Positions 1 to 53,050 of a DNA stretch of 53,050 nt are shown in pieces. Positions within the stretch are counted from its first letter, which is position 1. Each line of letters starts with the position of its first letter. Source of the stretch: a virus. Lineage: Duplodnaviria; Caudoviricetes. Under the pieces are notes generated by a model. The model saw nothing but the letters and a program-made list of their open reading frames with translations, was not told where the DNA came from and made no database searches. The translations under genes and the position numbers were made by a program. Where the stretch lies: the IMG/VR virus record IMGVR_UViG_3300037537_000966, positions 1 through 53,050 of that record. One strand, given 5' to 3'.

Positions 1-140
1 GATATAAGGAGATTGAAGCGGATTGGATTAGTCAATGTCAGGCCAAAAAGGTTCCTTCTTACATAGCGCGGTGCTTGTATTGGGACAAGAACCAGAACCG
101 TAAGAACTCACGCTACTGGTCTTACTGCTTGGAGAATTGA
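1..140 (+). CDS. 3' end of hypothetical protein (partial)
   Basis: Open frame from position 3 (YKEIEADWISQC...WSYCLEN) to TGA at 138-140; not in the ORF track. Confidence 0.5.
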   Translation, partial: YKEIEADWISQCQAKKVPSYIARCLYWDKNQNRKNSRYWSYCLEN

Positions 141-145
141 TAGAT

Positions 146-286
146 ATGAAACTGACCATAGAAGAAGCAGAGACTATACTTTTAATTTTTGAAGAATGGC
201 AAATGGCAATTGAAGTCTTGGGTTCTGATATTGAATTAAACGATGTTGTTCAAATTCAAGATAAATTGATGGACTTTGCGACATGA
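146..286 (+). CDS. small hypothetical protein (46 aa)
   Basis: Manual translation MKLTIEEAETILLIFEEW...; ATGA overlap with the next gene. Confidence 0.6.
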   Translation: MKLTIEEAETILLIFEEWQMAIEVLGSDIELNDVVQIQDKLMDFAT

Positions 287-630
287 AGTCATACACAAAC
301 ATTTCAATTCTTGGTTACGATTTGATAGTCCAAAAGCTCAAGAAACCTTTTGAAGTCAGGATAGCAATAAAGAAAGAGGGGAAAGCGTTTGGCTTCAATG
401 CGGGAAGTGAGCTTGAGGGCTTGGAAGAAAACCCCTCTATGCCATCAGACATTGAACTCGAAAAGATATTAAATTATTTAAGCGAAGAAGGGTTTCTTGA
501 CGATGGGAAAGAGTTAGACGAGGATAACTTCACTTGGATAGAAGGCTCACCAGAAATGAGACTTGCGGTTGGCTATCTTCCCGCGCACAAATTTAAACAG
601 TTAAAATATAAGATAGAACAACATGGATAA
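283..630 (+). CDS. hypothetical protein
   Basis: ORF track; coupled to neighbours. Confidence 0.7.
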   Translation: MKSYTNISILGYDLIVQKLKKPFEVRIAIKKEGKAFGFNAGSELEGLEENPSMPSDIELEKILNYLSEEGFLDDGKELDEDNFTWIEGSPEMRLAVGYLPAHKFKQLKYKIEQHG

Positions 631-790
631 AAGAAAACAAACGCTAAATGTGTTAGAGGCAATCGCTGAAGAATTAGAAACATTGGATATTTCTTTTTTG
701 AAAAGCAGCGAAAGGTCGGAAGCTGAATATGCCGTGAACGAAGCCCTTCTGGATATTCAAGAGATTGAAGGTATATGCGATGCAGGGTAG
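623..790 (+). CDS. small acidic hypothetical protein (55 aa)
   Basis: Manual translation MDKRKQTLNVLEAIAEELE...CDAG; overlaps upstream stop. Confidence 0.6.
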   Translation: MDKRKQTLNVLEAIAEELETLDISFLKSSERSEAEYAVNEALLDIQEIEGICDAG

Positions 791-868
791 TTTCTTCCCA
801 TTGGTAAAGAGGATAAAGTTTATGCGAGCTTCCGTTTCTGGCCAGATTTAAAAAAGAATTAAAATGTT

Positions 869-1084
869 TTGAAGAAACATATCTTCTTGTATTTTACTGA
901 TAATTTAATAGCATACGCCAGTTGGAGAACATCATGGGAAATTTGGTTAAAGCAAGTCAGAAAAGAAGAAGATGACTATACAATTACTGGAATGGAAGCC
1001 GAAACACACTTGGGTAGAATATATTTAGGTAGAGCGGCGGTAAATGTTAATGAATTTGAATTAAAATCCATACTGGAAGAATAA
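869..1084 (+). CDS. hypothetical protein
   Basis: ORF track, TTG start. Confidence 0.55.
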   Translation: MKKHIFLYFTDNLIAYASWRTSWEIWLKQVRKEEDDYTITGMEAETHLGRIYLGRAAVNVNEFELKSILEE

Positions 1085-1089
1085 AAAAC

Positions 1090-1118
1090 TTGACTTTGTG
1101 TTAAGAATCTGTTATTAT
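1090..1118 (+). promoter_or_regulatory. sigma70-like promoter
   Basis: TTGACT-17-TATTAT, 8 nt before ATG 1127. Confidence 0.65.
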
Positions 1119-1126
1119 TAGGGTAT

Positions 1127-1549
1127 ATGGCAAATAAACTGTACGATAAAGTTCATTGGGAAAGTAACAGCTTGGTTAGAACGAACTCAAGCATTAACCC
1201 CAAGAGAATCATTCCAAAATCTAAAACAGAGGATTTCCCTTACGGTGCTGTTACTGTCAGGATTCAGAACCAGAAGAAGGGCATAGCTACCGTTTATTTC
1301 AAAGGTGAAATTAAAACAAGGAGTTTTGGAAGCGGTAAGGACAAGACTTCCTATAATTACTGCGATTCAGAAGCGAGGATTACCCTGCCATTAGTTTCAA
1401 GTTGGAACAATGAGGCGTATAACTACTCCATGCAAGGCACACTCCCTAGATATTGGAGCTTGTTTAAAACTGCTCAAGTTTGCGATTGGATTAGGCACGA
1501 AGTTGAAGATATGACAGGGGCAGTTGTTAAGGATATACCTTTTAGTTGA
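1127..1549 (+). CDS. hypothetical protein
   Basis: ORF track; promoter directly upstream. Confidence 0.75.
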   Translation: MANKLYDKVHWESNSLVRTNSSINPKRIIPKSKTEDFPYGAVTVRIQNQKKGIATVYFKGEIKTRSFGSGKDKTSYNYCDSEARITLPLVSSWNNEAYNYSMQGTLPRYWSLFKTAQVCDWIRHEVEDMTGAVVKDIPFS

Positions 1550-1558
1550 TATTTTTGT

Positions 1559-1741
1559 ATGGACAAAGAACAAGAAAACAAGAAGAACATTCAACAAAAT
1601 ATGGCAGACAATAAAATTACAAATTGGATTATAGAAGCTACGAGTGGATATAACGATGGCTGGACACAACAACATTACCGTGATTTACTTCAAGGGTTGT
1701 ACGACCAGCTTAAAGACCTTGAATTTTTAAAAAAAGATTAA
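1559..1741 (+). CDS. hypothetical protein
   Basis: ORF track. Confidence 0.65.
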   Translation: MDKEQENKKNIQQNMADNKITNWIIEATSGYNDGWTQQHYRDLLQGLYDQLKDLEFLKKD

Positions 1742-1747
1742 AAAGAC

Positions 1748-1888
1748 ATGGCGACAAAAGCATCGACAGGTAAAATTACTTTCGGCAAAGGCAAAAAGAG
1801 AAGGAAAGGAATCAACTCTAAAAGTAAACACTCATGGTGTAAAAACAGTAAAAATTATGTCAAAGACTACAAAGGACAAGGACGATAG
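1748..1888 (+). CDS. small basic phage protein (46 aa)
   Basis: Manual translation MATKASTGKITFGKGKKRRKGINSKSKHSWCKNSKNYVKDYKGQGR. Confidence 0.7.
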   Translation: MATKASTGKITFGKGKKRRKGINSKSKHSWCKNSKNYVKDYKGQGR

Positions 1889-1889
1889 A

Positions 1890-2129
1890 ATGATTATCAC
1901 GGTTGAGAAAGGGGAGGAAGTCGTTTCCTTTCAGACTAGCCCCGACCTACACATCTCCGAGTTTAGGGACTTGATGATGCGCTTGGCAGCAGCGGTAGGT
2001 TATCACCAATCTAACATTGAGGAATACTTTCTTCAAGACGATGAAAAAGGTGAATGTTGCGGAGCGAAATACAACGAGCCAAACGAGGAAACTATTAGCA
2101 ATTTCCAGAAGCCCAATGTAACACAATGA
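1890..2129 (+). CDS. hypothetical protein
   Basis: ORF track 1857-2129; start moved to ATG 1890, just after the stop of the basic peptide. Confidence 0.65.
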   Translation: MIITVEKGEEVVSFQTSPDLHISEFRDLMMRLAAAVGYHQSNIEEYFLQDDEKGECCGAKYNEPNEETISNFQKPNVTQ

Positions 2130-2332
2130 AGATTAAAATACCTATCTATTGGGACTTCAAGAGCCAAGAGGAAAGCGAAGTTATTGTGAATGTGCCTAAT
2201 ACAGCAGCCAAGAAGGTGCTAATGGACTTCTTAATGAGAAAAGATTACGGCAATAGGCGCGAGTGGTTAATTAAAAATGTACCAGAAATTGATTTAAACA
2301 TCCCAAAAGAACTCTATTCAACCCTTCTTTAA
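2126..2332 (+). CDS. hypothetical protein
   Basis: ORF track; ATGA overlap. Confidence 0.7.
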   Translation: MKIKIPIYWDFKSQEESEVIVNVPNTAAKKVLMDFLMRKDYGNRREWLIKNVPEIDLNIPKELYSTLL

Positions 2333-2350
2333 AAAAATTTATTTAAATTT

Positions 2351-2560
2351 ATGATGCTCAACAAAGACTTAATGGAATACCAGTTATCCTCCCATGACTC
2401 TAAAATGCTGGCTGATATAGAAGATATAAGGAAGTTTATTATGTATACAGTAAAGTCAAGCCAGAGTCACAATGAGATTTGCAGATGCTTGGAAGCCTTG
2501 ACAGGTCATCGCGTTGAATCTTCTGACGAGGAAAACAAGAAGTGGATTTGCAGAGGATGA
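2351..2560 (+). CDS. hypothetical protein
   Basis: ORF track. Confidence 0.65.
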   Translation: MMLNKDLMEYQLSSHDSKMLADIEDIRKFIMYTVKSSQSHNEICRCLEALTGHRVESSDEENKKWICRG

Positions 2561-2814
2561 AACAGTACACCGCCATTACAGCAATACGAGAATCCATCCT
2601 CAATGCGGAGGATTCCAAGACGCTCAAACGAATGAGCGATATCGCCAACATCATGGCAGAACAGCTAGACGAGGTTCCAGAGGCAACCAAGAGGCGTTGG
2701 AAGTTGGCTGAAAAACGAGCGTCAGAGCGTTTACAGAAGGAAGTGGAGTCGAGCGCGGCTAAAGCTAAAAAAGTTGAACAGAAGCCAAATAGGAAGCAAA
2801 GAAGGAACAAATGA
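2557..2814 (+). CDS. hypothetical protein
   Basis: ORF track 2542-2814; ATGA overlaps at both ends favour start 2557. Confidence 0.7.
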   Translation: MKQYTAITAIRESILNAEDSKTLKRMSDIANIMAEQLDEVPEATKRRWKLAEKRASERLQKEVESSAAKAKKVEQKPNRKQRRNK

Positions 2815-3017
2815 AAAGGATGATAGCAGAACAATACTGGAAACGAGAAGATGGAGAAGTAATCGCAGTCGGAGACATGAACGAGCATCACGCTAAAAAT
2901 GTATTACGAAAGATATTAAAGAAAAGCAGACAAAGAGGGCTAGATGTTCTGGAGATGCGAGACAAGATTAGCCTAATTAGTGGTATGTTAGATGATATTA
3001 GAAGCGAGTTGTTATGA
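2811..3017 (+). CDS. hypothetical phage protein
   Basis: ORF track; W-x3-DG-x2-I-x4-M-x3-H-x2-N pattern of a small phage protein type. Confidence 0.7.
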   Translation: MKRMIAEQYWKREDGEVIAVGDMNEHHAKNVLRKILKKSRQRGLDVLEMRDKISLISGMLDDIRSELL

Positions 3018-3214
3018 AGATTAAAGACACAAAAGGAAGGATGCTAAAGCGGTTCGCATCAATGAGTCGGAAGAAGAATGGCAGGGGAGAATGGACTTAT
3101 ATGTATTTTTGGGCTGCAAACCATAAGGAAGCAGAGGTAACATTCAAGGTTCTAACTTGTTCTCCAAGTCAATACATGGACTATAAATTAGAAAGGATAC
3201 GAGATAAGAAATAA
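3014..3214 (+). CDS. hypothetical protein
   Basis: ORF track; ATGA overlap. Confidence 0.65.
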   Translation: MKIKDTKGRMLKRFASMSRKKNGRGEWTYMYFWAANHKEAEVTFKVLTCSPSQYMDYKLERIRDKK

Positions 3215-3215
3215 C

Positions 3216-3244
3216 TTGACTTATGCTTTACTTTCTGATATACT
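3216..3244 (+). promoter_or_regulatory. sigma70-like promoter
   Basis: TTGACT-17-TATACT. Confidence 0.7.
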
Positions 3245-3282
3245 AATATACTGATACGCAAGGATTTACTACTTACTGATAT

Positions 3283-3390
3283 ATGAACCCTTTACTTTGT
3301 CACATATTATACACGGGAGAACATTTGATTATATTTTTATTAGTTTTGATAATTTTAGGAGCGTATGTCTATACGCATACAGAAGGCTAA
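3283..3390 (+). CDS. putative single-TM micropeptide (35 aa)
   Basis: MNPLLCHILYTGEHLIIFLLVLIILGAYVYTHTEG downstream of promoter 3216. Confidence 0.45.
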   Translation: MNPLLCHILYTGEHLIIFLLVLIILGAYVYTHTEG

Positions 3391-3399
3391 CCCATTGAC

Positions 3400-3938
3400 T
3401 AAAGCATTAAAGAGTATGAAGAAACATATACAAGTTATATTTAAATTTAAATAAGTTTATTTATTTCTACTGGTTGTATCGCAAAGATATAATTACAAAT
3501 ATAGCCGCCTTTTTAAAAAAATTTAAAAATTTAATTTAATACTTTTTATCCTTCTTCTATTATCATATTCAATACTACTCAACATATAAGAAAGTATATT
3601 ATATTATTATTCTAATTTACTATTTATGAATGAATCGGCGCGAAATACTAATGCGCGGCATCCAAATACAATGCACGAACTAGGAATTTAATCAAGCCCT
3701 ATTTGTGAATGACTTTGCCCGAAATACTAATCAATGAGTCTCAAATATAGTGCCGCCGCCCTATAAAGTGACATTTTTCGGCGCACAACCCAAAAACAGT
3801 TACATTATTAAAAAAATCATCAAAGACAGCCCATTTATATCAAAATTTATTAAAATTTATTAAAACAACACAAACAGCCCCAATATAAGCAACCATATAA
3901 AATAACTTTTATTTAAGTTTATTAAAATTTTTTTATTA
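3400..3938. other. AT-rich non-coding region with short direct repeats (origin candidate)
   Basis: No ORF; CGAAATACTAAT at 3641 and 3720; tandem AAAATTTATT near 3842. Confidence 0.35.
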
Positions 3939-3975
3939 TTGACATTCGGTTCTGTTTATGAGACAATTAGGAGTG

Positions 3976-4230
3976 ATGACAATTAGAAAGAAAGGTTCTG
4001 GACGCACAAAGGGCGCGACGAGTCTAATAGAGGTCAACCTACGAGAGCTTAACCGTGTTCTCAAAGAAGATTGCGTAGTCATGGTCGGGCGCAAGTATGC
4101 AGAGCAACTTAATCTTGTTACTGGAAAGCGCATCGTATCTAATTATGCGAATGTATCGGCTGCTGCGCCTCTTGACGTACAAGAGACTGAAGTAGAGGAA
4201 AAGCTATCTGTTAAAAGTATTGACTTTTAA
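3976..4230 (+). CDS. hypothetical protein with basic N-terminus (RKKGSGRTKG)
   Basis: ORF track 3958-4230; promoter TTGACA-17-GACAAT at 3939-3967 favours ATG 3976. Confidence 0.7.
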   Translation: MTIRKKGSGRTKGATSLIEVNLRELNRVLKEDCVVMVGRKYAEQLNLVTGKRIVSNYANVSAAAPLDVQETEVEEKLSVKSIDF

Positions 4231-4248
4231 TCAAGACTCTGTTATACT
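4220..4248 (+). promoter_or_regulatory. sigma70-like promoter, leaderless
   Basis: TTGACT-17-TATACT with extended TG; ATG 6 nt downstream. Confidence 0.75.
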
Positions 4249-4254
4249 ACTTAA

Positions 4255-5184
4255 ATGGTTACTACTGAATTTCCAGATATTATTGGGCAAGACAATGCAA
4301 AGAGAGTCCTTAACTTTTTTTGTAATGGCTATAAACAGACCAGTATTATGCCTCACCTTATGTTTGTCGCGCCCAAGGGTTGCGGCAAAACAACTATGGC
4401 CAAGGCGACAGCGCGGCGGCTGAAGGCTATAAACAGGGACAAGAGGTATTTCGAGATAAACTGTTCTACGATTAAGAACGTAAAGCAGTTCTTCAATCAA
4501 CTCGTTATTCCCTATATGCAGGACAGGGATGCTACTATCTTGTTTGATGAATGCAGCGAGATTCCCAAGGATGTTACGATGGCGTTGCTGACCATCCTTA
4601 ACCCGAATCCAGACAACCGAACTTCCTTCACTTTGGAGGACTATACTGTTGACTTTGATTTTCGGCGGCTATCTTTCATGTTCGCCACAACCGAGACTCA
4701 ATCTGTATTCCATGCGTTGATGGACAGGCTGGAGCGCGTTGACCTAGAGGAATACACATTGGACGAGATGGGCAAAATTGTCTGCCTTAATCTGGACATT
4801 AAAGTTGAGCCGAAAGCATTAAAGGATATAGCATCTGTCTTGCGCGGCAATGCGAGAGCAGCACAAAAGATGGCTCAAAAAATTGATTCTTATTGCAAAC
4901 AGTATAAAATTAAAAGATTTGATTATCCTCATTGGAATAAATTAGGTAAGATATTAAGCATATATCCATTAGGTTTAAACATAACAGAAATTATATTGTT
5001 AAACATATTAAAAGATAATAAAGATTGTAGTTTAACTAAATTATCTGCAAAGACTGGTATATCTAAACAAGCAGTACAAAGAGATTTTGAAATCTATCTG
5101 CAAAAGCATAGCTTAATGGATATCACAACTGCTGGCAGAAACATAACAGCCAAAGGTTTGAAATATCTGAAGAAACTTGCTTGA
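4255..5184 (+). CDS. ruvB: RuvB-like AAA+ ATPase (Holliday junction branch migration family)
   Basis: Walker A APKGCGKTT, Walker B ILFDE, sensor ATT, Arg finger LMDRL, RGNAR (RuvB RGTPR), C-terminal LGL...TAGR winged helix. Confidence 0.8.
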   Translation: MVTTEFPDIIGQDNAKRVLNFFCNGYKQTSIMPHLMFVAPKGCGKTTMAKATARRLKAINRDKRYFEINCSTIKNVKQFFNQLVIPYMQDRDATILFDECSEIPKDVTMALLTILNPNPDNRTSFTLEDYTVDFDFRRLSFMFATTETQSVFHALMDRLERVDLEEYTLDEMGKIVCLNLDIKVEPKALKDIASVLRGNARAAQKMAQKIDSYCKQYKIKRFDYPHWNKLGKILSIYPLGLNITEIILLNILKDNKDCSLTKLSAKTGISKQAVQRDFEIYLQKHSLMDITTAGRNITAKGLKYLKKLA

Positions 5185-5209
5185 CATTGAAGTAAGTTAG
5201 TAGTATACT
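5181..5209 (+). promoter_or_regulatory. sigma70-like promoter
   Basis: TTGACA-17-TATACT; the -35 overlaps the TGA stop of the RuvB-like gene. Confidence 0.8.
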
Positions 5210-5256
5210 TAAGAAGTAGTCAGCGACTGACTCAAACAAAAATAAATAAATAGATC

Positions 5257-5436
5257 ATGGGAATGCGTAACCACACATATACGTTGGAAGTCGAACGCCA
5301 GACCGGCGGCGACTTGAAGATTAACTCGGCTCAACAGCTAGTTAAGGCAAATCAACATACCTCTCGTTACGAGAAGGTAAATAAGAAGGCTTTCTCGGCC
5401 GCTCTCAATGCGTCGAGTCCGCTTCGAACGCGTTAG
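5257..5436 (+). CDS. hypothetical protein (59 aa)
   Basis: Manual translation MGMRNHTYTLEVERQTGGDLKINSAQ...PLRTR. Confidence 0.65.
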   Translation: MGMRNHTYTLEVERQTGGDLKINSAQQLVKANQHTSRYEKVNKKAFSAALNASSPLRTR

Positions 5437-5446
5437 CGTTCAACAC

Positions 5447-5527
5447 GGGAGTCTCTGGCATGGTGCTGGACGAGATGTTCATGACAGGGTTAGTAGGTTA
5501 TCCTAGTGAAACACCAGAGTAACTCCC
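5447..5527 (+). ncRNA. candidate structured RNA motif, copy 1 (three-way junction)
   Basis: Stems GGGAGT/ACTCCC and CTCTGG/CCAGAG; core CATGGTG..ACAGGGTT..TGAAACA shared with 8666-8756. Confidence 0.6.
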
Positions 5528-5586
5528 CCTCTTTCTAGTCCGCCAATATAAAGTAGAGCTGGGCGCTCGTAAGGACATAGAGAACC

Positions 5587-5614
5587 AGACCCCGCTTCGG
5601 CGGGGTCTTTTTTT
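5587..5614 (+). terminator. intrinsic terminator
   Basis: AGACCCCGC-TTCG-GCGGGGTCT followed by T run. Confidence 0.9.
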
Positions 5615-5695
5615 GTTGCCCATTTTCCCCATTTATTGCAAATAAGGCAAATATAGTGTTATTCTAATGATATTCATTCTCAAGAAGGTCCATCC

Positions 5696-5770
5696 TAAGT
5701 CATTGATTACCAGAGAGTTACGGCGCGGCCCTCCCCCCCCGCGCGTAAGTCTTTGATGCTCAACGACTTA
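5696..5770. repeat. 75-bp double-palindrome element, copy 1
   Basis: TAAGTCATTG-attac-CAGAGAGTTA, 25-nt GC spacer, TAAGTCTTTG-atgct-CAACGACTTA. Confidence 0.9.
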
Positions 5771-5788
5771 TCGTGTCACTTTTAAGGC

Positions 5789-5900
5789 TTGACTTACGTA
5801 TCAGTGTATGGTATACTTATTGAAGTGAGTGCGGGAATGCTTAACATAAAAACAACCGAAGAAATTAAAGCTTGACTTTTAAAACAGTTACTGATATAAT
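5789..5900 (+). promoter_or_regulatory. two tandem sigma70-like promoters
   Basis: TTGACT-17-TATACT (5789-5817) and TTGACT-17-TATAAT (5872-5900). Confidence 0.8.
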
Positions 5901-5906
5901 AAAAAC

Positions 5907-6806
5907 ATGGCTAGAACTACAAGACCAACCACAGAGAACTACAATTTCGACGTTAAAATGACGGAGTTGTACACGCCAGACCAAAAACCAACAGGATTTT
6001 GGGGGACGCGCAGGACAGACACCGGCCAAGTGCTAGGTGTAACGAGTGACAAGTATGGCTTGTTGCTAAACAGCGACCTCATTGACTCTGTCGAAGGAGC
6101 TTTTTCCGATAGGAAATTAGACTTCGAGCGCAAAGTCTTTGTGGCTCGTGATGGTGCGAGTATGTACGCTCGCTATGACTTTCCCAATGAACAAGCGCGT
6201 ATTGGAGGTTCTCATAATGTCGGCGATACGCTTGGCATGAGAATCACCGCTCGTAACTCTTATGACCGTACTTGTACGGGCGACTTGGAATTGGGCTTGT
6301 TGCGGCTTATCTGCACCAACGGCATGAAGGGTGTCAAACGCGCCTTCGGTTTCAAGCAGAAGCATTCCCGCAAGTTGAATCTTGATGGGGTCGCTGGTGC
6401 TGTTGACCGAGCGATTGATGCCTTCGCTACTGTTGGGGAAGACCTCGGTCTGCTCGCAGATAGGTCTATTGACAACGACATTGGTGAGTACATTCTCAAG
6501 AATCTTGAGAGTGACAAAGTTCTCTCGACTAAACTTCGGGAGGAAATTGTGAAGTTGTGGTTCACGCCCGACATGATGCTCAACTATGGTAAAGGAGAGA
6601 AGGCAGAACGCAATCTGTACACTCTCTACAACTGCACGACTCAACATCTCACTCACAAAGTAGAGTCGGAGCGGTTTGAGTATGCGGATAAGGTCAACCA
6701 AAGCGTGTTGACTAAATTCGTGAAAGCTTGTAAGGAGAAAAAGACATGGGATAAGCTCACGCGCATCCCTACCGCGAAGGCGGAAGATGTCCTCGTTACG
6801 AGTTAG
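5907..6806 (+). CDS. DUF932 family protein
   Basis: RTDTG-x-VLG-x2-S-x2-Y, NSYDRT, LRLICTNG and KHS motifs. Confidence 0.8.
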   Translation: MARTTRPTTENYNFDVKMTELYTPDQKPTGFWGTRRTDTGQVLGVTSDKYGLLLNSDLIDSVEGAFSDRKLDFERKVFVARDGASMYARYDFPNEQARIGGSHNVGDTLGMRITARNSYDRTCTGDLELGLLRLICTNGMKGVKRAFGFKQKHSRKLNLDGVAGAVDRAIDAFATVGEDLGLLADRSIDNDIGEYILKNLESDKVLSTKLREEIVKLWFTPDMMLNYGKGEKAERNLYTLYNCTTQHLTHKVESERFEYADKVNQSVLTKFVKACKEKKTWDKLTRIPTAKAEDVLVTS

Positions 6807-6838
6807 TTAGCCGCGCCTTTGTGTGCGCGCAAATACAC

Positions 6839-6870
6839 GGGGGAGGTGCAACGCCTCCCCCTTTTCTTTT
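6839..6870 (+). terminator. terminator-like hairpin
   Basis: GGGGGAGG-TGCAACG-CCTCCCCC then TTTTCTTTT. Confidence 0.7.
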
Positions 6871-6944
6871 AACGGGGTAGCCAAGTGGTAAGGCGGGAGT
6901 CTGCAAAACTCTTATCGTGGGTTCGATTCCCACCCTCGTTTCCA
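6871..6944 (+). tRNA. tRNA-Cys (GCA)
   Basis: Acceptor AACGGGG/CCTCGTT, D arm GCC-AAGTGGTAA-GGC, anticodon loop CTGCAAA, T arm GTGGG-TTCGATT-CCCAC, U73 discriminator, encoded CCA. Confidence 0.95.
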
Positions 6945-7019
6945 TAAGTCATTGCCCACCAAAGAGTTACGGCGCGGGGGGAGGCCCGCCAACCTAAGTC
7001 TCTGATGCTCAGAGACTTA
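6945..7019. repeat. double-palindrome element, copy 2
   Basis: TAAGTCATTG-cccac-CAAAGAGTTA, 25-nt spacer, TAAGTCTCTG-atgct-CAGAGACTTA; starts directly after the tRNA CCA. Confidence 0.9.
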
Positions 7020-7037
7020 TCGTGTTACTTTTTAAGG

Positions 7038-7142
7038 TTGACATGGAGGCCAGTTCGTGTTATACTTTAAGAAGTTATGGGGAGTACGCACACAAAAACC
7101 GCACATATTTTGCTTGACACTTGAGGGGTTTTCTGCTATACT
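7038..7142 (+). promoter_or_regulatory. two tandem sigma70-like promoters
   Basis: TTGACA-17-TATACT at 7038-7066 and 7114-7142. Confidence 0.8.
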
Positions 7143-7152
7143 CTTTTGCGTT

Positions 7153-7788
7153 ATGAGACTTACTGTCAAACTTGCAGAGGGACGCGTTGGTTCACTTTCC
7201 ACACCGTCGAAGATGCCCGGATTTGGTTATAGCACACCAGCCGAGGACTGTATAAAAGGTTCAAAAATGCGGACAGTTGTTAATTCAATCTGTTCTTTTT
7301 GCTATGCGCTCAAAGGGCGTTACGTTTTCCCTAAAGTAAAGGCCGCACAGAAGAAACGGCTGAAGTCATTGGGGCAACTCGATTGGGTTGACATGATGGT
7401 TTTCATGATTAACAAGAGGGAGAAGACTGGCTTTTTCCGTTGGCATGATGCTGGTGACGTTCAAGGCATCTGGCATCTTGAAAAGATTGCAGAGGTTGCA
7501 AGGCGATTGCCTCACATTCAATTTTGGTTGCCTACGAGAGAATACTCCTTTGTTCGTGAGTGGATGGCTTTTGGTCGTAGGCCCGACAATCTTATTATTC
7601 GATTGTCTGCCCTGATGATGGACGGTGCGCCGCCTGTTAGTCTGGCGAAGCGTTTAGGCTTAACAACGAGCGGAGCAAGAACTGACGGAAGTTTCACCTG
7701 TCCGGCATCGGAGCAAGGCAACGAGTGCAAGGACTGCCGAGCCTGTTGGGACGATACGGTTGAAAACATTGATTACAAAAAGCATTGA
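7153..7788 (+). CDS. Gp88-like Cys-rich phage protein
   Basis: SKMPG, CSFCYALKG, FRWHDAGD, WLPTRE, CPA-x2-QG-x2-C-x2-C-x2-CW, terminal Y-x-KH; start set at the ATG after the promoter. Confidence 0.8.
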   Translation: MRLTVKLAEGRVGSLSTPSKMPGFGYSTPAEDCIKGSKMRTVVNSICSFCYALKGRYVFPKVKAAQKKRLKSLGQLDWVDMMVFMINKREKTGFFRWHDAGDVQGIWHLEKIAEVARRLPHIQFWLPTREYSFVREWMAFGRRPDNLIIRLSALMMDGAPPVSLAKRLGLTTSGARTDGSFTCPASEQGNECKDCRACWDDTVENIDYKKH

Positions 7789-7813
7789 CATTTGAACAAG
7801 TCAGAGGTATACT
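7785..7813 (+). promoter_or_regulatory. sigma70-like promoter
   Basis: TTGACA-17-TATACT overlapping the upstream TGA. Confidence 0.75.
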
Positions 7814-7821
7814 TAAAAGAG

Positions 7822-7893
7822 ATGAGCGTGATTTTCATTCTATTTCTAATATTTTTCGTGGCTTGGGGCTTGGACTACTTCAAGTATGATTAA
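7822..7893 (+). CDS. putative hydrophobic micropeptide (23 aa)
   Basis: MSVIFILFLIFFVAWGLDYFKYD, 8 nt after a -10 box, filling the gap between two promoters. Confidence 0.5.
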   Translation: MSVIFILFLIFFVAWGLDYFKYD

Positions 7894-7900
7894 TTAGTTC

Positions 7901-7929
7901 TTGACATTGAGGGCAAAATGTGCTATACT
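7901..7929 (+). promoter_or_regulatory. sigma70-like promoter
   Basis: TTGACA-17-TATACT followed by GCGAGTGAGAGAAA. Confidence 0.8.
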
Positions 7930-7963
7930 TTACCCAGCGAGTGAGAGAAAAACAAACTACAAA

Positions 7964-8395
7964 ATGGATACAAACATAACTTACTACAGACAGGTGTTCA
8001 GCAAAGACGATTGGGCAATAGGGATGGAGGGGACAGACCACGACTATATGGAACGTCGTTTCTGGGCGTTTTGGAACTGGAAAGCCACAAGCGGCAAACT
8101 CGATTGGTGGACAGACAACTTCGCCGTGTTCTGGACTGACGAAGCCAGATTCAAGCAAGCGGTGCTTGAGATATACAGGACGCAAGTCCTGCGCGATGTG
8201 GGAGCAGATACCTTGAAGGGACAGAAGGGCGGGGCAGATTTCTTTGCTCGTGATTGCGCGGATAGCTTTATGGACACGATGCTAAACGACGAGGTGTTCT
8301 ACACGGCGAAGATGAGGGCGATTGATACAACTACTCACGCAGAATTAACCATTGGCGCAGAGGACTTGAGCGATTACGACTCTGTTAAAGCGTAA
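7964..8395 (+). CDS. hypothetical protein
   Basis: ORF track 7901-8395; the track's TTG start is the -35 box, first ATG is 7964. Confidence 0.7.
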   Translation: MDTNITYYRQVFSKDDWAIGMEGTDHDYMERRFWAFWNWKATSGKLDWWTDNFAVFWTDEARFKQAVLEIYRTQVLRDVGADTLKGQKGGADFFARDCADSFMDTMLNDEVFYTAKMRAIDTTTHAELTIGAEDLSDYDSVKA

Positions 8396-8401
8396 GACTT
8401 T

Positions 8402-8659
8402 ATGACGAAAGCGAAAGAAGTTAGGAACGGGTGCTTGTATTATAACAAGCAGAGCAAAAGAGTAGAGCGGGCAATTGGTCGAGTAGGCAGGCGAATATTT
8501 ACGTACTGCCACGACACTGACCCTTCAGTGGTTAAGGTCGATAACCTGATCAAGGCTAGCTCTAAGCAGGTAACCAACTATTTGGATGCTCCAAATAAAG
8601 GGAGGAGCTCCAAGATCAGGCGTGCCCTGAAGACAATAAGCAGTTTGAAGATTTTTTGA
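8402..8659 (+). CDS. hypothetical basic protein
   Basis: ORF track. Confidence 0.7.
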   Translation: MTKAKEVRNGCLYYNKQSKRVERAIGRVGRRIFTYCHDTDPSVVKVDNLIKASSKQVTNYLDAPNKGRSSKIRRALKTISSLKIF

Positions 8660-8665
8660 TACAGT

Positions 8666-8756
8666 GTTGAGACCTCTCCGGCCATGGTGATCCGGGAGAG
8701 CCGGGTACAGGGTTTAGTTGTATCTCACCTTCATGAAACAGCCGGAAGGTCTCGAC
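8666..8756 (+). ncRNA. candidate structured RNA motif, copy 2
   Basis: Stems GTTGAGACCT/AGGTCTCGAC, TCCGGC/GCCGGA, ATCCGG/CCGGGT; same core as 5447-5527. Confidence 0.6.
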
Positions 8757-8760
8757 CCCT

Positions 8761-8834
8761 TAAACCCCTAAGTCGCAAAGACTTAGGGTGGGGGCCGGGG
8801 GCGGCTCCGTAACTCTCTCCGCACCAACGACTTA
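8761..8834. repeat. double-palindrome element, copy 3
   Basis: TAAACCCCTA-agtcg-CAAAGACTTA, 24-nt spacer, TAACTCTCTC-cgcac-CAACGACTTA. Confidence 0.8.
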
Positions 8835-8861
8835 CCTTTTAAAAAAACTTTAAAAAAAAGG

Positions 8862-8890
8862 TTGACATTTACACCTTAACGTGTTATACT
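8862..8890 (+). promoter_or_regulatory. sigma70-like promoter
   Basis: TTGACA-17-TATACT with upstream A tracts. Confidence 0.85.
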
Positions 8891-8897
8891 ATTGGAA

Positions 8898-9026
8898 GTG
8901 AGTGAGAGAAAACAACCAAAGGTTCGCAAGCAGGTGAAATGGAACACCGGCGAACGCATTCACAAAACTAAAAAAGGAAAAGGCTCTTATGATCGCAAAA
9001 CTGATAAACCCAAAGAAGATAACTGA
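8898..9026 (+). CDS. ArfA-like small basic protein (42 aa)
   Basis: GTG start 7 nt after the -10; MSERKQPKVRKQVKWNTGERIHKTKKGKGSYDRKTDKPKEDN carries the ArfA motif KKGKGSY-x-RK. Confidence 0.65.
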   Translation: MSERKQPKVRKQVKWNTGERIHKTKKGKGSYDRKTDKPKEDN

Positions 9027-9570
9027 CTTCAACAGAACAAAAGCAGACCTTGAATTGTTTGCTATTTTTGCTGTCTGTGTTGCCGGAAAGAAGTCACAAC
9101 AAACTGCTGACAAAGTCAACGACCATTTCAGGGACACGGAGACACCAACCAAACGACTCACACCTTTCGAGACTATCAAAAGCCTTGTCAAGATAAGAGT
9201 TTTCGGAGCCTATTTGCAGATGGCAAAGGTTGGGCAATACAAAAGGATTTACAGAGCGTTAAGAGACTTGGCTGAATCTGGTATTGATTTGAAGACTTGC
9301 ACAGTTGAAGACCTTGAAGCAATTCATGGCATCGGGCCAAAGACAGCAAGGTTTATTATTATGCATTCCAGACCTTATCAAAGGCTGGCAACCTTAGACA
9401 CTCACATTTTAAAATGGATGAGAGACCAAGGGATCAAAACCCCAAAAGCAACGCCACAGAGTCAAAAATTATATAAAGAATTAGAACAAAAGTTCTTGAC
9501 ATTATGCGATAACTGTGGTATGATACCTTCTCAGTTAGACTTAGAGATATGGAAACAATACAGCAAATAG
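8989..9570 (+). CDS. HhH-family DNA glycosylase, Ogg2-like (8-oxoguanine)
   Basis: HhH IHGIGPKTARF with catalytic-position Lys, LDTHIL Asp, Y-x-ELE, LDLEIW, terminal Lys. Confidence 0.7.
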   Translation: MIAKLINPKKITDFNRTKADLELFAIFAVCVAGKKSQQTADKVNDHFRDTETPTKRLTPFETIKSLVKIRVFGAYLQMAKVGQYKRIYRALRDLAESGIDLKTCTVEDLEAIHGIGPKTARFIIMHSRPYQRLATLDTHILKWMRDQGIKTPKATPQSQKLYKELEQKFLTLCDNCGMIPSQLDLEIWKQYSK

Positions 9571-9893
9571 AAAAACCTAAATTCGCCTCTGCGCCTGATT
9601 GGCCGGGATTCTCAATGACATTCAAGAATGGTTGGGAGATATCGGTTCAGTTTGGTGGAGGGCACTACTGCTCCAACAGAATGAAGGATAGTTCATCCAG
9701 ACAGAGCGAGACAGCAGAGGTCGCTATCTTCGCTCCTGATAAAGATGGTTTCCCTAGAGAGTGGTGGTCATACGACGAAGACATTGACAATGTAGTCGAG
9801 CAGCCAGATGAGAGCTTTGTAAATGGTTGGCTAACAACTGACCAAGTAGCGAGTATAATAAATATAATATCTAATAAAAATGAGACTAAATAA
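9549..9893 (+). CDS. hypothetical phage protein
   Basis: ORF track; F-x-NG-x2-ISVQ and AEVA pattern. Confidence 0.75.
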   Translation: METIQQIEKPKFASAPDWPGFSMTFKNGWEISVQFGGGHYCSNRMKDSSSRQSETAEVAIFAPDKDGFPREWWSYDEDIDNVVEQPDESFVNGWLTTDQVASIINIISNKNETK

Positions 9894-10152
9894 CATAAGC
9901 AATAATGAGACGGAAGTCATCTTCAATGAGAGACTTGTAGACGACAGCAAACGAGCAACCTTCTTCTTCTCGTATGGGACACCAGTCGCTGCTAAGGTAG
10001 GTGTCAAATATTACAAGACAGAAGAGAAGTTCAGCAAAACAACTTCGCGCCATATCAATAAGTGGTTAGAGGGTGTCCGAGTCGAGGTACAGCCTCAGAA
10101 CTGGTTTGCCAAGGCTATCCTTGAAGTACACGCGCCAATGTTCTCAACGTAA
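9880..10152 (+). CDS. hypothetical phage protein
   Basis: ORF track; SYGTPVAA and S-x-TTSRHINKW motifs; its TAA is the first triplet of element copy 4. Confidence 0.75.
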   Translation: MRLNNISNNETEVIFNERLVDDSKRATFFFSYGTPVAAKVGVKYYKTEEKFSKTTSRHINKWLEGVRVEVQPQNWFAKAILEVHAPMFST

Positions 10153-10223
10153 CTTACTGGCGCAGAGAGACTTACGGTGGTGGGGGAGGCCGCGCGCGTA
10201 ACTCTTTGGTACTCAGTAGGATA
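10150..10223. repeat. double-palindrome element, copy 4
   Basis: TAACTTACTG-gcgca-GAGAGACTTA, 24-nt spacer, TAACTCTTTG-gtact-CAGTAGGATA. Confidence 0.85.
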
Positions 10224-10270
10224 AGAGAAACCCCCCGCCAAGGAAAACCAAAAAACCTCGGCAGGGGGTC
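10224..10270 (-). terminator. terminator-like hairpin at the convergence point
   Basis: Minus strand CCCCCTGCCGAGG...CCTTGGCGGGGGG followed by TTTCTCTT. Confidence 0.55.
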
Positions 10271-10289
10271 GTGTTATGAGGGAAAAGTG

Positions 10290-10538
10290 GGAAACCTGTT
10301 ACATTTTTTGGAGTGCTACTCCTAACTAGGTGCTAACGTAGGTTGTATTCAGGCTTCCTAAATTTTGAGTCGTTGTCGCGCCACCAACAAATGCGCAGGT
10401 AAGTCCTGCTCCAGCGTAAGATGTCTTACCATCCCTGTCCCTAGCGCGTTTATAGCTTAAGGGCGATGGAGGCGTAGTAACCGCCGACTCTAAATCGTTC
10501 TGAGCGTCACGCTGCGTTTAAAGCGTAGCACTCAGATT
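10290..10538 (-). ncRNA. candidate multi-domain structured RNA
   Basis: No ORF in the track; nested stems GAGTC/GACTC, CTCCA/TGGAG, GCAGG/CCTGC, GTAAG/CTTAC, GGAAGCCTG/CAGGTTTCC. Confidence 0.45.
10502..10536 (-). repeat. 35-nt hairpin repeat, copy 1
   Basis: Identical to 12257-12291. Confidence 0.85.
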
Positions 10539-10544
10539 CGGTGG

Positions 10545-10757
10545 CTAGATAGCCACCGCGCTTTGGATTCCGTCGAAACGGAATCGTTTCCAAAGGCCAG
10601 ACTCCGTATCCTTGGCAGCCATTCCAGCGGAGTTGTCGCTCTCGCTGTAATTTGCAAACTGCTGGTCTAACTCGACCTTGTAGGAGTATGCCGTGTTGTC
10701 ACTATTAACCTGTCCCTCGTGGACAGCCGGTATGTAGTCGATTAAGAATTTCTTCAT
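10545..10757 (-). CDS. hypothetical protein
   Basis: ORF track; promoter TTGACT-17-TATACT at 10810-10782. Confidence 0.7.
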   Translation of the reverse strand: MKKFLIDYIPAVHEGQVNSDNTAYSYKVELDQQFANYSESDNSAGMAAKDTESGLWKRFRFDGIQSAVAI

Positions 10758-10806
10758 ATATTTCTTACTTCCAATAAATTAAGTATAACAGAAACTGAAC
10801 CCAAAG

Positions 10807-11019
10807 TCAAGACAAAAGTTGCTTTAATTGGTTCGGGCTTAAGATTTCGTCTATTTCAGCTTCCATCTCCTTGGCCCATTTGACCTCCTCTGGCGTATAC
10901 ATATCAGCCCATTCGATAACACCCATGCACTTGCCCTTAAGGCCAGCCAATTTACAACGCAAGGAGATGATGGTGTCTTGTGCCTTGTGCAGTTTCTTTA
11001 GGTTTTCTAATTCACTCAT
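10807..11019 (-). CDS. hypothetical protein
   Basis: ORF track. Confidence 0.7.
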   Translation of the reverse strand: MSELENLKKLHKAQDTIISLRCKLAGLKGKCMGVIEWADMYTPEEVKWAKEMEAEIDEILSPNQLKQLLS

Positions 11020-11168
11020 AGGTTTAAAAATGCCACTCTCCAGTATCTAAACACCTCGTCGAATCCAATGACGAATCCGCAAACGATAGCCAGAACCAGC
11101 GCGAAGCCAATCACGGGCGCATAATAATATCGAAGCATTGCCTCTTTGTAGTCTTTTGTTTCACTCAT
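11016..11168 (-). CDS. small single-TM membrane protein
   Basis: MSETKDY...PVIGFALVLAIVCGFVIGF; promoter TTGACA-17-TATACT at 11204-11176 sets the start. Confidence 0.65.
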   Translation of the reverse strand: MSETKDYKEAMLRYYYAPVIGFALVLAIVCGFVIGFDEVFRYWRVAFLNL

Positions 11169-11212
11169 TAGAATAAGTATAACAGGTTCTTGCGTAAATG
11201 TCAAGCCTTTTT

Positions 11213-11377
11213 TTAGGTTTCGTGACGGTCGCACTCTTCGCAAATCACGCCCCAATCGTATGGGTTGCCCCATTCCCTGACTTCGTTTTCTTCGCTGTCT
11301 TCTGCGCTGCATTGGTCACAGGTCAGCACCTTGCCTGTGAAGCGGTCAAGTGTTTTTTCGTATTTCTTTTCCTTCAT
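11213..11377 (-). CDS. small zinc-finger-like protein
   Basis: CDQC...CEEC; promoter at 11416-11388 then GTTATG. Confidence 0.65.
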   Translation of the reverse strand: MKEKKYEKTLDRFTGKVLTCDQCSAEDSEENEVREWGNPYDWGVICEECDRHET

Positions 11378-11421
11378 AACTGCAAATATGATAACACAAA
11401 ATGCCAAATATGTCAAGAACT

Positions 11422-11772
11422 TTATTGACCTAAAATATGCCTTCCGTTGATGCTGACTATGTCCTTCTTAAATATAGGATCCCCTGTCTCGACAGAAATA
11501 AAGCTTTTATACTTGTAGGGGTTGTAGGTAATCCTCTCACTCTTTTCACCATCAAAAAACGCAACGTTGGTTGGTGTGCCGCTGATATAGGCATGGACGT
11601 TTTTTCTCTTTTCACGTAACACTTTTTTCCTGCCCGCGTGCTGGACATGGAACGTCACATCTTTCAATGTGATAGAGTCGACATGGTCAATCACGATGCC
11701 TCTTTTCCTGACGCTCAAGCATTTTTTATGCAGATTATAATAAACTTGCACTTTTTTATTTAGTACGTTCAT
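11422..11772 (-). CDS. conserved-type hypothetical phage protein
   Basis: VYYNLHK, AGR-x-KVLREK-x-KNVHAY, YNPY motifs. Confidence 0.75.
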   Translation of the reverse strand: MNVLNKKVQVYYNLHKKCLSVRKRGIVIDHVDSITLKDVTFHVQHAGRKKVLREKRKNVHAYISGTPTNVAFFDGEKSERITYNPYKYKSFISVETGDPIFKKDIVSINGRHILGQ

Positions 11773-11954
11773 AAGTTTTCAAGTTGTGCTTGGAAGTTCG
11801 CAAGTGGGCTGCCCGGATGGGGCTGCATCCCTCGTTTGAACTGCTCCCATGTTGGGCGGCGATCTTCAGGGATTGTTTTCCATTGTCTCATTTGGCGTTT
11901 GCGCACCTCTTCTACTCTCTTGAACTGGTCATCTGTCGTATCTGTACCTCTCAT
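11769..11954 (-). CDS. hypothetical protein
   Basis: ORF track; promoter at 11992-11965 then GTTATG. Confidence 0.7.
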   Translation of the reverse strand: MRGTDTTDDQFKRVEEVRKRQMRQWKTIPEDRRPTWEQFKRGMQPHPGSPLANFQAQLENL

Positions 11955-12010
11955 AACTGGTAATAGTATAACAGAAATTGAGGAAAAGTCAAGCTTTTTT
12001 TTTGTTGTTG

Positions 12011-12086
12011 TAAACCATTGAGTACCAGAGAGTTGCGGCGGCGGGGGGGGAGCGGCTGACCTAAGTCATTGATAATCAACGACTTA
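12011..12086. repeat. double-palindrome element, copy 5
   Basis: TAAACCATTG-agtac-CAGAGAGTTG, 26-nt spacer, TAAGTCATTG-ataat-CAACGACTTA. Confidence 0.9.
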
Positions 12087-12246
12087 AAGCCTCGGCAATT
12101 GAGCCGAATCCGCGGTTGAAGGCTTGGCGATACTGCCTTGCCTTTTTGACCCGCTGGCGTTCCGCTTTGGCGGCGGCTGCACCAGCCCTCTGGCGTTTCC
12201 AATCCTCAAGATTTTTGAGGATGGTCTCATTATGGTTTTGAGACAT
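12076..12246 (-). CDS. hypothetical protein (56 aa)
   Basis: Manual translation MSQNHNETILKNLEDWKRQRAG...SIAEALSR; stop lies inside element copy 5. Confidence 0.6.
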   Translation of the reverse strand: MSQNHNETILKNLEDWKRQRAGAAAAKAERQRVKKARQYRQAFNRGFGSIAEALSR

Positions 12247-12256
12247 AAATTTAAAA

Positions 12257-12291
12257 GAGCGTCACGCTGCGTTTAAAGCGTAGCACTCAGA
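12257..12291 (-). repeat. 35-nt hairpin repeat, copy 2
   Basis: Identical to 10502-10536. Confidence 0.85.
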
Positions 12292-12300
12292 CACGACAGC

Positions 12301-12654
12301 TTACCAGCCGTCGTTGCAGCCGTAATCCTCATCACCGCTGTCGAAACAGCCGTAATCCTCATCCGTGCCGAATCCAGCACTTGCCAGCACATCGGCGTCA
12401 GCCATTGCGTCGCTGTGGAAACCGTCCGAAGGCTCGTCAGCATCGCTGCTGCCCGATTCCTCGAATGACCAAACCGACTCGACCTCGCCGTCATGCTCGC
12501 GCATGACATCCGTGCCGATATCGTTGGCGGCCTCAATCGCGTCCTCAAGCCCGTCATGGCTCACATCGAACATACGGAAAAGTCCGTCCTCATCCTTAAT
12601 GAAGTAGTGGTTCATATTATTTTCGTTTTTCATCTCTGTATTTCTCTCACTCAC
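12301..12654 (-). CDS. highly acidic hypothetical protein; paralog of 14055-14297
   Basis: DEDGLFRMFDVSH shared with paralog; acidic tail DADVLASAGFGTDEDYG; start at GTG after promoter 12690-12662. Confidence 0.7.
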   Translation of the reverse strand: MSERNTEMKNENNMNHYFIKDEDGLFRMFDVSHDGLEDAIEAANDIGTDVMREHDGEVESVWSFEESGSSDADEPSDGFHSDAMADADVLASAGFGTDEDYGCFDSGDEDYGCNDGW

Positions 12655-12853
12655 TGGTAAAATTGTAGCACATTTTAGGCACGAAGTCAAGTCCTTTTTC
12701 ATCTTTTTCTTCACTTTTTTTTCGCGGCACAAACTCCTCGCTGACTGGCTTTTCGCGTGGGATGAAAGCGTGCTTTGTCACCTTCAGGGTGCGGCGGATG
12801 AAGCCAGCGTAATTGGCTCCGTAGACTTCGGTCGTTGTTTTTCTCTCACTCAC
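12647..12853 (-). CDS. hypothetical protein with GTG-SERK start
   Basis: Frame of ORF 12647-12889; promoter TTGACT-17-TATCAT at 12889-12861; no early in-frame ATG. Confidence 0.45.
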   Translation of the reverse strand: MSERKTTTEVYGANYAGFIRRTLKVTKHAFIPREKPVSEEFVPRKKSEEKDEKGLDFVPKMCYNFTSE

Positions 12854-12926
12854 TAGGAATATGATAGCAGAAAAGACGGAAGAAGTCAAGAACTATTTTC
12901 ACTTTTTTTCACTTTTTTTCATGTCG

Positions 12927-13001
12927 TAAGTTACTGATTACCAAAGACTTAGATCGGCGCGCACCCCCTGTCAGCGTAACTCTCTGATAATCAGACTCTT
13001 A
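12927..13001. repeat. double-palindrome element, copy 6
   Basis: TAAGTTACTG-attac-CAAAGACTTA, 25-nt spacer, TAACTCTCTG-ataat-CAGACTCTTA. Confidence 0.9.
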
Positions 13002-13232
13002 GCACCAGTAAGGATCGTTTTTATAGCACTTCTGACACTCCGGCACGGTGTCGCCCGTGTGCCCCTCCGGGCGATACCATTGCTCGCCGCAGCCTTCGCA
13101 CTCGACGAGATCCTCCTCGGCATCCTGCGCGAGAATGGCTTCATTTTCCAACTCATCGCACCACACGTTCAACTCCGCACGCTCCTGCGCACTGGCCTCG
13201 AAAACTTCCTCACAACTAATCATATCTGTCAT
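12999..13232 (-). CDS. acidic zinc-finger-like protein
   Basis: CEGC...CQKC; promoter 13270-13243; its stop is the outer TTA of element copy 6. Confidence 0.7.
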   Translation of the reverse strand: MTDMISCEEVFEASAQERAELNVWCDELENEAILAQDAEEDLVECEGCGEQWYRPEGHTGDTVPECQKCYKNDPYWC

Positions 13233-13307
13233 AACTAAGAACAGTATAGCACAAATGACGAGAATGTCAACACTTTTTTTACTTTTTTTTTAATTATTTT
13301 TGTTTTG

Positions 13308-13382
13308 TAAGTCATTGACTATAAGAGAGTTACACCGGCGGGCAGTGCGCGTGGCCGTAACTCTTTGATTACCAAGCAATTA
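13308..13382. repeat. double-palindrome element, copy 7
   Basis: TAAGTCATTG-actat-AAGAGAGTTA, 25-nt spacer, TAACTCTTTG-attac-CAAGCAATTA. Confidence 0.9.
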
Positions 13383-13680
13383 CAACTCTAAAAAAACATT
13401 TTTGAGGCGGCAATTCCTTCCAAGTCCAGTACGGCGAAGTCATCGACATTTTATAAGTGCCGAGATGAACCATATCTGTCCAATTCTTTAAATCTTCAGA
13501 ATATTGCAATTTATACATTATAAAAGGTTCTAAATCTGTTAATTTAAAATAGATTCCACTTTCTAAACCGTAAGCATTACCATTTGGCAAAGTCTTTTGT
13601 TGAACAGGAACAATCTTTAAACTTGGTGCAGCGTTTAAACTAACAGAGAATAAGAATAAGAAAAGGATAATTTTTTTCAT
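13369..13680 (-). CDS. secreted protein with signal peptide
   Basis: MKKIILFLFLFSVSLNA signal; YKLQYSEDLKNW...FFRV motif. Confidence 0.75.
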   Translation of the reverse strand: MKKIILFLFLFSVSLNAAPSLKIVPVQQKTLPNGNAYGLESGIYFKLTDLEPFIMYKLQYSEDLKNWTDMVHLGTYKMSMTSPYWTWKELPPQKCFFRVVIAW

Positions 13681-13685
13681 TATTT

Positions 13686-14000
13686 TTAGTAATTGTCTTT
13701 GTGGAATCTGCCTTTGATGGAGCTATCCTCAAAGCACTTTTCGATTTCAACGACTTCGAGCATTTCGCCCTTTGTCCAAGTCTTACCGTTAATGTCCTTC
13801 ACGACTGTTTCGCCAAGGAACTCGTTGGTCATTTCCTTCTCGGTTGTTCCGAGCGGGAAGGTGTTGCCCATCACGCTGTTTACCGTGGCGAGGTTGTGGT
13901 TTCCCTTGTAGTTAGGGTTTCGTCTTACCTTGAAGGTAACATTTAGGAATCTAATCTTTTCTTTCATTTCTTTCATTTCGTTGTTCTTTCTCTCACTCAC
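13686..14000 (-). CDS. hypothetical protein (MSERK start)
   Basis: ORF track; promoter TTGACT-17-TAGGAT at 14036-14008. Confidence 0.7.
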   Translation of the reverse strand: MSERKNNEMKEMKEKIRFLNVTFKVRRNPNYKGNHNLATVNSVMGNTFPLGTTEKEMTNEFLGETVVKDINGKTWTKGEMLEVVEIEKCFEDSSIKGRFHKDNY

Positions 14001-14054
14001 TTGTTATATCCTATCACATTTTAGCTTAAAAGTCAAGCTTTATTTTCACTTTTT

Positions 14055-14297
14055 TTAGCATCTGCCAGTAAACTCATTGTTGCTGACCTTGAGCGACCAG
14101 ACCGTTTCGGCCGTATCGTTTTCGCGATGAATCATCACGCAGGTTTCTGGATTGTTCCAAGTGGCTTTACGTGCGACCTTAATCGCGTTTTCAAGTCCTT
14201 TATGACTCACATCGAACATACGGTAAAGACCGTCCTCATCCCGCACATAGTAGTATGGATTTTTCATATTTTCTTCAGTTATCTTTCTCTCACTCAC
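14055..14297 (-). CDS. hypothetical protein; paralog of 12301-12654
   Basis: DEDGLYRMFDVSH; promoter TTGACT-17-TAGACT at 14333-14305. Confidence 0.7.
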   Translation of the reverse strand: MSERKITEENMKNPYYYVRDEDGLYRMFDVSHKGLENAIKVARKATWNNPETCVMIHRENDTAETVWSLKVSNNEFTGRC

Positions 14298-14370
14298 TGG
14301 ATATAGTCTATCAGAAAAAACGGTAAAAGTCAAGCTTTATTTGCATTTAATTTCACTTTTTTTTGTGTTG

Positions 14371-14444
14371 TAAGTCATTGGGGCGTAAAGAGTTACGATG
14401 CGGGGTAGGGCCGCAGCCCTAAGTCTTTAGTAGTTGGTCACTTA
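14371..14444. repeat. double-palindrome element, copy 8
   Basis: TAAGTCATTG-gggcg-TAAAGAGTTA, 24-nt spacer, TAAGTCTTTA-gtagt-TGGTCACTTA. Confidence 0.85.
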
Positions 14445-14445
14445 A

Positions 14446-14964
14446 TTAGAGTTTATAGAAAGCGTGTTGGCCTATCACCTTGACTGGTTTCTTGCCCTTA
14501 GCCCAATAGGGCTTCTTCTTCATCCATGTGGCATGGTAGTGGTTAGCATAGCCCACATAGCTACGGCTCAAGTGCTTGACTGTCTTGGCTAACAGTATAG
14601 CGTACTTACCCTGTGGTAGTGTGAGCAGGTGCTCTAGGTCTTTAAGCTTCTTACCATTCCAACAGCTGAACTGGTAAGCCCTCAAGCATACCTGCTCTGG
14701 TGTACGCTTACGCTCAAAGGCACGCTGTGCTATGACAGCAGCCACAGCATACATACCAGCGTTGCCCTCACCTCTTGCCTCTGCCAGTATGGTGATAGCT
14801 ACCACCTTATGCTCTCGTGTGAGCGTGTATGTACGGTGCGTATGCTCTTGCCCTGCTACCTTGCATATGGTAGCTATACCCCATAGGATGAAGAAGGCAA
14901 TCAGTATCTTCTCTACTATATAGTTTTGATTTCCGTATTTCATTTGATTCAATTCCAATTCCAT
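14446..14964 (-). CDS. SleB/Hydrolase_2-like cell wall hydrolase with N-terminal TM
   Basis: AEARGEG, AVA-x-VI-x2-R, YQFSCWN, HYH, PYWA, IG-x-H-x-FY. Confidence 0.85.
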   Translation of the reverse strand: MELELNQMKYGNQNYIVEKILIAFFILWGIATICKVAGQEHTHRTYTLTREHKVVAITILAEARGEGNAGMYAVAAVIAQRAFERKRTPEQVCLRAYQFSCWNGKKLKDLEHLLTLPQGKYAILLAKTVKHLSRSYVGYANHYHATWMKKKPYWAKGKKPVKVIGQHAFYKL

Positions 14965-15149
14965 TCTGGTGCGCTGCCCTTGTAAGGCTTGCTCAAGCGG
15001 ATTGTTTCGAGTGCTTCCTTGACCATGCGCTCGTCTGCGCGTGCCTTGGCCTGTGCTGCCTCGACCCTCTTCTGCGCCTTGTCTCTGAAGGCCAGCCCGC
15101 TAACCATTTCGTATGATGTCATTCTCTTATTTGTTATTCTCTCACTCAC
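14949..15149 (-). CDS. hypothetical protein (GTG-SER start)
   Basis: ORF track frame; promoter TTGACA-17-TATGAT at 15185-15157. Confidence 0.65.
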   Translation of the reverse strand: MSERITNKRMTSYEMVSGLAFRDKAQKRVEAAQAKARADERMVKEALETIRLSKPYKGSAPEWNWN

Positions 15150-15203
15150 TGGTGATATCATATCACATAATCGGTTAATTGTCAACACTTATTTTCAACT
15201 TTT

Positions 15204-15398
15204 TTAGCACTCACAACCGAAGTCCCAGATCTCTCCATCGACTACATTACCGACTGCTTCAGCAGCTTCGAACATTTCCTCGCGTCTCTTTTCGAGAGCT
15301 TCGGTTTTCTTTGCCTCGCGGCGATTGCGTATGCTGAAGTGTCGGCGAATCTCTGTCATTGTCATTTCGTTTTTCATGTTGTTCTTTCTCTCACTCAC
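15204..15398 (-). CDS. hypothetical protein (MSERK start)
   Basis: ORF track; TATACT 7 nt upstream. Confidence 0.7.
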   Translation of the reverse strand: MSERKNNMKNEMTMTEIRRHFSIRNRREAKKTEALEKRREEMFEAAEAVGNVVDGEIWDFGCEC

Positions 15399-15461
15399 TG
15401 AAGATAGTATAGCACAATCTCAGAAAAATGCAAGCTTTATTTTCACTTTTTTTTTATCTTA

Positions 15462-15535
15462 TAAGTCACTGGTAGTCAGAGAGTTACAGCGGCGGGCAGG
15501 GTAGCCTCGCTAACTCTTTGAGGCTGAGTGGGTTA
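15462..15535. repeat. double-palindrome element, copy 9
   Basis: TAAGTCACTG-gtagt-CAGAGAGTTA, 24-nt spacer, TAACTCTTTG-aggct-GAGTGGGTTA. Confidence 0.85.
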
Positions 15536-15537
15536 CG

Positions 15538-15717
15538 TTACTCCCCGCAAAGAGCTTCGTCACCGAACCAGCCGAAGTCCTCGACGGCCTCGGCCAAGTC
15601 GCTCGCTCGCATGGCCGTAACCACGCGGTATCCTTCGTGTCCCTCAACGGGCGCGATGACACGGTCATCCTGCGCGTTGAGCCAATCGATGTGTCGGTCT
15701 TTTATTCTGTCCCTCAT
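15538..15717 (-). CDS. hypothetical protein
   Basis: Frame of ORF 15538-15888; promoter at 15755-15728 then GTTATG gives start 15717. Confidence 0.65.
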   Translation of the reverse strand: MRDRIKDRHIDWLNAQDDRVIAPVEGHEGYRVVTAMRASDLAEAVEDFGWFGDEALCGE

Positions 15718-16008
15718 AACTGAAAAGAGTATAGCAGAATCTGGCAGAATGTCAACACTTTTCTTCACTTTTTTTACACCCCCTAGTTTATGAAAAGGTA
15801 GGGGGGGAGGGGTGTCAATATAGAGCGGGGTGGCCCTTTTTTCAGTCTCCCCGAGGCTTTTGAGTGTTTCTGATATACGCATTCCCAAAAAATCCGCCGG
15901 GGCTATCTCTAAAAAGGTGTTTCTAAGGTGTATACCTTAATATAAGACTGAAAGCTCGTTTAAGAAAAACGGACAACACGTTAATAGTTAAGAAAAAGGA
16001 AATAGACA

Positions 16009-16209
16009 ATGCCAATACCAAACCCCAAAGGCCCAGAAGCTAAAAAGAAGTTCGTTACCAGATGCATGGGAGACAACGTAATGACCAAAGAGTTTCCTGA
16101 TGGCAAACAAAGAGCCGCCGTCTGTTATTCTAAATGGAAAAAGGCCGAAGCGTCAAAAGAGACCGAATGGAAAGCTGAAGACGAGAGCTCTAAGGTCATT
16201 CTTTACTAG
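16009..16209 (+). CDS. small phage protein (MP-x-P...RCM...Q-x2-AVC-x3-W type)
   Basis: ORF track; motif. Confidence 0.7.
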   Translation: MPIPNPKGPEAKKKFVTRCMGDNVMTKEFPDGKQRAAVCYSKWKKAEASKETEWKAEDESSKVILY

Positions 16210-16259
16210 ATGTTTTGGAAATAGGCCTTGGTTCTTTTATAACAATTGACTGAGGCTTA

Positions 16260-16439
16260 ATGAGCGACACGTTTAAAAGAGAGGATACTTGGACTATATC
16301 CTGTCACACAAACCAACTGATCGCTCAGCTAGGCTACTTAAACTGTGAGTTACTCAACACTAAAAAGTTGAGCAACCTAACAGAGACGATAAAGTTAATA
16401 AATCAGTACGAAGAGAAATTGCAGGAATATATTAAATAA
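16260..16439 (+). CDS. hypothetical protein (59 aa)
   Basis: Manual translation MSDTFKREDTWTISCHTNQL...EYIK. Confidence 0.55.
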   Translation: MSDTFKREDTWTISCHTNQLIAQLGYLNCELLNTKKLSNLTETIKLINQYEEKLQEYIK

Positions 16440-16442
16440 ATT

Positions 16443-16694
16443 ATGACAATAACAGAATCAAAAGAGTTAGAGGTGAAAATAGCAAATGATATTTTAAATA
16501 ATATTCAATTTTCGCATGTATATCAATTAATAACAGCGGAAGCTCAAGCTAGGGCTCGAAGATTCGTTTCCGAAGCCACTGAAGAGCAGCTTCTCGAGGT
16601 GAAGAAAAAGATGGAGGAAACAGAGGCGGCAGCGGCAGCGGCAGAAGCGGCAGAGGCCGAAGCTCAAGCCGAGAAGAGTGCTAAGGTTGACTAA
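16443..16694 (+). CDS. hypothetical helical protein
   Basis: ORF track. Confidence 0.7.
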   Translation: MTITESKELEVKIANDILNNIQFSHVYQLITAEAQARARRFVSEATEEQLLEVKKKMEETEAAAAAAEAAEAEAQAEKSAKVD

Positions 16695-17320
16695 TGAATG
16701 TGGTTTGTTTTAAGACAGGAGATAGATATTCTCCTGAATATGTAGACAAACTGTATTCAATGGTAAAAAAAAATACTTCTTTCTATTTTAACTTTATTTG
16801 CTTCACCGACGACCCGGTAGGCATAAAACGACACCAAGAAAACTACATAGACGTTCGGCCACTTCCGCACGAAGGCTTAAATCACTGGTGGAATCGAATG
16901 GCCCTGTTTAAAAAAGGGGTATTAACGGGGCCTTGCATAAATATTGACCTAGATGTGGTAATTCATGACAATATAGACGAATTATTCGAACTAGATGATA
17001 GTTTCTACATGGTAAAAGGGAAAAAGTTTGGCTGTTCAGGTTATAATGATTGCGTTGTGAAATTTAACGCAGACAAGCATAACTTTATGTGGGAAAAGTT
17101 TGTAGAGGATAAAGATCTGTTCGGCACTCAGGTCGACAACGCCATGACCTTAGTGCTTAAGCTCGGTAATCACGAACATAAACTCTTTCCTGATGAATGG
17201 TTTTGGAGATTTTGGAATGGCGAAGGGAGAACCTTGCAATCCAAATTTTGTCATTTTTCCATGAACGAAAGTAAGCAGGGAGAAATAGATGATGAGTTTG
17301 TAAAAAAACACTGGAGATGA
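16694..17320 (+). CDS. GT-A fold glycosyltransferase-like protein
   Basis: Y-x3-YV-x2-L-x2-MV, FICFTD, WW-x2-M-x-LF, DxD motif IDLD. Confidence 0.7.
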   Translation: MNVVCFKTGDRYSPEYVDKLYSMVKKNTSFYFNFICFTDDPVGIKRHQENYIDVRPLPHEGLNHWWNRMALFKKGVLTGPCINIDLDVVIHDNIDELFELDDSFYMVKGKKFGCSGYNDCVVKFNADKHNFMWEKFVEDKDLFGTQVDNAMTLVLKLGNHEHKLFPDEWFWRFWNGEGRTLQSKFCHFSMNESKQGEIDDEFVKKHWR

Positions 17321-17664
17321 AAGACTTTGATATTTTTGAATCATTTAAAAAAGACGTAGAATATCCACTTATTGCCGAGGTGAAAGTAAAGGACGGTAAA
17401 CCCATTTTCACATTCGACAAGCTCAACCTCTTCGGGGAGTCTTTTTTTTCTGAAAATGAAAATGGATGGCTTAGAATAAATTTCCCCTACAACCAATCTG
17501 CAGGAGACGTCAAGATAAAAAAGATACAAGCCATCTTTCTAGCGAGGACTTTTCCGGCTAGTTCCACATTCTACCCTGTTCAGTTCAATAATAGGTGGTT
17601 TTACTGGACTCATCCAATTATTAGTGAGCTAGGGGACGATTTTTCAGTCAAATTCTATGGATAA
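17317..17664 (+). CDS. hypothetical protein; paralog of 46794-47132
   Basis: Shared YPL-x-AE, W-x-HP and S-x-KFYG ends. Confidence 0.75.
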   Translation: MKDFDIFESFKKDVEYPLIAEVKVKDGKPIFTFDKLNLFGESFFSENENGWLRINFPYNQSAGDVKIKKIQAIFLARTFPASSTFYPVQFNNRWFYWTHPIISELGDDFSVKFYG

Positions 17665-19240
17665 GTCTATTTTCAGCTTTTTCTCTGGTAGTCATGACGC
17701 AAACTTGTCTATTTGCTTAAACGGCAACTCTATTTTCTCTTTAGAGTTCGAAAGAATTTTCGGAAACAGGTATTTTTCTACGACTAGACTTCTAGGAGAA
17801 GAGCAGTACCATGATTTTTGTGATTATCTAAAACAGATTTTGGAACAGAAGGGAGTCTTTCGTCCTCATTTCGATATAGGATTATTTGAGTGGTGGTGCC
17901 AACCAGAACTCGTTGAGTTCATGAGCGAGTTCTTCAACATAAGAGAGGTTCACTTTCAGGATGACTTAACTTTCCACCATAGGTCTCATGCAGCGGGGGC
18001 TTTCTATTGTAGTGGATTTGATGAAGCTCTAATTTTCAGCTACGATGGAAGCGGCAACGACGGTACATTTTGTGTTTTTGACGTTAGCAAGGAGAATCCA
18101 AACTTTAAACAAATTAATGACCGTGAGTTCATGCCTTACCCCACAAAATACGCGAAACTTAGCTTTCTTACTTCTGAAATTAGGAAACGAGATGGGGATC
18201 TCGCCTCAGACCTTGGGGGCGCGGGCAAAATTATGGGTTTATCCGCTTATGGCTCTTTTAACAAAGATCTATTCAATCGAATTTTGAATTATTTTAAATC
18301 TAATGAAGCAGGAATCGACTCTGTTTTTTTGGAAAACTTCAAAGAGTTTGATTATAACGAATTTGAAGGCACAGATTCTTATGATTTCGCCTTTAACGTT
18401 CAACTTGCTTTTGAAACATGTTTTTTCAAGAGCTTTCATGAATTTTTCAACGAAGAGAAACATAAGAACGTTTGCCTAACTGGTGGTGCAGCTCTAAACG
18501 TTTTATTAAATGAGAAACTCACTAAGACTTATCCGGACACTAATTTCTTTATTCCCTCTTCTCCCGGAGACAGCGGACTATCTCATGGCATGATAGCTGG
18601 GTACTTAAAGGATCAAGTCGTTCCGGAGGTTATGTATGCTGGTTGTCCAGTTTTGGATGAAGGCTCTTTACCTTATATCTTAGATCACAGACCTTGGAAA
18701 AAGGCAACACCGGAGCTGATAGCAAAAGAACTTGAGAAGGGTAAGATAATTGGTATCTGTCGTGGAGATAGTGAGACTGGGCCAAGAGCGTTAGGCAACA
18801 GGAGCATATTAGCTGACCCTCGAAGCCACCAAGCTAAGGACGCTATAAATAACAAGGTTAAATTTAGAGAATGGTTTCGTCCGTTTGCTCCTATATGTAA
18901 AGAGGACAAAGCTTCGATATATTTTGAAACTTCTGACAACGCCTGCTATAAATATATGTCCTTTAGTCCTCCCGTCAGGGAGGAGTATAGAAAAGTACTT
19001 CCTGCGGTGACGCATATTGATGGATCGTCCAGACTACAAACCGTCTCTAAAGAAGATAATGAATTTATTTATAATATACTAGACGAATTTGAAAAAATAA
19101 CAAACATACCTGTATTAGTGAACACATCATTTAATAGTAAAGGAAAAGCAATACTTACTCGTTATTTGACAGCTATTCAGATTCTTGACTCGACAGAGCT
19201 TGATGCAGTGGTATTAGGAGATTACTATATTTACAAATGA
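17657..19240 (+). CDS. carbamoyltransferase, NodU/CmcH family
   Basis: HDA, HH-x2-HAA, DGSG, GKIMGL-x2-YG, GG-x-ALN, GPRALGNRS, KFREWFRPFAP, THIDGS-x-RLQT, NTSFN. Confidence 0.92.
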   Translation: MDKSIFSFFSGSHDANLSICLNGNSIFSLEFERIFGNRYFSTTRLLGEEQYHDFCDYLKQILEQKGVFRPHFDIGLFEWWCQPELVEFMSEFFNIREVHFQDDLTFHHRSHAAGAFYCSGFDEALIFSYDGSGNDGTFCVFDVSKENPNFKQINDREFMPYPTKYAKLSFLTSEIRKRDGDLASDLGGAGKIMGLSAYGSFNKDLFNRILNYFKSNEAGIDSVFLENFKEFDYNEFEGTDSYDFAFNVQLAFETCFFKSFHEFFNEEKHKNVCLTGGAALNVLLNEKLTKTYPDTNFFIPSSPGDSGLSHGMIAGYLKDQVVPEVMYAGCPVLDEGSLPYILDHRPWKKATPELIAKELEKGKIIGICRGDSETGPRALGNRSILADPRSHQAKDAINNKVKFREWFRPFAPICKEDKASIYFETSDNACYKYMSFSPPVREEYRKVLPAVTHIDGSSRLQTVSKEDNEFIYNILDEFEKITNIPVLVNTSFNSKGKAILTRYLTAIQILDSTELDAVVLGDYYIYK

Positions 19241-19971
19241 GAACTCTAAAAGGACCTCCCATTCGTCATAGCGAGCTTCTTGGGCAGATTTGTCAATTCA
19301 TAAATGCTGAAGTGATTGTAGAGATTGGCGTTCAACATGCAAAAACCTTTAGTGAGCTAGTTCAAGCAGCAAAAAAAACAGGGGGAATGGTTTACGGTTA
19401 CGATTACCTTGCTCCCATTGGAGGATACACAGGTGAACACGCAGCAAGTGCAGGAGATGCAAAAATAATAGCTTCAGCCTTAAGAGGATATGAAGAATAT
19501 TTTAAGATAACTAGAGTAGACACACAATCAAGTGAGTTTCCGAAAATCTTAAAAAACGACGTATCATCACGGCATCACAACGAAAAACACATCTTTCCAA
19601 GAATTGACTTCGCTTTTATTGATGGAGATCATTCGTATCGTGGCTGCAGGAAAGACTTTGAAACGATATATCCTCTTCTCGGTGATGATGGCATAATTGC
19701 CTTTCATGACACCCATACTCATATTGGCCTTAGAAAATTTGTCATTGACTTGTACGAAGATCTAAACGATGGAACCTTTGATATTATAAATTTGCCTTTT
19801 GGACACCAAGCACAAAGAGATGGGCTTACGCTCCTATCTAAGAGGAGTTATCCTAATACCAACAAAGGTATTACTGTAAGCACACATGACCCAGAAATGG
19901 TAGATAAAGACGTATATAAACTAGAAAATTCTTGGTATGATTCAGAGCTAAATAAAAGGAAAAATTTATGA
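19237..19971 (+). CDS. class I SAM-dependent methyltransferase (Methyltransf_24-like)
   Basis: VEIGV, DFAFIDGDHSY, G-x-IAFHD. Confidence 0.85.
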   Translation: MRTLKGPPIRHSELLGQICQFINAEVIVEIGVQHAKTFSELVQAAKKTGGMVYGYDYLAPIGGYTGEHAASAGDAKIIASALRGYEEYFKITRVDTQSSEFPKILKNDVSSRHHNEKHIFPRIDFAFIDGDHSYRGCRKDFETIYPLLGDDGIIAFHDTHTHIGLRKFVIDLYEDLNDGTFDIINLPFGHQAQRDGLTLLSKRSYPNTNKGITVSTHDPEMVDKDVYKLENSWYDSELNKRKNL

Positions 19972-20852
19972 GAGTTTTGGTTACAGGCGGCGCTGGGTTT
20001 GTAGGCACACATTTGGTTAAAAAACTGAATGACGCGGGGCATGATGTAATTAGTATAGATAATGCAATTAGTGAAAAACATGCAATCGAACAAAGATATA
20101 TTTGGTCAGATATTTGTAGTTATGAACATCTTACTAAATTAAGAAATATTATTGAAGGAATTGATATTGTTTATCACCTAGCCGCGCGAAAGGATCTACA
20201 AGCATCTCACGACCATGTTATTCAGTACCATAACACAAATGTTGTTGGTTCCCTTAATTTATTGGAACTTTGCAGGGAAGTGGGAGTCAAACGTTTTGTC
20301 TTTGCTTCTAGCTGCGCGGTCTATGGAGACACTAGCCCCATTGGCTATTATAAAGAAACTACCCCCACCGAACCTCTAAGCCCTTACGGACTCCAAAAAT
20401 TAACAGTAGAAAAATATTGCGGACTATATTCACAAAATTATGGGGTGGATACTGTAGCTCTAAGGTATTTTAACATATTTGGCCCCGAAACCGAAGCAGG
20501 AGTCATACCAATTCTTCAAAAGCAACACAAAAATAATGAACTTTTGACTATTTTTGGATCAGGCGAAAATTCAAGGGATTATGTTTATGTTGAAGACGTT
20601 GTAAATGCAACTATTTTAGCAGGAGAGCATAATACTGAACATTATGGCAATGTTTTCAACGTAGCCTCTGGAGACTCTACTTCTGTGAACAAAATAGCGT
20701 CAACCATCTGCAAAGATAATAAAAAAATAAAAAGGCTAACCCTTGAACCTAAGTTTGAAGCATCTTCCGTTTGTGGACAAATATCAAAAATTAAAGAAAT
20801 TCTTGGTTGGGAACCCACTACCAACGTGCTAGATTGGCTATCTACAAGATAA
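19968..20852 (+). CDS. NAD-dependent epimerase/dehydratase
   Basis: TGGAGFVG, ASS-x-AVYG, Y-x3-K, RYFN-x-FG, RDYVYV. Confidence 0.92.
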   Translation: MRVLVTGGAGFVGTHLVKKLNDAGHDVISIDNAISEKHAIEQRYIWSDICSYEHLTKLRNIIEGIDIVYHLAARKDLQASHDHVIQYHNTNVVGSLNLLELCREVGVKRFVFASSCAVYGDTSPIGYYKETTPTEPLSPYGLQKLTVEKYCGLYSQNYGVDTVALRYFNIFGPETEAGVIPILQKQHKNNELLTIFGSGENSRDYVYVEDVVNATILAGEHNTEHYGNVFNVASGDSTSVNKIASTICKDNKKIKRLTLEPKFEASSVCGQISKIKEILGWEPTTNVLDWLSTR

Positions 20853-21040
20853 CCTAAGGAAATAGCTTATATTTGTCTTTATATTTAAATTTATTTATTT
20901 TTATTAATTTATTTTTATTAATTTTACTAAGGAAAAGTAGTTTTTCGCGCTTTTGGCGCAACTTAAATTTTTAAAAAAAAGACTTGAAAAAAGTGTAAGT
21001 TAAGTGTATAATTATTCTACTGGAATAACATGTTTAAATT

Positions 21041-21775
21041 ATGAAGAAATTAGTAACATTATTGTTATCTATTGTCGGTCTGCATCTTAGTTATGCGGAG
21101 GAACCCACAACCACGCCCTCTACTTCCATTAGTTTGGAGGCTGGTTACATTGACACCCTGCACGTTAACGGCGTGCCGAGAGTCACGGAAACACCATATA
21201 TCGCTGCTAAATTTAGCAAGCCAAATGCATTGTTTGCCGACACTACTCTTTCACTAGATGTTTCTGGTGGAGCTTTGTTGGCGGGTCCGAACGAAGACAT
21301 CTCTGAGTCCCATTGGAACTTGGCCGTCGGGAAAACAGTCGGATTTGAGAGCTTTGGCTTGAGAATTAGTGGTGAGATTTGGAGACACCAGAGCGGAACA
21401 CCTAGAGTACCTGACAGCACGGAAATTGCTGCTAAGGTCAGTTTGGTTAATCCTATCGTTTCACCTTATGTTAAGTTGATTAACGATTTTGATTTGGACC
21501 AAAAGGGCTACGCCGTAGGAGCGGAAACGAGTTGGACCTTGCCTGTAGTGGGTTTGGACCTAACTCCCGACGTAAGCTGGTACAGTCTGGACGACTATGA
21601 GTCATTTAGGGCTGCTGCAACCGTTTCATATTCGGGCGAATCACTTTGGGGCTTTAGTCCCTTTGTAACTTTCGCTTGGGTTGACAACGATTTTGACGTA
21701 GCTAACTTTAATTTCGCTTCTTACAAAGCGGAATCAGAGCACTCTTGGTTGGCCGGGGTGAGATACAACTTCTAG
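21041..21775 (+). CDS. putative outer-membrane beta-barrel protein
   Basis: Signal peptide, amphipathic beta pattern, C-terminal GVRYNF beta-signal. Confidence 0.7.
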   Translation: MKKLVTLLLSIVGLHLSYAEEPTTTPSTSISLEAGYIDTLHVNGVPRVTETPYIAAKFSKPNALFADTTLSLDVSGGALLAGPNEDISESHWNLAVGKTVGFESFGLRISGEIWRHQSGTPRVPDSTEIAAKVSLVNPIVSPYVKLINDFDLDQKGYAVGAETSWTLPVVGLDLTPDVSWYSLDDYESFRAAATVSYSGESLWGFSPFVTFAWVDNDFDVANFNFASYKAESEHSWLAGVRYNF

Positions 21776-21828
21776 TCTGAAGTTGTCTAGATTAAACTAG
21801 CGTAAATAAGTATTCATTATAAAATAAT

Positions 21829-22125
21829 ATGAAGAAATTGACAATTAAATCAGTTGGTGTAGTTCCTTTTGCAAACTTTTTGGGTTTGCTCGGGGTTATT
21901 ACAGGCGTTATCGCAGCCATGCTTCTTCCTGTTCTGGCCTTAGTCGGAACAGGTGGTCTTGGTGATGTTGATGCGGCAATCAAGGCAGTTAGCGCTGCTG
22001 TCACTGGCGATCTAACCAGTGTCGTTACCTTAGGTATCGGCGGATGGATCGGCGGAGCAGCCTATGCTTGGATCGCTAACGTGGTCTTGGGTATCACCAA
22101 GGGTGTTACCTTTGAGCTCAAGTAA
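21829..22125 (+). CDS. two-TM membrane protein (DUF3566-like)
   Basis: K-x-L-x-IKSVG N-terminus, two hydrophobic helices, AWIAN...GV-x-FEL. Confidence 0.6.
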   Translation: MKKLTIKSVGVVPFANFLGLLGVITGVIAAMLLPVLALVGTGGLGDVDAAIKAVSAAVTGDLTSVVTLGIGGWIGGAAYAWIANVVLGITKGVTFELK

Positions 22126-22150
22126 GAGTTCTAAATAGTTCAGAGATATA

Positions 22151-22185
22151 GCCCCTCACCTTTTTATATGGGTGGGGGGTTTTTT
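22151..22185 (+). terminator. intrinsic terminator
   Basis: GCCCCTCACC...GGTGGGGGGT plus T run. Confidence 0.7.
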
Positions 22186-22255
22186 ATGCCCTTTAAGGGG
22201 CTTAGAAGGGGTGCTCACGGCGTTTTTATGACGAAGAGGTATAATGTGTGTATAT

Positions 22256-22441
22256 ATGTTTAGCATGTGGAAAAAACTGAAAAATCTATTTAAAAAGAAA
22301 GATCCTGAATCAGAGGCGAAAGTCAAGGATCTGACTTTAGAAAAGGTTCTTAAAAAGCTGCCTAAGAGGGCTAACGAGACACCAGAAGAAATAAAGAGAC
22401 GCGTTAAGATAAACAAAAGAATTACTGAGTCGAGGTCATAA
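22256..22441 (+). CDS. small basic hypothetical protein
   Basis: ORF track 22244-22441. Confidence 0.55.
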   Translation: MFSMWKKLKNLFKKKDPESEAKVKDLTLEKVLKKLPKRANETPEEIKRRVKINKRITESRS

Positions 22442-22473
22442 ATTTCTTTTCCCCCAATATTCATGAAACTTCA

Positions 22474-22803
22474 TTACTCTTCTCTTTTTCGAAACCCTTT
22501 CCTAATTTCTGGTAATCGTCTTTGTATGAATTGTTCTTGAGGAATTTCTATTTCTTGATGAAACTCTTTTTGATGATCAGCTAAGGCCTTCACTAATTTC
22601 TTTAGTTCCAACACTTCGGTTTCTAGCATATCTACGGCTTGTGTGATGTATGCAGCTTGTACGGATAGATCGTCGGTTGCTCGGTTTACTTTATCATCTA
22701 CAGTAGTTGCTCCTTTCCATACTATAGCGGCGGCTCCTATGACCATGGCTGTGACCACGGCCGACACTACGGTTCCTGCTACTTTTTCTAGTTCAAGCTT
22801 CAT
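22474..22803 (-). CDS. TM plus coiled-coil protein
   Basis: ORF track. Confidence 0.65.
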   Translation of the reverse strand: MKLELEKVAGTVVSAVVTAMVIGAAAIVWKGATTVDDKVNRATDDLSVQAAYITQAVDMLETEVLELKKLVKALADHQKEFHQEIEIPQEQFIQRRLPEIRKGFRKREE

Positions 22804-22912
22804 TTTCTTTCTTACTGTTTTGCCTTTCCCTCTTCCAAAATACTCTATGCCAATATTTACGCAAATGTTTCCTCCATGCCGGTGATCTGGTTAATTTGCT
22901 TTTTCTGGCCAT
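22793..22912 (-). CDS. small basic protein (39 aa)
   Basis: Manual translation MARKSKLTRSPAWRKHLRKYWHRVFWKRERQNSKKENEA. Confidence 0.55.
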   Translation of the reverse strand: MARKSKLTRSPAWRKHLRKYWHRVFWKRERQNSKKENEA

Positions 22913-23067
22913 TCTTCTTTTCTTTCTTGTATGGTCAGTTTTTCTTTTTTGTTGCCGTGTGCGCTATGTCGCGGGTTGCAGCAGCATTGGCAACGCGGTT
23001 TGTTGTCTCTTGTTTTTTCCAACTTATTGGTTTCGTAATTTATATTAGTTCTTATTGTTCTGCTCAT
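22891..23067 (-). CDS. small Cys-containing protein (58 aa)
   Basis: Manual translation MSRTIRTNINYETNK...PRCQCCCNPRH...LTIQERKEEWPEKAN. Confidence 0.55.
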   Translation of the reverse strand: MSRTIRTNINYETNKLEKTRDNKPRCQCCCNPRHSAHGNKKEKLTIQERKEEWPEKAN

Positions 23068-23374
23068 TTTTAATCCTTAATGCATCAACGTGGACTTCTA
23101 AAGAACTGACATCATCTTCTATAAACTTTAAACGCATATTTTGCTCTGCATCGGCAGGAAGCGACCCGAGTTGGCCAAGAGGCCACTTTACGCGAAATTC
23201 TGAATTCATGGTAACGCTATCCTTCATTCTTAGGACATCTGTTTCTAAGTGAGAAATCTTAGAAGTCAAACCAAAATACCCCCAAACAACCATCGCTGCT
23301 ATTATTATAATTTGGATTAACCATTTGAGGCTGATTCCCAAACTTGTCTGATCGTTTAATTTAGCATCTGTCAT
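23045..23374 (-). CDS. TM plus coiled-coil protein
   Basis: ORF track; GTGTAA 8 nt upstream. Confidence 0.7.
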   Translation of the reverse strand: MTDAKLNDQTSLGISLKWLIQIIIIAAMVVWGYFGLTSKISHLETDVLRMKDSVTMNSEFRVKWPLGQLGSLPADAEQNMRLKFIEDDVSSLEVHVDALRIKNEQNNKN

Positions 23375-23378
23375 ATAG

Positions 23379-23597
23379 CTATTTACACTTTAACTTTAGT
23401 TTCTTTTCCTTCCATCTTTCTTTAATGCGGGTCATTTCTGCTCCCCAAGTTTTGCTGTCAAATTCTATGTTTTCCCTGCTCATAGCAATCCACCATGCTA
23501 GCTTATCCTCCTCAGGAGATATCCAAATACCGGGTTCATCATCTTTTCTGTATCCCCTTTTTTCGAGTTCTTTTGAGCCTTCTTGTCTAGTTTGCAT
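23379..23597 (-). CDS. hypothetical protein
   Basis: ORF track. Confidence 0.6.
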   Translation of the reverse strand: MQTRQEGSKELEKRGYRKDDEPGIWISPEEDKLAWWIAMSRENIEFDSKTWGAEMTRIKERWKEKKLKLKCK

Positions 23598-23598
23598 A

Positions 23599-23928
23599 TT
23601 ACCTCCTGTCTCGTGGGTTACTTGGGGGCTCAGGTATTCCTTTACTTATGGGCCTAGATGGTGGTGGAGTTGGATTACGAGTGGGGGTAACGACTTTACC
23701 AGCAGGTCGACTACTTCTTCTGTTGCTCTGGCGATAATGGTTGTGATGATCATAATGGTGATCATGATGTATATATAACGATGTTCCGAAAGGACGAGGG
23801 TTATAATGCTCTCTAATATATACTGTATCGGGCGAATAGCAGGCAACGCAAGTAGCAAGAATTAGCATAAGCAATACTATAAGAATTAGCTTGATTATTT
23901 TTTTCTTTTTATTTTTTTTACCAGCCAT
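23599..23928 (-). CDS. putative lipoprotein/membrane protein with His- and Pro-rich tail
   Basis: Basic N-terminus, hydrophobic helix ending in Cys, HHDHHYDHHNH, PTRNPTPPP. Confidence 0.55.
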   Translation of the reverse strand: MAGKKNKKKKIIKLILIVLLMLILATCVACYSPDTVYIREHYNPRPFGTSLYIHHDHHYDHHNHYRQSNRRSSRPAGKVVTPTRNPTPPPSRPISKGIPEPPSNPRDRR

Positions 23929-23937
23929 TCGATCTAT

Positions 23938-24501
23938 TTACACAAAAACTATATTGCTGGTTTTATAATAAAAGTTATCTTCCTCAGAAGTCCCTTGGAC
24001 AAAAACTGGTTTTCTTAAGGCGTAAGTATTAAAACGAGACATTAATTCGTAAGCCCAAACTACGTCTAAAGCTACATTGCTGCATAAACCCGCCGATACG
24101 TATTCGAGAGCGGACTGAACCGATTTAATATTGTAAAAAGAAACAGCATGGGTTGAACCCATTCTTTCCAAACGTACTAAATGAGGATACCCCTTTACTT
24201 CGTAATAGACCTCTTCCCATATTCCTTCTGGATCTTTACTAAACGCTGATATTCCATAATAAAGAATATCACAATCTTTTGGAACAGGAAAGTCCTCCAA
24301 AGATCTTATTTTATTAGCATCGCTCTCTAATACGAGGACAGGGAAAAGGCTACTGTTTTGGCTATAGTCTTCTTTTATTTTAGTTAAGGCCTTCAACCAA
24401 GCTAAGTTGGTCCCAGAAGTTTTAGAAACGCCGTATACTGGTGTGATTCTCTCGTAGTCATACGAAGAAGACAGCTCTTCCGTTATCTTATAAATTTTCA
24501 T
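23938..24501 (-). CDS. possible GT25-like glycosyltransferase
   Basis: VLVLESDA, P-x-D-x-DILY-x-G, STHA pattern; weak. Confidence 0.4.
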   Translation of the reverse strand: MKIYKITEELSSSYDYERITPVYGVSKTSGTNLAWLKALTKIKEDYSQNSSLFPVLVLESDANKIRSLEDFPVPKDCDILYYGISAFSKDPEGIWEEVYYEVKGYPHLVRLERMGSTHAVSFYNIKSVQSALEYVSAGLCSNVALDVVWAYELMSRFNTYALRKPVFVQGTSEEDNFYYKTSNIVFV

Positions 24502-24537
24502 AAGATAAATCTACCTGTCGAAATATGTCAACAGATA

Positions 24538-24975
24538 TTAAAATCCAGAGCCAGATGAGCCGTCGGAACCGTCGGAACCGTCAGATCCGTCATCGCCAGT
24601 TGGGGGAGCAGGAGTTGGATCGGGAGCCGGAGCGCCAGAAGAACCGTTACTACCCGCTGAACCATTTGATCCGTCAGAACCATCTGAAGGAGGAGGAGTT
24701 GGCGTTGGGGTTGGTGCCGGAGCGCCAGAAGAACCGTTACTACCCGCTGAACCATTTGATCCGTCAGAACCATCTGAAGGAGGAGGAGTTGGCGTTGGGG
24801 TTGGTGCCGGAGCACCAGAAGAACCGTTGCTACCAGCTGAGCCGTTGCTACCATCTGAACCGTATGTGCGATTAGTTGTCATTGTTACTCTTTTGAATTG
24901 TCTAGAGTTTCCAGCAAAACCACACTTTGGGCATTGCCTTTTTCTGCTAAATAGTTTTCTAAACATATTAAACAT
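24538..24975 (-). CDS. Gly/Ser- and Pro/Thr-repeat protein with N-terminal CPKC
   Basis: ORF track; 30-aa tandem repeat. Confidence 0.65.
   Translation of the reverse strand: MFNMFRKLFSRKRQCPKCGFAGNSRQFKRVTMTTNRTYGSDGSNGSAGSNGSSGAPAPTPTPTPPPSDGSDGSNGSAGSNGSSGAPAPTPTPTPPPSDGSDGSNGSAGSNGSSGAPAPDPTPAPPTGDDGSDGSDGSDGSSGSGF
24626..24860. repeat. 90-nt tandem repeat (two exact copies plus a degenerate partial)
   Basis: GCCGGAGC recurs at 24626, 24716 and 24806. Confidence 0.9.
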
Positions 24976-25038
24976 AACCTTTGTTTTTTATACAATTTTT
25001 TTTTATAAAAGACCAAAAAAATTGATATAACTTCTCAG

Positions 25039-25272
25039 ATGGCAAAAAAAATAATTGTTACGTGGCATGCTTCTCACGAGGCAATAGTTGGCTTGACTCT
25101 TGAGGAAGAGCTTGATATTAAGCAGTTTGAAAAAGACTTAAATGAGAACTCTGACCCCTCTGAACCGAATGGAGCCTTGATTAGAATAGAACAGATGACC
25201 AGAGAAGGAAAGGTTGATTTTCAAAACATGGCCAACGTTGTTCTCAAAGATTTTAAAGTTAGAGAGATTTAA
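25039..25272 (+). CDS. hypothetical protein
   Basis: ORF track. Confidence 0.65.
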   Translation: MAKKIIVTWHASHEAIVGLTLEEELDIKQFEKDLNENSDPSEPNGALIRIEQMTREGKVDFQNMANVVLKDFKVREI

Positions 25273-25278
25273 TTGCTT

Positions 25279-25575
25279 TTATTGAGTGTCGCTTACTTTC
25301 TTACTCCTAGGATTGCACATAAAAGAAGAGATTTTATCTAGCTTAACCTCTAATTTATTAAATCTACCATGCATCATCTCGGTAGCTTGAGATAAATCGC
25401 CTTTTGTAACATAATTCTTAGGTAGGTCAATTGCCATTTCTGTTAATCTTTGAGTCATTTCATCATGTTTCTTCCATAGTTCATCTATACTCTGCCAAAA
25501 TCTTTTTATTATAACGGCGACGAGGAAACCCCCGATAGCCAGTACTGCTTCTATAATGTAATGAATATTTTCCAT
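25279..25575 (-). CDS. TM plus coiled-coil protein
   Basis: N-terminal TM; LPKNYVTK-x-D...F-x-KLE-x-KLD pattern. Confidence 0.7.
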   Translation of the reverse strand: MENIHYIIEAVLAIGGFLVAVIIKRFWQSIDELWKKHDEMTQRLTEMAIDLPKNYVTKGDLSQATEMMHGRFNKLEVKLDKISSFMCNPRSKKVSDTQ

Positions 25576-25623
25576 CCTTGATCTTTCTTAATACACAAAT
25601 TTATAAAGTGTGGTAACTTTTCC

Positions 25624-26046
25624 CTACTTCTCTTCTGGTAGTTTTGGGAGCTCTTTCATCTTCTCTCTTATTGCCCTCTGTTCTTCGTAGCCTGCCTCTC
25701 CCCCTTTGTGAAGGTAATGAAAACCGCCATTGAGTGGAAGCTTCTTCTCAATCACAAGTAATTTCAATCTGTCATTGGGGACGATCATTTTAGTCCCGCG
25801 ATCTGTCATATAGAAAATCGTTTTTAAAAATCCGACCCTAACTATTCTGGCTTGTCGTCCACTTATGTACAATACATCATCGTTACAAAAATCTTTACCA
25901 ACACATATTAAAAGCCCTTCTACGGCTTTATGTATCGCGTCTTTGAAAAGTATACCAAAGAAAGCTATAATTAGTAACCAACCATATGTACCTATTAATT
26001 GTTCTGCGGCCTTTTGTATTTCGGGATCTGCTAGTGAGTTGCTCAT
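25624..26046 (-). CDS. truncated MscS-like membrane protein, paralog A
   Basis: TM helix then DDVLYISG-x2-A-x-IVRVG-x3-T...D...VPN Sm-like middle domain. Confidence 0.6.
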   Translation of the reverse strand: MSNSLADPEIQKAAEQLIGTYGWLLIIAFFGILFKDAIHKAVEGLLICVGKDFCNDDVLYISGRQARIVRVGFLKTIFYMTDRGTKMIVPNDRLKLLVIEKKLPLNGGFHYLHKGGEAGYEEQRAIREKMKELPKLPEEK

Positions 26047-26059
26047 TCAGTATAGTTTA

Positions 26060-26090
26060 TTACACATCTATTTCCCTAAAACCTGTGTAA
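26060..26090. promoter_or_regulatory. back-to-back GTGTAA late-promoter-like motifs
   Basis: TTACAC at 26060-26065 and GTGTAA at 26085-26090, 13 and 10 nt from divergent ATGs. Confidence 0.6.
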
Positions 26091-26100
26091 TATATTTTAT

Positions 26101-26421
26101 ATGGAAGATCAAATCGCAAATGCCGGTCAAAACTTTATCGGCGAACACGGTTGGTTACTCGTTGCGGGAGCAGCGGGTTTAATTTTCAAAGAGACTATAA
26201 CTAGCTTCGCAGCTGCCGTATCCATGTCTCTTTTCGGAGGAATAAAAACTGACGATGTCTATAGTATGGGTGGTAGAGCCTGTAGAGTAGTAAGGGTTGG
26301 AATAAGATCCACAACTTTCTACTTTGCAGATTCTAAAACTCGAGTAGATATACCAAACGAAGACATCAAGAGTTTAAGGCTCGAGAAGAAGATAGCACCA
26401 ATGGAAGACGAGAAAGCGTAA
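26101..26421 (+). CDS. truncated MscS-like membrane protein, paralog B
   Basis: Aligns by eye with 25624-26046 (GWLL, FK, DDV, GR, VRVG, PN, EKK). Confidence 0.6.
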   Translation: MEDQIANAGQNFIGEHGWLLVAGAAGLIFKETITSFAAAVSMSLFGGIKTDDVYSMGGRACRVVRVGIRSTTFYFADSKTRVDIPNEDIKSLRLEKKIAPMEDEKA

Positions 26422-26435
26422 GCTAGTTATAGATC

Positions 26436-27206
26436 ATGCCTAAAGTTAAATTTGACCAATTGGCCGATTCTTTAGATGAATTGGATAACCCTCAAGGAAG
26501 AGCCCTCCAGAGAGAACCCATACGACCTCGGGAGAGATTCCACATAGAAGACTTTAAATGGACCAATAAGCAGAAAGAATTTATTAAGATAGCCTTAAGT
26601 AAGGAGTCTAAAATTCTTTTCGGTAAAGGTCCAGCAGGATCTTCCAAAACTCTCCTTAGTGTTTATTGCGCTCTGCATTTGCTCTGCGAAGGAAAGGTTT
26701 CCGAAATAGTCTATATTAGATCTGCGGTAGAAAGCTCTGATTCTAGAATGGGATTCCTTCCGGGAGATGCAGATCAGAAGCTTCATTTCTACAATTTGCC
26801 CTTCTTGCATAAGATGGAGGAGCTCATATGCCCTAACGTAATAAAGAAATTACAAAAAGATGAAAGAGTATCTACTTATCCTGTTAATTTTTGTCGAGGT
26901 ATGAGTTGGAATTCGAAATGCCTAATATTTGATGAATGCCAGAATAGCTCTCTCAAGGAAATTGTAACAGTATTAACTAGATTAGGTATGGGTTCCAAAT
27001 GCTTTGTTTTAGCTGACCCAACTCAGACAGATTTGAAAAATGGAGCTAGAGGAGGGTTTGAAAGAGTAGAAAGCTTATTCTCAGACAAAGAAAGCTCAGA
27101 CTTCGGAATAAACACCTTTCAGTTCGACGAGAGTGATGTGGTTAGATCGGAGCTTGTAAGATTTTTAGTGACTAAGTTTAAAGACCTAACTACTATTTCT
27201 CTTTAA
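26436..27206 (+). CDS. phoH: PhoH-like ATPase
   Basis: GPAGSSKT, MGFLPGD, RGMSW, DECQN, LTRLG, D-x2-Q-x-D, DVVRS-x-LV. Confidence 0.92.
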   Translation: MPKVKFDQLADSLDELDNPQGRALQREPIRPRERFHIEDFKWTNKQKEFIKIALSKESKILFGKGPAGSSKTLLSVYCALHLLCEGKVSEIVYIRSAVESSDSRMGFLPGDADQKLHFYNLPFLHKMEELICPNVIKKLQKDERVSTYPVNFCRGMSWNSKCLIFDECQNSSLKEIVTVLTRLGMGSKCFVLADPTQTDLKNGARGGFERVESLFSDKESSDFGINTFQFDESDVVRSELVRFLVTKFKDLTTISL

Positions 27207-27519
27207 TATGACCAACGAATTTTTTCGAGGGCTCTGTCGTTACTGTTTGCCTCCAGCCGTCTTTGTGTAGAATATTAGTTATACACCCGCAGAACCTTCT
27301 GACTTCTTTTTCGGGTATGTCCCAGAAAAACGCATGCATTATTTCTTCTACCATTACCGCCATCTCTCTCTTGGGTGTTAGATCTGGTGAAATATGTATT
27401 TTAGGACCTCTGTAGTCTGGTGGGTCACATAGTCCGTCAGCGTTATAACTGTAGTGGGGTTTCTTTTTTAATATCTTATATCTTACCCCGTCGTTGTTTG
27501 TAAAAGTGTAGTCAGCCAT
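27193..27519 (-). CDS. small zincin-like protein
   Basis: GLC...I-x-I...EEIMHA...E (EExxH where HExxH is usual). Confidence 0.5.
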   Translation of the reverse strand: MADYTFTNNDGVRYKILKKKPHYSYNADGLCDPPDYRGPKIHISPDLTPKREMAVMVEEIMHAFFWDIPEKEVRRFCGCITNILHKDGWRQTVTTEPSKKFVGHIKEK

Positions 27520-27580
27520 AATATTTTATATTTAAACTTACTTTTAGTTGTAATAACTATTTACCTAGTTGTAAAAAATT

Positions 27581-27910
27581 ATGTCTAAATATAACAAAGC
27601 CACTTATTGCAAGAACTGTGGAGCCTCGAATAGTTGGGCTCTAAACCGAAAGAGTTCTTTGTTGAAGAAGCCTAAATTCTGTAATTCCTGTGGTTCTAAT
27701 CTAATTACAGGCAAAATAGCCGAAAAGGGAACAAAGGAGACTAAAAATACTGAGGAAGAGGACGAAGACGTCGCAATTCCTGATAATATTCCTCCATTGG
27801 AGTTAGATATGAATGCTTCGTATTTTCCAAAAATGGATTCTCAATCTTTAGGAAACTTGGTTTCGCCAGCTTTTAAGGAAAACGAAGAAGAATTAACAGA
27901 TGGCAGCTAA
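27581..27910 (+). CDS. zinc-ribbon protein
   Basis: YCKNCG...KPKFCNSCG. Confidence 0.75.
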   Translation: MSKYNKATYCKNCGASNSWALNRKSSLLKKPKFCNSCGSNLITGKIAEKGTKETKNTEEEDEDVAIPDNIPPLELDMNASYFPKMDSQSLGNLVSPAFKENEEELTDGS

Positions 27911-28604
27911 AAAGAAACCCAACGAAAAAGTTAAATTAGAATTTGAAGACTTTATCAGCACTATAGACGAAGAGATATCCAAAAGGAAAAATAAGTGGAC
28001 TCTCACCTCTATTGCTTGGATGGATTTCGAAGATATTTCTCAGATTCTTAAAATACATATATTCAAAAAATGGCACCTTTATGATCAAAGCAAACCTCTA
28101 TTACCTTGGTTGAATAGAATCATATCCAATCAGCTTAAAAATTTAATAAGGAACAATTATAGTAATTACTGCAAGCCTTGTCTTAGGTGTGCGGCTGCGG
28201 AACCAGACTCTTCTTGCTCTATATATGGAACTCAGGATTCTAGATGCCCCCTCTATAAAAGATGGGTTCTGAAAAAAAAATCAGCCTACGATGTTAAGAT
28301 GGCTCTTCCGCTTGAGAACCATAGAAATGAGGTGAATGAAAGCCTGACTCATCCTTCCAGCATAGAAACTGGAATAATCAAGCTACACCAAAAACTTAAA
28401 GAGACCCTCAAACCAAACGAGTGGTTAGTATACAAAAGTTTTTATATAGATAATGAGTCGGAAGTGGATATAGCTAGAAAACTAAACTTTAAAACTACCG
28501 AGAAGAATAGGAGCCCCGGATACAAACAGATTAAAAATATACAAAAATCTATCATAAGTAAAGCTAAGAGAATATTAGAAAGGAACGAGTTGGATTGGTT
28601 ATGA
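27900..28604 (+). CDS. phage sigma70/ECF-like factor with Cys-rich insert
   Basis: Region-2-like EDISQ...YD...PWLNRIISNQ; region-4-like HTH (SEVDIARKLN). Confidence 0.65.
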   Translation: MAAKKKPNEKVKLEFEDFISTIDEEISKRKNKWTLTSIAWMDFEDISQILKIHIFKKWHLYDQSKPLLPWLNRIISNQLKNLIRNNYSNYCKPCLRCAAAEPDSSCSIYGTQDSRCPLYKRWVLKKKSAYDVKMALPLENHRNEVNESLTHPSSIETGIIKLHQKLKETLKPNEWLVYKSFYIDNESEVDIARKLNFKTTEKNRSPGYKQIKNIQKSIISKAKRILERNELDWL

Positions 28605-29707
28605 ACGAAGATAATTTAGTTTTAAACCCAGAGCAGAAATTTGCTTTAGTTTCGATTAAAGATAGATTTCTCGCTGGAGATAAAGTAGACATATCCTTAA
28701 TGCATTTGATACAAGATGTAGCAGGTTTTGAGGGTAGGGACGGTAGGAGTAAAGAAGGCAGAGCTGTCAAAGCTTTCTTAAGTGAAATAGATCTGAACGC
28801 TGTCCCTGCTAGCGAATATCAGAAAGTCGACAAACCGGAACTTCTAGAAGAACACAAAGAGTTCATTCGTAACAACAAAGGGACAATGAAGTACGTAGAG
28901 ATGTCTCGCATACTATTTAGTAACGAAAAGCTAACTAGCTTAAGCGCTGAGACTAGAATGGTTACGGAATACTGCAAGAGTTTGGATGGAGAAAGCTTTG
29001 AGACTCCCGAAGGGGAGCAGGAAAGGTACGAGTATAAACCTCCAAAGCACCCAGATAGAGTTTTGAGTAGGATCAATAGATATATTTTAGATAGCGGCAT
29101 AGACAAAGATAAGGTTAGCCCTAGACAAAAAAAAGATATAGAAAAGTTAATGGGTTATCTTCATACTTTTAGATTCTGTCATCAGATGAGTAATTATAAT
29201 AACGGAACAGAAAGAGAGCTTTTCGAGTCTTCTTTCGTTAGGTATACTCACGACAAGCCCGATTTAACCCAAGAGGAGGTTGATCAATATATAATTCTTT
29301 CGGGAGAGGTTGTTATAGCATCGAATATTCAGAGAAGAGTAGGTAGGCTTACAAACTTATTAGACGAAACAGCGATGGATACTGAAGGACGAAGGATATC
29401 TATGAGCTTAGTGGAAGCCATAAGTACGGCTCAAAACGAATACAATTCATCCGTAAACAGACAGCATAAATTACTAAGCGACCTTAAACAAAAGAGGAGC
29501 GATAGGCTAAGTAAGCAAGTTCATGACAACGCAAGTATTCTAAACTTAGTTGAAACTTGGAAGGATGATGAGAGTCGAAAAGAGTTGATAAAAATGGCAG
29601 AGTTAAGAAAGAAAACAATTAAGGACGAGATAAATAAACTATCCACTATGGACGAAGTCAAAGCAAGGATATTTGGTATCTCAACAGAGGAGGCTCTCAA
29701 TGGTTAA
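28595..29707 (+). CDS. hypothetical protein (terminase small subunit candidate by position)
   Basis: ORF track; helical C-terminus; two genes upstream of TerL. Confidence 0.6.
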   Translation: MVMNEDNLVLNPEQKFALVSIKDRFLAGDKVDISLMHLIQDVAGFEGRDGRSKEGRAVKAFLSEIDLNAVPASEYQKVDKPELLEEHKEFIRNNKGTMKYVEMSRILFSNEKLTSLSAETRMVTEYCKSLDGESFETPEGEQERYEYKPPKHPDRVLSRINRYILDSGIDKDKVSPRQKKDIEKLMGYLHTFRFCHQMSNYNNGTERELFESSFVRYTHDKPDLTQEEVDQYIILSGEVVIASNIQRRVGRLTNLLDETAMDTEGRRISMSLVEAISTAQNEYNSSVNRQHKLLSDLKQKRSDRLSKQVHDNASILNLVETWKDDESRKELIKMAELRKKTIKDEINKLSTMDEVKARIFGISTEEALNG

Positions 29708-30623
29708 ATGCAAAGTTGACGGAGAGGAGTTTGCGACAGAAAAAGAGTTGCATATGCATCTACGCAAACATAAACTCAGAATGGCTGAATATTACCAAAA
29801 GTATTATCCACGTAGAGACTTGCTGACTGAGGACTTAATTAAGTTTAAAAATAAAAGTCATTATTTTTCTAATCATTTCAACTCTAGAGTCAATATGCGT
29901 AAGTGGTTAGAGCAGGCTCCTCAAGAGGAGGCAAAAGAGTTTTGTATGAATCTATTAAAAGAGAGAATAGAGAGAAGGGGAATAAAGTATTGCCCGACTC
30001 AGGTTGAGATGAGGACCTCGATGATGCCGCCTATATTTTACTATCAACAGCTTTTTGGCAACTTTTATAACGCTTGCAAAGATGTTGGTTTAATTCCTAG
30101 ATTTACTAAATTTGCGACTGAGCCTATAGAAGAAAACATAGAAGAAGGCTACGAGATAATTATCGACACCAGAGAACAGAAGCCTCTTAACATAAATTAT
30201 GAGACAAGAAGAGAGGGCTTGAAATTTGCTGACTACTGGCTCGATAAAGAAGATAATAAATGCTACGTAGAAAGAAAAGAGACTAAAGATTTCATAGGAA
30301 CTTTCACAGGAGGCTGCGAAAGATTTTCTAGAGAGTTAGAAAGAGCCAAAGAGAAGGACGCGTATGTTGTGGTAGTCGTCGAAAATTCTTTAGATAATAT
30401 GATGAAGTTCAACTATCTAAAATATGTGACAAAAAAAGTGCAGGTAACGCCTGAGTTTGTAATGAGAAACGTTAGAGACATAATTCAGAAGCATGATAAC
30501 GTCCAGTTCCTTTTCGCCAAAGGCAGAACAGAAGCTACAAGACTAACAAGGAAGCTATTCTTCTGTGGGACGAATTATAGAGACATAGACCTACAATTAG
30601 CTTACGAGTTAAAACTTTTATGA
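29700..30623 (+). CDS. C2H2-like finger plus ERCC4/XPF-family nuclease
   Basis: IIIDTREQKP, ADY, VERK, RF-x-RELER; N-terminal CKVD...H-x4-H. Confidence 0.8.
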   Translation: MVKCKVDGEEFATEKELHMHLRKHKLRMAEYYQKYYPRRDLLTEDLIKFKNKSHYFSNHFNSRVNMRKWLEQAPQEEAKEFCMNLLKERIERRGIKYCPTQVEMRTSMMPPIFYYQQLFGNFYNACKDVGLIPRFTKFATEPIEENIEEGYEIIIDTREQKPLNINYETRREGLKFADYWLDKEDNKCYVERKETKDFIGTFTGGCERFSRELERAKEKDAYVVVVVENSLDNMMKFNYLKYVTKKVQVTPEFVMRNVRDIIQKHDNVQFLFAKGRTEATRLTRKLFFCGTNYRDIDLQLAYELKLL

Positions 30624-30624
30624 T

Positions 30625-32478
30625 ATGTGGTCTTGCCCGGAAAAATATAAAATAGAAGTCGAAGACGTAAACGATAGACTGTCTAGGCTCGAAGGCTTCC
30701 TTGATGACAAAACGGCGAAAATCACTCTAGCAAAGTTTCTGAGAAGCAACCTATACTTTACGACATATCTTTTAACTGGCATTAAGCTGGCTCCGTATCA
30801 GGAAATAACGCTGAGAGCGTTATTCAATAGGAACTTCAGTATGTGCGTATGGGGCCGTGGCTGCGGCAAGTCTTTTATAGCTTCTATATATTGCTTCCTC
30901 CAGTGCATTTTTGAGCCTAATACTAAAATACTTATAGCTGGGCCAACTTTTCGTACGGCAAGATTCATTTTTAATAACATAGAGAAAATAGTAGAGACTA
31001 GGGAAGCTGCTCTGCTGGCTCAAGCCTTCGGAGCTAAAACAAAAAGAAATGACCAGTACGAATGGAAAATAAATGGCGGTACTATAACAGCCATCCCCTT
31101 AAGTGGCGAAAAGATTCGTGGTTTTCGTGCTAACGTACTTGTGCTTGACGAGTTTATGCTTTTGCCAGAGGACATAATTAAAAATGTTTTAATGCCCTTC
31201 TTGGTCGCCCCCCAAGACATGACAAGAAGAATGCAGATAAGGGAAATAGAGGATGAATTAATACAGCAGGGAGCAATCGAAGAAAAGGACAGAACCGTGT
31301 TTACGAACACCTCAAAGATGATAGCTTTGTCTTCTGCGAGTTACACTTTTGAAAATTTATATAAGACATACCAAGAATGGGTAGGCAAAATAGAGAGCAA
31401 AGAAGATAAACAAGAAGCTAAATACTTTGTCTCCCAATTAGGTTACGAAGCCCTGCCTGAGGAAATGATAGACAGGACTATTATTAATGAAGCTTCAGAT
31501 GGAGGTTCCTCTCATTTCTCTTTTCAACGAGAATATTGTGCTCAGTTTACAGATGGTAGTGACAGCTACTTTAGCGCTAAGAAGATGGACCTATGCACCT
31601 TAACGGGCGATGAAGAGCCTTCTACTTTGGTGGTTGGTAGATCTGGCAAGAGTTATGTTCTAGGTGTTGACCCTAATATGAGCGATAGTCCTTCGGCTGA
31701 CTACTTTGCTATGGCTGTAATGGAAATAGATGACAGTACGGGTCGGGGAATTTTAGTCCATAGTTATGCGGGCTTGGGTAGCTTAAACAATCATGTAAAA
31801 TATTTAGCTTATCTACTTCAAGCTTTTAGTATTGTTTTTATATGTCTTGATAATGCTGGCTCTGATACATTTTTGGATAGTTGTAATGAGTCTCAATATT
31901 TTAAAGACGCTAGGGTGAATCTAAAAACGATTCCTTTGAACTCGGATGCAGAGGGACTAGATTATCAAAAATCATTAAAGCAGGCCAAAATAAAATATAA
32001 TTTGGAGAATAATCAAATTTGTTTTAATCAAGTTTTCACAACTACTTTTATTCGCAGAGCTAACGAGCATCTTCAAGCTTGTATAGATTATAAAAAGGTC
32101 TTGTTTGCTTCGAGGACAGCTTCTAACGAAACCTTTTTTAATAGAACAAGTACTCTTAGGCTTCCTTATCCTAAAAAAATAATTTTTACTGGAGATAGAA
32201 AAGATTGGACTATGCTTGATTTTATAGAGCATCAAGACGACATGATTTACCAAACAAAAAAACAATGTAGCTTGGTGGAACACAAAACAACTTCTAGGGG
32301 GTCTCAAAATTTTGACCTTCCACAGCACCTTAAAAGGTCCACTTCCCCTAATAAAGCAAGAAAAGATAATTATTCAGCATTAATGTTGGCGAATTGGGGA
32401 CTTAGGCTATATAACGATATAACTAGGACGGAAGTCAATAACAATAAGGAGACTTTCGAGCCTATTATGCTTTTTTAA
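30625..32478 (+). CDS. terL: terminase large subunit
   Basis: LAPYQ, Walker A GRGCGKS, RGFRA, Walker B VLDEF, FQREY, LGVDP, C-terminal KDNYSALML. Confidence 0.92.
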   Translation: MWSCPEKYKIEVEDVNDRLSRLEGFLDDKTAKITLAKFLRSNLYFTTYLLTGIKLAPYQEITLRALFNRNFSMCVWGRGCGKSFIASIYCFLQCIFEPNTKILIAGPTFRTARFIFNNIEKIVETREAALLAQAFGAKTKRNDQYEWKINGGTITAIPLSGEKIRGFRANVLVLDEFMLLPEDIIKNVLMPFLVAPQDMTRRMQIREIEDELIQQGAIEEKDRTVFTNTSKMIALSSASYTFENLYKTYQEWVGKIESKEDKQEAKYFVSQLGYEALPEEMIDRTIINEASDGGSSHFSFQREYCAQFTDGSDSYFSAKKMDLCTLTGDEEPSTLVVGRSGKSYVLGVDPNMSDSPSADYFAMAVMEIDDSTGRGILVHSYAGLGSLNNHVKYLAYLLQAFSIVFICLDNAGSDTFLDSCNESQYFKDARVNLKTIPLNSDAEGLDYQKSLKQAKIKYNLENNQICFNQVFTTTFIRRANEHLQACIDYKKVLFASRTASNETFFNRTSTLRLPYPKKIIFTGDRKDWTMLDFIEHQDDMIYQTKKQCSLVEHKTTSRGSQNFDLPQHLKRSTSPNKARKDNYSALMLANWGLRLYNDITRTEVNNNKETFEPIMLF

Positions 32479-32484
32479 GTGTAA
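32479..32484 (+). promoter_or_regulatory. GTGTAA late-promoter-like motif
   Basis: Also at 20993, 26085, 37918, 41657, 42111, 51612 and on the minus strand at 23388 and 26065, each ahead of a start codon. Confidence 0.55.
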
Positions 32485-32504
32485 CTAATATCAAATAAGC
32501 TGTT

Positions 32505-33629
32505 ATGCCGTCAAAATTAACAACTGGACAGATAGATGCTGATACTTTTACTCAGTTTATTCATGAGAAGGCTTCGGGAACTGCTACCAACACAAGCGGA
32601 TTTTACGCTTATAGCAATCCGCTGGGTTTTTTAGAGACAGACAGCTTCACCGGACATAGCGGAGTATTATCTGGGCAGACGACTACTCTAGTGACTGCGG
32701 TTAGTGGGGCTTTGGATAATAGTGGGTCATTGCTTTTCGACAAGGCGGAAAGTGTGTCGGGTCATGCCGAGTCCTTCACTACCGGCGCAAGCGGTAAGCT
32801 GCAAAATACTATAGTTTTCTGCTCGGGGCAATTCTCTTCAACTAGTGGAGAGTTCTTGAAGTCTGGTAGTTTTTACCATACAGGTTCGGGAGACTTTTCG
32901 GTTTCTGCAGCATCGGGAGCCTTAGCCTTTTCTTCTGGTCATAATGATACGCAGGGGCTTTTCCTTGCGACAGGAAACACGGCAAATAAAGATGCTTGGG
33001 TTAAAATAGTAGATAAGCCAGAAATGACAGGTTTCGTTGCTACTTCTAGCGGAGATTTAAAAACTAGCTTAAATACTACCGGAACAAATCTGAATACGTC
33101 TATATCTAACATCTTAACTGATGCTTCTACAAATTTCTCAGCAGTTAAAACCTTCAGTGCAGGTATAAAGACTAATAAGATAGAACTAAGTGGAGACGGA
33201 GTGACACTTAGGGTTAATGCGAATAACTCTCTTACGTTTGATGACGTAAGTGGTTCGTTACTCACTATGTCTCCGGGATATGGATCAGACTCTCCTGTCT
33301 TTTCTGTAACTGATAAAGCCGGTCTGCCTCTTATAGATGTTTACGATGACGATAGGCTGAACTTTGGCCCTTATGGCACAAACCCACTAAATATTAGTGG
33401 GGAGCGTGTATACTTTGGAAATTATAAGTCTTACATAAGCGGAAGCACGATATCTCTTAGTGGTAACCCATTAACGATAAATGATGTATTTACAATCAGT
33501 GGTCTATCTGGTGGGTACGTGTTCTTGAATAATTTACCCGAATGGCCTAATATAGGTGGGCTAAATAGTGGTGCGCTTTTCAGAAGCGGTAACCCGGGAG
33601 TAGGTCCCGGAATATTATGCGTTGTTTAA
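32505..33629 (+). CDS. Ser/Gly-rich putative virion protein; paralog of 42127-42951
   Basis: Shared N-terminus TGQ-x-D...SG-x-A-x-NTSGF-x2-YSNP. Confidence 0.7.
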   Translation: MPSKLTTGQIDADTFTQFIHEKASGTATNTSGFYAYSNPLGFLETDSFTGHSGVLSGQTTTLVTAVSGALDNSGSLLFDKAESVSGHAESFTTGASGKLQNTIVFCSGQFSSTSGEFLKSGSFYHTGSGDFSVSAASGALAFSSGHNDTQGLFLATGNTANKDAWVKIVDKPEMTGFVATSSGDLKTSLNTTGTNLNTSISNILTDASTNFSAVKTFSAGIKTNKIELSGDGVTLRVNANNSLTFDDVSGSLLTMSPGYGSDSPVFSVTDKAGLPLIDVYDDDRLNFGPYGTNPLNISGERVYFGNYKSYISGSTISLSGNPLTINDVFTISGLSGGYVFLNNLPEWPNIGGLNSGALFRSGNPGVGPGILCVV

Positions 33630-33632
33630 AAA

Positions 33633-35516
33633 ATGACAAAGAAAACAAATAACAAGAAAGAGGAAGTCACACCAATGATGACGAGCTTTGCCGCTTCGCC
33701 ATATACAACCGTCGATCAGTCAAGTAGGACGCGCAGGAATGTTGGAGGCCAGATAAATAGGACAAATAGGTATGAGAATATCGAGAACGGTTTAGTTCCC
33801 TACAAGTTTTCTAAAGGCGTCCAGAATAAAAGTTCTTTGGATGTGAGTGACGTCGTTATCCTTTGTCAAAAAGCTTATTATAATTTTTCAGTTTTTAGAA
33901 ATGTCATTGATTTGATGACGGAGTTCTCCGCTACAAAAGTCTATTTCACTGGTGGTAGTAAAAAGTCAAGAGATTTTCTCGAAGCATTGTTTAGAAAAAT
34001 AGATCTCCAAAGTTTTTTGGATAAGTTCTTCAGAGAATATTATCGTTCCGGGAATGTTTTTGTTCATAGGTTTGACACAAAGATACAGCCAGACGATTTA
34101 AAAAAGATCACCCAGACTTATGGCGCTAACTACCTGAAGCTTACCGAGGAAGAAAATACCTTACCTTCTAGGTATATAATTTTAAACCCTGCTGATATAC
34201 AAATGGGGGGGAATATATCCTTTAGCTCTGGGGTATACTATAAAGTTTTAAGTGACTACGAACTAGAGAGACTGAAGAATCCAAAGACTGAAGAAGACAA
34301 GCAAGTTTACGAGTCACTAGACCCAGAGACCAAGAAAGCTTTAAAAGGGAGAAACCTTGGAGTACTTAGTATACGGCTAGACCCCGATAAGTGTAGTCCA
34401 GTCTTTTACAAAAAGCAAGACTACGAACCATTCGCTGTACCTATGGGCTTTCCAGTTTTGGAAGATATAAATTGGAAGTCCGAGATGAAGAAGATGGATA
34501 TGGCTATAACCCGGACAACTAACCAAGCTATCTTGCTCATCACAATGGGTTCAGAGTTGAAAGACGGAAGTCTCAACGTTAACCAAAGAAGCATCGAGAC
34601 AATGCAAAAACTTTTCGAAAATCAATCAGTTGGAAAGGTTTTAGTATCAGACTACACAACTGAAGCAAAATTTGTTATTCCTGACATTGCTGGGATTCTT
34701 GATCCTAAAAAATACGATGTTGTTAATACTGATATACAAATGGGACTAAACAATATCTTAGTTGGAGAAGATAAGTTTGCTAATACTAGCATCAAAATTC
34801 AAGTCTTTATAGAAAGATTGAAGCAGGGAAGAGAAGCCTTCTTGAATCAATTTTTATCCCCAGAGATTAAAAGAATTTGTAAGTCGCTAGGCTTTAAAAA
34901 TTATCCTCAACCTCATTTTGAAGAGATTGAATTAAAAGATAAGACTACTTGGAATAGGGTTGTCGCTCAGCTTCTGCAATATGGAGTTTTGACTGCAGAA
35001 GAAGGTCTTCAGGCTATCGACACGGGACGTCTACCCGAACCAACAGAATCTATAGAGTCCCAAAAGAGATTCAAGGAGTTAAAAGAGGAAGGTTATTATG
35101 CTCCGCTCATAGGTGGGAGCCAAGAAGAAGGTCGGCCTGAGGGAAGTAAATCCCCGCAAACAACGAAAAAGGTTACCCCTGTTGGAGAAAACACGAGCGG
35201 TTCTCAAAAGTTTAGTATTGAAAAGATTAAGCAGAATTTGTCTTTAGCTGAGAAGCTTGAGACAGAAGTGCAAGAGCATTTAAAATTGAAATACGGAAAC
35301 AAAAGAGTTACTAATAAAATTAGAAGCCTTGCGAATGAAGTATGCAAGGTGGTCATGGCTAACGAACCGGCAGAAAAATGGTTGGATAAAAGCAGGAAGT
35401 ATGTAGATAACCCAACAGACACTAATTCTAAAAAAGTTAAGGAAATACAGAGTATAGCTTATGAGCATCAAGTAGATGATTACTTAGCAAGCTTACTCTA
35501 CGAAAGCAAAATTTAA
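33633..35516 (+). CDS. portal protein
   Basis: Position after TerL; FRNVIDLMTEF, REYYRSGNVF, LNP, YKKQDYE, VLVSDYT motifs. Confidence 0.8.
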   Translation: MTKKTNNKKEEVTPMMTSFAASPYTTVDQSSRTRRNVGGQINRTNRYENIENGLVPYKFSKGVQNKSSLDVSDVVILCQKAYYNFSVFRNVIDLMTEFSATKVYFTGGSKKSRDFLEALFRKIDLQSFLDKFFREYYRSGNVFVHRFDTKIQPDDLKKITQTYGANYLKLTEEENTLPSRYIILNPADIQMGGNISFSSGVYYKVLSDYELERLKNPKTEEDKQVYESLDPETKKALKGRNLGVLSIRLDPDKCSPVFYKKQDYEPFAVPMGFPVLEDINWKSEMKKMDMAITRTTNQAILLITMGSELKDGSLNVNQRSIETMQKLFENQSVGKVLVSDYTTEAKFVIPDIAGILDPKKYDVVNTDIQMGLNNILVGEDKFANTSIKIQVFIERLKQGREAFLNQFLSPEIKRICKSLGFKNYPQPHFEEIELKDKTTWNRVVAQLLQYGVLTAEEGLQAIDTGRLPEPTESIESQKRFKELKEEGYYAPLIGGSQEEGRPEGSKSPQTTKKVTPVGENTSGSQKFSIEKIKQNLSLAEKLETEVQEHLKLKYGNKRVTNKIRSLANEVCKVVMANEPAEKWLDKSRKYVDNPTDTNSKKVKEIQSIAYEHQVDDYLASLLYESKI

Positions 35517-35521
35517 TAAAA

Positions 35522-36682
35522 ATGAGCGAACAAGGCAATATACAAGACGTTAATCAGTACATGGGGGCAGATACAGTAGATATAATTGTACCGGATATTC
35601 CCCTACCCCCAGAACCTGAAGAAAAAGCAGAAGAAATAGAAGATAAGGTTGATGGAGCTTTTAAATTTGCTTTTATAGGAGCTGGTCAAGGTGGATCTAG
35701 AATAGCGGAAACTTTTCACAAATTAGGCTATAGGAAAATAGGTATTCTCAATACGGCTGAGCAAGATATGAACAGTATCAATGTGGAAAACAAGCTTTGC
35801 ATAGGTACTGGAGGAGCTGGTAAAGATAGAGCCGTAGCTGAAAAATGTTTTAACGAAAGAAGAGACGATGTTTTAGATTTTATGCGTCGGTCTTTCGGCG
35901 ATGATGTAGACAGAGTATTTATTTGTGCTGGAGCCGGAGGAGGCTCGGGAGCGGGTACTTTAGTTCCTCTGGTTGAAACCTGTAGGGAGCTTCATGAGTC
36001 TATTGGTGCAGATAGTAAGAAGGTTGGCGTTATTCTGGCTCTGCCGAAATATTCAGAAGGTAGGAGGGTTAATGCTAACGCATATGAGACGCTCAAGGAT
36101 GCGTGTGACTTGGTCAAGAAAGGGATGATCTCTCCTTTGGTGATTATAGATAACGAAAAAACTAGCAAGATATACTCTAATGTGTCCGTAGCTAACTTTT
36201 GGCAGACAGCTAACATGAGTATGGCTGGAGTTTTTCACTTATTTAATATGACAGCCTCGAAAGACAGTTCGTATTCATCTTTCGATTCTAGTGACTATAA
36301 AGGTGTGCTTGATTCTGGTATCGTAGTTTTTGGAGCTACTCCGGTCCCGGATTGGAAAGACCCAATAAACATCTCCAGAGCAGTGAGGGGTATTGCTCAA
36401 AGCGGTAGTATGTCGGGAGGTATAGATATAGCTACCGCTAATACAGCGGGAGCTATTTTGATTGGAGGGAAAGAGGTTTTAGATAACATCCCCCAATCTA
36501 ATCTCGATCAAGCTTTCGATCAGCTTACTAGGATCCTCAGTTCGGGGAGTACAGTACACAGGGGTATATATAGCGGTGACAAAGAGACCCTTACCGTTTT
36601 TACCATCATTGGTGGAATATCTACCCCTCAGGAGAAGTTAGACGAGCTAATGAAGCTAGGAGATTTAGAGGAAACCCCTTAA
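35522..36682 (+). CDS. tubulin/FtsZ-family GTPase
   Basis: IGAGQGGSRIA, NT, GGAGKD, signature GAGGGSGAG, LP-x2-SEG, IDNE. Confidence 0.9.
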   Translation: MSEQGNIQDVNQYMGADTVDIIVPDIPLPPEPEEKAEEIEDKVDGAFKFAFIGAGQGGSRIAETFHKLGYRKIGILNTAEQDMNSINVENKLCIGTGGAGKDRAVAEKCFNERRDDVLDFMRRSFGDDVDRVFICAGAGGGSGAGTLVPLVETCRELHESIGADSKKVGVILALPKYSEGRRVNANAYETLKDACDLVKKGMISPLVIIDNEKTSKIYSNVSVANFWQTANMSMAGVFHLFNMTASKDSSYSSFDSSDYKGVLDSGIVVFGATPVPDWKDPINISRAVRGIAQSGSMSGGIDIATANTAGAILIGGKEVLDNIPQSNLDQAFDQLTRILSSGSTVHRGIYSGDKETLTVFTIIGGISTPQEKLDELMKLGDLEETP

Positions 36683-36746
36683 AGAAAATATTTCTAAAAG
36701 TGGAAAAAACAATGTAATTGAATGTATATAATAGGAGAAATTTAGA

Positions 36747-37349
36747 ATGGCAAATACAGATACAGCTTTTATTTTAAGCAAACACGGCAGCCCGATCACT
36801 CAACTTACCAGTGGTGCCGGGGCTGGTAAAATCAAATTCATCGTTGGGGGTGCGGTCAAATCGGCTTCGGATACAACTGCCGGTAAAGTAGGTCCGACAG
36901 GGATCGTTCTTCCTCTTCACGGAGCGAGCATAACAAGCTTCCCTGATCATGACTCTACGATGAGTCATACAGCTACTAACGTCATAGGTGATCCCGCAGA
37001 AGGTAACTATGCTTTGACTTCAGGTGATTTGTTTAAGGCTGACTCTGATTGGTCAGAAAAAAATGGTGGCGCACAAAAATTTGTTAACGCTGTACTTGAC
37101 TCAGCCTATAGAGGCTACACCTCGGGTGTTGCTCAATCTAGTGGGCTCAGCAGCATGACAGTTACAAGGGGAGACCTAAGTCTCTCAAATACTGCCGTCA
37201 ACGACGGCACGGGAGTTATTAATACTTATAGCAGAAGCTATACTGTAAACTTTAAATACTTTCAGTCTGGAACCATTAATGCTTCTGGATCTCTTGATCC
37301 TTCCAAGCCAGATATTGCGGATGATAATTCGGACGGTGCTCCGTTCTAA
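36747..37349 (+). CDS. putative virion protein
   Basis: ORF track; AGGAG upstream, own terminator, Ser/Gly/Thr-rich. Confidence 0.7.
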   Translation: MANTDTAFILSKHGSPITQLTSGAGAGKIKFIVGGAVKSASDTTAGKVGPTGIVLPLHGASITSFPDHDSTMSHTATNVIGDPAEGNYALTSGDLFKADSDWSEKNGGAQKFVNAVLDSAYRGYTSGVAQSSGLSSMTVTRGDLSLSNTAVNDGTGVINTYSRSYTVNFKYFQSGTINASGSLDPSKPDIADDNSDGAPF

Positions 37350-37375
37350 TTGTAGAAACTGCTTTTTCCTATTTT

Positions 37376-37405
37376 AAACCCCCCATGTTTGTGGGGGTTT
37401 TTTTT
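37376..37405 (+). terminator. intrinsic terminator
   Basis: AAACCCCC...GGGGGTTT plus T run. Confidence 0.8.
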
Positions 37406-37457
37406 ATTTTTTTTATAAGTTTTTTAAAAATAAGTGTATAAACTTTTAGGCAACTTG

Positions 37458-37928
37458 ATGCAATTTAATTTTAAGATGAAATCTTTAGATCTAGACTATG
37501 CCATAGGAGCAAAACCGACACTAACTTCTAGTATAGAAAGAACCTTAAAAAGGGACGACTTAGCTATAGAATTTTCAAACAAAGTTCAAGAGATACTCCT
37601 CGGCAAAATTACCTCTCATAATTTAACTAATGATGTTGAGGTAAGTCTAGATCAAGTTACTAAGATTTTCAAAGATAGTTTTGCGAGCTTCCTTAGACCA
37701 AGCTTTGCTTTAGCTGACGTAAACATATTTCTCAATATGGCTACAGCAGGAAATGTTGATATGGGCGATCACTTTGAGCCCTCAATAGAGGAAATAAAAG
37801 AGGCAGAAAGAGAAACTAAGGGGTACGGTCTAGAGAATTATTACTTTAGGAACGTAGATGATCTATATCTACAAACTGATGAAGAGATGAAAGCTGAAGC
37901 TGACACTTGGCTAGCAAGTGTAACGTAA
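37458..37928 (+). CDS. hypothetical protein
   Basis: ORF track 37434-37928; first ATG 37458. Confidence 0.7.
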   Translation: MQFNFKMKSLDLDYAIGAKPTLTSSIERTLKRDDLAIEFSNKVQEILLGKITSHNLTNDVEVSLDQVTKIFKDSFASFLRPSFALADVNIFLNMATAGNVDMGDHFEPSIEEIKEAERETKGYGLENYYFRNVDDLYLQTDEEMKAEADTWLASVT

Positions 37929-37939
37929 GGAATAAAAAA

Positions 37940-38230
37940 ATGGCAAGATCATTATCAACACCCACTCAAGGACAAGCACCCGTTGGCAACACAGCCAGCA
38001 AAACAGGAGCAGGCGTAGTAGTAGCAGCCGTTACTGGCGGTACTATTGTCATAACAGACATACTCGCTTCTGCTGCAACAACGATAAGCACATTAACAGG
38101 GGGAGGCGGAACTATTCTAGCTTACATGCCCGCTGGTGCAAGCAATTTTACCTCTGGTCTTCCTGTCGCTACTAGTGCAGGCGTTTTTAGCTCAGCCGGA
38201 AATGTTACTATAAATTATTATGTCAAGTAA
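37940..38230 (+). CDS. small Ala/Gly/Thr-rich putative virion protein
   Basis: ORF track 37907-38230; ATG 37940 follows GTGTAA. Confidence 0.7.
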   Translation: MARSLSTPTQGQAPVGNTASKTGAGVVVAAVTGGTIVITDILASAATTISTLTGGGGTILAYMPAGASNFTSGLPVATSAGVFSSAGNVTINYYVK

Positions 38231-39725
38231 AATGAAATATACTACAATTTTCAGCTCTAACGTAAAGCCTGTAGTTTCAGAAGAGAGGGATAAATATCTA
38301 GCTTTAGCATCAGCTATAGAAGTTGCTCAATTCGTACCAGACATAGATACCGACAAACAAGTTGATTTATTGCCAATAGCTTTTAATGCTTTTGTTGCTA
38401 ATAGGGTAAATAGGAATGGCGATGTTGTAGATACGGAAACAGCGCTTGCCTTCTATAAAGATTTTAAAAATAAGCCTATTAATGTTGAGCATAATAGAGA
38501 CAGGGTGATTGGGACTATTTTGACTGCTGGATTTTCTGAATTCGGTACAGACAAAGCTCTCACAGAAGAGGAAGTAGTAGATCTAGAAGGTCCATTCAAT
38601 GTAACCTTGGGGGGAGTCATTTGGAAAGTAGTAAATGAAAGACTAGCTAGCCTAATAGAAGACTCAGCTGATCCTAGTAGCGAAGACTATATGAAGATTA
38701 GCGCTAGCTGGGAGTTAGGTTTTGCTGATTTTAATTTGGTGCTTTTAGAGGGAAATGATAAGAACATAGAAGATGGGACTATTATCGATAGCGAAATCGA
38801 AATTAAAGCCCTAGAGGGGAATTTAAAAGCAATGGGGGGAGAAGGCAAAACCAAAGATGGAAAATTTATATACAGAAAAGTGGTTGGCACAGTTGTTCCT
38901 TTGGGTATAGGACTAACAGAGACCCCTGCTGCAGATGTTAAAGGCATATCTACCGACAGCACTGCAGAATTAGAAGATCTACAGAGCAAATTATCTGTAG
39001 AGGAAAAAGAAGACAATTTTGCTGAAGTTGATAAAACTTCACAAACACAAGAAAATAATGTAATAATCCAAAACGAGGAAAAAATTATGAAAATAGAAAG
39101 TATTAAAGACATAACTAACGAGTCTTTGAAGGAGCTTTCCGCCTCGGCTGTCTCTGATTTTATCGAATCAGAACTCAAGGAAGCTTCCGAGAGATTCTCA
39201 GCCGAAAAAATCAAGGTGGAGGCGAGTCTCAAAGAAGCGCAGGAGAATATCGCCGCTGTTACTGCAGAGGCCGATAAGATCAGGGTAGAACTGGATTCTG
39301 TCACAGACAAAATGACTAGTCTTGAAGCTGAAAAAGCAGAAATGAAAGCTGAAGAGTTATTCAATCAAAGAATGGCATCTTTAGACGAGAACTTTGCTTT
39401 AGAAGATGAAGACCGTCATGTATTGGCTGAGCAGGTCAAGTCTCTTGATGAAGAGGGATGGGAGTCCTTCTCGAAGAGAATGGACGTTCTACTTAGAGAC
39501 AAGTCAAGAGAAGTCTTGGCAAAGCAAGAAGAAGAGAAGAAGACTACTGAGGTTGAGGCAAAACCTGAAGAGTCCAAAGCTTCTGATAGTGTCGTTGAAG
39601 ACGCCATTGACAGAGGTGAGGAGGAATCAGAGGTTGTGCCTACTTCCACGCAGGCTTCCGAAAGTTCTACTTACGATAAATATAAAAGCGCTTTTAGCGT
39701 AGAACAATTTGATATTAAATATTAA
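38220..39725 (+). CDS. prohead protease with C-terminal scaffold
   Basis: NRNGD, KPINVEH, ISASWEL, GIGLT-x2-PAAD; acidic coiled-coil C-terminus; upstream of capsid genes. Confidence 0.8.
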   Translation: MSSKMKYTTIFSSNVKPVVSEERDKYLALASAIEVAQFVPDIDTDKQVDLLPIAFNAFVANRVNRNGDVVDTETALAFYKDFKNKPINVEHNRDRVIGTILTAGFSEFGTDKALTEEEVVDLEGPFNVTLGGVIWKVVNERLASLIEDSADPSSEDYMKISASWELGFADFNLVLLEGNDKNIEDGTIIDSEIEIKALEGNLKAMGGEGKTKDGKFIYRKVVGTVVPLGIGLTETPAADVKGISTDSTAELEDLQSKLSVEEKEDNFAEVDKTSQTQENNVIIQNEEKIMKIESIKDITNESLKELSASAVSDFIESELKEASERFSAEKIKVEASLKEAQENIAAVTAEADKIRVELDSVTDKMTSLEAEKAEMKAEELFNQRMASLDENFALEDEDRHVLAEQVKSLDEEGWESFSKRMDVLLRDKSREVLAKQEEEKKTTEVEAKPEESKASDSVVEDAIDRGEEESEVVPTSTQASESSTYDKYKSAFSVEQFDIKY

Positions 39726-39746
39726 TATTTTAGGAGATAATAAATT

Positions 39747-40388
39747 ATGGCAACGTTTGTAAAAAACACACAACGGCTGAAGCCTTTTAGGCAACACGCT
39801 GAGACAGACGTCGTTAACCTTTTCAGTCTGAAAGACGATGACGGAGACGTCGTAGCTTCTTATGCTGACCTTAAAGCCGATGGCGGTAAGGTCAATAAGG
39901 GGCTCGTTGTTTCTGTTAAGAATGGCTGGAAAAACACTGACGACCCTGTAAATAAAACTGGTATCGGCAACCCCGGTGCTACGTTTTCAAACACGGTATC
40001 ATTCCGTTACGGCGCAGCTGCAACAGTGGAACCTTGTGCTTCTGGATCTCAACCTCTCGGTTTAACCATTTGGGACGTCGCTGAAGTCGACGAAAATGGT
40101 GAGAAGTTGATTTACCATCCGCGCAAGGCCGCTGAGATGCAGGCTGTGGTTAGTGGTCAGGCAGTTCCTGTCTTGACCAAGGGTATTGTTCTCTATAGTG
40201 GGAATCTGACTAGCGGTGGCGCTGATGGCGTTTCGGCTGGTGCTAAGGTTTACGCTGACATGCTTCGTCAGGGTGATCTGAGTTCCTCTGCTACAGAGAG
40301 TACTGGCGGAGCAAGCCAAATTCAAGTAGGCACTGCTCTCGGGGCTACTGATGCTGATGGTTTCATTCTGTTGAAGCTTGACCTCTAA
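39747..40388 (+). CDS. capsid decoration/cement protein
   Basis: Between scaffold and MCP; DENGEKL, GQAVPVLTKG, VG-x2-LG...LKLDL. Confidence 0.7.
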   Translation: MATFVKNTQRLKPFRQHAETDVVNLFSLKDDDGDVVASYADLKADGGKVNKGLVVSVKNGWKNTDDPVNKTGIGNPGATFSNTVSFRYGAAATVEPCASGSQPLGLTIWDVAEVDENGEKLIYHPRKAAEMQAVVSGQAVPVLTKGIVLYSGNLTSGGADGVSAGAKVYADMLRQGDLSSSATESTGGASQIQVGTALGATDADGFILLKLDL

Positions 40389-40413
40389 GATTTAAGAAAG
40401 GAAATTTAAGAAA

Positions 40414-41583
40414 ATGAGACTTAAGTTAAAAAACACCCCAGAACAAGTGGAACTCATCAAAGCGATGGGTAACAAAAATCAGCTTGTTGCACGCGAAGCC
40501 TCAGAAGCTTTTGCAGCTTTTCTAGGCCCTGTGGTTCAGAAAGTTTTGCAGCAGGCCGCTACGGCCGGAGCCATCTACACGGATGCTCCATTTAATCAAG
40601 ACGAAGGAGCTAGCTATCCTCTAGACTTGTACTATAATGAAACCAATGATGGTTACGTTAGTGTATGGTCACAGAACGTCGCAGGTGGTCTTCCGACCTC
40701 TCAAGACGTCTCTGCGATTCAAGAGTTGAAGATCGCTACTTATCGTTTGGATACAGCCGTTTCGATCACCAAGAAATACGCCAGACAGGCTAGACTCGAC
40801 GTAGTCAGTAAGCTTATCGAGCGTATGGCTCAGGAAGTACTACTCAAGCAGGAAAGAAATGCTTGGGCAGTGGCTCTTTACGCATTGGCTAATGCGAGCA
40901 CAAGTCATGTGACTGCTAGTTCCGTTGGAATTACGTCCTTGGCTGCTGGTTCGCACGTTATCCCTGCGTACAACACTAATAGGTTCCAGCTCGCTGACCT
41001 TAACAAGTTGATGACTCTTAATAAGAGAATTAATCAGTCTTGGGCAGCTGGTACAGCCGATGCCCCTTTCAGTGCAGGGATTACTGACTTGTATGTCAGC
41101 CCTGAGATCAAGGAGCAGATTCGCGCTTTTGCTTATCAACCGATGAACACAAAGGGCGCAGGTCAGGCAACCCCGAGAACTGACGTTCCGCTTCCGGATA
41201 ATATTCGTACCGACATCTTTAACTCTGCTGGTATGCAGGAGATTTATGGTGTGAATGTTGTGGAGCTTAACGAACTTGGTATTGGACAGAAGTACAACAC
41301 CTTGTTTGACGAGTTTGATAGCGGAAATATTGCTCCTCATGCTTCTACTGCTGGCGAGGCTATTGCTTTCGCTGGTGCGACTCATGAGCTGTGTGTCGGT
41401 CTCGATAACAGTAAGGGTGCGTTTGTTCGTGCCATTTCTGTTGACGCAGACACAGGCGATACCTTTACAACTGCCCCTGATGATCAGTTTACTCAGAGAA
41501 ATGAGAGAATTGGTTTCTATGGTTCGTTGGAAGAGGGAAGAGTTTGTATTGACTCCAGAGCAGTCGTTGGTTTGACAGTTTAG
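40414..41583 (+). CDS. major capsid protein
   Basis: Size and position; DLYVSPE, IYGVNV and C-terminal IGFYG-x2-EEG-x4-D-x-RA HK97-fold-like features; strong terminator after. Confidence 0.85.
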   Translation: MRLKLKNTPEQVELIKAMGNKNQLVAREASEAFAAFLGPVVQKVLQQAATAGAIYTDAPFNQDEGASYPLDLYYNETNDGYVSVWSQNVAGGLPTSQDVSAIQELKIATYRLDTAVSITKKYARQARLDVVSKLIERMAQEVLLKQERNAWAVALYALANASTSHVTASSVGITSLAAGSHVIPAYNTNRFQLADLNKLMTLNKRINQSWAAGTADAPFSAGITDLYVSPEIKEQIRAFAYQPMNTKGAGQATPRTDVPLPDNIRTDIFNSAGMQEIYGVNVVELNELGIGQKYNTLFDEFDSGNIAPHASTAGEAIAFAGATHELCVGLDNSKGAFVRAISVDADTGDTFTTAPDDQFTQRNERIGFYGSLEEGRVCIDSRAVVGLTV

Positions 41584-41606
41584 TAAACCAGAGATTATGT
41601 ATATCG

Positions 41607-41635
41607 AAGCCCCCTTTTCGGAGGGGGCTTTTTTT
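41607..41635 (+). terminator. intrinsic terminator
   Basis: AAGCCCCCTT-TTCG-GAGGGGGCTT plus T run. Confidence 0.9.
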
Positions 41636-41692
41636 ATTCTTTTGTTGGGGTGTTTTGTGTAAAAGTATGTATAACGGAGAAAGGATAAAGTT

Positions 41693-42109
41693 ATGGCTGC
41701 AAAGAAAAAAACAACGACTAAGCGTAAGAATACGCCCACAACGAAGACAGAGAGTAAGGCGAAAGTAAGAGTAAAAGATATGACTCAGACTCACGCAATG
41801 GAGGAAAAGGAATCTTTTCAAAAGACTACTTTAGACCAAATTTGGGGTGATACGGGATTTTCTAAGTATGGTACTCAAGACGAGCAAGAATATCTATTGA
41901 GCATCAAAGGCATGAATAGAAGCGACCTTCATTCTCATGCGGTTAAATTTGGCATCTTGCCAGTTGATAATAGAGAGCTTTTGACAACGAGACTTCTTAG
42001 GGAATTTAAAAAATTTCTTTTAGCTTATAAAAAACCATCAAAGTCTCAAGTGAAAGAAGGTAAAAAGACATCTAAGAAAGCTACCTCTATTCTAGCTGAA
42101 GGTAGATAA
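41693..42109 (+). CDS. basic hypothetical protein
   Basis: ORF track. Confidence 0.75.
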   Translation: MAAKKKTTTKRKNTPTTKTESKAKVRVKDMTQTHAMEEKESFQKTTLDQIWGDTGFSKYGTQDEQEYLLSIKGMNRSDLHSHAVKFGILPVDNRELLTTRLLREFKKFLLAYKKPSKSQVKEGKKTSKKATSILAEGR

Positions 42110-42126
42110 GGTGTAATTATGTCTGT

Positions 42127-42951
42127 ATGTCTCATACTATTAAGACAGGACAGTTAGACCTTGGTGGCTTAAAAACTTATTTTTCTACTAATCTCTCCGG
42201 TAGTGCTGAAAACACTTCCGGTTTTCTCACTTATTCGAACCCTTCTTCGTTTTCAACAAACGCGTATGTAACTGGTATAAGCGGAGACATATCCGGTTAT
42301 ATTGATTCTGTAAGCGGAGACATATCTTCTAATCTTGGCCAATCTGGTGTCGATTTGAGTGGCTACACCACCTCTATTCGTGCAGAATTAAAATCTGATA
42401 TAGATTTTGTAAGTGGCAAAAATACAGAGTTAAGTGGGAAATATTCTGGGACTAAACTACTTTCTCAAGATAATGCTGCTGACATAGATTCTCTGAGTGG
42501 TGATTTAATTACGACAGGTCAGACTCTTTTATCTTGGGTAACGGGAGCAAGTGGGGCAGGAGTTAGCGGGTTTGTTACTGGTTTGATGAATGAAACCAGT
42601 GGTGTTCTAGACCAAAAGGTAACGAACTTAGATGTTAACTTAAGAAGTCATGTATTATCGGACTATTTATCGAAAAGAGACTCAGGTGGCACCGCAGGTG
42701 TATCAGGGGAAGTCTCTTTCCTTAAGAAAGCTAATTTTAAGAGAGGTGTAGAACTTGAAAGAGTAGCTGCTCATGATGAGATATCAACATACCAAAGCGG
42801 GACTAGTGTCTATTCTCTAGTTAGTGGTCACACTGAAGCAGGCGCAGCTCATCAAGTTATGACCAGCTTTTTGAGATTTCCTCATTCTGGGGATAGTGCT
42901 CAACAAAATGTAATAGTGGGTTCATTTATGTATAGTGGGAGTATATCGTAA
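42127..42951 (+). CDS. Ser/Gly-rich putative virion protein; paralog of 32505-33629
   Basis: Periodic SG dipeptides; shared N-terminus. Confidence 0.7.
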   Translation: MSHTIKTGQLDLGGLKTYFSTNLSGSAENTSGFLTYSNPSSFSTNAYVTGISGDISGYIDSVSGDISSNLGQSGVDLSGYTTSIRAELKSDIDFVSGKNTELSGKYSGTKLLSQDNAADIDSLSGDLITTGQTLLSWVTGASGAGVSGFVTGLMNETSGVLDQKVTNLDVNLRSHVLSDYLSKRDSGGTAGVSGEVSFLKKANFKRGVELERVAAHDEISTYQSGTSVYSLVSGHTEAGAAHQVMTSFLRFPHSGDSAQQNVIVGSFMYSGSIS

Positions 42952-44861
42952 TGGGGTCTAGTAATGGTCAGATAAGAAAGCTCACTAGTGGCCTAGTAAT
43001 GCACACTAACGAGCTTTACTATAAAAGCTATGGTGGAGAGCCCACTAGAAATTTAATGCCTGTAGCGGAGTCTAACAGCGGCTTTAGCGCTAGGTTAGGG
43101 GGCAACGCTCACGCCTTCTACAGAATATATAAAGATAAAGACCCTCATCAGCAAGGCATGTTTAAATCTCTAGCTCCCGGAAGCATGACGTACAAGGATG
43201 TTGTCTATAAATATAGATGGACTGGGGCTAGTTATCTTATGGGTCTACACACTTTCAGCGCTACTGATTACGCTTCTCTTTATTTAGACATAGGTTCAGA
43301 GTACACTTTATCCTGTGAGGTGTTCGTTTCTAAGACTCATTACAGAGCAGACAAAGCATTATGGCCGGTAATGTCTATAAAGGCTACTGACCAAGCTAAG
43401 TCTTACGGTTATTACGATTTCTCTAAAAAGGGCACTTGGCAGGTAGTTACGATATTAGTAAGCCCCAGTTTAAGATCTACCACCACAGCAACCTCAGGAA
43501 CCAGCAGCTCTGGTTCGGAGAGTGGTGGTAGCTCAGGTATAAGCGGAGTAGTGCAAACAAGTCTTCACCATACAGTTTATTTCTGGCCACACGAAGGAAC
43601 CACTTCAAGTAGTCAAAAAAGCGATGGTTATATTTTGTATAAAAACCCACAATTAGAAAAAAATAAAAAAGCCTACCAAGGTAAGACTCATAGAACACAG
43701 TTTTCTCGCGGCTCTAGGGCCGCTTCTAACAGCCTTAAGGATATAAGTGGCAACAAGAACTCATTAAGTGTTATACGGTCAGAATTTGACGACAATGCCT
43801 TACCTTTGTTTTCCAAGAACAAGTATCAAAATCTAGGTCTTACGGCTACTGAGAGCGGCTTTTCGTCTACTTTTAATATTGGAAGTACGGCTAAAAAGAG
43901 TTATGAATTTTGGGTTAACTTGAGCTCAGCTGACGAGGGAATATCTACTTTGCTTTATTCAGACTTAAGCAGGGGAATGAACTTTACAAATCAGAAAAAC
44001 ATCTCCAGAAAGCAGCATATTTTTATTAGTCAAGGCAGAGTGCATTGTAATTTATATAATGAATTTGGTTTATCTAGTAGTTGTTTCACTCAGGACGAAT
44101 GTATTTACTCTTCCACTATCGCTCATATAATAGTATCTGTTAATATGAGCTTATCTAGTAACAAAATTAAAATCTATGTTAATGGTTATGGAAAGTCTGT
44201 TGAAAATGTTTTTTCTCTTCAGTCACCGAGAGACTTGTCAGCAATAACATACCCTATGGATTCTAAAGGGAAGTTAATCTCTGATACTAATATAAATTAT
44301 AAAGTTTCGTCATATAATGAGGACGGAGAGTCTGCTTCCACAGATAATAGAAAAGTCTTCATATCCGGATCTAAACTTGGAGTTTTATTGAATTGGCTAA
44401 ATGTCTCTAACGCAAAGAGTTTTTTTATATATAAGTCTGTAAATATTTTAAATAAATTTAGCAATATTTCTCTATTAGCTAATGTGCCCAATCCTTTTTT
44501 TGGAGGTGAGCCAGACGCCATGATTAGCTTTAAAGACGATGGCTCTGCGGCTCTGAGTTCAGGCTCCCCAAAGTCTAGTTCAGCATATTCGAAATATACT
44601 TTAAAGAATACAACTTTTTATGATGGCACTAATTTGAAGCTGTCTATAGGAGACTATCCTATTACTGATGATAAAATTGAGGAAACGCATTCGCAGGGTA
44701 AAATTTATAAAGTTTCTGTATACAAGAAGGCTTTGTCTTCTTCGGAAGCTTTAAGTAGCTATATACAAGGCTACAGAGATTTTAATTTAAATAGCAGCAC
44801 GGCTGATTATAACTTTTCGGTTTCTGCTGGCGCTTCTATAGGAGGCCTTGGAGGATATTAA
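42951..44861 (+). CDS. virion protein with LamG/ConA-like and inserted beta domains
   Basis: GLV, SYEFWV, HIIV, KIYVNG, IG, G-x-I-x4-VY-x-KALS-x2-E. Confidence 0.65.
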   Translation: MGSSNGQIRKLTSGLVMHTNELYYKSYGGEPTRNLMPVAESNSGFSARLGGNAHAFYRIYKDKDPHQQGMFKSLAPGSMTYKDVVYKYRWTGASYLMGLHTFSATDYASLYLDIGSEYTLSCEVFVSKTHYRADKALWPVMSIKATDQAKSYGYYDFSKKGTWQVVTILVSPSLRSTTTATSGTSSSGSESGGSSGISGVVQTSLHHTVYFWPHEGTTSSSQKSDGYILYKNPQLEKNKKAYQGKTHRTQFSRGSRAASNSLKDISGNKNSLSVIRSEFDDNALPLFSKNKYQNLGLTATESGFSSTFNIGSTAKKSYEFWVNLSSADEGISTLLYSDLSRGMNFTNQKNISRKQHIFISQGRVHCNLYNEFGLSSSCFTQDECIYSSTIAHIIVSVNMSLSSNKIKIYVNGYGKSVENVFSLQSPRDLSAITYPMDSKGKLISDTNINYKVSSYNEDGESASTDNRKVFISGSKLGVLLNWLNVSNAKSFFIYKSVNILNKFSNISLLANVPNPFFGGEPDAMISFKDDGSAALSSGSPKSSSAYSKYTLKNTTFYDGTNLKLSIGDYPITDDKIEETHSQGKIYKVSVYKKALSSSEALSSYIQGYRDFNLNSSTADYNFSVSAGASIGGLGGY

Positions 44862-44862
44862 A

Positions 44863-45684
44863 ATGGCAAGTAAGGTAAATTACGGAAGATATAGAGTAAA
44901 TACAGATGGTCTGGTTTTTAGAGTAGATGGATATAGCCAGAGAAGCAAAGAGCATAATTCTGAGTATTGGAGGGATCTAACCCCAAGCGGCTTAGATGTG
45001 AAGCTTGAAAATAGCGGGCTATACGATGAGACAAGTGGCTACTATAAGTTTAGAGCAGGTACATCTAACACCTATGCTGCACTATCCGGGTCTAACTTTA
45101 CCGGCGTAAGGTCTCTGGGAGTTTTCAAGGATAATGACTCCAGTTTTACTATAGAAACTTTTTTTCAAATCAAAACCGGAGAAACTTATGCGTCAGATGA
45201 CGGAGCTGTAATTTTTGGAAATACTGATCACAATAAGAGCGGCTATTCCTATGGCTTTGTTGCTTCAACGGGACAGGGAGGCGGCATTAGTGGCCTTAAC
45301 GCTGTCTTAGCTAGCGTTAAGAAAGACCAAGGCGCTAATCACCCTTGGACCGGAATCACAGGAGTTTTATCAAACCCGGTTTCTCCGTCTATTCTACCTA
45401 ATAACTTCTATCATGCTGCAATGACATATAACGCTTCAGACGGTGTAGCTATTAGCTATTTAGATGGAGTGGCTAAAGGGACTGGGCAACTTCCAAACAA
45501 CACAGACCTCATTAACGGATCTGGTCTATCAACAAACTACGAACAGTTGTACATAGGAGGAAACTCCAGTTCTGGCATCAACGTTGACGTAGGCATGGCT
45601 TCAGCCTACAACAGAGCTTTGTCTAGCGGGGAAGTCTTTGGCAATTGTCAGTCTGTGAAGCATAGATACGGCGGCGGATATTAG
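44863..45684 (+). CDS. LamG/concanavalin-A-like virion protein
   Basis: TDGLVF-x2-D, W-x-DL, FTIE, YHAAMTY, YLDG, IGG, YNRALS-x2-EV. Confidence 0.8.
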   Translation: MASKVNYGRYRVNTDGLVFRVDGYSQRSKEHNSEYWRDLTPSGLDVKLENSGLYDETSGYYKFRAGTSNTYAALSGSNFTGVRSLGVFKDNDSSFTIETFFQIKTGETYASDDGAVIFGNTDHNKSGYSYGFVASTGQGGGISGLNAVLASVKKDQGANHPWTGITGVLSNPVSPSILPNNFYHAAMTYNASDGVAISYLDGVAKGTGQLPNNTDLINGSGLSTNYEQLYIGGNSSSGINVDVGMASAYNRALSSGEVFGNCQSVKHRYGGGY

Positions 45685-45721
45685 TTTTGAGATTTGGCTT
45701 TTTAAGCCTTAAAACTAGTAA

Positions 45722-46792
45722 ATGAATGAAGTTCCTTTTTACGAGGCAGCCAAGCCCCTCTTTAAAGAAAAGTCAAGAGGGCAGATAACCGCAAAAGATG
45801 TAATTCTAAAGATTAATGCTTTTTCTTTTGGGGATACTCTTGCGGCGACACCCACATTAAGAAAACTAGCCCATTCTTACGCTAAAAAAATCATTGTTGC
45901 CACCAGTAAGCCGTTCTTATTTGAACATAATCCGCATGTAGAATTTACTATTAATCTTAATGATTTTAAAGACGAGTTTTATGAAAATTATGAAGTCTTA
46001 GACACTTTTAACTCGATAGGTAAAGAAGATAAAGCTGGCATAGAGTCAAAATATGGGCTCTTTGACATAAGAAGGATACATTGCACTGAGATAGGGTTTG
46101 ATCTCAGGCCAGACGAGATGCACTGCGACTACTATCCGGGACCTACTGAATTTGAAGAAAAGGATCAAGAGTTTATTAATAATAATAACTATGTCGTTAT
46201 CCATATTGGAAAAAATTGGCCCAGCAGAACTTGGCCGGAAGATAGCTATAAGAACTTAATTAAAAGTTTGAATGACGAAGGAGTTGCTGTGGCCTTAGTG
46301 GGTTTCGATCAAAATCCAGATCCCGGAAAATATGATCACGATAAATCTTGTTACGCCTTTGGGGACTTTAAATTTGATGGAGTCAGCTTCATGAATAGGA
46401 CTAGTCTCGATCAAGATTATTATGTGACTGAAAATTCAGACGCTTGCATTACTCTTGATACAGGGCAGCTCCATTTGGCAGGATGCACAGATACGTATAT
46501 TGTTCAAATAGGAGCCTCTATCAACCCTTTGTGGAGAGCTCCTTACAGAAATGGTTCTCAAGAGTATAAGTACACTTTTGTAAATGGGACATGTTATTCC
46601 TTTTGTGCTTCAGATCCTCAGTATTCTGTCATAGAGCATGGTACAATCAATAGCGTACCTCCTCTCCCGTATTGCCTAGAAGGAAGGCCTAATTACGATT
46701 GCCAGCCTAGTTGGGAAAAAGTATTAGAGGCTACATTAAAAGTTTTAGGCAGCGTGAACAATAAACCCAAGGAGTCGGTATCTGGTTGGTAA
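45722..46792 (+). CDS. GT9-like (heptosyltransferase-type) glycosyltransferase
   Basis: FGDTL-x2-TP, LF-x-HNP, YVVIH, W-x2-R-x-W, DTG-x-LHLAG, C-terminal Cys cluster. Confidence 0.8.
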   Translation: MNEVPFYEAAKPLFKEKSRGQITAKDVILKINAFSFGDTLAATPTLRKLAHSYAKKIIVATSKPFLFEHNPHVEFTINLNDFKDEFYENYEVLDTFNSIGKEDKAGIESKYGLFDIRRIHCTEIGFDLRPDEMHCDYYPGPTEFEEKDQEFINNNNYVVIHIGKNWPSRTWPEDSYKNLIKSLNDEGVAVALVGFDQNPDPGKYDHDKSCYAFGDFKFDGVSFMNRTSLDQDYYVTENSDACITLDTGQLHLAGCTDTYIVQIGASINPLWRAPYRNGSQEYKYTFVNGTCYSFCASDPQYSVIEHGTINSVPPLPYCLEGRPNYDCQPSWEKVLEATLKVLGSVNNKPKESVSGW

Positions 46793-46793
46793 A

Positions 46794-47132
46794 ATGATAG
46801 ATTGCGACCTTTTTGAAACACACAAGGGGAATAAGAGCTATCCTTTAGTAGCTGAGTTAAATATAATAAATTCTAGACCTTCGTTTGTACGGGACGACTT
46901 TAAGTTATTTTTAACCCCTTTTATTGAGGATGGCGTACTGCATTGTGATTGGGTAAATCAAGAAAACGATTTAGATTTTAATCTTCTAAGAGCCGTATTT
47001 TTTATTAATAAAGTTCCTATGGAGGAGCATACTTTCACAATACCTCACAATGAGGATAATGAATCTTGGTGGGGACATCCTTACATGGATAGACTACTTA
47101 ATAAATTAAGCATTAAATTTTATGGCTGCTGA
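46794..47132 (+). CDS. hypothetical protein; paralog of 17317-17664
   Basis: YPLVAE...WGHP...SIKFYG; overlaps the next start in a similar way. Confidence 0.75.
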   Translation: MIDCDLFETHKGNKSYPLVAELNIINSRPSFVRDDFKLFLTPFIEDGVLHCDWVNQENDLDFNLLRAVFFINKVPMEEHTFTIPHNEDNESWWGHPYMDRLLNKLSIKFYGC

Positions 47133-48168
47133 ATCTATTTTTAGTTTTTATAGCGGAAATGGGCACGATGGAAATCTATCTGTCTATACCAATGGCGCTA
47201 TCTTTACTTTGGAGATGGAGAGGGTCTTTAGTAATAGGTATTTCACAAGACTTTTAAATCCTTTTTCTCAATATTCTTATAGAACTTTTATTAGCCCTGA
47301 AGGAGGGGAGACCGAGGCTTTTTCAGAAGAACAAAGGATAAACTTTTTAGACTATATAAAAAAAATATTGAAGTTAAAAGGCGTGTTCGAACAAAGCTAC
47401 AGTGTTGGGCTTTTCGATTGGGATACACCTGAAGAGGCAGTAGGCCTGCTGACTGAATATTTTAATATTGAAGAAGTGATTCATAGAGATAGCGACTTCA
47501 CATCACACCATAAGGCTCACGCCGCCGGATCATTCTTTTCTAGCGGATTTGAAGAAGCCTTAGTCATTAGTTATGACGGAGGAGGAAACGATGGCACTTT
47601 TTGCGTTTACGACCTAAAAAAACCCAACCCTGACTTCACTCAAATAAACGAAAAGGAGACGAATCCCTATCCAACAAAATATGCTAGGATAGGAAACTTC
47701 ATAAAAGAAATAAGGAAGCTGCAGTTTGGGGACTATTTGGAAACAAAATCTCACCAACACAATGGGGTCAGTTACCCCGGAAAAATCATGGGTTTGGCTG
47801 GACATGGGTCATTCAATAAAGACTTTTATGAAAGAATTTTTGAATATTTTAATGATGGAATGGCTCAAAACATGTCTGAATCATATTTAAAAAACTTTGG
47901 GGATTTTAAATATAATCAATTTAAGGGAGCGCAAGCTTATGATTTGGCTTTTAGTGCCCAGTTAGCTTTTGAAGATACCTTTTTAAATGATTTTAAAAAT
48001 TTTCTCAAGGATCACAAAAATGTTTGCCTGACTGGAGGAGGAGCTTTGAATGTTCTTCTCAACGAAAGATTAAGCAAAAGCTACCCTCATGTTAACTTTT
48101 TCGTACAACCGTCTCCGGGGGATAGCGGCTTATCTTACGGAATGATATCTCACTACGTCTATAAATGA
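47122..48168 (+). CDS. carbamoyltransferase N-terminal (Kae1-like) domain only
   Basis: Paralog of the first part of 17657-19240; HHKAHAA, DGGGNDG, GKIMGL, GGGALN, PGDSGLS; ends before the C-terminal domain. Confidence 0.85.
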   Translation: MAAESIFSFYSGNGHDGNLSVYTNGAIFTLEMERVFSNRYFTRLLNPFSQYSYRTFISPEGGETEAFSEEQRINFLDYIKKILKLKGVFEQSYSVGLFDWDTPEEAVGLLTEYFNIEEVIHRDSDFTSHHKAHAAGSFFSSGFEEALVISYDGGGNDGTFCVYDLKKPNPDFTQINEKETNPYPTKYARIGNFIKEIRKLQFGDYLETKSHQHNGVSYPGKIMGLAGHGSFNKDFYERIFEYFNDGMAQNMSESYLKNFGDFKYNQFKGAQAYDLAFSAQLAFEDTFLNDFKNFLKDHKNVCLTGGGALNVLLNERLSKSYPHVNFFVQPSPGDSGLSYGMISHYVYK

Positions 48169-51100
48169 AGAGAAGAATACTATACGTGCCGATGCACTTG
48201 TCTACTGGTGGCTCTCCTCAGTGGCTCTATGAATTAATTAAAGTAAGTATGATTCAGAACGAGGTTTTTGTTGCTGAGTTTAATAATTACGGTAGTTTCG
48301 AGATACAGAAAAATAAAATAATAGACTTAGTAGGAAGGAAAAAGCATGAATGCATAGGCCCTACATTTTCCGACAATTGGACAGAAGAGAGAAATAAGCT
48401 TTGGGATATTATACAAAAGTTTAAGCCTCATATAATCCATTTCAATGAGATTCCCGAAAACTTTGAATACAATGGGTTTCCTGAAAAGCTTTTAGAGAAG
48501 ATCTATAACAAAAATAGATCCTATAAGATATTTGAAACTTGCCACTCTAACTCTTTTGACTTTAATAAAAAGATCCACCATCCGGACGCTTATGTTTGTG
48601 TTTCGGATTACCACCCAAATAAAATAAAAGAAGTATTTCCAGATGCAAAGGCTTACGTTTGGGATTACGATATATCCCCAAAGGAAAGACCAGACAGAGC
48701 AGAGACCCTAAAAGGGCTGGGCTTGGATCCTAATAAGTTGCATATCTTAAATGTGGGACTGTTTCATGATAACAAAAATCAAAAATTAATATATGACGTA
48801 GCCGAGAAATTATCAGAAGAGGATGTCCAGTTTCACTTCATAGGTAACGATTGCTATTTATGTAATTGCGGCATAAGGGATACAAACCTCCCTAACTGCA
48901 AAGTTTGGGGAGAAAGAAACGATGTAGAAAAGTTTTATTCTTGTATGGATTTATTCTTCTTTCCTTCCCTGAGGGAGCTCAACCCCCTAAGCGTTAAAGA
49001 GGCCTTGTCTTGGGGTATACCTATCCTAATGAACAAGTTAGAATGTTGTGGTCTATACGAAAGATATAAAGACAATGAGAACATAACTTTCATAGACGAT
49101 GTAGACCCTGAGGAGTACATAAAATCTAAGTTAAATAAACCCAATAAGAAAGAAGATTTCAGAATAGCTTTGTATACCAGCTTCTACAACAACGCTAAGT
49201 ATATACCGGGGCTATACGAACAAATACGAAATCAAACATACCAAAATTGGAAATGGTTTGTGACTGATGACTTTAGCAAAGATGATATAGTTAAGCGAGA
49301 ACTTATGGAGTTGGCCTCCAAAGATAAAAGGGTGATATATTGTGAACAAAAAACTAAAAAAGAAATGTTCTGGAATCCGCAGCATTTTGTCACCGAAGAT
49401 TGCGATTACTTAGCTCTAATCGATGCTGATGACGGCATTTATCCTAAAGCCGTTGAGTTCCTCAATCATATGTTAAGAAAGAACCCGGAGGCTTTTACTT
49501 TTTCTACTTGGTTTCATCAATATAAAACTGATGTAGAGAATACAGAGAACGTAACTAACGCAGACTTTTCTTTCCCTCAGGGAGATTGGTATACTTACTT
49601 GTCGAAAATAGAAGATGATCTACTTCAGGGCGGATTTGATTGGAAAACGATCAGAAGCTTTAGGTTTTTTGGTGCCCTAAGAGGACACAAGAACGCAAAG
49701 GAAGTGGAGATAGAAATAAATAAGCCAGAAAAGTCTGTGTACGAAGACTCTACTAGAATGTCTATATTGCAAAAATATGGAGACTACGTATTGTTTCCTA
49801 GGCCAATGTATAAAGTTTTAAATCATGATGCTTCTCATGCAACGCCGGGAAACATGGATCAGGAAGAGCATAGAGTCTCTAAGCAAAACTTATACGATTC
49901 TATTAAAAAAGGCGAAGCTTATCAAGACAACAAAATAATTGATAAGTATTATTCTTTTTTTGACGAACTATGCGCTCTTGCTTCCTCAGATATACATTAC
50001 GAAACAGAACGAAAGAACTTATGCTTAATAACTAATAAAGCAATTACTAAACGAGAGTCTAACGATATACAGGACCTGTACTTTGATCATAATTTTTGTG
50101 TTAATTCTTACAACAAAGACGTAGACTATTTCTTTTTAGATATTAATAGTTTCAAAGAAGAAGATTTAAAAGAAATTTTTCAAAGGATATATGAATTAAA
50201 CGGAAGTTTTCAAATTAATGCTTATTATTTACTAGAAAAAGAGACTAGTGAAAATATAAATAAAGCTGTAGACACCATGCGCCGCATCAGTAACGGAAAG
50301 ATGCTCTCATGGAATTCTTTCTGTAGAAATCTAGTTTTTAAAATAAAAAACAAAGAAGAGAATAAGAAGAGGGCATATATCCAGATTGACAGCTCAAGTT
50401 TGGGGGACAACTTAGCTTGGGTTCCATATGTTGAAGAGTTTAGGGCGCAGAATGATTATGAAGTTTATTGCTATAGTTATAAGCAAGATTTGTATGTTCC
50501 TAATTACCCAAAAATTAAATTTCTTAATAATATCGAGGATAAATCCAAATATAAATGGGATAAGGAATACGGTATAGGTTGGTACAAAAATACGCCTGTG
50601 TGGGTCAAACGAGAAGAAGAGCAGAGAGCCGCTTCTTATTACCTAGGACTTCAGCATAGAGAACTCAAGCCTAAAATTTTTGTAGAGAATAAAGATAGAA
50701 ACATAGAGGCTAAATATGTTTGTATATCTGTTCAGTCCACAGCGCAATGTAAGTATTGGAATAATCCTACTGGCTGGGATCAAGTAGTCGAATACCTTAA
50801 CTCAAAGGGCATCAAGGTAGTTTGCATAGATAAACATTCCTCTTACGGAGGAAGGGATAAACACAACTATGTACCAGATGGAGCAATAAATAAGACAGGA
50901 GATTTTCCGCTACAGGAAAGAGCTACCGACTTATACCATTGTGAATTTTTCATAGGTCTTGGATCAGGCTTGTCTTGGCTAGCATGGGGCTTAGAAAAGG
51001 ATGTGATTTTAATTAGCGGATTTAGTAATGAGCAAACTGAGTTTAGTACTCCTTATAGAGTCATTAATAAAAATGTTTGCAACTCGTGTTGGAATAGACA

Positions 51101-51221
51101 TGAGTTTGATGCTGGTAATTGGAATTGGTGCCCAGATCAAGAGGGAACAGACAGAGAATTTGAATGCTCAAAACAGATTACCTTTGAGATGGTGAAAGAG
51201 CAAATAGATAAATTAATATGA
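48165..51221 (+). CDS. three-domain glycosyltransferase: GT4-like, GT2-like and TibC/AAH-like O-heptosyltransferase
   Basis: STGG...NVGLF...FPS-x2-E-x2-PL-x3-EA; YN...QTY-x-NW...DDFS...DADD; SLGD-x-LAW-x-PY, QST-x-Q-x-KYWNNP-x-GW, FIGL-x-SGLSWLAW, ISGF, CNSCWN...WCP...FEC. Confidence 0.85.
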   Translation: MKRRILYVPMHLSTGGSPQWLYELIKVSMIQNEVFVAEFNNYGSFEIQKNKIIDLVGRKKHECIGPTFSDNWTEERNKLWDIIQKFKPHIIHFNEIPENFEYNGFPEKLLEKIYNKNRSYKIFETCHSNSFDFNKKIHHPDAYVCVSDYHPNKIKEVFPDAKAYVWDYDISPKERPDRAETLKGLGLDPNKLHILNVGLFHDNKNQKLIYDVAEKLSEEDVQFHFIGNDCYLCNCGIRDTNLPNCKVWGERNDVEKFYSCMDLFFFPSLRELNPLSVKEALSWGIPILMNKLECCGLYERYKDNENITFIDDVDPEEYIKSKLNKPNKKEDFRIALYTSFYNNAKYIPGLYEQIRNQTYQNWKWFVTDDFSKDDIVKRELMELASKDKRVIYCEQKTKKEMFWNPQHFVTEDCDYLALIDADDGIYPKAVEFLNHMLRKNPEAFTFSTWFHQYKTDVENTENVTNADFSFPQGDWYTYLSKIEDDLLQGGFDWKTIRSFRFFGALRGHKNAKEVEIEINKPEKSVYEDSTRMSILQKYGDYVLFPRPMYKVLNHDASHATPGNMDQEEHRVSKQNLYDSIKKGEAYQDNKIIDKYYSFFDELCALASSDIHYETERKNLCLITNKAITKRESNDIQDLYFDHNFCVNSYNKDVDYFFLDINSFKEEDLKEIFQRIYELNGSFQINAYYLLEKETSENINKAVDTMRRISNGKMLSWNSFCRNLVFKIKNKEENKKRAYIQIDSSSLGDNLAWVPYVEEFRAQNDYEVYCYSYKQDLYVPNYPKIKFLNNIEDKSKYKWDKEYGIGWYKNTPVWVKREEEQRAASYYLGLQHRELKPKIFVENKDRNIEAKYVCISVQSTAQCKYWNNPTGWDQVVEYLNSKGIKVVCIDKHSSYGGRDKHNYVPDGAINKTGDFPLQERATDLYHCEFFIGLGSGLSWLAWGLEKDVILISGFSNEQTEFSTPYRVINKNVCNSCWNRHEFDAGNWNWCPDQEGTDREFECSKQITFEMVKEQIDKLI

Positions 51222-51607
51222 AAGCAGAAGTATCAAATGGAGAGGTTTTGGATAAGCTATCTATCTTAGAGATTAAGCTGGAGAATATCGCAGATGAAGC
51301 GAAGTTGGCTAATATTCAAAAAGAACATGACGTTATTAAGGGAACTATTGGAGAGCCGACTTGGCATGAACACGTATTTAGGAAATATGGCTTTTACGAT
51401 CAATTAAGAGAGGTAAATGGGGTATTATGGGAAATAGAGGACTCTATAAGACTAAAAGAAAAAGCTCAGGAATTTGATTCAGCTTTTATACAATTAGCCC
51501 GGCAAGTTTATCAAACTAACGATAAAAGAGCAGAAATAAAAAAAGAAATAAATATTTATACTGGCTCAGAGCTTTTAGAGGAAAAATCTTATGAAGATTA
51601 CGCTTAA
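51218..51607 (+). CDS. DUF6165-like protein
   Basis: S-x-GE-x2-DK-x2-ILEIK, VN-x2-LWEIED-x-IR, F-x2-LAR-x-VY-x2-ND-x-R-x3-K, EEKSY. Confidence 0.8.
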   Translation: MKAEVSNGEVLDKLSILEIKLENIADEAKLANIQKEHDVIKGTIGEPTWHEHVFRKYGFYDQLREVNGVLWEIEDSIRLKEKAQEFDSAFIQLARQVYQTNDKRAEIKKEINIYTGSELLEEKSYEDYA

Positions 51608-51629
51608 TAATGTGTAATTTAAGTAGTAT

Positions 51630-53050
51630 ATGGCGGTTAAAAGGTATGTTGGAGATAAGCTAGTAGGCTTAGATAGCCAAAAAGATGGTGTCTTACATAC
51701 CGTATCTGACGGCGCAAACTTTTACGCTACCGACTCACCTTACAAAGTATACATAAAAGAAAACGGTGTTTGGCAGGAAATAAGTGGGGGTAGTGGTAGC
51801 GGTACTTCTGGTTCTTCTGGTTCATCAGGCACTTCGGGTTCGTCTGGAGGAGATGGGAGTTCTGGTACTGCCGGTTCGTCTGGTTCGTCGGGTACTGCGG
51901 GTTCGTCTGGAGTAAGTTCCGGTGCTGGTACTTCTGGTTCTTCTGGTTCATCAGGCACTTCGGGTTCGTCTGGAGGAGATGGGAGTTCTGGTACTGCCGG
52001 TTCGTCTGGTTCGTCTGGTACCTCTGGTTCGTCTGGCACCTCTGGCTCATCTGGCTCATCTGGCACCTCTGGCTCATCTGGTGAAGATGGAAGTTCGGGT
52101 ACTTCGGGTTCCTCTGGTTCGTCTGGTACCTCTGGTTCGTCTGGGACCTCTGGCTCATCTGGTGAAGATGGAAGTTCAGGTACATCTGGCTCATCTGGTG
52201 ATGACGGTGTAGATGGTACATCTGGTTCATCTGGTTCGTCTGGTACTTCTGGCTCATCTGGCTCATCTGGTACGTCTGGCTCATCTGGTCAAGATGGAAG
52301 TTCAGGTACTTCGGGTTCATCTGGTTCGTCTGGTACTGCTGGCTCATCTGGTGAAGATGGGTCATCTGGCTCATCTGGTACTTCTGGCTCATCTGGTACA
52401 TCTGGTTCCTCTGGTTCGTCTGGGACCTCTGGTTCCTCTGGTTCGTCTGGGACCTCTGGTTCCTCTGGTTCGTCTGGTACATCTGGTTCCTCTGGTTCGT
52501 CTGGTACATCTGGTTCCTCTGGTTCGTCTGGGACCTCTGGTTCCTCTGGTTCGTCTGGTACGTCTGGCTCATCTGGTGAAGATGGAAGTTCGGGTACATC
52601 TGGCTCATCTGGTTCGTCGGGTACTGCGGGTTCGTCTGGAGTAAGTTCTGGTGCTGGTACTTCAGGTTCCTCTGGTTCGTCTGGTACCTCTGGTTCGTCT
52701 GGCACCTCTGGCTCATCTGGCTCATCTGGCACCTCTGGCTCATCTGGTGAAGATGGAAGTTCGGGTACTTCGGGTTCCTCTGGTTCGTCTGGTACCTCTG
52801 GTTCATCAGGCACTTCGGGTTCGTCTGGAGGAGATGGGAGTTCTGGTACTGCCGGTTCGTCTGGTTCGTCGGGTACTGCGGGTTCGTCTGGAGTAAGTTC
52901 CGGTGCTGGCACTTCAGGTTCGTCTGGTTCGTCTGGTACCTCTGGCTCATCTGGCTCATCTGGTGTAGATGGTACTTCTGGCTCATCTGGCTCATCTGGT
53001 GTAAATGGTAATCAAGGTAACCAAGGTAATCAAGGTAACCAAGGTAATGT
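51630..53050 (+). CDS. collagen-like Gly-Ser/Thr repeat protein (partial, runs off the window)
   Basis: ATG 51630 after GTGTAA; MAVKRYVGDKLVGLDSQ...GVWQEISGG then about 400 residues of G-S-S/G-T-S triplets, switching to G-N-Q; no stop, so absent from the ORF track. Confidence 0.9.
   Translation, partial: MAVKRYVGDKLVGLDSQKDGVLHTVSDGANFYATDSPYKVYIKENGVWQEISGGSGSGTSGSSGSSGTSGSSGGDGSSGTAGSSGSSGTAGSSGVSSGAGTSGSSGSSGTSGSSGGDGSSGTAGSSGSSGTSGSSGTSGSSGSSGTSGSSGEDGSSGTSGSSGSSGTSGSSGTSGSSGEDGSSGTSGSSGDDGVDGTSGSSGSSGTSGSSGSSGTSGSSGQDGSSGTSGSSGSSGTAGSSGEDGSSGSSGTSGSSGTSGSSGSSGTSGSSGSSGTSGSSGSSGTSGSSGSSGTSGSSGSSGTSGSSGSSGTSGSSGEDGSSGTSGSSGSSGTAGSSGVSSGAGTSGSSGSSGTSGSSGTSGSSGSSGTSGSSGEDGSSGTSGSSGSSGTSGSSGTSGSSGGDGSSGTAGSSGSSGTAGSSGVSSGAGTSGSSGSSGTSGSSGSSGVDGTSGSSGSSGVNGNQGNQGNQGNQGN
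51801..53050. repeat. 9-nt-period coding repeat with longer block duplications
   Basis: GGTTCGTCT/GGCTCATCT units; block at 51801 recurs at 51927 and near 52800. Confidence 0.9.

What the first reader, a model, noticed from the sequence alone, without database searches (positions are those of the whole stretch)
5447..8756. Duplicated three-way-junction RNA motif with compensatory changes in 3' UTRs
Seen: 5447-5527 and 8666-8756 each begin 6-10 nt after a stop codon. They share the core CATGGTG / GAGA-N loop / ACAGGGTT / CCT / TGAAACA, while the stems differ in sequence yet still pair (P1 CTCTGG-CCAGAG vs TCCGGC-GCCGGA; P2 TGGAC-GTTCA vs ATCCGG-CCGGGT; P3 AGGGT-ATCCT vs AGGGT-ACCTT). Conserved junctions with covarying stems is the usual signature of a functional RNA. 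I cannot assign it to a known family. Inference: a self-cleaving ribozyme, processing signal or protein-binding sRNA.
Basis: partly seen in the sequence, partly recalled or inferred. Interest (0 to 1): 0.72.

Follow-up and report, generated by a model that had tools for sequence, protein, structure and literature searches.

The report
Uncatalogued phage RNA fold near tRNAs
The two stretches are copies of a small, very conserved folded RNA that recurs in hundreds of uncultured phage genomes, often right beside tRNA genes, matches no catalogued RNA family, and has no known job yet.

Summary
Window 5447-5527 and 8666-8756 (+ strand) are the only two copies in this 53-kb viral contig (covariance models: 58.6/68.8 and 45.0/68.5 bits; next best under 15 bits).

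The refined fold is: long stem P1, then CAUG-GUG, then a 6-bp stem P2 with an invariant GAGAN loop, then AC, then a variable hairpin P3, then CAUG-AAACA, then P1'. A model hit 100 of 100 such loci and 0 of 100 control viral loci.

P1, P2 and P3 all covary; 0 of 500 shuffles reach the observed score. G-U pairs outnumber A-C mismatches 46 to 5, so the motif strand acts as RNA. No Rfam 15 family matches, even at E up to 10.

No protein family is a constant neighbour. tRNA genes lie within 3-25 nt far more often than chance.

Function is untested. My best reading is a free-standing, processed small RNA that binds a conserved partner (0.45). The main rival is a new self-cleaving ribozyme class (0.25).

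The parts
5181..5209 (+). Sigma-70-like promoter (TTGACA-17-TATACT, 11 of 12) that would start the short unit ending in copy 1
   Evidence: Consensus scan. The same promoter and 5' hairpin recur in relatives. This is a consensus match only; no transcription start was shown.
5257..5436 (+). 59-aa ORF directly upstream of copy 1 (stop TAG 5434-5436). A real gene of unknown function.
   Evidence: There are 16 homologues in relatives. Differences from the window fall mainly at third codon positions, e.g. 4/1/17 and 5/4/18. No Pfam or PHROG match.
5447..5527 (+). Motif copy 1. P1 5' strand 5447-5458; CAUGGUG 5459-5465; P2 5466-5483 (loop GAGAU 5472-5476); AC 5484-5485; P3 5486-5504; AGUG-AAACA 5505-5513; P1 3' strand 5514-5527 (UAA bulge 5520-5522).
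   Evidence: Sequence. Model R1 58.6 bits, E 8.9e-14. Model R2 45.0 bits, E 2e-12. P1 extension.
5587..5615 (+). Intrinsic-terminator-like hairpin (9 pairs, 7 G-C) with a U run, about 60 nt after copy 1
   Evidence: Relatives of this lineage have such a terminator 15-69 nt after the motif.
6871..6944 (+). tRNA-Cys (GCA) between the two copies. In relatives L199 and L265 the second motif copy starts 12-14 nt after this tRNA.
   Evidence: ARAGORN; Rfam tRNA 65.4 bits; relatives.
8402..8659 (+). 85-aa ORF directly upstream of copy 2 (stop TGA 8657-8659). Conserved in 8 relatives. Not detectably related to the ORF before copy 1.
   Evidence: BLASTP gave no alignment. hhalign probability 1.3%. No Pfam or PHROG match.
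8666..8756 (+). Motif copy 2. P1 5' strand 8666-8682; CAUGGUG 8683-8689; P2 8690-8706 (loop GAGAG 8696-8700); AC 8707-8708; P3 8709-8731; CAUG-AAACA 8732-8740; P1 3' strand 8741-8756.
   Evidence: Sequence. Model R1 68.8 bits, E 1.4e-16. Model R2 68.5 bits, E 2.8e-20. The minimum-energy fold pairs the two CAUG runs.
8756..8794 (+). Strong hairpin after copy 2 (inner stem 8766-8788, loop GCAAA) with no U run. Conserved in relatives. Role unknown.
   Evidence: Fold. The same CCUAAGUC...GACUUAGG hairpins follow the motif in L199, L265, L221 and L282.
8862..8890 (+). Next sigma-70-like promoter (TTGACA-17-TATACT). It marks the end of the unit that holds copy 2.

Best explanation
What is shown:
- Both stretches are copies of one RNA family that is not in Rfam.
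- It is a 63-108-nt three-stem RNA read from the + strand. The order is: long closing stem P1; CAUG-GUG; a 6-bp stem P2 capped by an invariant GAGA+N loop; AC; a variable hairpin P3; CAUG-AAACA; back into P1.
- The family is a free-standing module. It has no constant protein-coding neighbour, and it occurs after unrelated genes, inside tRNA clusters and sometimes on the opposite strand from its neighbours.

What is inferred from consensus scans:
- In this phage each copy is the last element of a short early unit: strong promoter, small ORF, motif, then a terminator or hairpin.

What is inferred and untested:
- The two CAUG runs pair as a 4-bp helix (P1a). That leaves AAACA as a 5-nt bulge and makes a tight three-way junction (GUG / AC / none).
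- The folded module is released and trimmed by the host enzymes that mature the neighbouring tRNAs: RNase P at the 5' end of the following tRNA, then 3' trimming back to the long P1.
- It persists as a stable small RNA.
- Its invariant junction, bulge and GAGA loop form the surface or pocket for a partner that is the same in very different hosts, either a small ligand or a core host or defence protein.
For: Real and specific:
- There are 2 copies in the window and nothing else above 15 bits.
- Model R2 hits 100 of 100 pattern-found viral loci (104 matches) and 0 of 100 control viral loci, 851,973 bases.

Structure:
- In A4 (74 distinct sequences), 92.9% of cells pair versus 55.7% when shuffled. 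The covariation score is 0.910 versus 0.207, reached by 0 of 500 shuffles.
- The 13 highest mutual-information column pairs are exactly the 13 P1 and P2 pairs.
- In A6 (95 sequences), all 8 P1, 6 P2 and 4 P3 pairs change on both sides. The score is 0.719 versus 0.182, reached by 0 of 500 shuffles; slid controls score at most 0.153.

RNA on the motif strand: G-U/U-G 46 versus A-C/C-A 5 in P1 and P2.

Invariant core in 89 distinct sequences: GAGA 89 of 89, AAACA 88-89 of 89, and C of AC 89 of 89. Part of this is forced by the search pattern.

Not coding: the two window copies put the shared core in different reading frames, by my reading, and stem lengths vary by non-multiples of 3.

Free-standing:
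- 150 neighbouring ORFs from 43 lineages share no family. The best is GP88, in 2 members.
- The upstream ORFs form 27 unrelated clusters.
- Neighbour strands at 55 scored junctions: +,+ 32; +,- 13; -,- 6; -,+ 4.

tRNA link:
- First set: a same-strand tRNA lies within 25 nt in 8 of 62 sources, about 6 lineages. These include a 21-tRNA array followed by three tandem copies with 4-, 9- and 10-nt gaps.
- Second, independent set: 9 of 89 motifs have a tRNA within 11 nt, although the 86 loci (720,311 bases) hold only 32 tRNAs. By my arithmetic, about 0.1 would be expected.

Long closing stem: median about 12 pairs, range 6-21, by my script.

Precedent: GOLLD and ROOL are phage-linked RNAs near tRNAs, possibly co-transcribed with them (PMC5737381, passage read).
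Against: - No expression, end-mapping or stability data exist. The only RNA-library contigs that touch the region are low-depth relatives, and they cannot show ends.
- No partner is known.
- Most copies (about 145 of about 160 examined) are not next to a tRNA, so tRNA-coupled maturation cannot be the general route.
- A compact junction with about 20 invariant nucleotides fits a ribozyme or an aptamer equally well.
- The P1a pairing has no compensatory change. The 5' CAUG is invariant, partly by how the set was collected. In the less biased set, 41 of 74 sequences pair 4 of 4 positions, 24 pair 3 of 4, and 9 pair fewer.
- All member sets were seeded by exact patterns, so core invariance is overstated.
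Confidence: 0.45

Rival explanations
1. A new class of self-cleaving ribozyme. The invariant junction, AAACA bulge and GAGA loop would form an active site, and cleavage would separate transcripts or help shape the ends of neighbouring tRNAs and mRNAs.
For: - It is small and has about 20 near-invariant nucleotides concentrated at a junction.
- The context is phage-only, intergenic, 1-3 copies per genome, sometimes tandem.
- It lies next to viral tRNAs, as reported for HDV-like theta ribozymes (PMC10879173 and its preprint; abstracts seen in the listing).
- It has no gene-specific association, which is also typical of known phage ribozymes.
Against: - No known ribozyme model matches, even at E up to 10.
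- The motif lies on either side of tRNAs, with 3-15-nt gaps, so no single cleavage site would give a mature tRNA end.
- In the window lineage it is followed by a terminator. Weinberg et al. 2017 considered that arrangement at odds with self-cleavage for comparable motifs, and three such motifs did not cleave in their tests (PMC5737381, passage read).
- A very long P1 would hold cleavage products together.
Confidence: 0.25
2. A cis-acting RNA processing or stability signal. The long P1 (with P1a and P3 stacked on it) would be a double-strand target or barrier for host RNases such as RNase III. Cutting or stalling there would leave a protective 3' structure on the upstream mRNA.
For: - It starts 3-23 nt after a same-strand stop codon in 47 of 77 matches; many of these belong to one lineage.
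- In the window it ends short early units just before a terminator.
- P1 has a median of about 12 pairs.
- By recall only, phage T7 RNase III sites are likewise intergenic irregular hairpins.
Against: - A nuclease barrier does not need an invariant 6-bp P2 with a GAGA loop, or about 20 fixed nucleotides, kept across phages of 37-75% G+C.
- It also occurs inside tRNA arrays and antisense to its neighbours.
Confidence: 0.15
3. A riboswitch or other cis-regulatory leader for the gene downstream. The junction would bind a metabolite and P1 would control a terminator or ribosome-binding site.
For: - The architecture is aptamer-like.
- In the window lineage a terminator follows at 15-69 nt.
- In several GC-rich loci the next ORF starts 27-52 nt downstream.
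Against: - There is no recurrent downstream gene class.
- The downstream neighbour is a tRNA or a gene on the other strand in many loci.
- A terminator-like site lies within 120 nt in only 5 of 89 motifs, and a U run follows P1 in 3 of 74.
- P1 is long and stable, with no visible alternative pairing.
Confidence: 0.05
4. A DNA-level or mobile element, such as a recombination or packaging site or a small insertion, whose stems are an inverted repeat rather than an RNA fold.
For: The position differs between close relatives: copy 2 follows an 85-aa ORF in the window but follows tRNA-Cys in L199 and L265. Gene cassettes around it are mosaic.
Against: - The mismatch spectrum is strand-specific: G-U 46 versus A-C 5.
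- The three-stem fold has a conserved single-stranded core.
- It is co-oriented with tRNAs and placed at tRNA-like spacing.
- I did not look for target-site duplications.
Confidence: 0.03

Closest known systems
GOLLD and ROOL RNAs (large phage-linked ncRNAs)
   Same: Structured RNAs of unknown function, often in prophages and often near tRNA genes, possibly co-transcribed with them (PMC5737381, passage read).
   Different: They are several hundred nucleotides long with many stems. This motif is 63-108 nt with three stems. Rfam holds both families and neither matches.
drum, skipping-rope, DUF3800-I and FuFi-1 motifs (Weinberg et al. 2017)
   Same: Small, highly conserved multi-stem RNAs that look like ribozymes or riboswitches, are rarely in 5' UTRs and are followed by terminators (PMC5737381, passage read). 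This matches the window lineage.
   Different: Three of those motifs go with one protein family nearby; here none does. There is no Rfam match. Outside the window lineage a terminator is rare: 5 of 89.
Theta (HDV-like) ribozymes of gut phages
   Same: Small phage RNAs found next to viral tRNAs (abstracts of PMC10879173 and its preprint, seen in the listing).
   Different: The HDV fold is a nested double pseudoknot. All helices supported here are simply nested. The motif lies on either side of tRNAs. Rfam's HDV-type models give no match at E up to 10.
tRNA
   Same: Similar size, a long stem closing the 5' and 3' ends, and tRNA-like spacing inside tRNA arrays, with 4-10-nt gaps.
   Different: It has three stems, not four, and a 5-nt GAGAN loop instead of a 7-nt anticodon loop. 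ARAGORN does not call it as a tRNA at either window copy nor at the motif instances shown. The Rfam tRNA model does not match it either.
Phage P1/P7 C4 antisense RNA and other RNase-P-processed phage small RNAs (recalled, not checked by any search)
   Same: Small stable phage RNAs closed by a terminal stem and cut out of longer transcripts by tRNA-processing enzymes. This is the maturation route I propose.
   Different: C4 is in Rfam by my recollection, and nothing matched. No target complementary to the loops was sought here.
Hairpin ribozyme loop B (sequence recalled, not checked by any search)
   Same: AGAAACA on one strand and GUAU... on the other, flanking a helix. This resembles GAAACA-P1-(G)YAUGG in the motif.
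   Different: Those strands sit in an internal loop of a four-way-junction ribozyme that also has a loop A. No loop A equivalent exists here, and Rfam's hairpin models do not match.

Membership tests
Any Rfam 15 family (4227 models) | Score at or above the family's gathering threshold, or at least a consistent weak match over the motif | tested here: not met
   At gathering threshold, the window gave only tRNA at 6871-6941, and 38 relative loci gave only tRNAs. At E up to 10 on both window copies and 12 further loci, nothing consistent lay over the motif. The best overlaps were ceN106 at 17.7 bits (E 0.33) on the 5' flank and bxd_1 at 9.6 bits.
tRNA | Cloverleaf with a 7-nt anticodon loop, detected by ARAGORN or Rfam RF00005 | tested here: not met
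   ARAGORN and RF00005 call the neighbouring tRNAs but never the motif. The P2 loop is 5 nt.
Hammerhead ribozyme | Three-way junction with the CUGANGA ... GAAA ... H core strands | tested here: not met
   The junction strands are CAUGGUG, AC and CAUGAAACA. No hammerhead model matched at E up to 10. The core consensus itself is recalled.
HDV-like / theta ribozyme | Nested double pseudoknot (P1, P1.1, P2, P3, P4) with cleavage at the 5' end | tested here: inconclusive
   All covarying helices are nested, and no HDV-type Rfam match was found. Pseudoknots among invariant nucleotides cannot be excluded by covariation. Cleavage is not testable here.
Riboswitch | Sits in the 5' UTR of a recurrent gene class, with an expression platform | tested here: not met
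   No recurrent neighbour among 150 ORFs. Neighbours are often tRNAs or genes on the other strand. A terminator follows in 5 of 89.
Intrinsic terminator | G+C-rich stem directly followed by a U run | tested here: not met
   At least 6 U in the 10 nt after P1 in only 3 of 74. In the window a separate terminator lies about 60 nt downstream.
Self-cleaving ribozyme (any class) | Site-specific self-scission in the absence of protein | not testable with these tools
   Needs an in-vitro transcription and cleavage assay.
Short peptide gene | Conserved reading frame across copies | tested here: not met
   The shared core falls in different frames in the two window copies, by my reading. Stem and loop lengths vary by non-multiples of 3.

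The most novel reading that the evidence does not exclude
The motif is a new class of functional RNA with chemistry of its own. Either it is a further class of self-cleaving ribozyme, or it is a phage-made aptamer that soaks up a small molecule or protein of the host (for example an immune signal or a tRNA-directed defence enzyme), expressed early from strong promoters and from tRNA operons.
Probability: 0.3. Interest if true: 0.9.

Novelty: categorically new. Interest (0 to 1): 0.78.

Why it matters
Small RNAs with about 20 invariant nucleotides packed around a junction have usually turned out to be ribozymes, riboswitch aptamers or parts of RNA-protein machines. This one is abundant in uncultured tailed phages, from marine contigs at 37-50% G+C to contigs at 60-75% G+C. 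It is absent from Rfam and travels with viral tRNA genes.

It gives a well-defined, short and cheaply testable candidate for a new RNA function in phage infection. It would also add a non-tRNA member to phage tRNA clusters, whose purpose is itself debated.

The two models built here (R1, R2) and the alignments (A4, A6, A7) are enough to seed a family.

Caveat: the motif may already sit, unnamed, among the 8,495 IMG/VR candidates of Fremin et al. 2023 (PMC10690425). I could not open that paper's supplementary tables.

Tried and rejected
- **Known family.** Rfam at gathering and at E up to 10 gave nothing.
- **GenBank phages.** megablast of 5200-9000 found no match. Distant blastn of six motif instances gave only short chance matches. 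The four followed up (L417-L420) score at most 15.6 bits with R2. BLAST cannot see this motif, so its absence from cultured phages is not shown.
- **Haloarchaeal virus lead.** HVTV-1 and HCTV-5 gave weak blastn hits, and HVTV-1 has the same length (102,319) as the contig behind L128. The hits lie inside a gene. R1 finds nothing in either genome. L128 does not match them. I treat this as coincidence.
- **Protein partner.** The two window ORFs upstream of the copies are not related. No shared family was found among 150 neighbours.
- **Micro-ORF reading.** Rejected: the frames differ.
- **3'-of-operon enrichment.** Convergent junctions hold the motif in 13 of 55 cases, against 85 of 592 other junctions (Fisher p = 0.076, with crude ORF calls). 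This is not significant and I do not claim it.
- **Cellular genomes.** The narrow ACAGGGTT pattern gave 29 loci in 185,579 species genomes, of which 1 is a real motif (L153, an Acidobacteriaceae MAG contig). The broad pattern found 0 of 401 genomes of that phylum. The broad family was not surveyed across all cellular genomes.
- **Sequencing runs.** 24 runs hold the stretch; 2 are RNA libraries, with a 0.06 share. When laid, they give a few low-depth contigs of relatives over 5304-5502, 6228-6802 and 8188-8434, with no ends, so there is no verdict on expression or processing.
- **Earlier findings of this scan.** Three look-ups returned nothing.
- **Literature.** Five searches turned up no description of this motif.
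  - PMC10879173: listing and abstract seen; my find terms gave 0 passages.
  - PMC5737381: passages read.
  - PMC10690425: passages read; its supplements are closed.
  - Preprint 10.64898/2026.09.22.753630: only the listing was seen; the look-up failed.
- **Tertiary ideas.** Resemblances to the 11-nt tetraloop receptor (UAUGG), boxB pentaloops, T-loops and a K-turn were considered from memory. None fits the conserved strands, and none was tested.

Full report
**What is in the window.** The window is a 53,050-base IMG/VR virus record, about 36% complete by CheckV. It encodes a large terminase and many proteins without PHROG matches.

Copy 1 spans 5447-5527 and starts 10 nt after the TAG stop of a 59-aa ORF. 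Copy 2 spans 8666-8756 and starts 6 nt after the TGA stop of an 85-aa ORF. The two-part words CATGGTG...ACAGGGTT and ACAGGGTT...GAAACA each occur exactly twice, both on the + strand. No shuffle of 100 gives two matches.

Folding energy alone is unremarkable for copy 1 (z = -1.34) and moderate for copy 2 (z = -2.85). The reverse strands fold worse against their own shuffles, with z = -0.31 and -1.80. Rfam 15 gives only the tRNA-Cys at 6871-6941. It gives nothing meaningful over either copy at E up to 10.

**Relatives.** A loose two-part pattern returned 118 viral loci, none of which had the third element. I kept these as negative-control DNA. A three-part pattern returned 19 viral loci. By inspection 14 (12 distinct) have complementary flanks and a complementary P2, and 5 are chance matches.

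Patterns that free the 3' half or the 5' half added more members. Among them is a subtype with G-UAUGGUG ... GAAACA-AA. The same half-pattern found 29 loci in 185,579 species genomes, of which only one is real (L153, in a MAG).

A covariance model, R1, built from 31 sequences, finds only the two known copies in the window: 68.8 and 58.6 bits, with the next hit at 14.8. In the fetched loci it finds further copies that no pattern had selected. Those extra copies showed that ACAGGGUU is not conserved. They carry GGC/GCC, GGCC/GGUC or CCU/AGG in its place.

**The refined family.** I therefore freed that segment, using CATGGTG-N6-GAGA-N(6-9)-AC-N(12-42)-CATGAAACA. These gave 96 distinct sequences, almost all with visibly complementary flanks.

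In 60 of 96, a helix starts directly after AC and ends directly before CAUG. In 93 of 96 that helix has at least 3 pairs. A second model, R2, built from 95 sequences with four helices, matches all 100 of the first 100 new loci. It gives 104 matches, so four loci have a second copy. It matches none of 100 control viral loci, 851,973 bases. In the window it again finds just the two copies, at 68.5 and 45.0 bits, with the next hit at 9.3.

**Structure.** In A4 (74 distinct sequences), 92.9% of cells pair against 55.7% after shuffling. The covariation score is 0.910 against 0.207, and 0 of 500 shuffles reach it. The 13 strongest mutual-information pairs are exactly the P1 and P2 pairs.

In A6 (95 sequences), every pair of P1 (8), P2 (6) and P3 (4) shows two-sided changes. 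The score is 0.719 against 0.182, again reached by 0 of 500 shuffles, and slid controls give at most 0.153. These alignments were seeded by exact patterns and fitted to models. That inflates core invariance, but not the stem covariation.

G-U/U-G pairs outnumber A-C/C-A mismatches 46 to 5, so the motif strand works as RNA. P2 is always 6 pairs, with an occasional bulge, and has a 5-nt GAGAN loop. N is U in 55, G in 21, A in 9 and C in 4 of 89 sequences. P1 is long, with a median of about 12 pairs and a range of 6-21.

The two CAUG runs are self-complementary and could form a 4-bp helix. That would make AAACA a bulge and the junction GUG/AC/none. In the less biased set, 41 of 74 sequences can pair 4 of 4 positions and 24 can pair 3 of 4. 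There is no compensatory change, so this helix is a proposal.

**Not a peptide, terminator or leader.** The shared core lies in different frames in the two window copies, and the stems vary in length by non-multiples of three. A U run follows P1 in 3 of 74 sequences. A terminator-like site lies within 120 nt in 5 of 89.

**Context in the window.** The region 3800-9600 holds eleven promoter-like sites with at least 10 of 12 matches, most of them TTGACA-17-TATACT. One at 5181-5209 precedes the 59-aa ORF, copy 1 and a strong terminator at 5587-5608. This makes a unit of about 400 nt. That ORF is a real gene: its differences from relatives fall mainly at third codon positions.

Copy 2 follows the 85-aa ORF. 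After it come a strong hairpin without a U run and the next promoter at 8862. The two upstream ORFs are conserved in the lineage but are not related to each other. Neither has a Pfam or PHROG match.

**Context in the family.** The motif starts 3-23 nt after a same-strand stop codon in many loci, but the ORFs before it fall into 27 unrelated clusters. Of 150 neighbouring ORFs from 43 lineages, no Pfam family occurs more than twice. Three complete phage genomes carry one copy each.

The one recurrent neighbour is tRNA. In the first set, a same-strand tRNA lies within 25 nt in 8 of 62 sources, about 6 lineages. One case is a 21-tRNA array followed by three tandem copies separated by 4-, 9- and 10-nt gaps.

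The second set was collected independently of the first. It has 86 loci with 720,311 bases and only 32 tRNAs. Even so, 9 of 89 motifs have a tRNA within 11 nt, where by my arithmetic about 0.1 would be expected. Six of these are on the same strand, mostly in the order motif, 3-8 nt, tRNA. Three face tRNAs on the other strand. In a few loci all neighbours are on the opposite strand.

Taken together, this is the behaviour of a free-standing RNA gene or module, distributed much as phage tRNA genes are.

**What it may do.** Nothing here measures function. I favour (0.45) a stable small RNA released from mRNA or tRNA precursors by host processing enzymes and protected by its long P1. Its invariant junction, bulge and loop would bind a partner common to very different hosts.

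A new self-cleaving ribozyme class is the main rival (0.25). It fits the size, the conservation, the phage context and the tRNA adjacency that is known for theta ribozymes. It does not fit the placement on either side of tRNAs, or the terminators that follow the motif in this lineage.

A nuclease processing or stability signal (0.15) explains the position after stop codons but not the invariant P2 loop. A riboswitch (0.05) and a DNA-level element (0.03) fit poorly.

**Comparison with what is known.** The closest kinds are the orphan phage-linked RNAs. GOLLD and ROOL lie near tRNAs. The small drum, skipping-rope, DUF3800-I and FuFi-1 motifs are highly conserved, followed by terminators, and not self-cleaving when tested (PMC5737381, passages read). 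All of these are in Rfam and none matches.

Five literature searches found no description of this motif. It may be one of the unnamed IMG/VR candidates of PMC10690425, whose supplements I could not read. On this basis I rate it as a new family with no known relatives, and of high interest to RNA biologists because it is short and directly testable.

Noticed in passing
window 3800-9600: There are eleven near-consensus sigma-70-like promoters (at least 10 of 12 matches), most of them TTGACA-17-TATACT, all on the + strand. Sixteen promoter-like sites were found, against 8.8 expected. The region looks like a chain of very short early transcription units.
   Followed up: partly
window 5212-5235, and the same place in 15 relatives: A conserved short hairpin (GUAGUCAG...CUGACU) lies right after the -10 box, at the predicted 5' end of the transcript that carries copy 1. 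It is followed by an A-rich leader without a Shine-Dalgarno sequence.
   Followed up: no
window 8756-8794; L199 and L265 downstream of their second copy: One or two strong CCUAAGUC...GACUUAGG hairpins without a U run follow copy 2 and are conserved in relatives. They may be a second RNA element or a non-canonical terminator.
   Followed up: no
window 5257-5436 and 15 homologues: The small protein before copy 1 has a conserved core (LEVER..GG.LK..SA.QLV..NQH..YE.VNK.AF). Its C-terminal tails differ in length and are very basic in some relatives. No family match was found.
   Followed up: partly
L195:1345-4604: This metagenome contig carries about 21 tRNA genes in one array, immediately followed by three tandem, diverged motif copies.
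   Followed up: partly
L330, L321, L388 (downstream of the motif, opposite strand): ARAGORN calls one or two tRNA-Phe genes with the unusual anticodon AAA, convergent with the motif. Their identity was not checked.
   Followed up: no
window 5327-5580, 6851-6977 and 8756-9000: In two DNA metagenome runs, summed contig depth is 10-60 times higher over these segments than over the rest. The segments are the end of the small ORF plus copy 1, the tRNA-Cys, and the hairpin and promoter after copy 2. They appear to be shared by many related genomes in the sample.
   Followed up: no
window 5907-6806 and 7057-7788: Genes for DUF932 and GP88-family proteins lie between the two copies. GP88 also lies near the motif in 2 other lineages. 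The numbers are too small to call it an association.
   Followed up: partly
L312 (8346-8415 + and 10174-10245 -): Two motif copies lie on opposite strands, 1.8 kb apart, in one viral contig.
   Followed up: no

What the first reader, a model, noticed from the sequence alone, without database searches (positions are those of the whole stretch)
5696..15535. Nine 74-76 bp double-palindrome elements with fixed geometry (best candidate for an undescribed system)
Seen: copies at 5696, 6945, 8761, 10150, 12011, 12927, 13308, 14371 and 15462. Each has two 25-bp imperfect palindromes (10-5-10, consensus TAAGTCWYTG-N5-CARMGASTTA) separated by a 24-26 nt very GC-rich spacer of variable sequence, often with a G or C run. 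Inner arms tend to CAGAGAGTTA/TAACTCTYTG and outer arms to TAAGTCATTG/CAACGACTTA, so the whole element is also an inverted repeat. The 5-nt cores and spacers vary while lengths are conserved. Inference: paired sites about 50 bp apart for a dimer-of-dimers DNA-binding protein, or a foldable attC-like recombination site. I saw no copy outside 5.7-15.5 kb and no recombinase in the window.
Basis: partly seen in the sequence, partly recalled or inferred. Interest (0 to 1): 0.88.

Follow-up and report, generated by a model that had tools for sequence, protein, structure and literature searches.

The report
Paired-palindrome boundaries between phage gene cassettes
An uncultured marine phage separates its small early-gene cassettes with a repeated 74-76 bp DNA signal (two palindromes around a GC-rich spacer) that sits in helical register ahead of host-type promoters and marks the points where related phages have flipped and swapped those cassettes.

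Summary
Nine 74-76 bp elements (two 25-bp palindromes, 24-26 nt GC-rich spacer) lie only at 5696-15535 (27 palindrome hits vs 0.2 expected).

Each lies between the end of one early-gene cassette and, in 8 of 9 cases, an A-tract plus sigma-70 promoter and conserved leader.

The family is widespread in uncultured phages that share core genes with the window: 211 unique double elements from 66 sources.
- Spacing is fixed within a genome.
- Arms show no compensatory covariation.
- The spacer is 83% GC but folds no better than shuffles.
- The gap to the -35 box has a 10.5-bp period.

Close relatives have the flanked cassettes inverted in place, with synteny breaking in the elements. Complete relatives lack integrase, resolvase, HUH transposase and HU/IHF genes. 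Other relatives carry different symmetric elements, some plain terminators, at the same place.

Verdict: a new variant of PeSL-type promoter/stem-loop cassette boundaries, probably protein-docking sites. The binder is not identified. This scan noted the same kind before on other genomes.

The parts
5696..5770 (.). Element 1: palindrome, 25-nt GC spacer, palindrome. First boundary after the conserved left arm.
   Evidence: Collinearity with L053 and L153 ends inside or at it.
5771..5838 (+). 18-nt gap, sigma-70 promoter (hexamers 5789-5817) and conserved leader, driving the DUF932 cassette.
6945..7019 (.). Element 2. It starts one base after tRNA-Cys (6871-6944).
7020..7066 (+). 18-nt gap and promoter (7038-7066) of the GP88 cassette.
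8761..8834 (.). Element 3. Its first palindrome is degenerate.
8835..8911 (+). 27-nt gap of two A-tracts, promoter (8862-8890) and leader (8897-8911) of the Ogg-HhH cassette.
10150..10223 (.). Element 4, at the convergence of the two gene arms. Its first TAA is the stop codon of ORF 9880-10152. No promoter follows it.
12011..12086 (.). Element 5.
11965..12010 (-). 18-nt A-tract gap and promoter (11992-11965) reading leftward.
12927..13001 (.). Element 6. Its last TTA is the stop codon (minus strand) of ORF 12999-13232.
12861..12926 (-). 37-nt gap of phased A-tracts and promoter (12889-12861).
13308..13382 (.). Element 7. The stop codon of ORF 13369-13680 (minus strand) lies inside its outer arm.
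13243..13307 (-). 37-nt A-tract gap and promoter (13270-13243).
14371..14444 (.). Element 8. The stop codon of the cell-wall hydrolase ORF 14446-14964 (minus strand) lies 2 nt beyond it.
14305..14370 (-). 37-nt A-tract gap and promoter (14333-14305).
15462..15535 (.). Element 9. The stop codon of ORF 15538-15888 (minus strand) lies 2 nt beyond it.
15385..15461 (-). A-tract gap, promoter-like TTGCAT box (read by eye, not called by the scan) and leader (15399-15385).
   Evidence: Absent from the list.

Best explanation
The elements are the boundary modules of an array of self-expressed early-gene cassettes. Functionally this is a variant of the promoter-early/stem-loop (PeSL) cassettes of T4-type phages.

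Each boundary reads: stop codon of the upstream cassette, double palindrome, one to four phased A-tracts, sigma-70 promoter, conserved leader, then 1-3 small accessory genes.

The two 25-bp palindromes are most likely read as duplex DNA by a dimeric protein, phage or host, not identified. That protein would sit on a fixed face of the helix relative to RNA polymerase at the next promoter. It would act as an upstream control or architectural site and as an insulator between cassettes.

Because the element is symmetric and repeated, it is also the place where recombination flips, swaps, adds and removes cassettes without disturbing their expression.

Shown: anatomy, distribution, lack of pairing covariation, helical periodicity, breakpoints at the elements.
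Inferred: protein binding, effect on transcription, mechanism of recombination.
For: - Non-random and confined to one region in three genomes.
- 8 of 9 window copies are followed by an A-tract, a promoter and a leader.
- 5 of 9 abut or overlap the upstream stop codon, and 1 abuts a tRNA.
- The same layout holds in G001 and G002.
- Family-wide, outward-pointing promoters lie on 21.8% of flanks, against 9% background and 5% inward.
- The half-site consensus is shared by contigs whose core proteins are only 35-45% identical. It occurs on both sides of the RuvB tree.
- No compensatory covariation. At positions 4/22, Watson-Crick pairing is 49-58% against 44-47% in shuffles, and G.G and C.C are common. 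Cognate arms are no more complementary than non-cognate arms.
- Spacing is fixed within a genome.
- The gap to the -35 box peaks at about 7, 18, 28, 38 and 49 nt. Rayleigh R is 0.40 at a 10.5-bp period after collapsing to 77 flank clusters, and 0 of 2000 control subsamples reach that value.
- Cassettes are inverted in place between flanking elements in the window, L153 and L151/L053, with alignments ending in or at the elements.
Against: - No binding protein was found. The best-associated ORF family (13 of 21 positive loci, 0 of 59 negative) is absent from the window and from G001's array. The RuvB neighbour and its small partner also occur in motif-negative relatives.
- Only 21 of 80 loci chosen by RuvB homology carry the motif. 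Close relatives carry other symmetric elements in the same place, one type being an ordinary GC hairpin plus T-run terminator. The role may therefore need only a stem-loop.
- 13 of about 21 strong promoters in the region have no element, and element 4 has no promoter.
- The 10.5-bp periodicity can also come from gaps built of whole A-tract units.
- Flanks from related phages are not independent observations.
- The two palindromes are not a whole number of helical turns apart, and that spacing varies between lineages.
Confidence: 0.5

Rival explanations
1. Passive PeSL-type linker. The element is just the stem-loop half of a promoter/stem-loop cassette with no dedicated protein. Its sequence is kept alike by concerted evolution within genomes and spread by cassette exchange between co-infecting phages. 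General phage recombination acts on the ~75-170 bp of homology.
For: - Same order of parts as PeSLs (Comeau 2014, PMC4122927, text read).
- Relatives carry unrelated symmetric elements at the same place.
- The TAAGTC type is patchy on the RuvB tree: 9 label changes, at least 5 forced by supported branches.
- Breakpoints fall at the elements.
- Arbiol 2010 (PMC2839356, passages read) notes that under 50 bp of homology suffices for T4-type recombination.
Against: - The half-site is conserved between lineages with about 42% RuvB identity, while spacers and flanks diverge.
- There is no selection for pairing.
- The distance to the promoter is helically periodic.
Confidence: 0.22
2. RNA-level signal. 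The transcribed element folds into a long two-stem hairpin with an internal loop and a GC-rich tip. It would act as a terminator, a 3'-end stabiliser or an RNase III-type processing site between cistrons. The comparison with the intergenic processing sites of T7 early RNA is recalled, not checked.
For: - Elements abut stop codons.
- Several fold as a long hairpin, with z-scores down to -6.55 and 3 of 9 beaten by no shuffle.
- In lineages with 53-58 bp spacing, the spacer is a GC hairpin followed by T-rich sequence.
- Relatives have true terminators at the equivalent position.
- PeSL stem-loops terminate transcription (Arbiol 2010, abstract and methods passages).
Against: - 6 of 9 window folds are unremarkable, with z between -0.8 and -2.5.
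- No compensatory changes.
- No U-run follows the element in the window. An A-tract follows instead.
- Canonical terminators occur separately at 5587 and 6839.
- The spacer's strand bias is independent of promoter side, 11 vs 14.
- Rfam has no match.
- An RNA role does not explain the DNA helical register.
Confidence: 0.15
3. Dedicated mobile or site-specific recombination site: attC-like, REP/REPIN-like or MITE-like, served by its own recombinase or transposase.
For: - The elements bound cassettes that differ in GC from the rest of the genome and that invert and move.
- The element begins with TAA and ends with TTA.
- The overall inverted-repeat symmetry resembles REPIN and Correia elements (recalled).
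Against: - No Phage_integrase, Resolvase or Y1_Tnp domain in the window, in G001 (83% complete) or in G002 (100% complete).
- No empty-site pair was seen among close relatives.
- Copies lie in one region only, never dispersed.
- Only 20 hits in genomes of 185,579 species, all on MAG contigs.
- Cassettes are not promoterless.
Confidence: 0.06

Closest known systems
PeSL (promoter-early stem-loop) cassettes of T4-type phages (Arbiol et al. 2010, PMC2839356; Comeau et al. 2014, PMC4122927)
   Same: - The order of parts matches: symmetric element, AT-rich tract, sigma-70-like promoter, leader/SD, small accessory ORF.
- They cluster in a hyperplastic early region.
- They lie at breakpoints of rearrangements between related phages.
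- Each cassette is expressed on its own.
   Different: - Here the stem-loop is replaced by a 74-76 bp tripartite unit: two 25-bp palindromes whose sequence, not pairing, is conserved, plus an 83%-GC spacer of fixed length.
- No U-run follows it in the window.
- Its distance to the promoter is helically periodic.
- The rearrangements seen are in-place inversions. The word 'inversion' does not occur in the main text of Arbiol 2010.
- The phage is not T4-like: its best terminase match among named phages is 24% identical, to Bacillus phages.
Upstream activator or architectural sites phased to sigma-70 promoters (class I CRP sites, Fis and IHF sites, curved A-tract DNA); recalled textbook knowledge
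   Same: A palindromic site upstream of an UP-like A-tract, at distances from the -35 box that step by about 10.5 bp. Positions 15-18 and 23-25 of the half-site fit the recalled IHF core consensus.
   Different: - The sites come in pairs 41-58 bp apart with a GC-rich filler.
- They also bound recombining cassettes.
- No cognate protein is known.
- No HU/IHF gene is present in three genomes of the clade.
- The window's own half-sites fit the IHF core less well than the family consensus does.
Integron attC sites
   Same: An imperfect inverted repeat with two pairs of boxes around a variable centre, lying directly after the stop codon of a gene cassette.
   Different: No integrase. Sequence is conserved, not structure. 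Cassettes carry their own promoters. Both orientations occur.
REP/BIME/REPIN and Correia-type small palindromic repeats of bacteria (recalled)
   Same: Short extragenic repeats with nested inverted symmetry, some of which hold IHF sites, promoters or terminators.
   Different: Those are dispersed through bacterial chromosomes and tied to RAYT or transposase activity. These are confined to one 9-16 kb region of phage genomes, with no Y1 transposase.

Membership tests
PeSL cassettes | Symmetric (stem-loop) element directly upstream of an AT-rich tract and a sigma-70-like early promoter, followed by SD and start codon | tested here: met
   8 of 9 window copies. The same holds in G001 and G002. 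Outward promoters are enriched family-wide.
PeSL cassettes | Clustered in a hyperplastic region of small non-essential ORFs | tested here: met
   All copies lie in one 9-16 kb region in three genomes. Cassette genes are diverse and variable between relatives.
PeSL cassettes | Rearrangement breakpoints between related phages fall at the elements | tested here: met
   Window vs L053, L151 and L153.
PeSL cassettes | The stem-loop is an effective transcription terminator | tested here: inconclusive
   No U-run follows the element in the window and there is no pairing covariation. Some lineages do embed a GC hairpin plus T-run in the spacer. Function cannot be assayed with these tools.
PeSL cassettes | Carried by T4-type myoviruses | tested here: not met
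   Terminase is at most 24-26% identical to any named phage, none of them T4-like. Most structural proteins have no PHROG match.
Integron attC | Adjacent IntI-type tyrosine recombinase | tested here: not met
   PF00589 is absent from G000, G001 and the complete G002. The control rang in 14 of 14 genomes.
Integron attC | Conserved folded structure with variable sequence | tested here: not met
   The reverse holds: sequence is conserved and there is no compensatory covariation.
Integron attC | Promoterless cassettes read from a common promoter | tested here: not met
   About 21 strong promoters lie within the array.
REP/REPIN or MITE | Cognate HUH (RAYT) or other transposase, and copies dispersed through the genome | tested here: not met
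   PF01797 is absent. Copies are confined to one region. No empty site was seen. DDE transposases were not searched.
Paired operator for a DNA-binding protein | Half-sites conserved independently of pairing, with fixed spacing | tested here: met
Paired operator for a DNA-binding protein | Stereospecific position relative to the promoter | tested here: inconclusive
   The 10.5-bp periodicity is robust, but the gaps are built of whole A-tract units.
Paired operator for a DNA-binding protein | A cognate protein that co-occurs with the site | tested here: not met
   No family tracks the motif and is also present in the window. Only +/-10 kb around RuvB was examined.

The most novel reading that the evidence does not exclude
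The paired palindromes are docking sites for a dedicated, still unrecognised protein. It is not a tyrosine or serine recombinase or an HUH enzyme. One candidate route is that it works with the clade's RuvB homologue and ERCC4-type nuclease on extruded cruciforms. The protein would both set the output of early promoters through phased curved DNA and actively channel inversion and exchange of accessory-gene cassettes. That would be a programmed cassette-shuffling platform, shared and horizontally traded among a large clade of uncultured aquatic phages.
Probability: 0.15. Interest if true: 0.8.

Novelty: new variant of a known kind. Interest (0 to 1): 0.55.

Why it matters
Early accessory regions are where phages keep host-takeover and counter-defence genes, and how these regions turn over so fast is poorly understood outside T4-like phages.

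This element shows that an unrelated, uncultured marine clade of 110-170 kb genomes uses the same cassette logic. Its boundary signal differs from a plain stem-loop: its sequence is conserved, it is symmetric, and it sits in register with the promoter.

The element gives a simple search key (two palindromes at a fixed offset) for locating such islands in metagenomes. It also provides a defined 25-bp bait for finding the protein that reads it, and natural examples of in-place cassette inversion that can be looked for in long-read data.

Tried and rejected
**Named phage records.** Megablast of 5000-16000 found nothing. A whole element found only one chance-level hit. The terminase gave only distant hits.

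**Rfam.** Only the tRNA matched.

**Crude ORF-context tally across the family.** It was too noisy to use: 23 of 211 elements fell 'inside' called ORFs, and all four strand contexts were seen.

**Strict promoter regex.** It found a promoter beside only 45 of 214 elements, and was replaced by a scored scan.

**Spacer as a hairpin.** Mean z was -0.39, and only 13.7% had z below -2, so this was rejected as a general property.

**Spacer polarity against promoter side.** No link: 11 vs 14 by promoter, 27 vs 24 by A-rich flank.

**Cognate vs non-cognate complementarity.** No positive signal. The negative z values are probably an artefact of mixed element orientations.

**Search for a binder by association over 80 loci.** The best family is a sub-clade cassette gene that the window lacks. 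w3958 occurs in 12 of 21 positive and 34 of 59 negative loci. w5257 occurs in 6 of 21 and 1 of 59.

**Sequencing runs.** No RNA holder is listed. DNA contigs of 4 runs were laid. Many joints lie in or beside the repeated modules (for example 10533 to 15540, 12919 to 13357, 15446 to 5693, 14318 to 15429). Their matching sides are only 23-40 letters at 90% likeness, so they may come from related phages or repeats. Uneven depth over cassettes was seen but is not usable as evidence.

**Tree.** The careful search did not finish, so only the quick tree was used. 10 of the 80 loci were left out beforehand because they had under 4 kb downstream of the gene, a short frame, or (L215) a truncated gene.

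**IHF idea.** It rests on a recalled consensus and was not tested. HU/IHF genes are absent from three genomes, which says nothing about the host.

**Supplements.** Supplementary files of the two PeSL papers were not opened. They may list stem-loop sequences that bear on how different this element is.

Full report
**What is there.** The window is a whole IMG/VR viral record of 53,050 bp, judged about 36% complete. The nine elements are real and highly non-random. All copies lie between 5696 and 15535. Each is two 25-bp imperfect palindromes around a 24-26 nt spacer. Minor corrections: two second palindromes start one base earlier than a 50-bp offset, and the first palindrome of copy 3 is degenerate.

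**Context in the window.** Aligning the units by the direction of the next gene shows that the conserved module is about 170 bp, not 76 (alignment A1). It runs: element, A-rich tract, AAAGCTTGACTT, 17 nt, TATACT, then the leader AGTGAGTGAGAGAAA. The leader motif has 13 matches against 2.7 expected. Copies 1-3 face rightward genes and copies 5-9 face leftward genes. Copy 4 sits where the two arms converge and has no promoter.
- Five copies abut or overlap the stop codon of the upstream ORF, and copy 2 starts one base after tRNA-Cys.
- The region holds about 21 strong sigma-70 promoters but only 9 elements, and it has separate canonical terminators at 5587 and 6839. The element is therefore neither an obligatory promoter part nor the only terminator.
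- The cassettes carry diverse accessory genes: DUF932, GP88, an Ogg-HhH-like protein, an L5 gp82-like protein and a cell-wall hydrolase.
- The region is 45-48% GC against about 38% elsewhere.

- The fetched stretches and the window hold 214 unique double elements in 66 sources, of which 211 have 40-60 bp spacing.
- Centre-to-centre spacing is uniform within a contig but differs between contigs: 50 bp in 96 of 214, otherwise 41/42, 48-53 or 57/58.
- Positions left free in the search pattern are also conserved, giving an 11-nt half-site, TAASTCRTTGA-N3-TCAAYGASTTA.
- Many of these contigs share PhoH, a sigma-like protein, an ERCC4-type nuclease, the terminase and a RuvB homologue with the window at about 35-45% identity. 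They form a real clade.
- In an 83%-complete relative (G001, 113 kb), 19 of 20 palindromes lie in 85-94 kb. In a complete relative (G002, 170 kb), all 18 lie in 0.4-15.7 kb or at 169.7 kb. Both show the layout element, promoter, 1-3 small genes.
- No named phage record holds the element or is close to this phage.
- In one genome for each of 185,579 prokaryote species, a double-palindrome pattern found 20 stretches. All are on MAG contigs of very mixed phyla, some of phage size. The motif is therefore a phage feature, not a host chromosomal one.

**Structure or sequence?** RNA folds of the nine copies range from z -6.55 to -0.83. Some form one long hairpin and others form local hairpins.
- Family-wide, the variable arm positions do not co-vary. 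At positions 4/22, Watson-Crick pairing is 49-58% against 44-47% in shuffles, whichever arms are paired, and G.G and C.C are common.
- Within genomes, arms of the same element are no more complementary than arms of different elements.
- The spacer is 83% GC against 41% in the flanks, but it folds no better than shuffles of itself (mean z -0.39). Clear hairpins, sometimes with a T-run, occur only in some lineages.
- The strand bias of the spacer is unrelated to the side on which the promoter lies (11 vs 14).

Together these points favour recognition of duplex half-sites over a selected RNA or DNA fold. They also show that the core behaves as a symmetric unit.

**Link to the promoter.** Outward-pointing sigma-70 promoters lie within 150 nt on 21.8% of element flanks, against 9% for random positions and 5% for inward-pointing promoters.
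- The gap between the element and the -35 hexamer is not fixed. It clusters at about 7, 18, 28, 38 and 49 nt. In the window the gaps are 18, 18, 27, 18, 37, 37 and 37.
- The Rayleigh statistic peaks at a 10.5-bp period: R 0.43 for 86 flanks, and R 0.40 after collapsing to 77 flank clusters. None of 2000 random-anchor control subsamples reaches that value.
- This tests, and agrees with, a claim made in earlier notes of this scan on other genomes.
- The gaps are visibly made of one to four phased A-tracts. The register may reflect modular curved/UP DNA, a need to face RNA polymerase, or both.

**Recombination.** L053/L151 and L153 are relatives at 65-90% nucleotide identity.
- The left arm, including RuvB, is collinear up to or into element 1.
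- The DUF932 cassette is rightward in the window and L153 but leftward in L151/L053.
- The GP88 cassette is rightward in the window but leftward in L153 and L151.
- The window has an extra Ogg cassette, and small genes and the tRNA sit in different cassettes.

Single cassettes have thus flipped in place between their flanking elements, independently of each other, and each still has its promoter next to an element. PeSLs were shown to recombine as direct repeats into deletions and mini-circles (Arbiol 2010, passages read). In-place inversion fits the symmetric nature of the present element.

**Who acts on it?** The window, G001 and the complete G002 have no tyrosine recombinase, serine recombinase, HUH transposase or HU/IHF domain, with positive controls ringing.
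- A full-length RuvB homologue (E 8e-13 to solved RuvB) adjoins the array in the window, L053 and G001. In G002 it lies about 20 kb away.
- Among 80 loci fetched by RuvB homology alone (287 relatives detected), 21 carry the double element. In most of those with several copies, the first lies 1.2-1.5 kb after the RuvB start.
- Relatives with more similar RuvB proteins lack the motif but have other repeated symmetric elements at the same place and period. One type is a GC-cored inverted repeat with a T-run, a plain terminator.
- On a quick RuvB tree, the TAAGTC type needs 9 label changes, at least 5 of them forced by supported branches, and it lies on both sides of the midpoint root.
- No protein family tracks the motif and is also present in the window.

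**Reading.** The element is a new, elaborate variant of the stem-loop half of PeSL-like cassette boundaries. The cassette-boundary and breakpoint roles are shown by comparison. Protein docking in register with the promoter is the best-supported mechanism (about 0.5) but remains an inference. A passive linker (0.22), an RNA signal (0.15) and a dedicated mobile site (0.06) remain possible, and the first two could coexist with the main reading.

**Literature.** Three searches found only the two PeSL papers as relevant. For Comeau 2014 I read parts 1-2 of 3 of the text. For Arbiol 2010 I read the abstract and searched passages. I found no description of this double palindrome in those searches.

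**Earlier notes.** Notes of this scan describe the same kind of element on other genomes. They are AI notes and not independent evidence.

Noticed in passing
window 3958-5184: A full-length RuvB homologue (309 aa, aligned over residues 7-306 to solved RuvB, E 8e-13) is preceded by a conserved 90-aa ORF. The pair borders the element array in the window, L053 and G001, and lies about 20 kb from the array in G002. It is a core gene pair of the clade: the small ORF occurs in 12 of 21 motif-positive and 34 of 59 motif-negative loci.
   Followed up: partly
L157, L161, L166; L169, L172; L159, L162 (downstream of RuvB): Relatives without the TAAGTC motif carry other repeated symmetric boundary elements: a GGGACCGGTCCC core between TTGACA-like arms followed by a T-run; a 16-nt inverted repeat containing CGTGCCAAG; and others. 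Each is followed by a GTGAATAA-like box and a sigma-70 promoter.
   Followed up: partly
L119 (elements at 928-7409): By eye, 83-bp TAAGTC elements whose spacer is a GC hairpin plus TTTT lie between an upstream A-run plus TTGACA and a downstream TGTCAAG plus T-run. It looks as if the element is nested inside the arms of the other element type.
   Followed up: no
window 6871-6944 vs L053 6294-6368: The tRNA-Cys gene lies inside the DUF932 cassette, directly against element 2, in the window. In the relative L053 it lies in the conserved left arm, with no element beside it.
   Followed up: partly
window 5824-15399: A conserved leader, AGTGAGTGAGAGAAA, follows many early promoters, with or without an element: 13 matches at up to 3 mismatches against 2.7 expected.
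   Followed up: partly
window 10224-10811: The non-coding stretch at the convergence point plus the first leftward gene is conserved in L053 (window 10169-10811 against L053 12024-12669, 70% identity). A bidirectional terminator-like hairpin lies at about 10230-10275 (read by eye).
   Followed up: no
window 6000-16000: The cassette region is 45-48% GC against about 35-41% in most of the rest of the window.
   Followed up: no
L151 14427-14669, L153 11563-11808 and 11 other loci: An ~80-aa protein family (conserved HTYTFTG, YSVT, DREF and SP.GW blocks) is found only in TAAGTC-positive loci (13 of 21 vs 0 of 59), often as the first gene after element 1. It is absent from the window and from G001's array.
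   Followed up: partly
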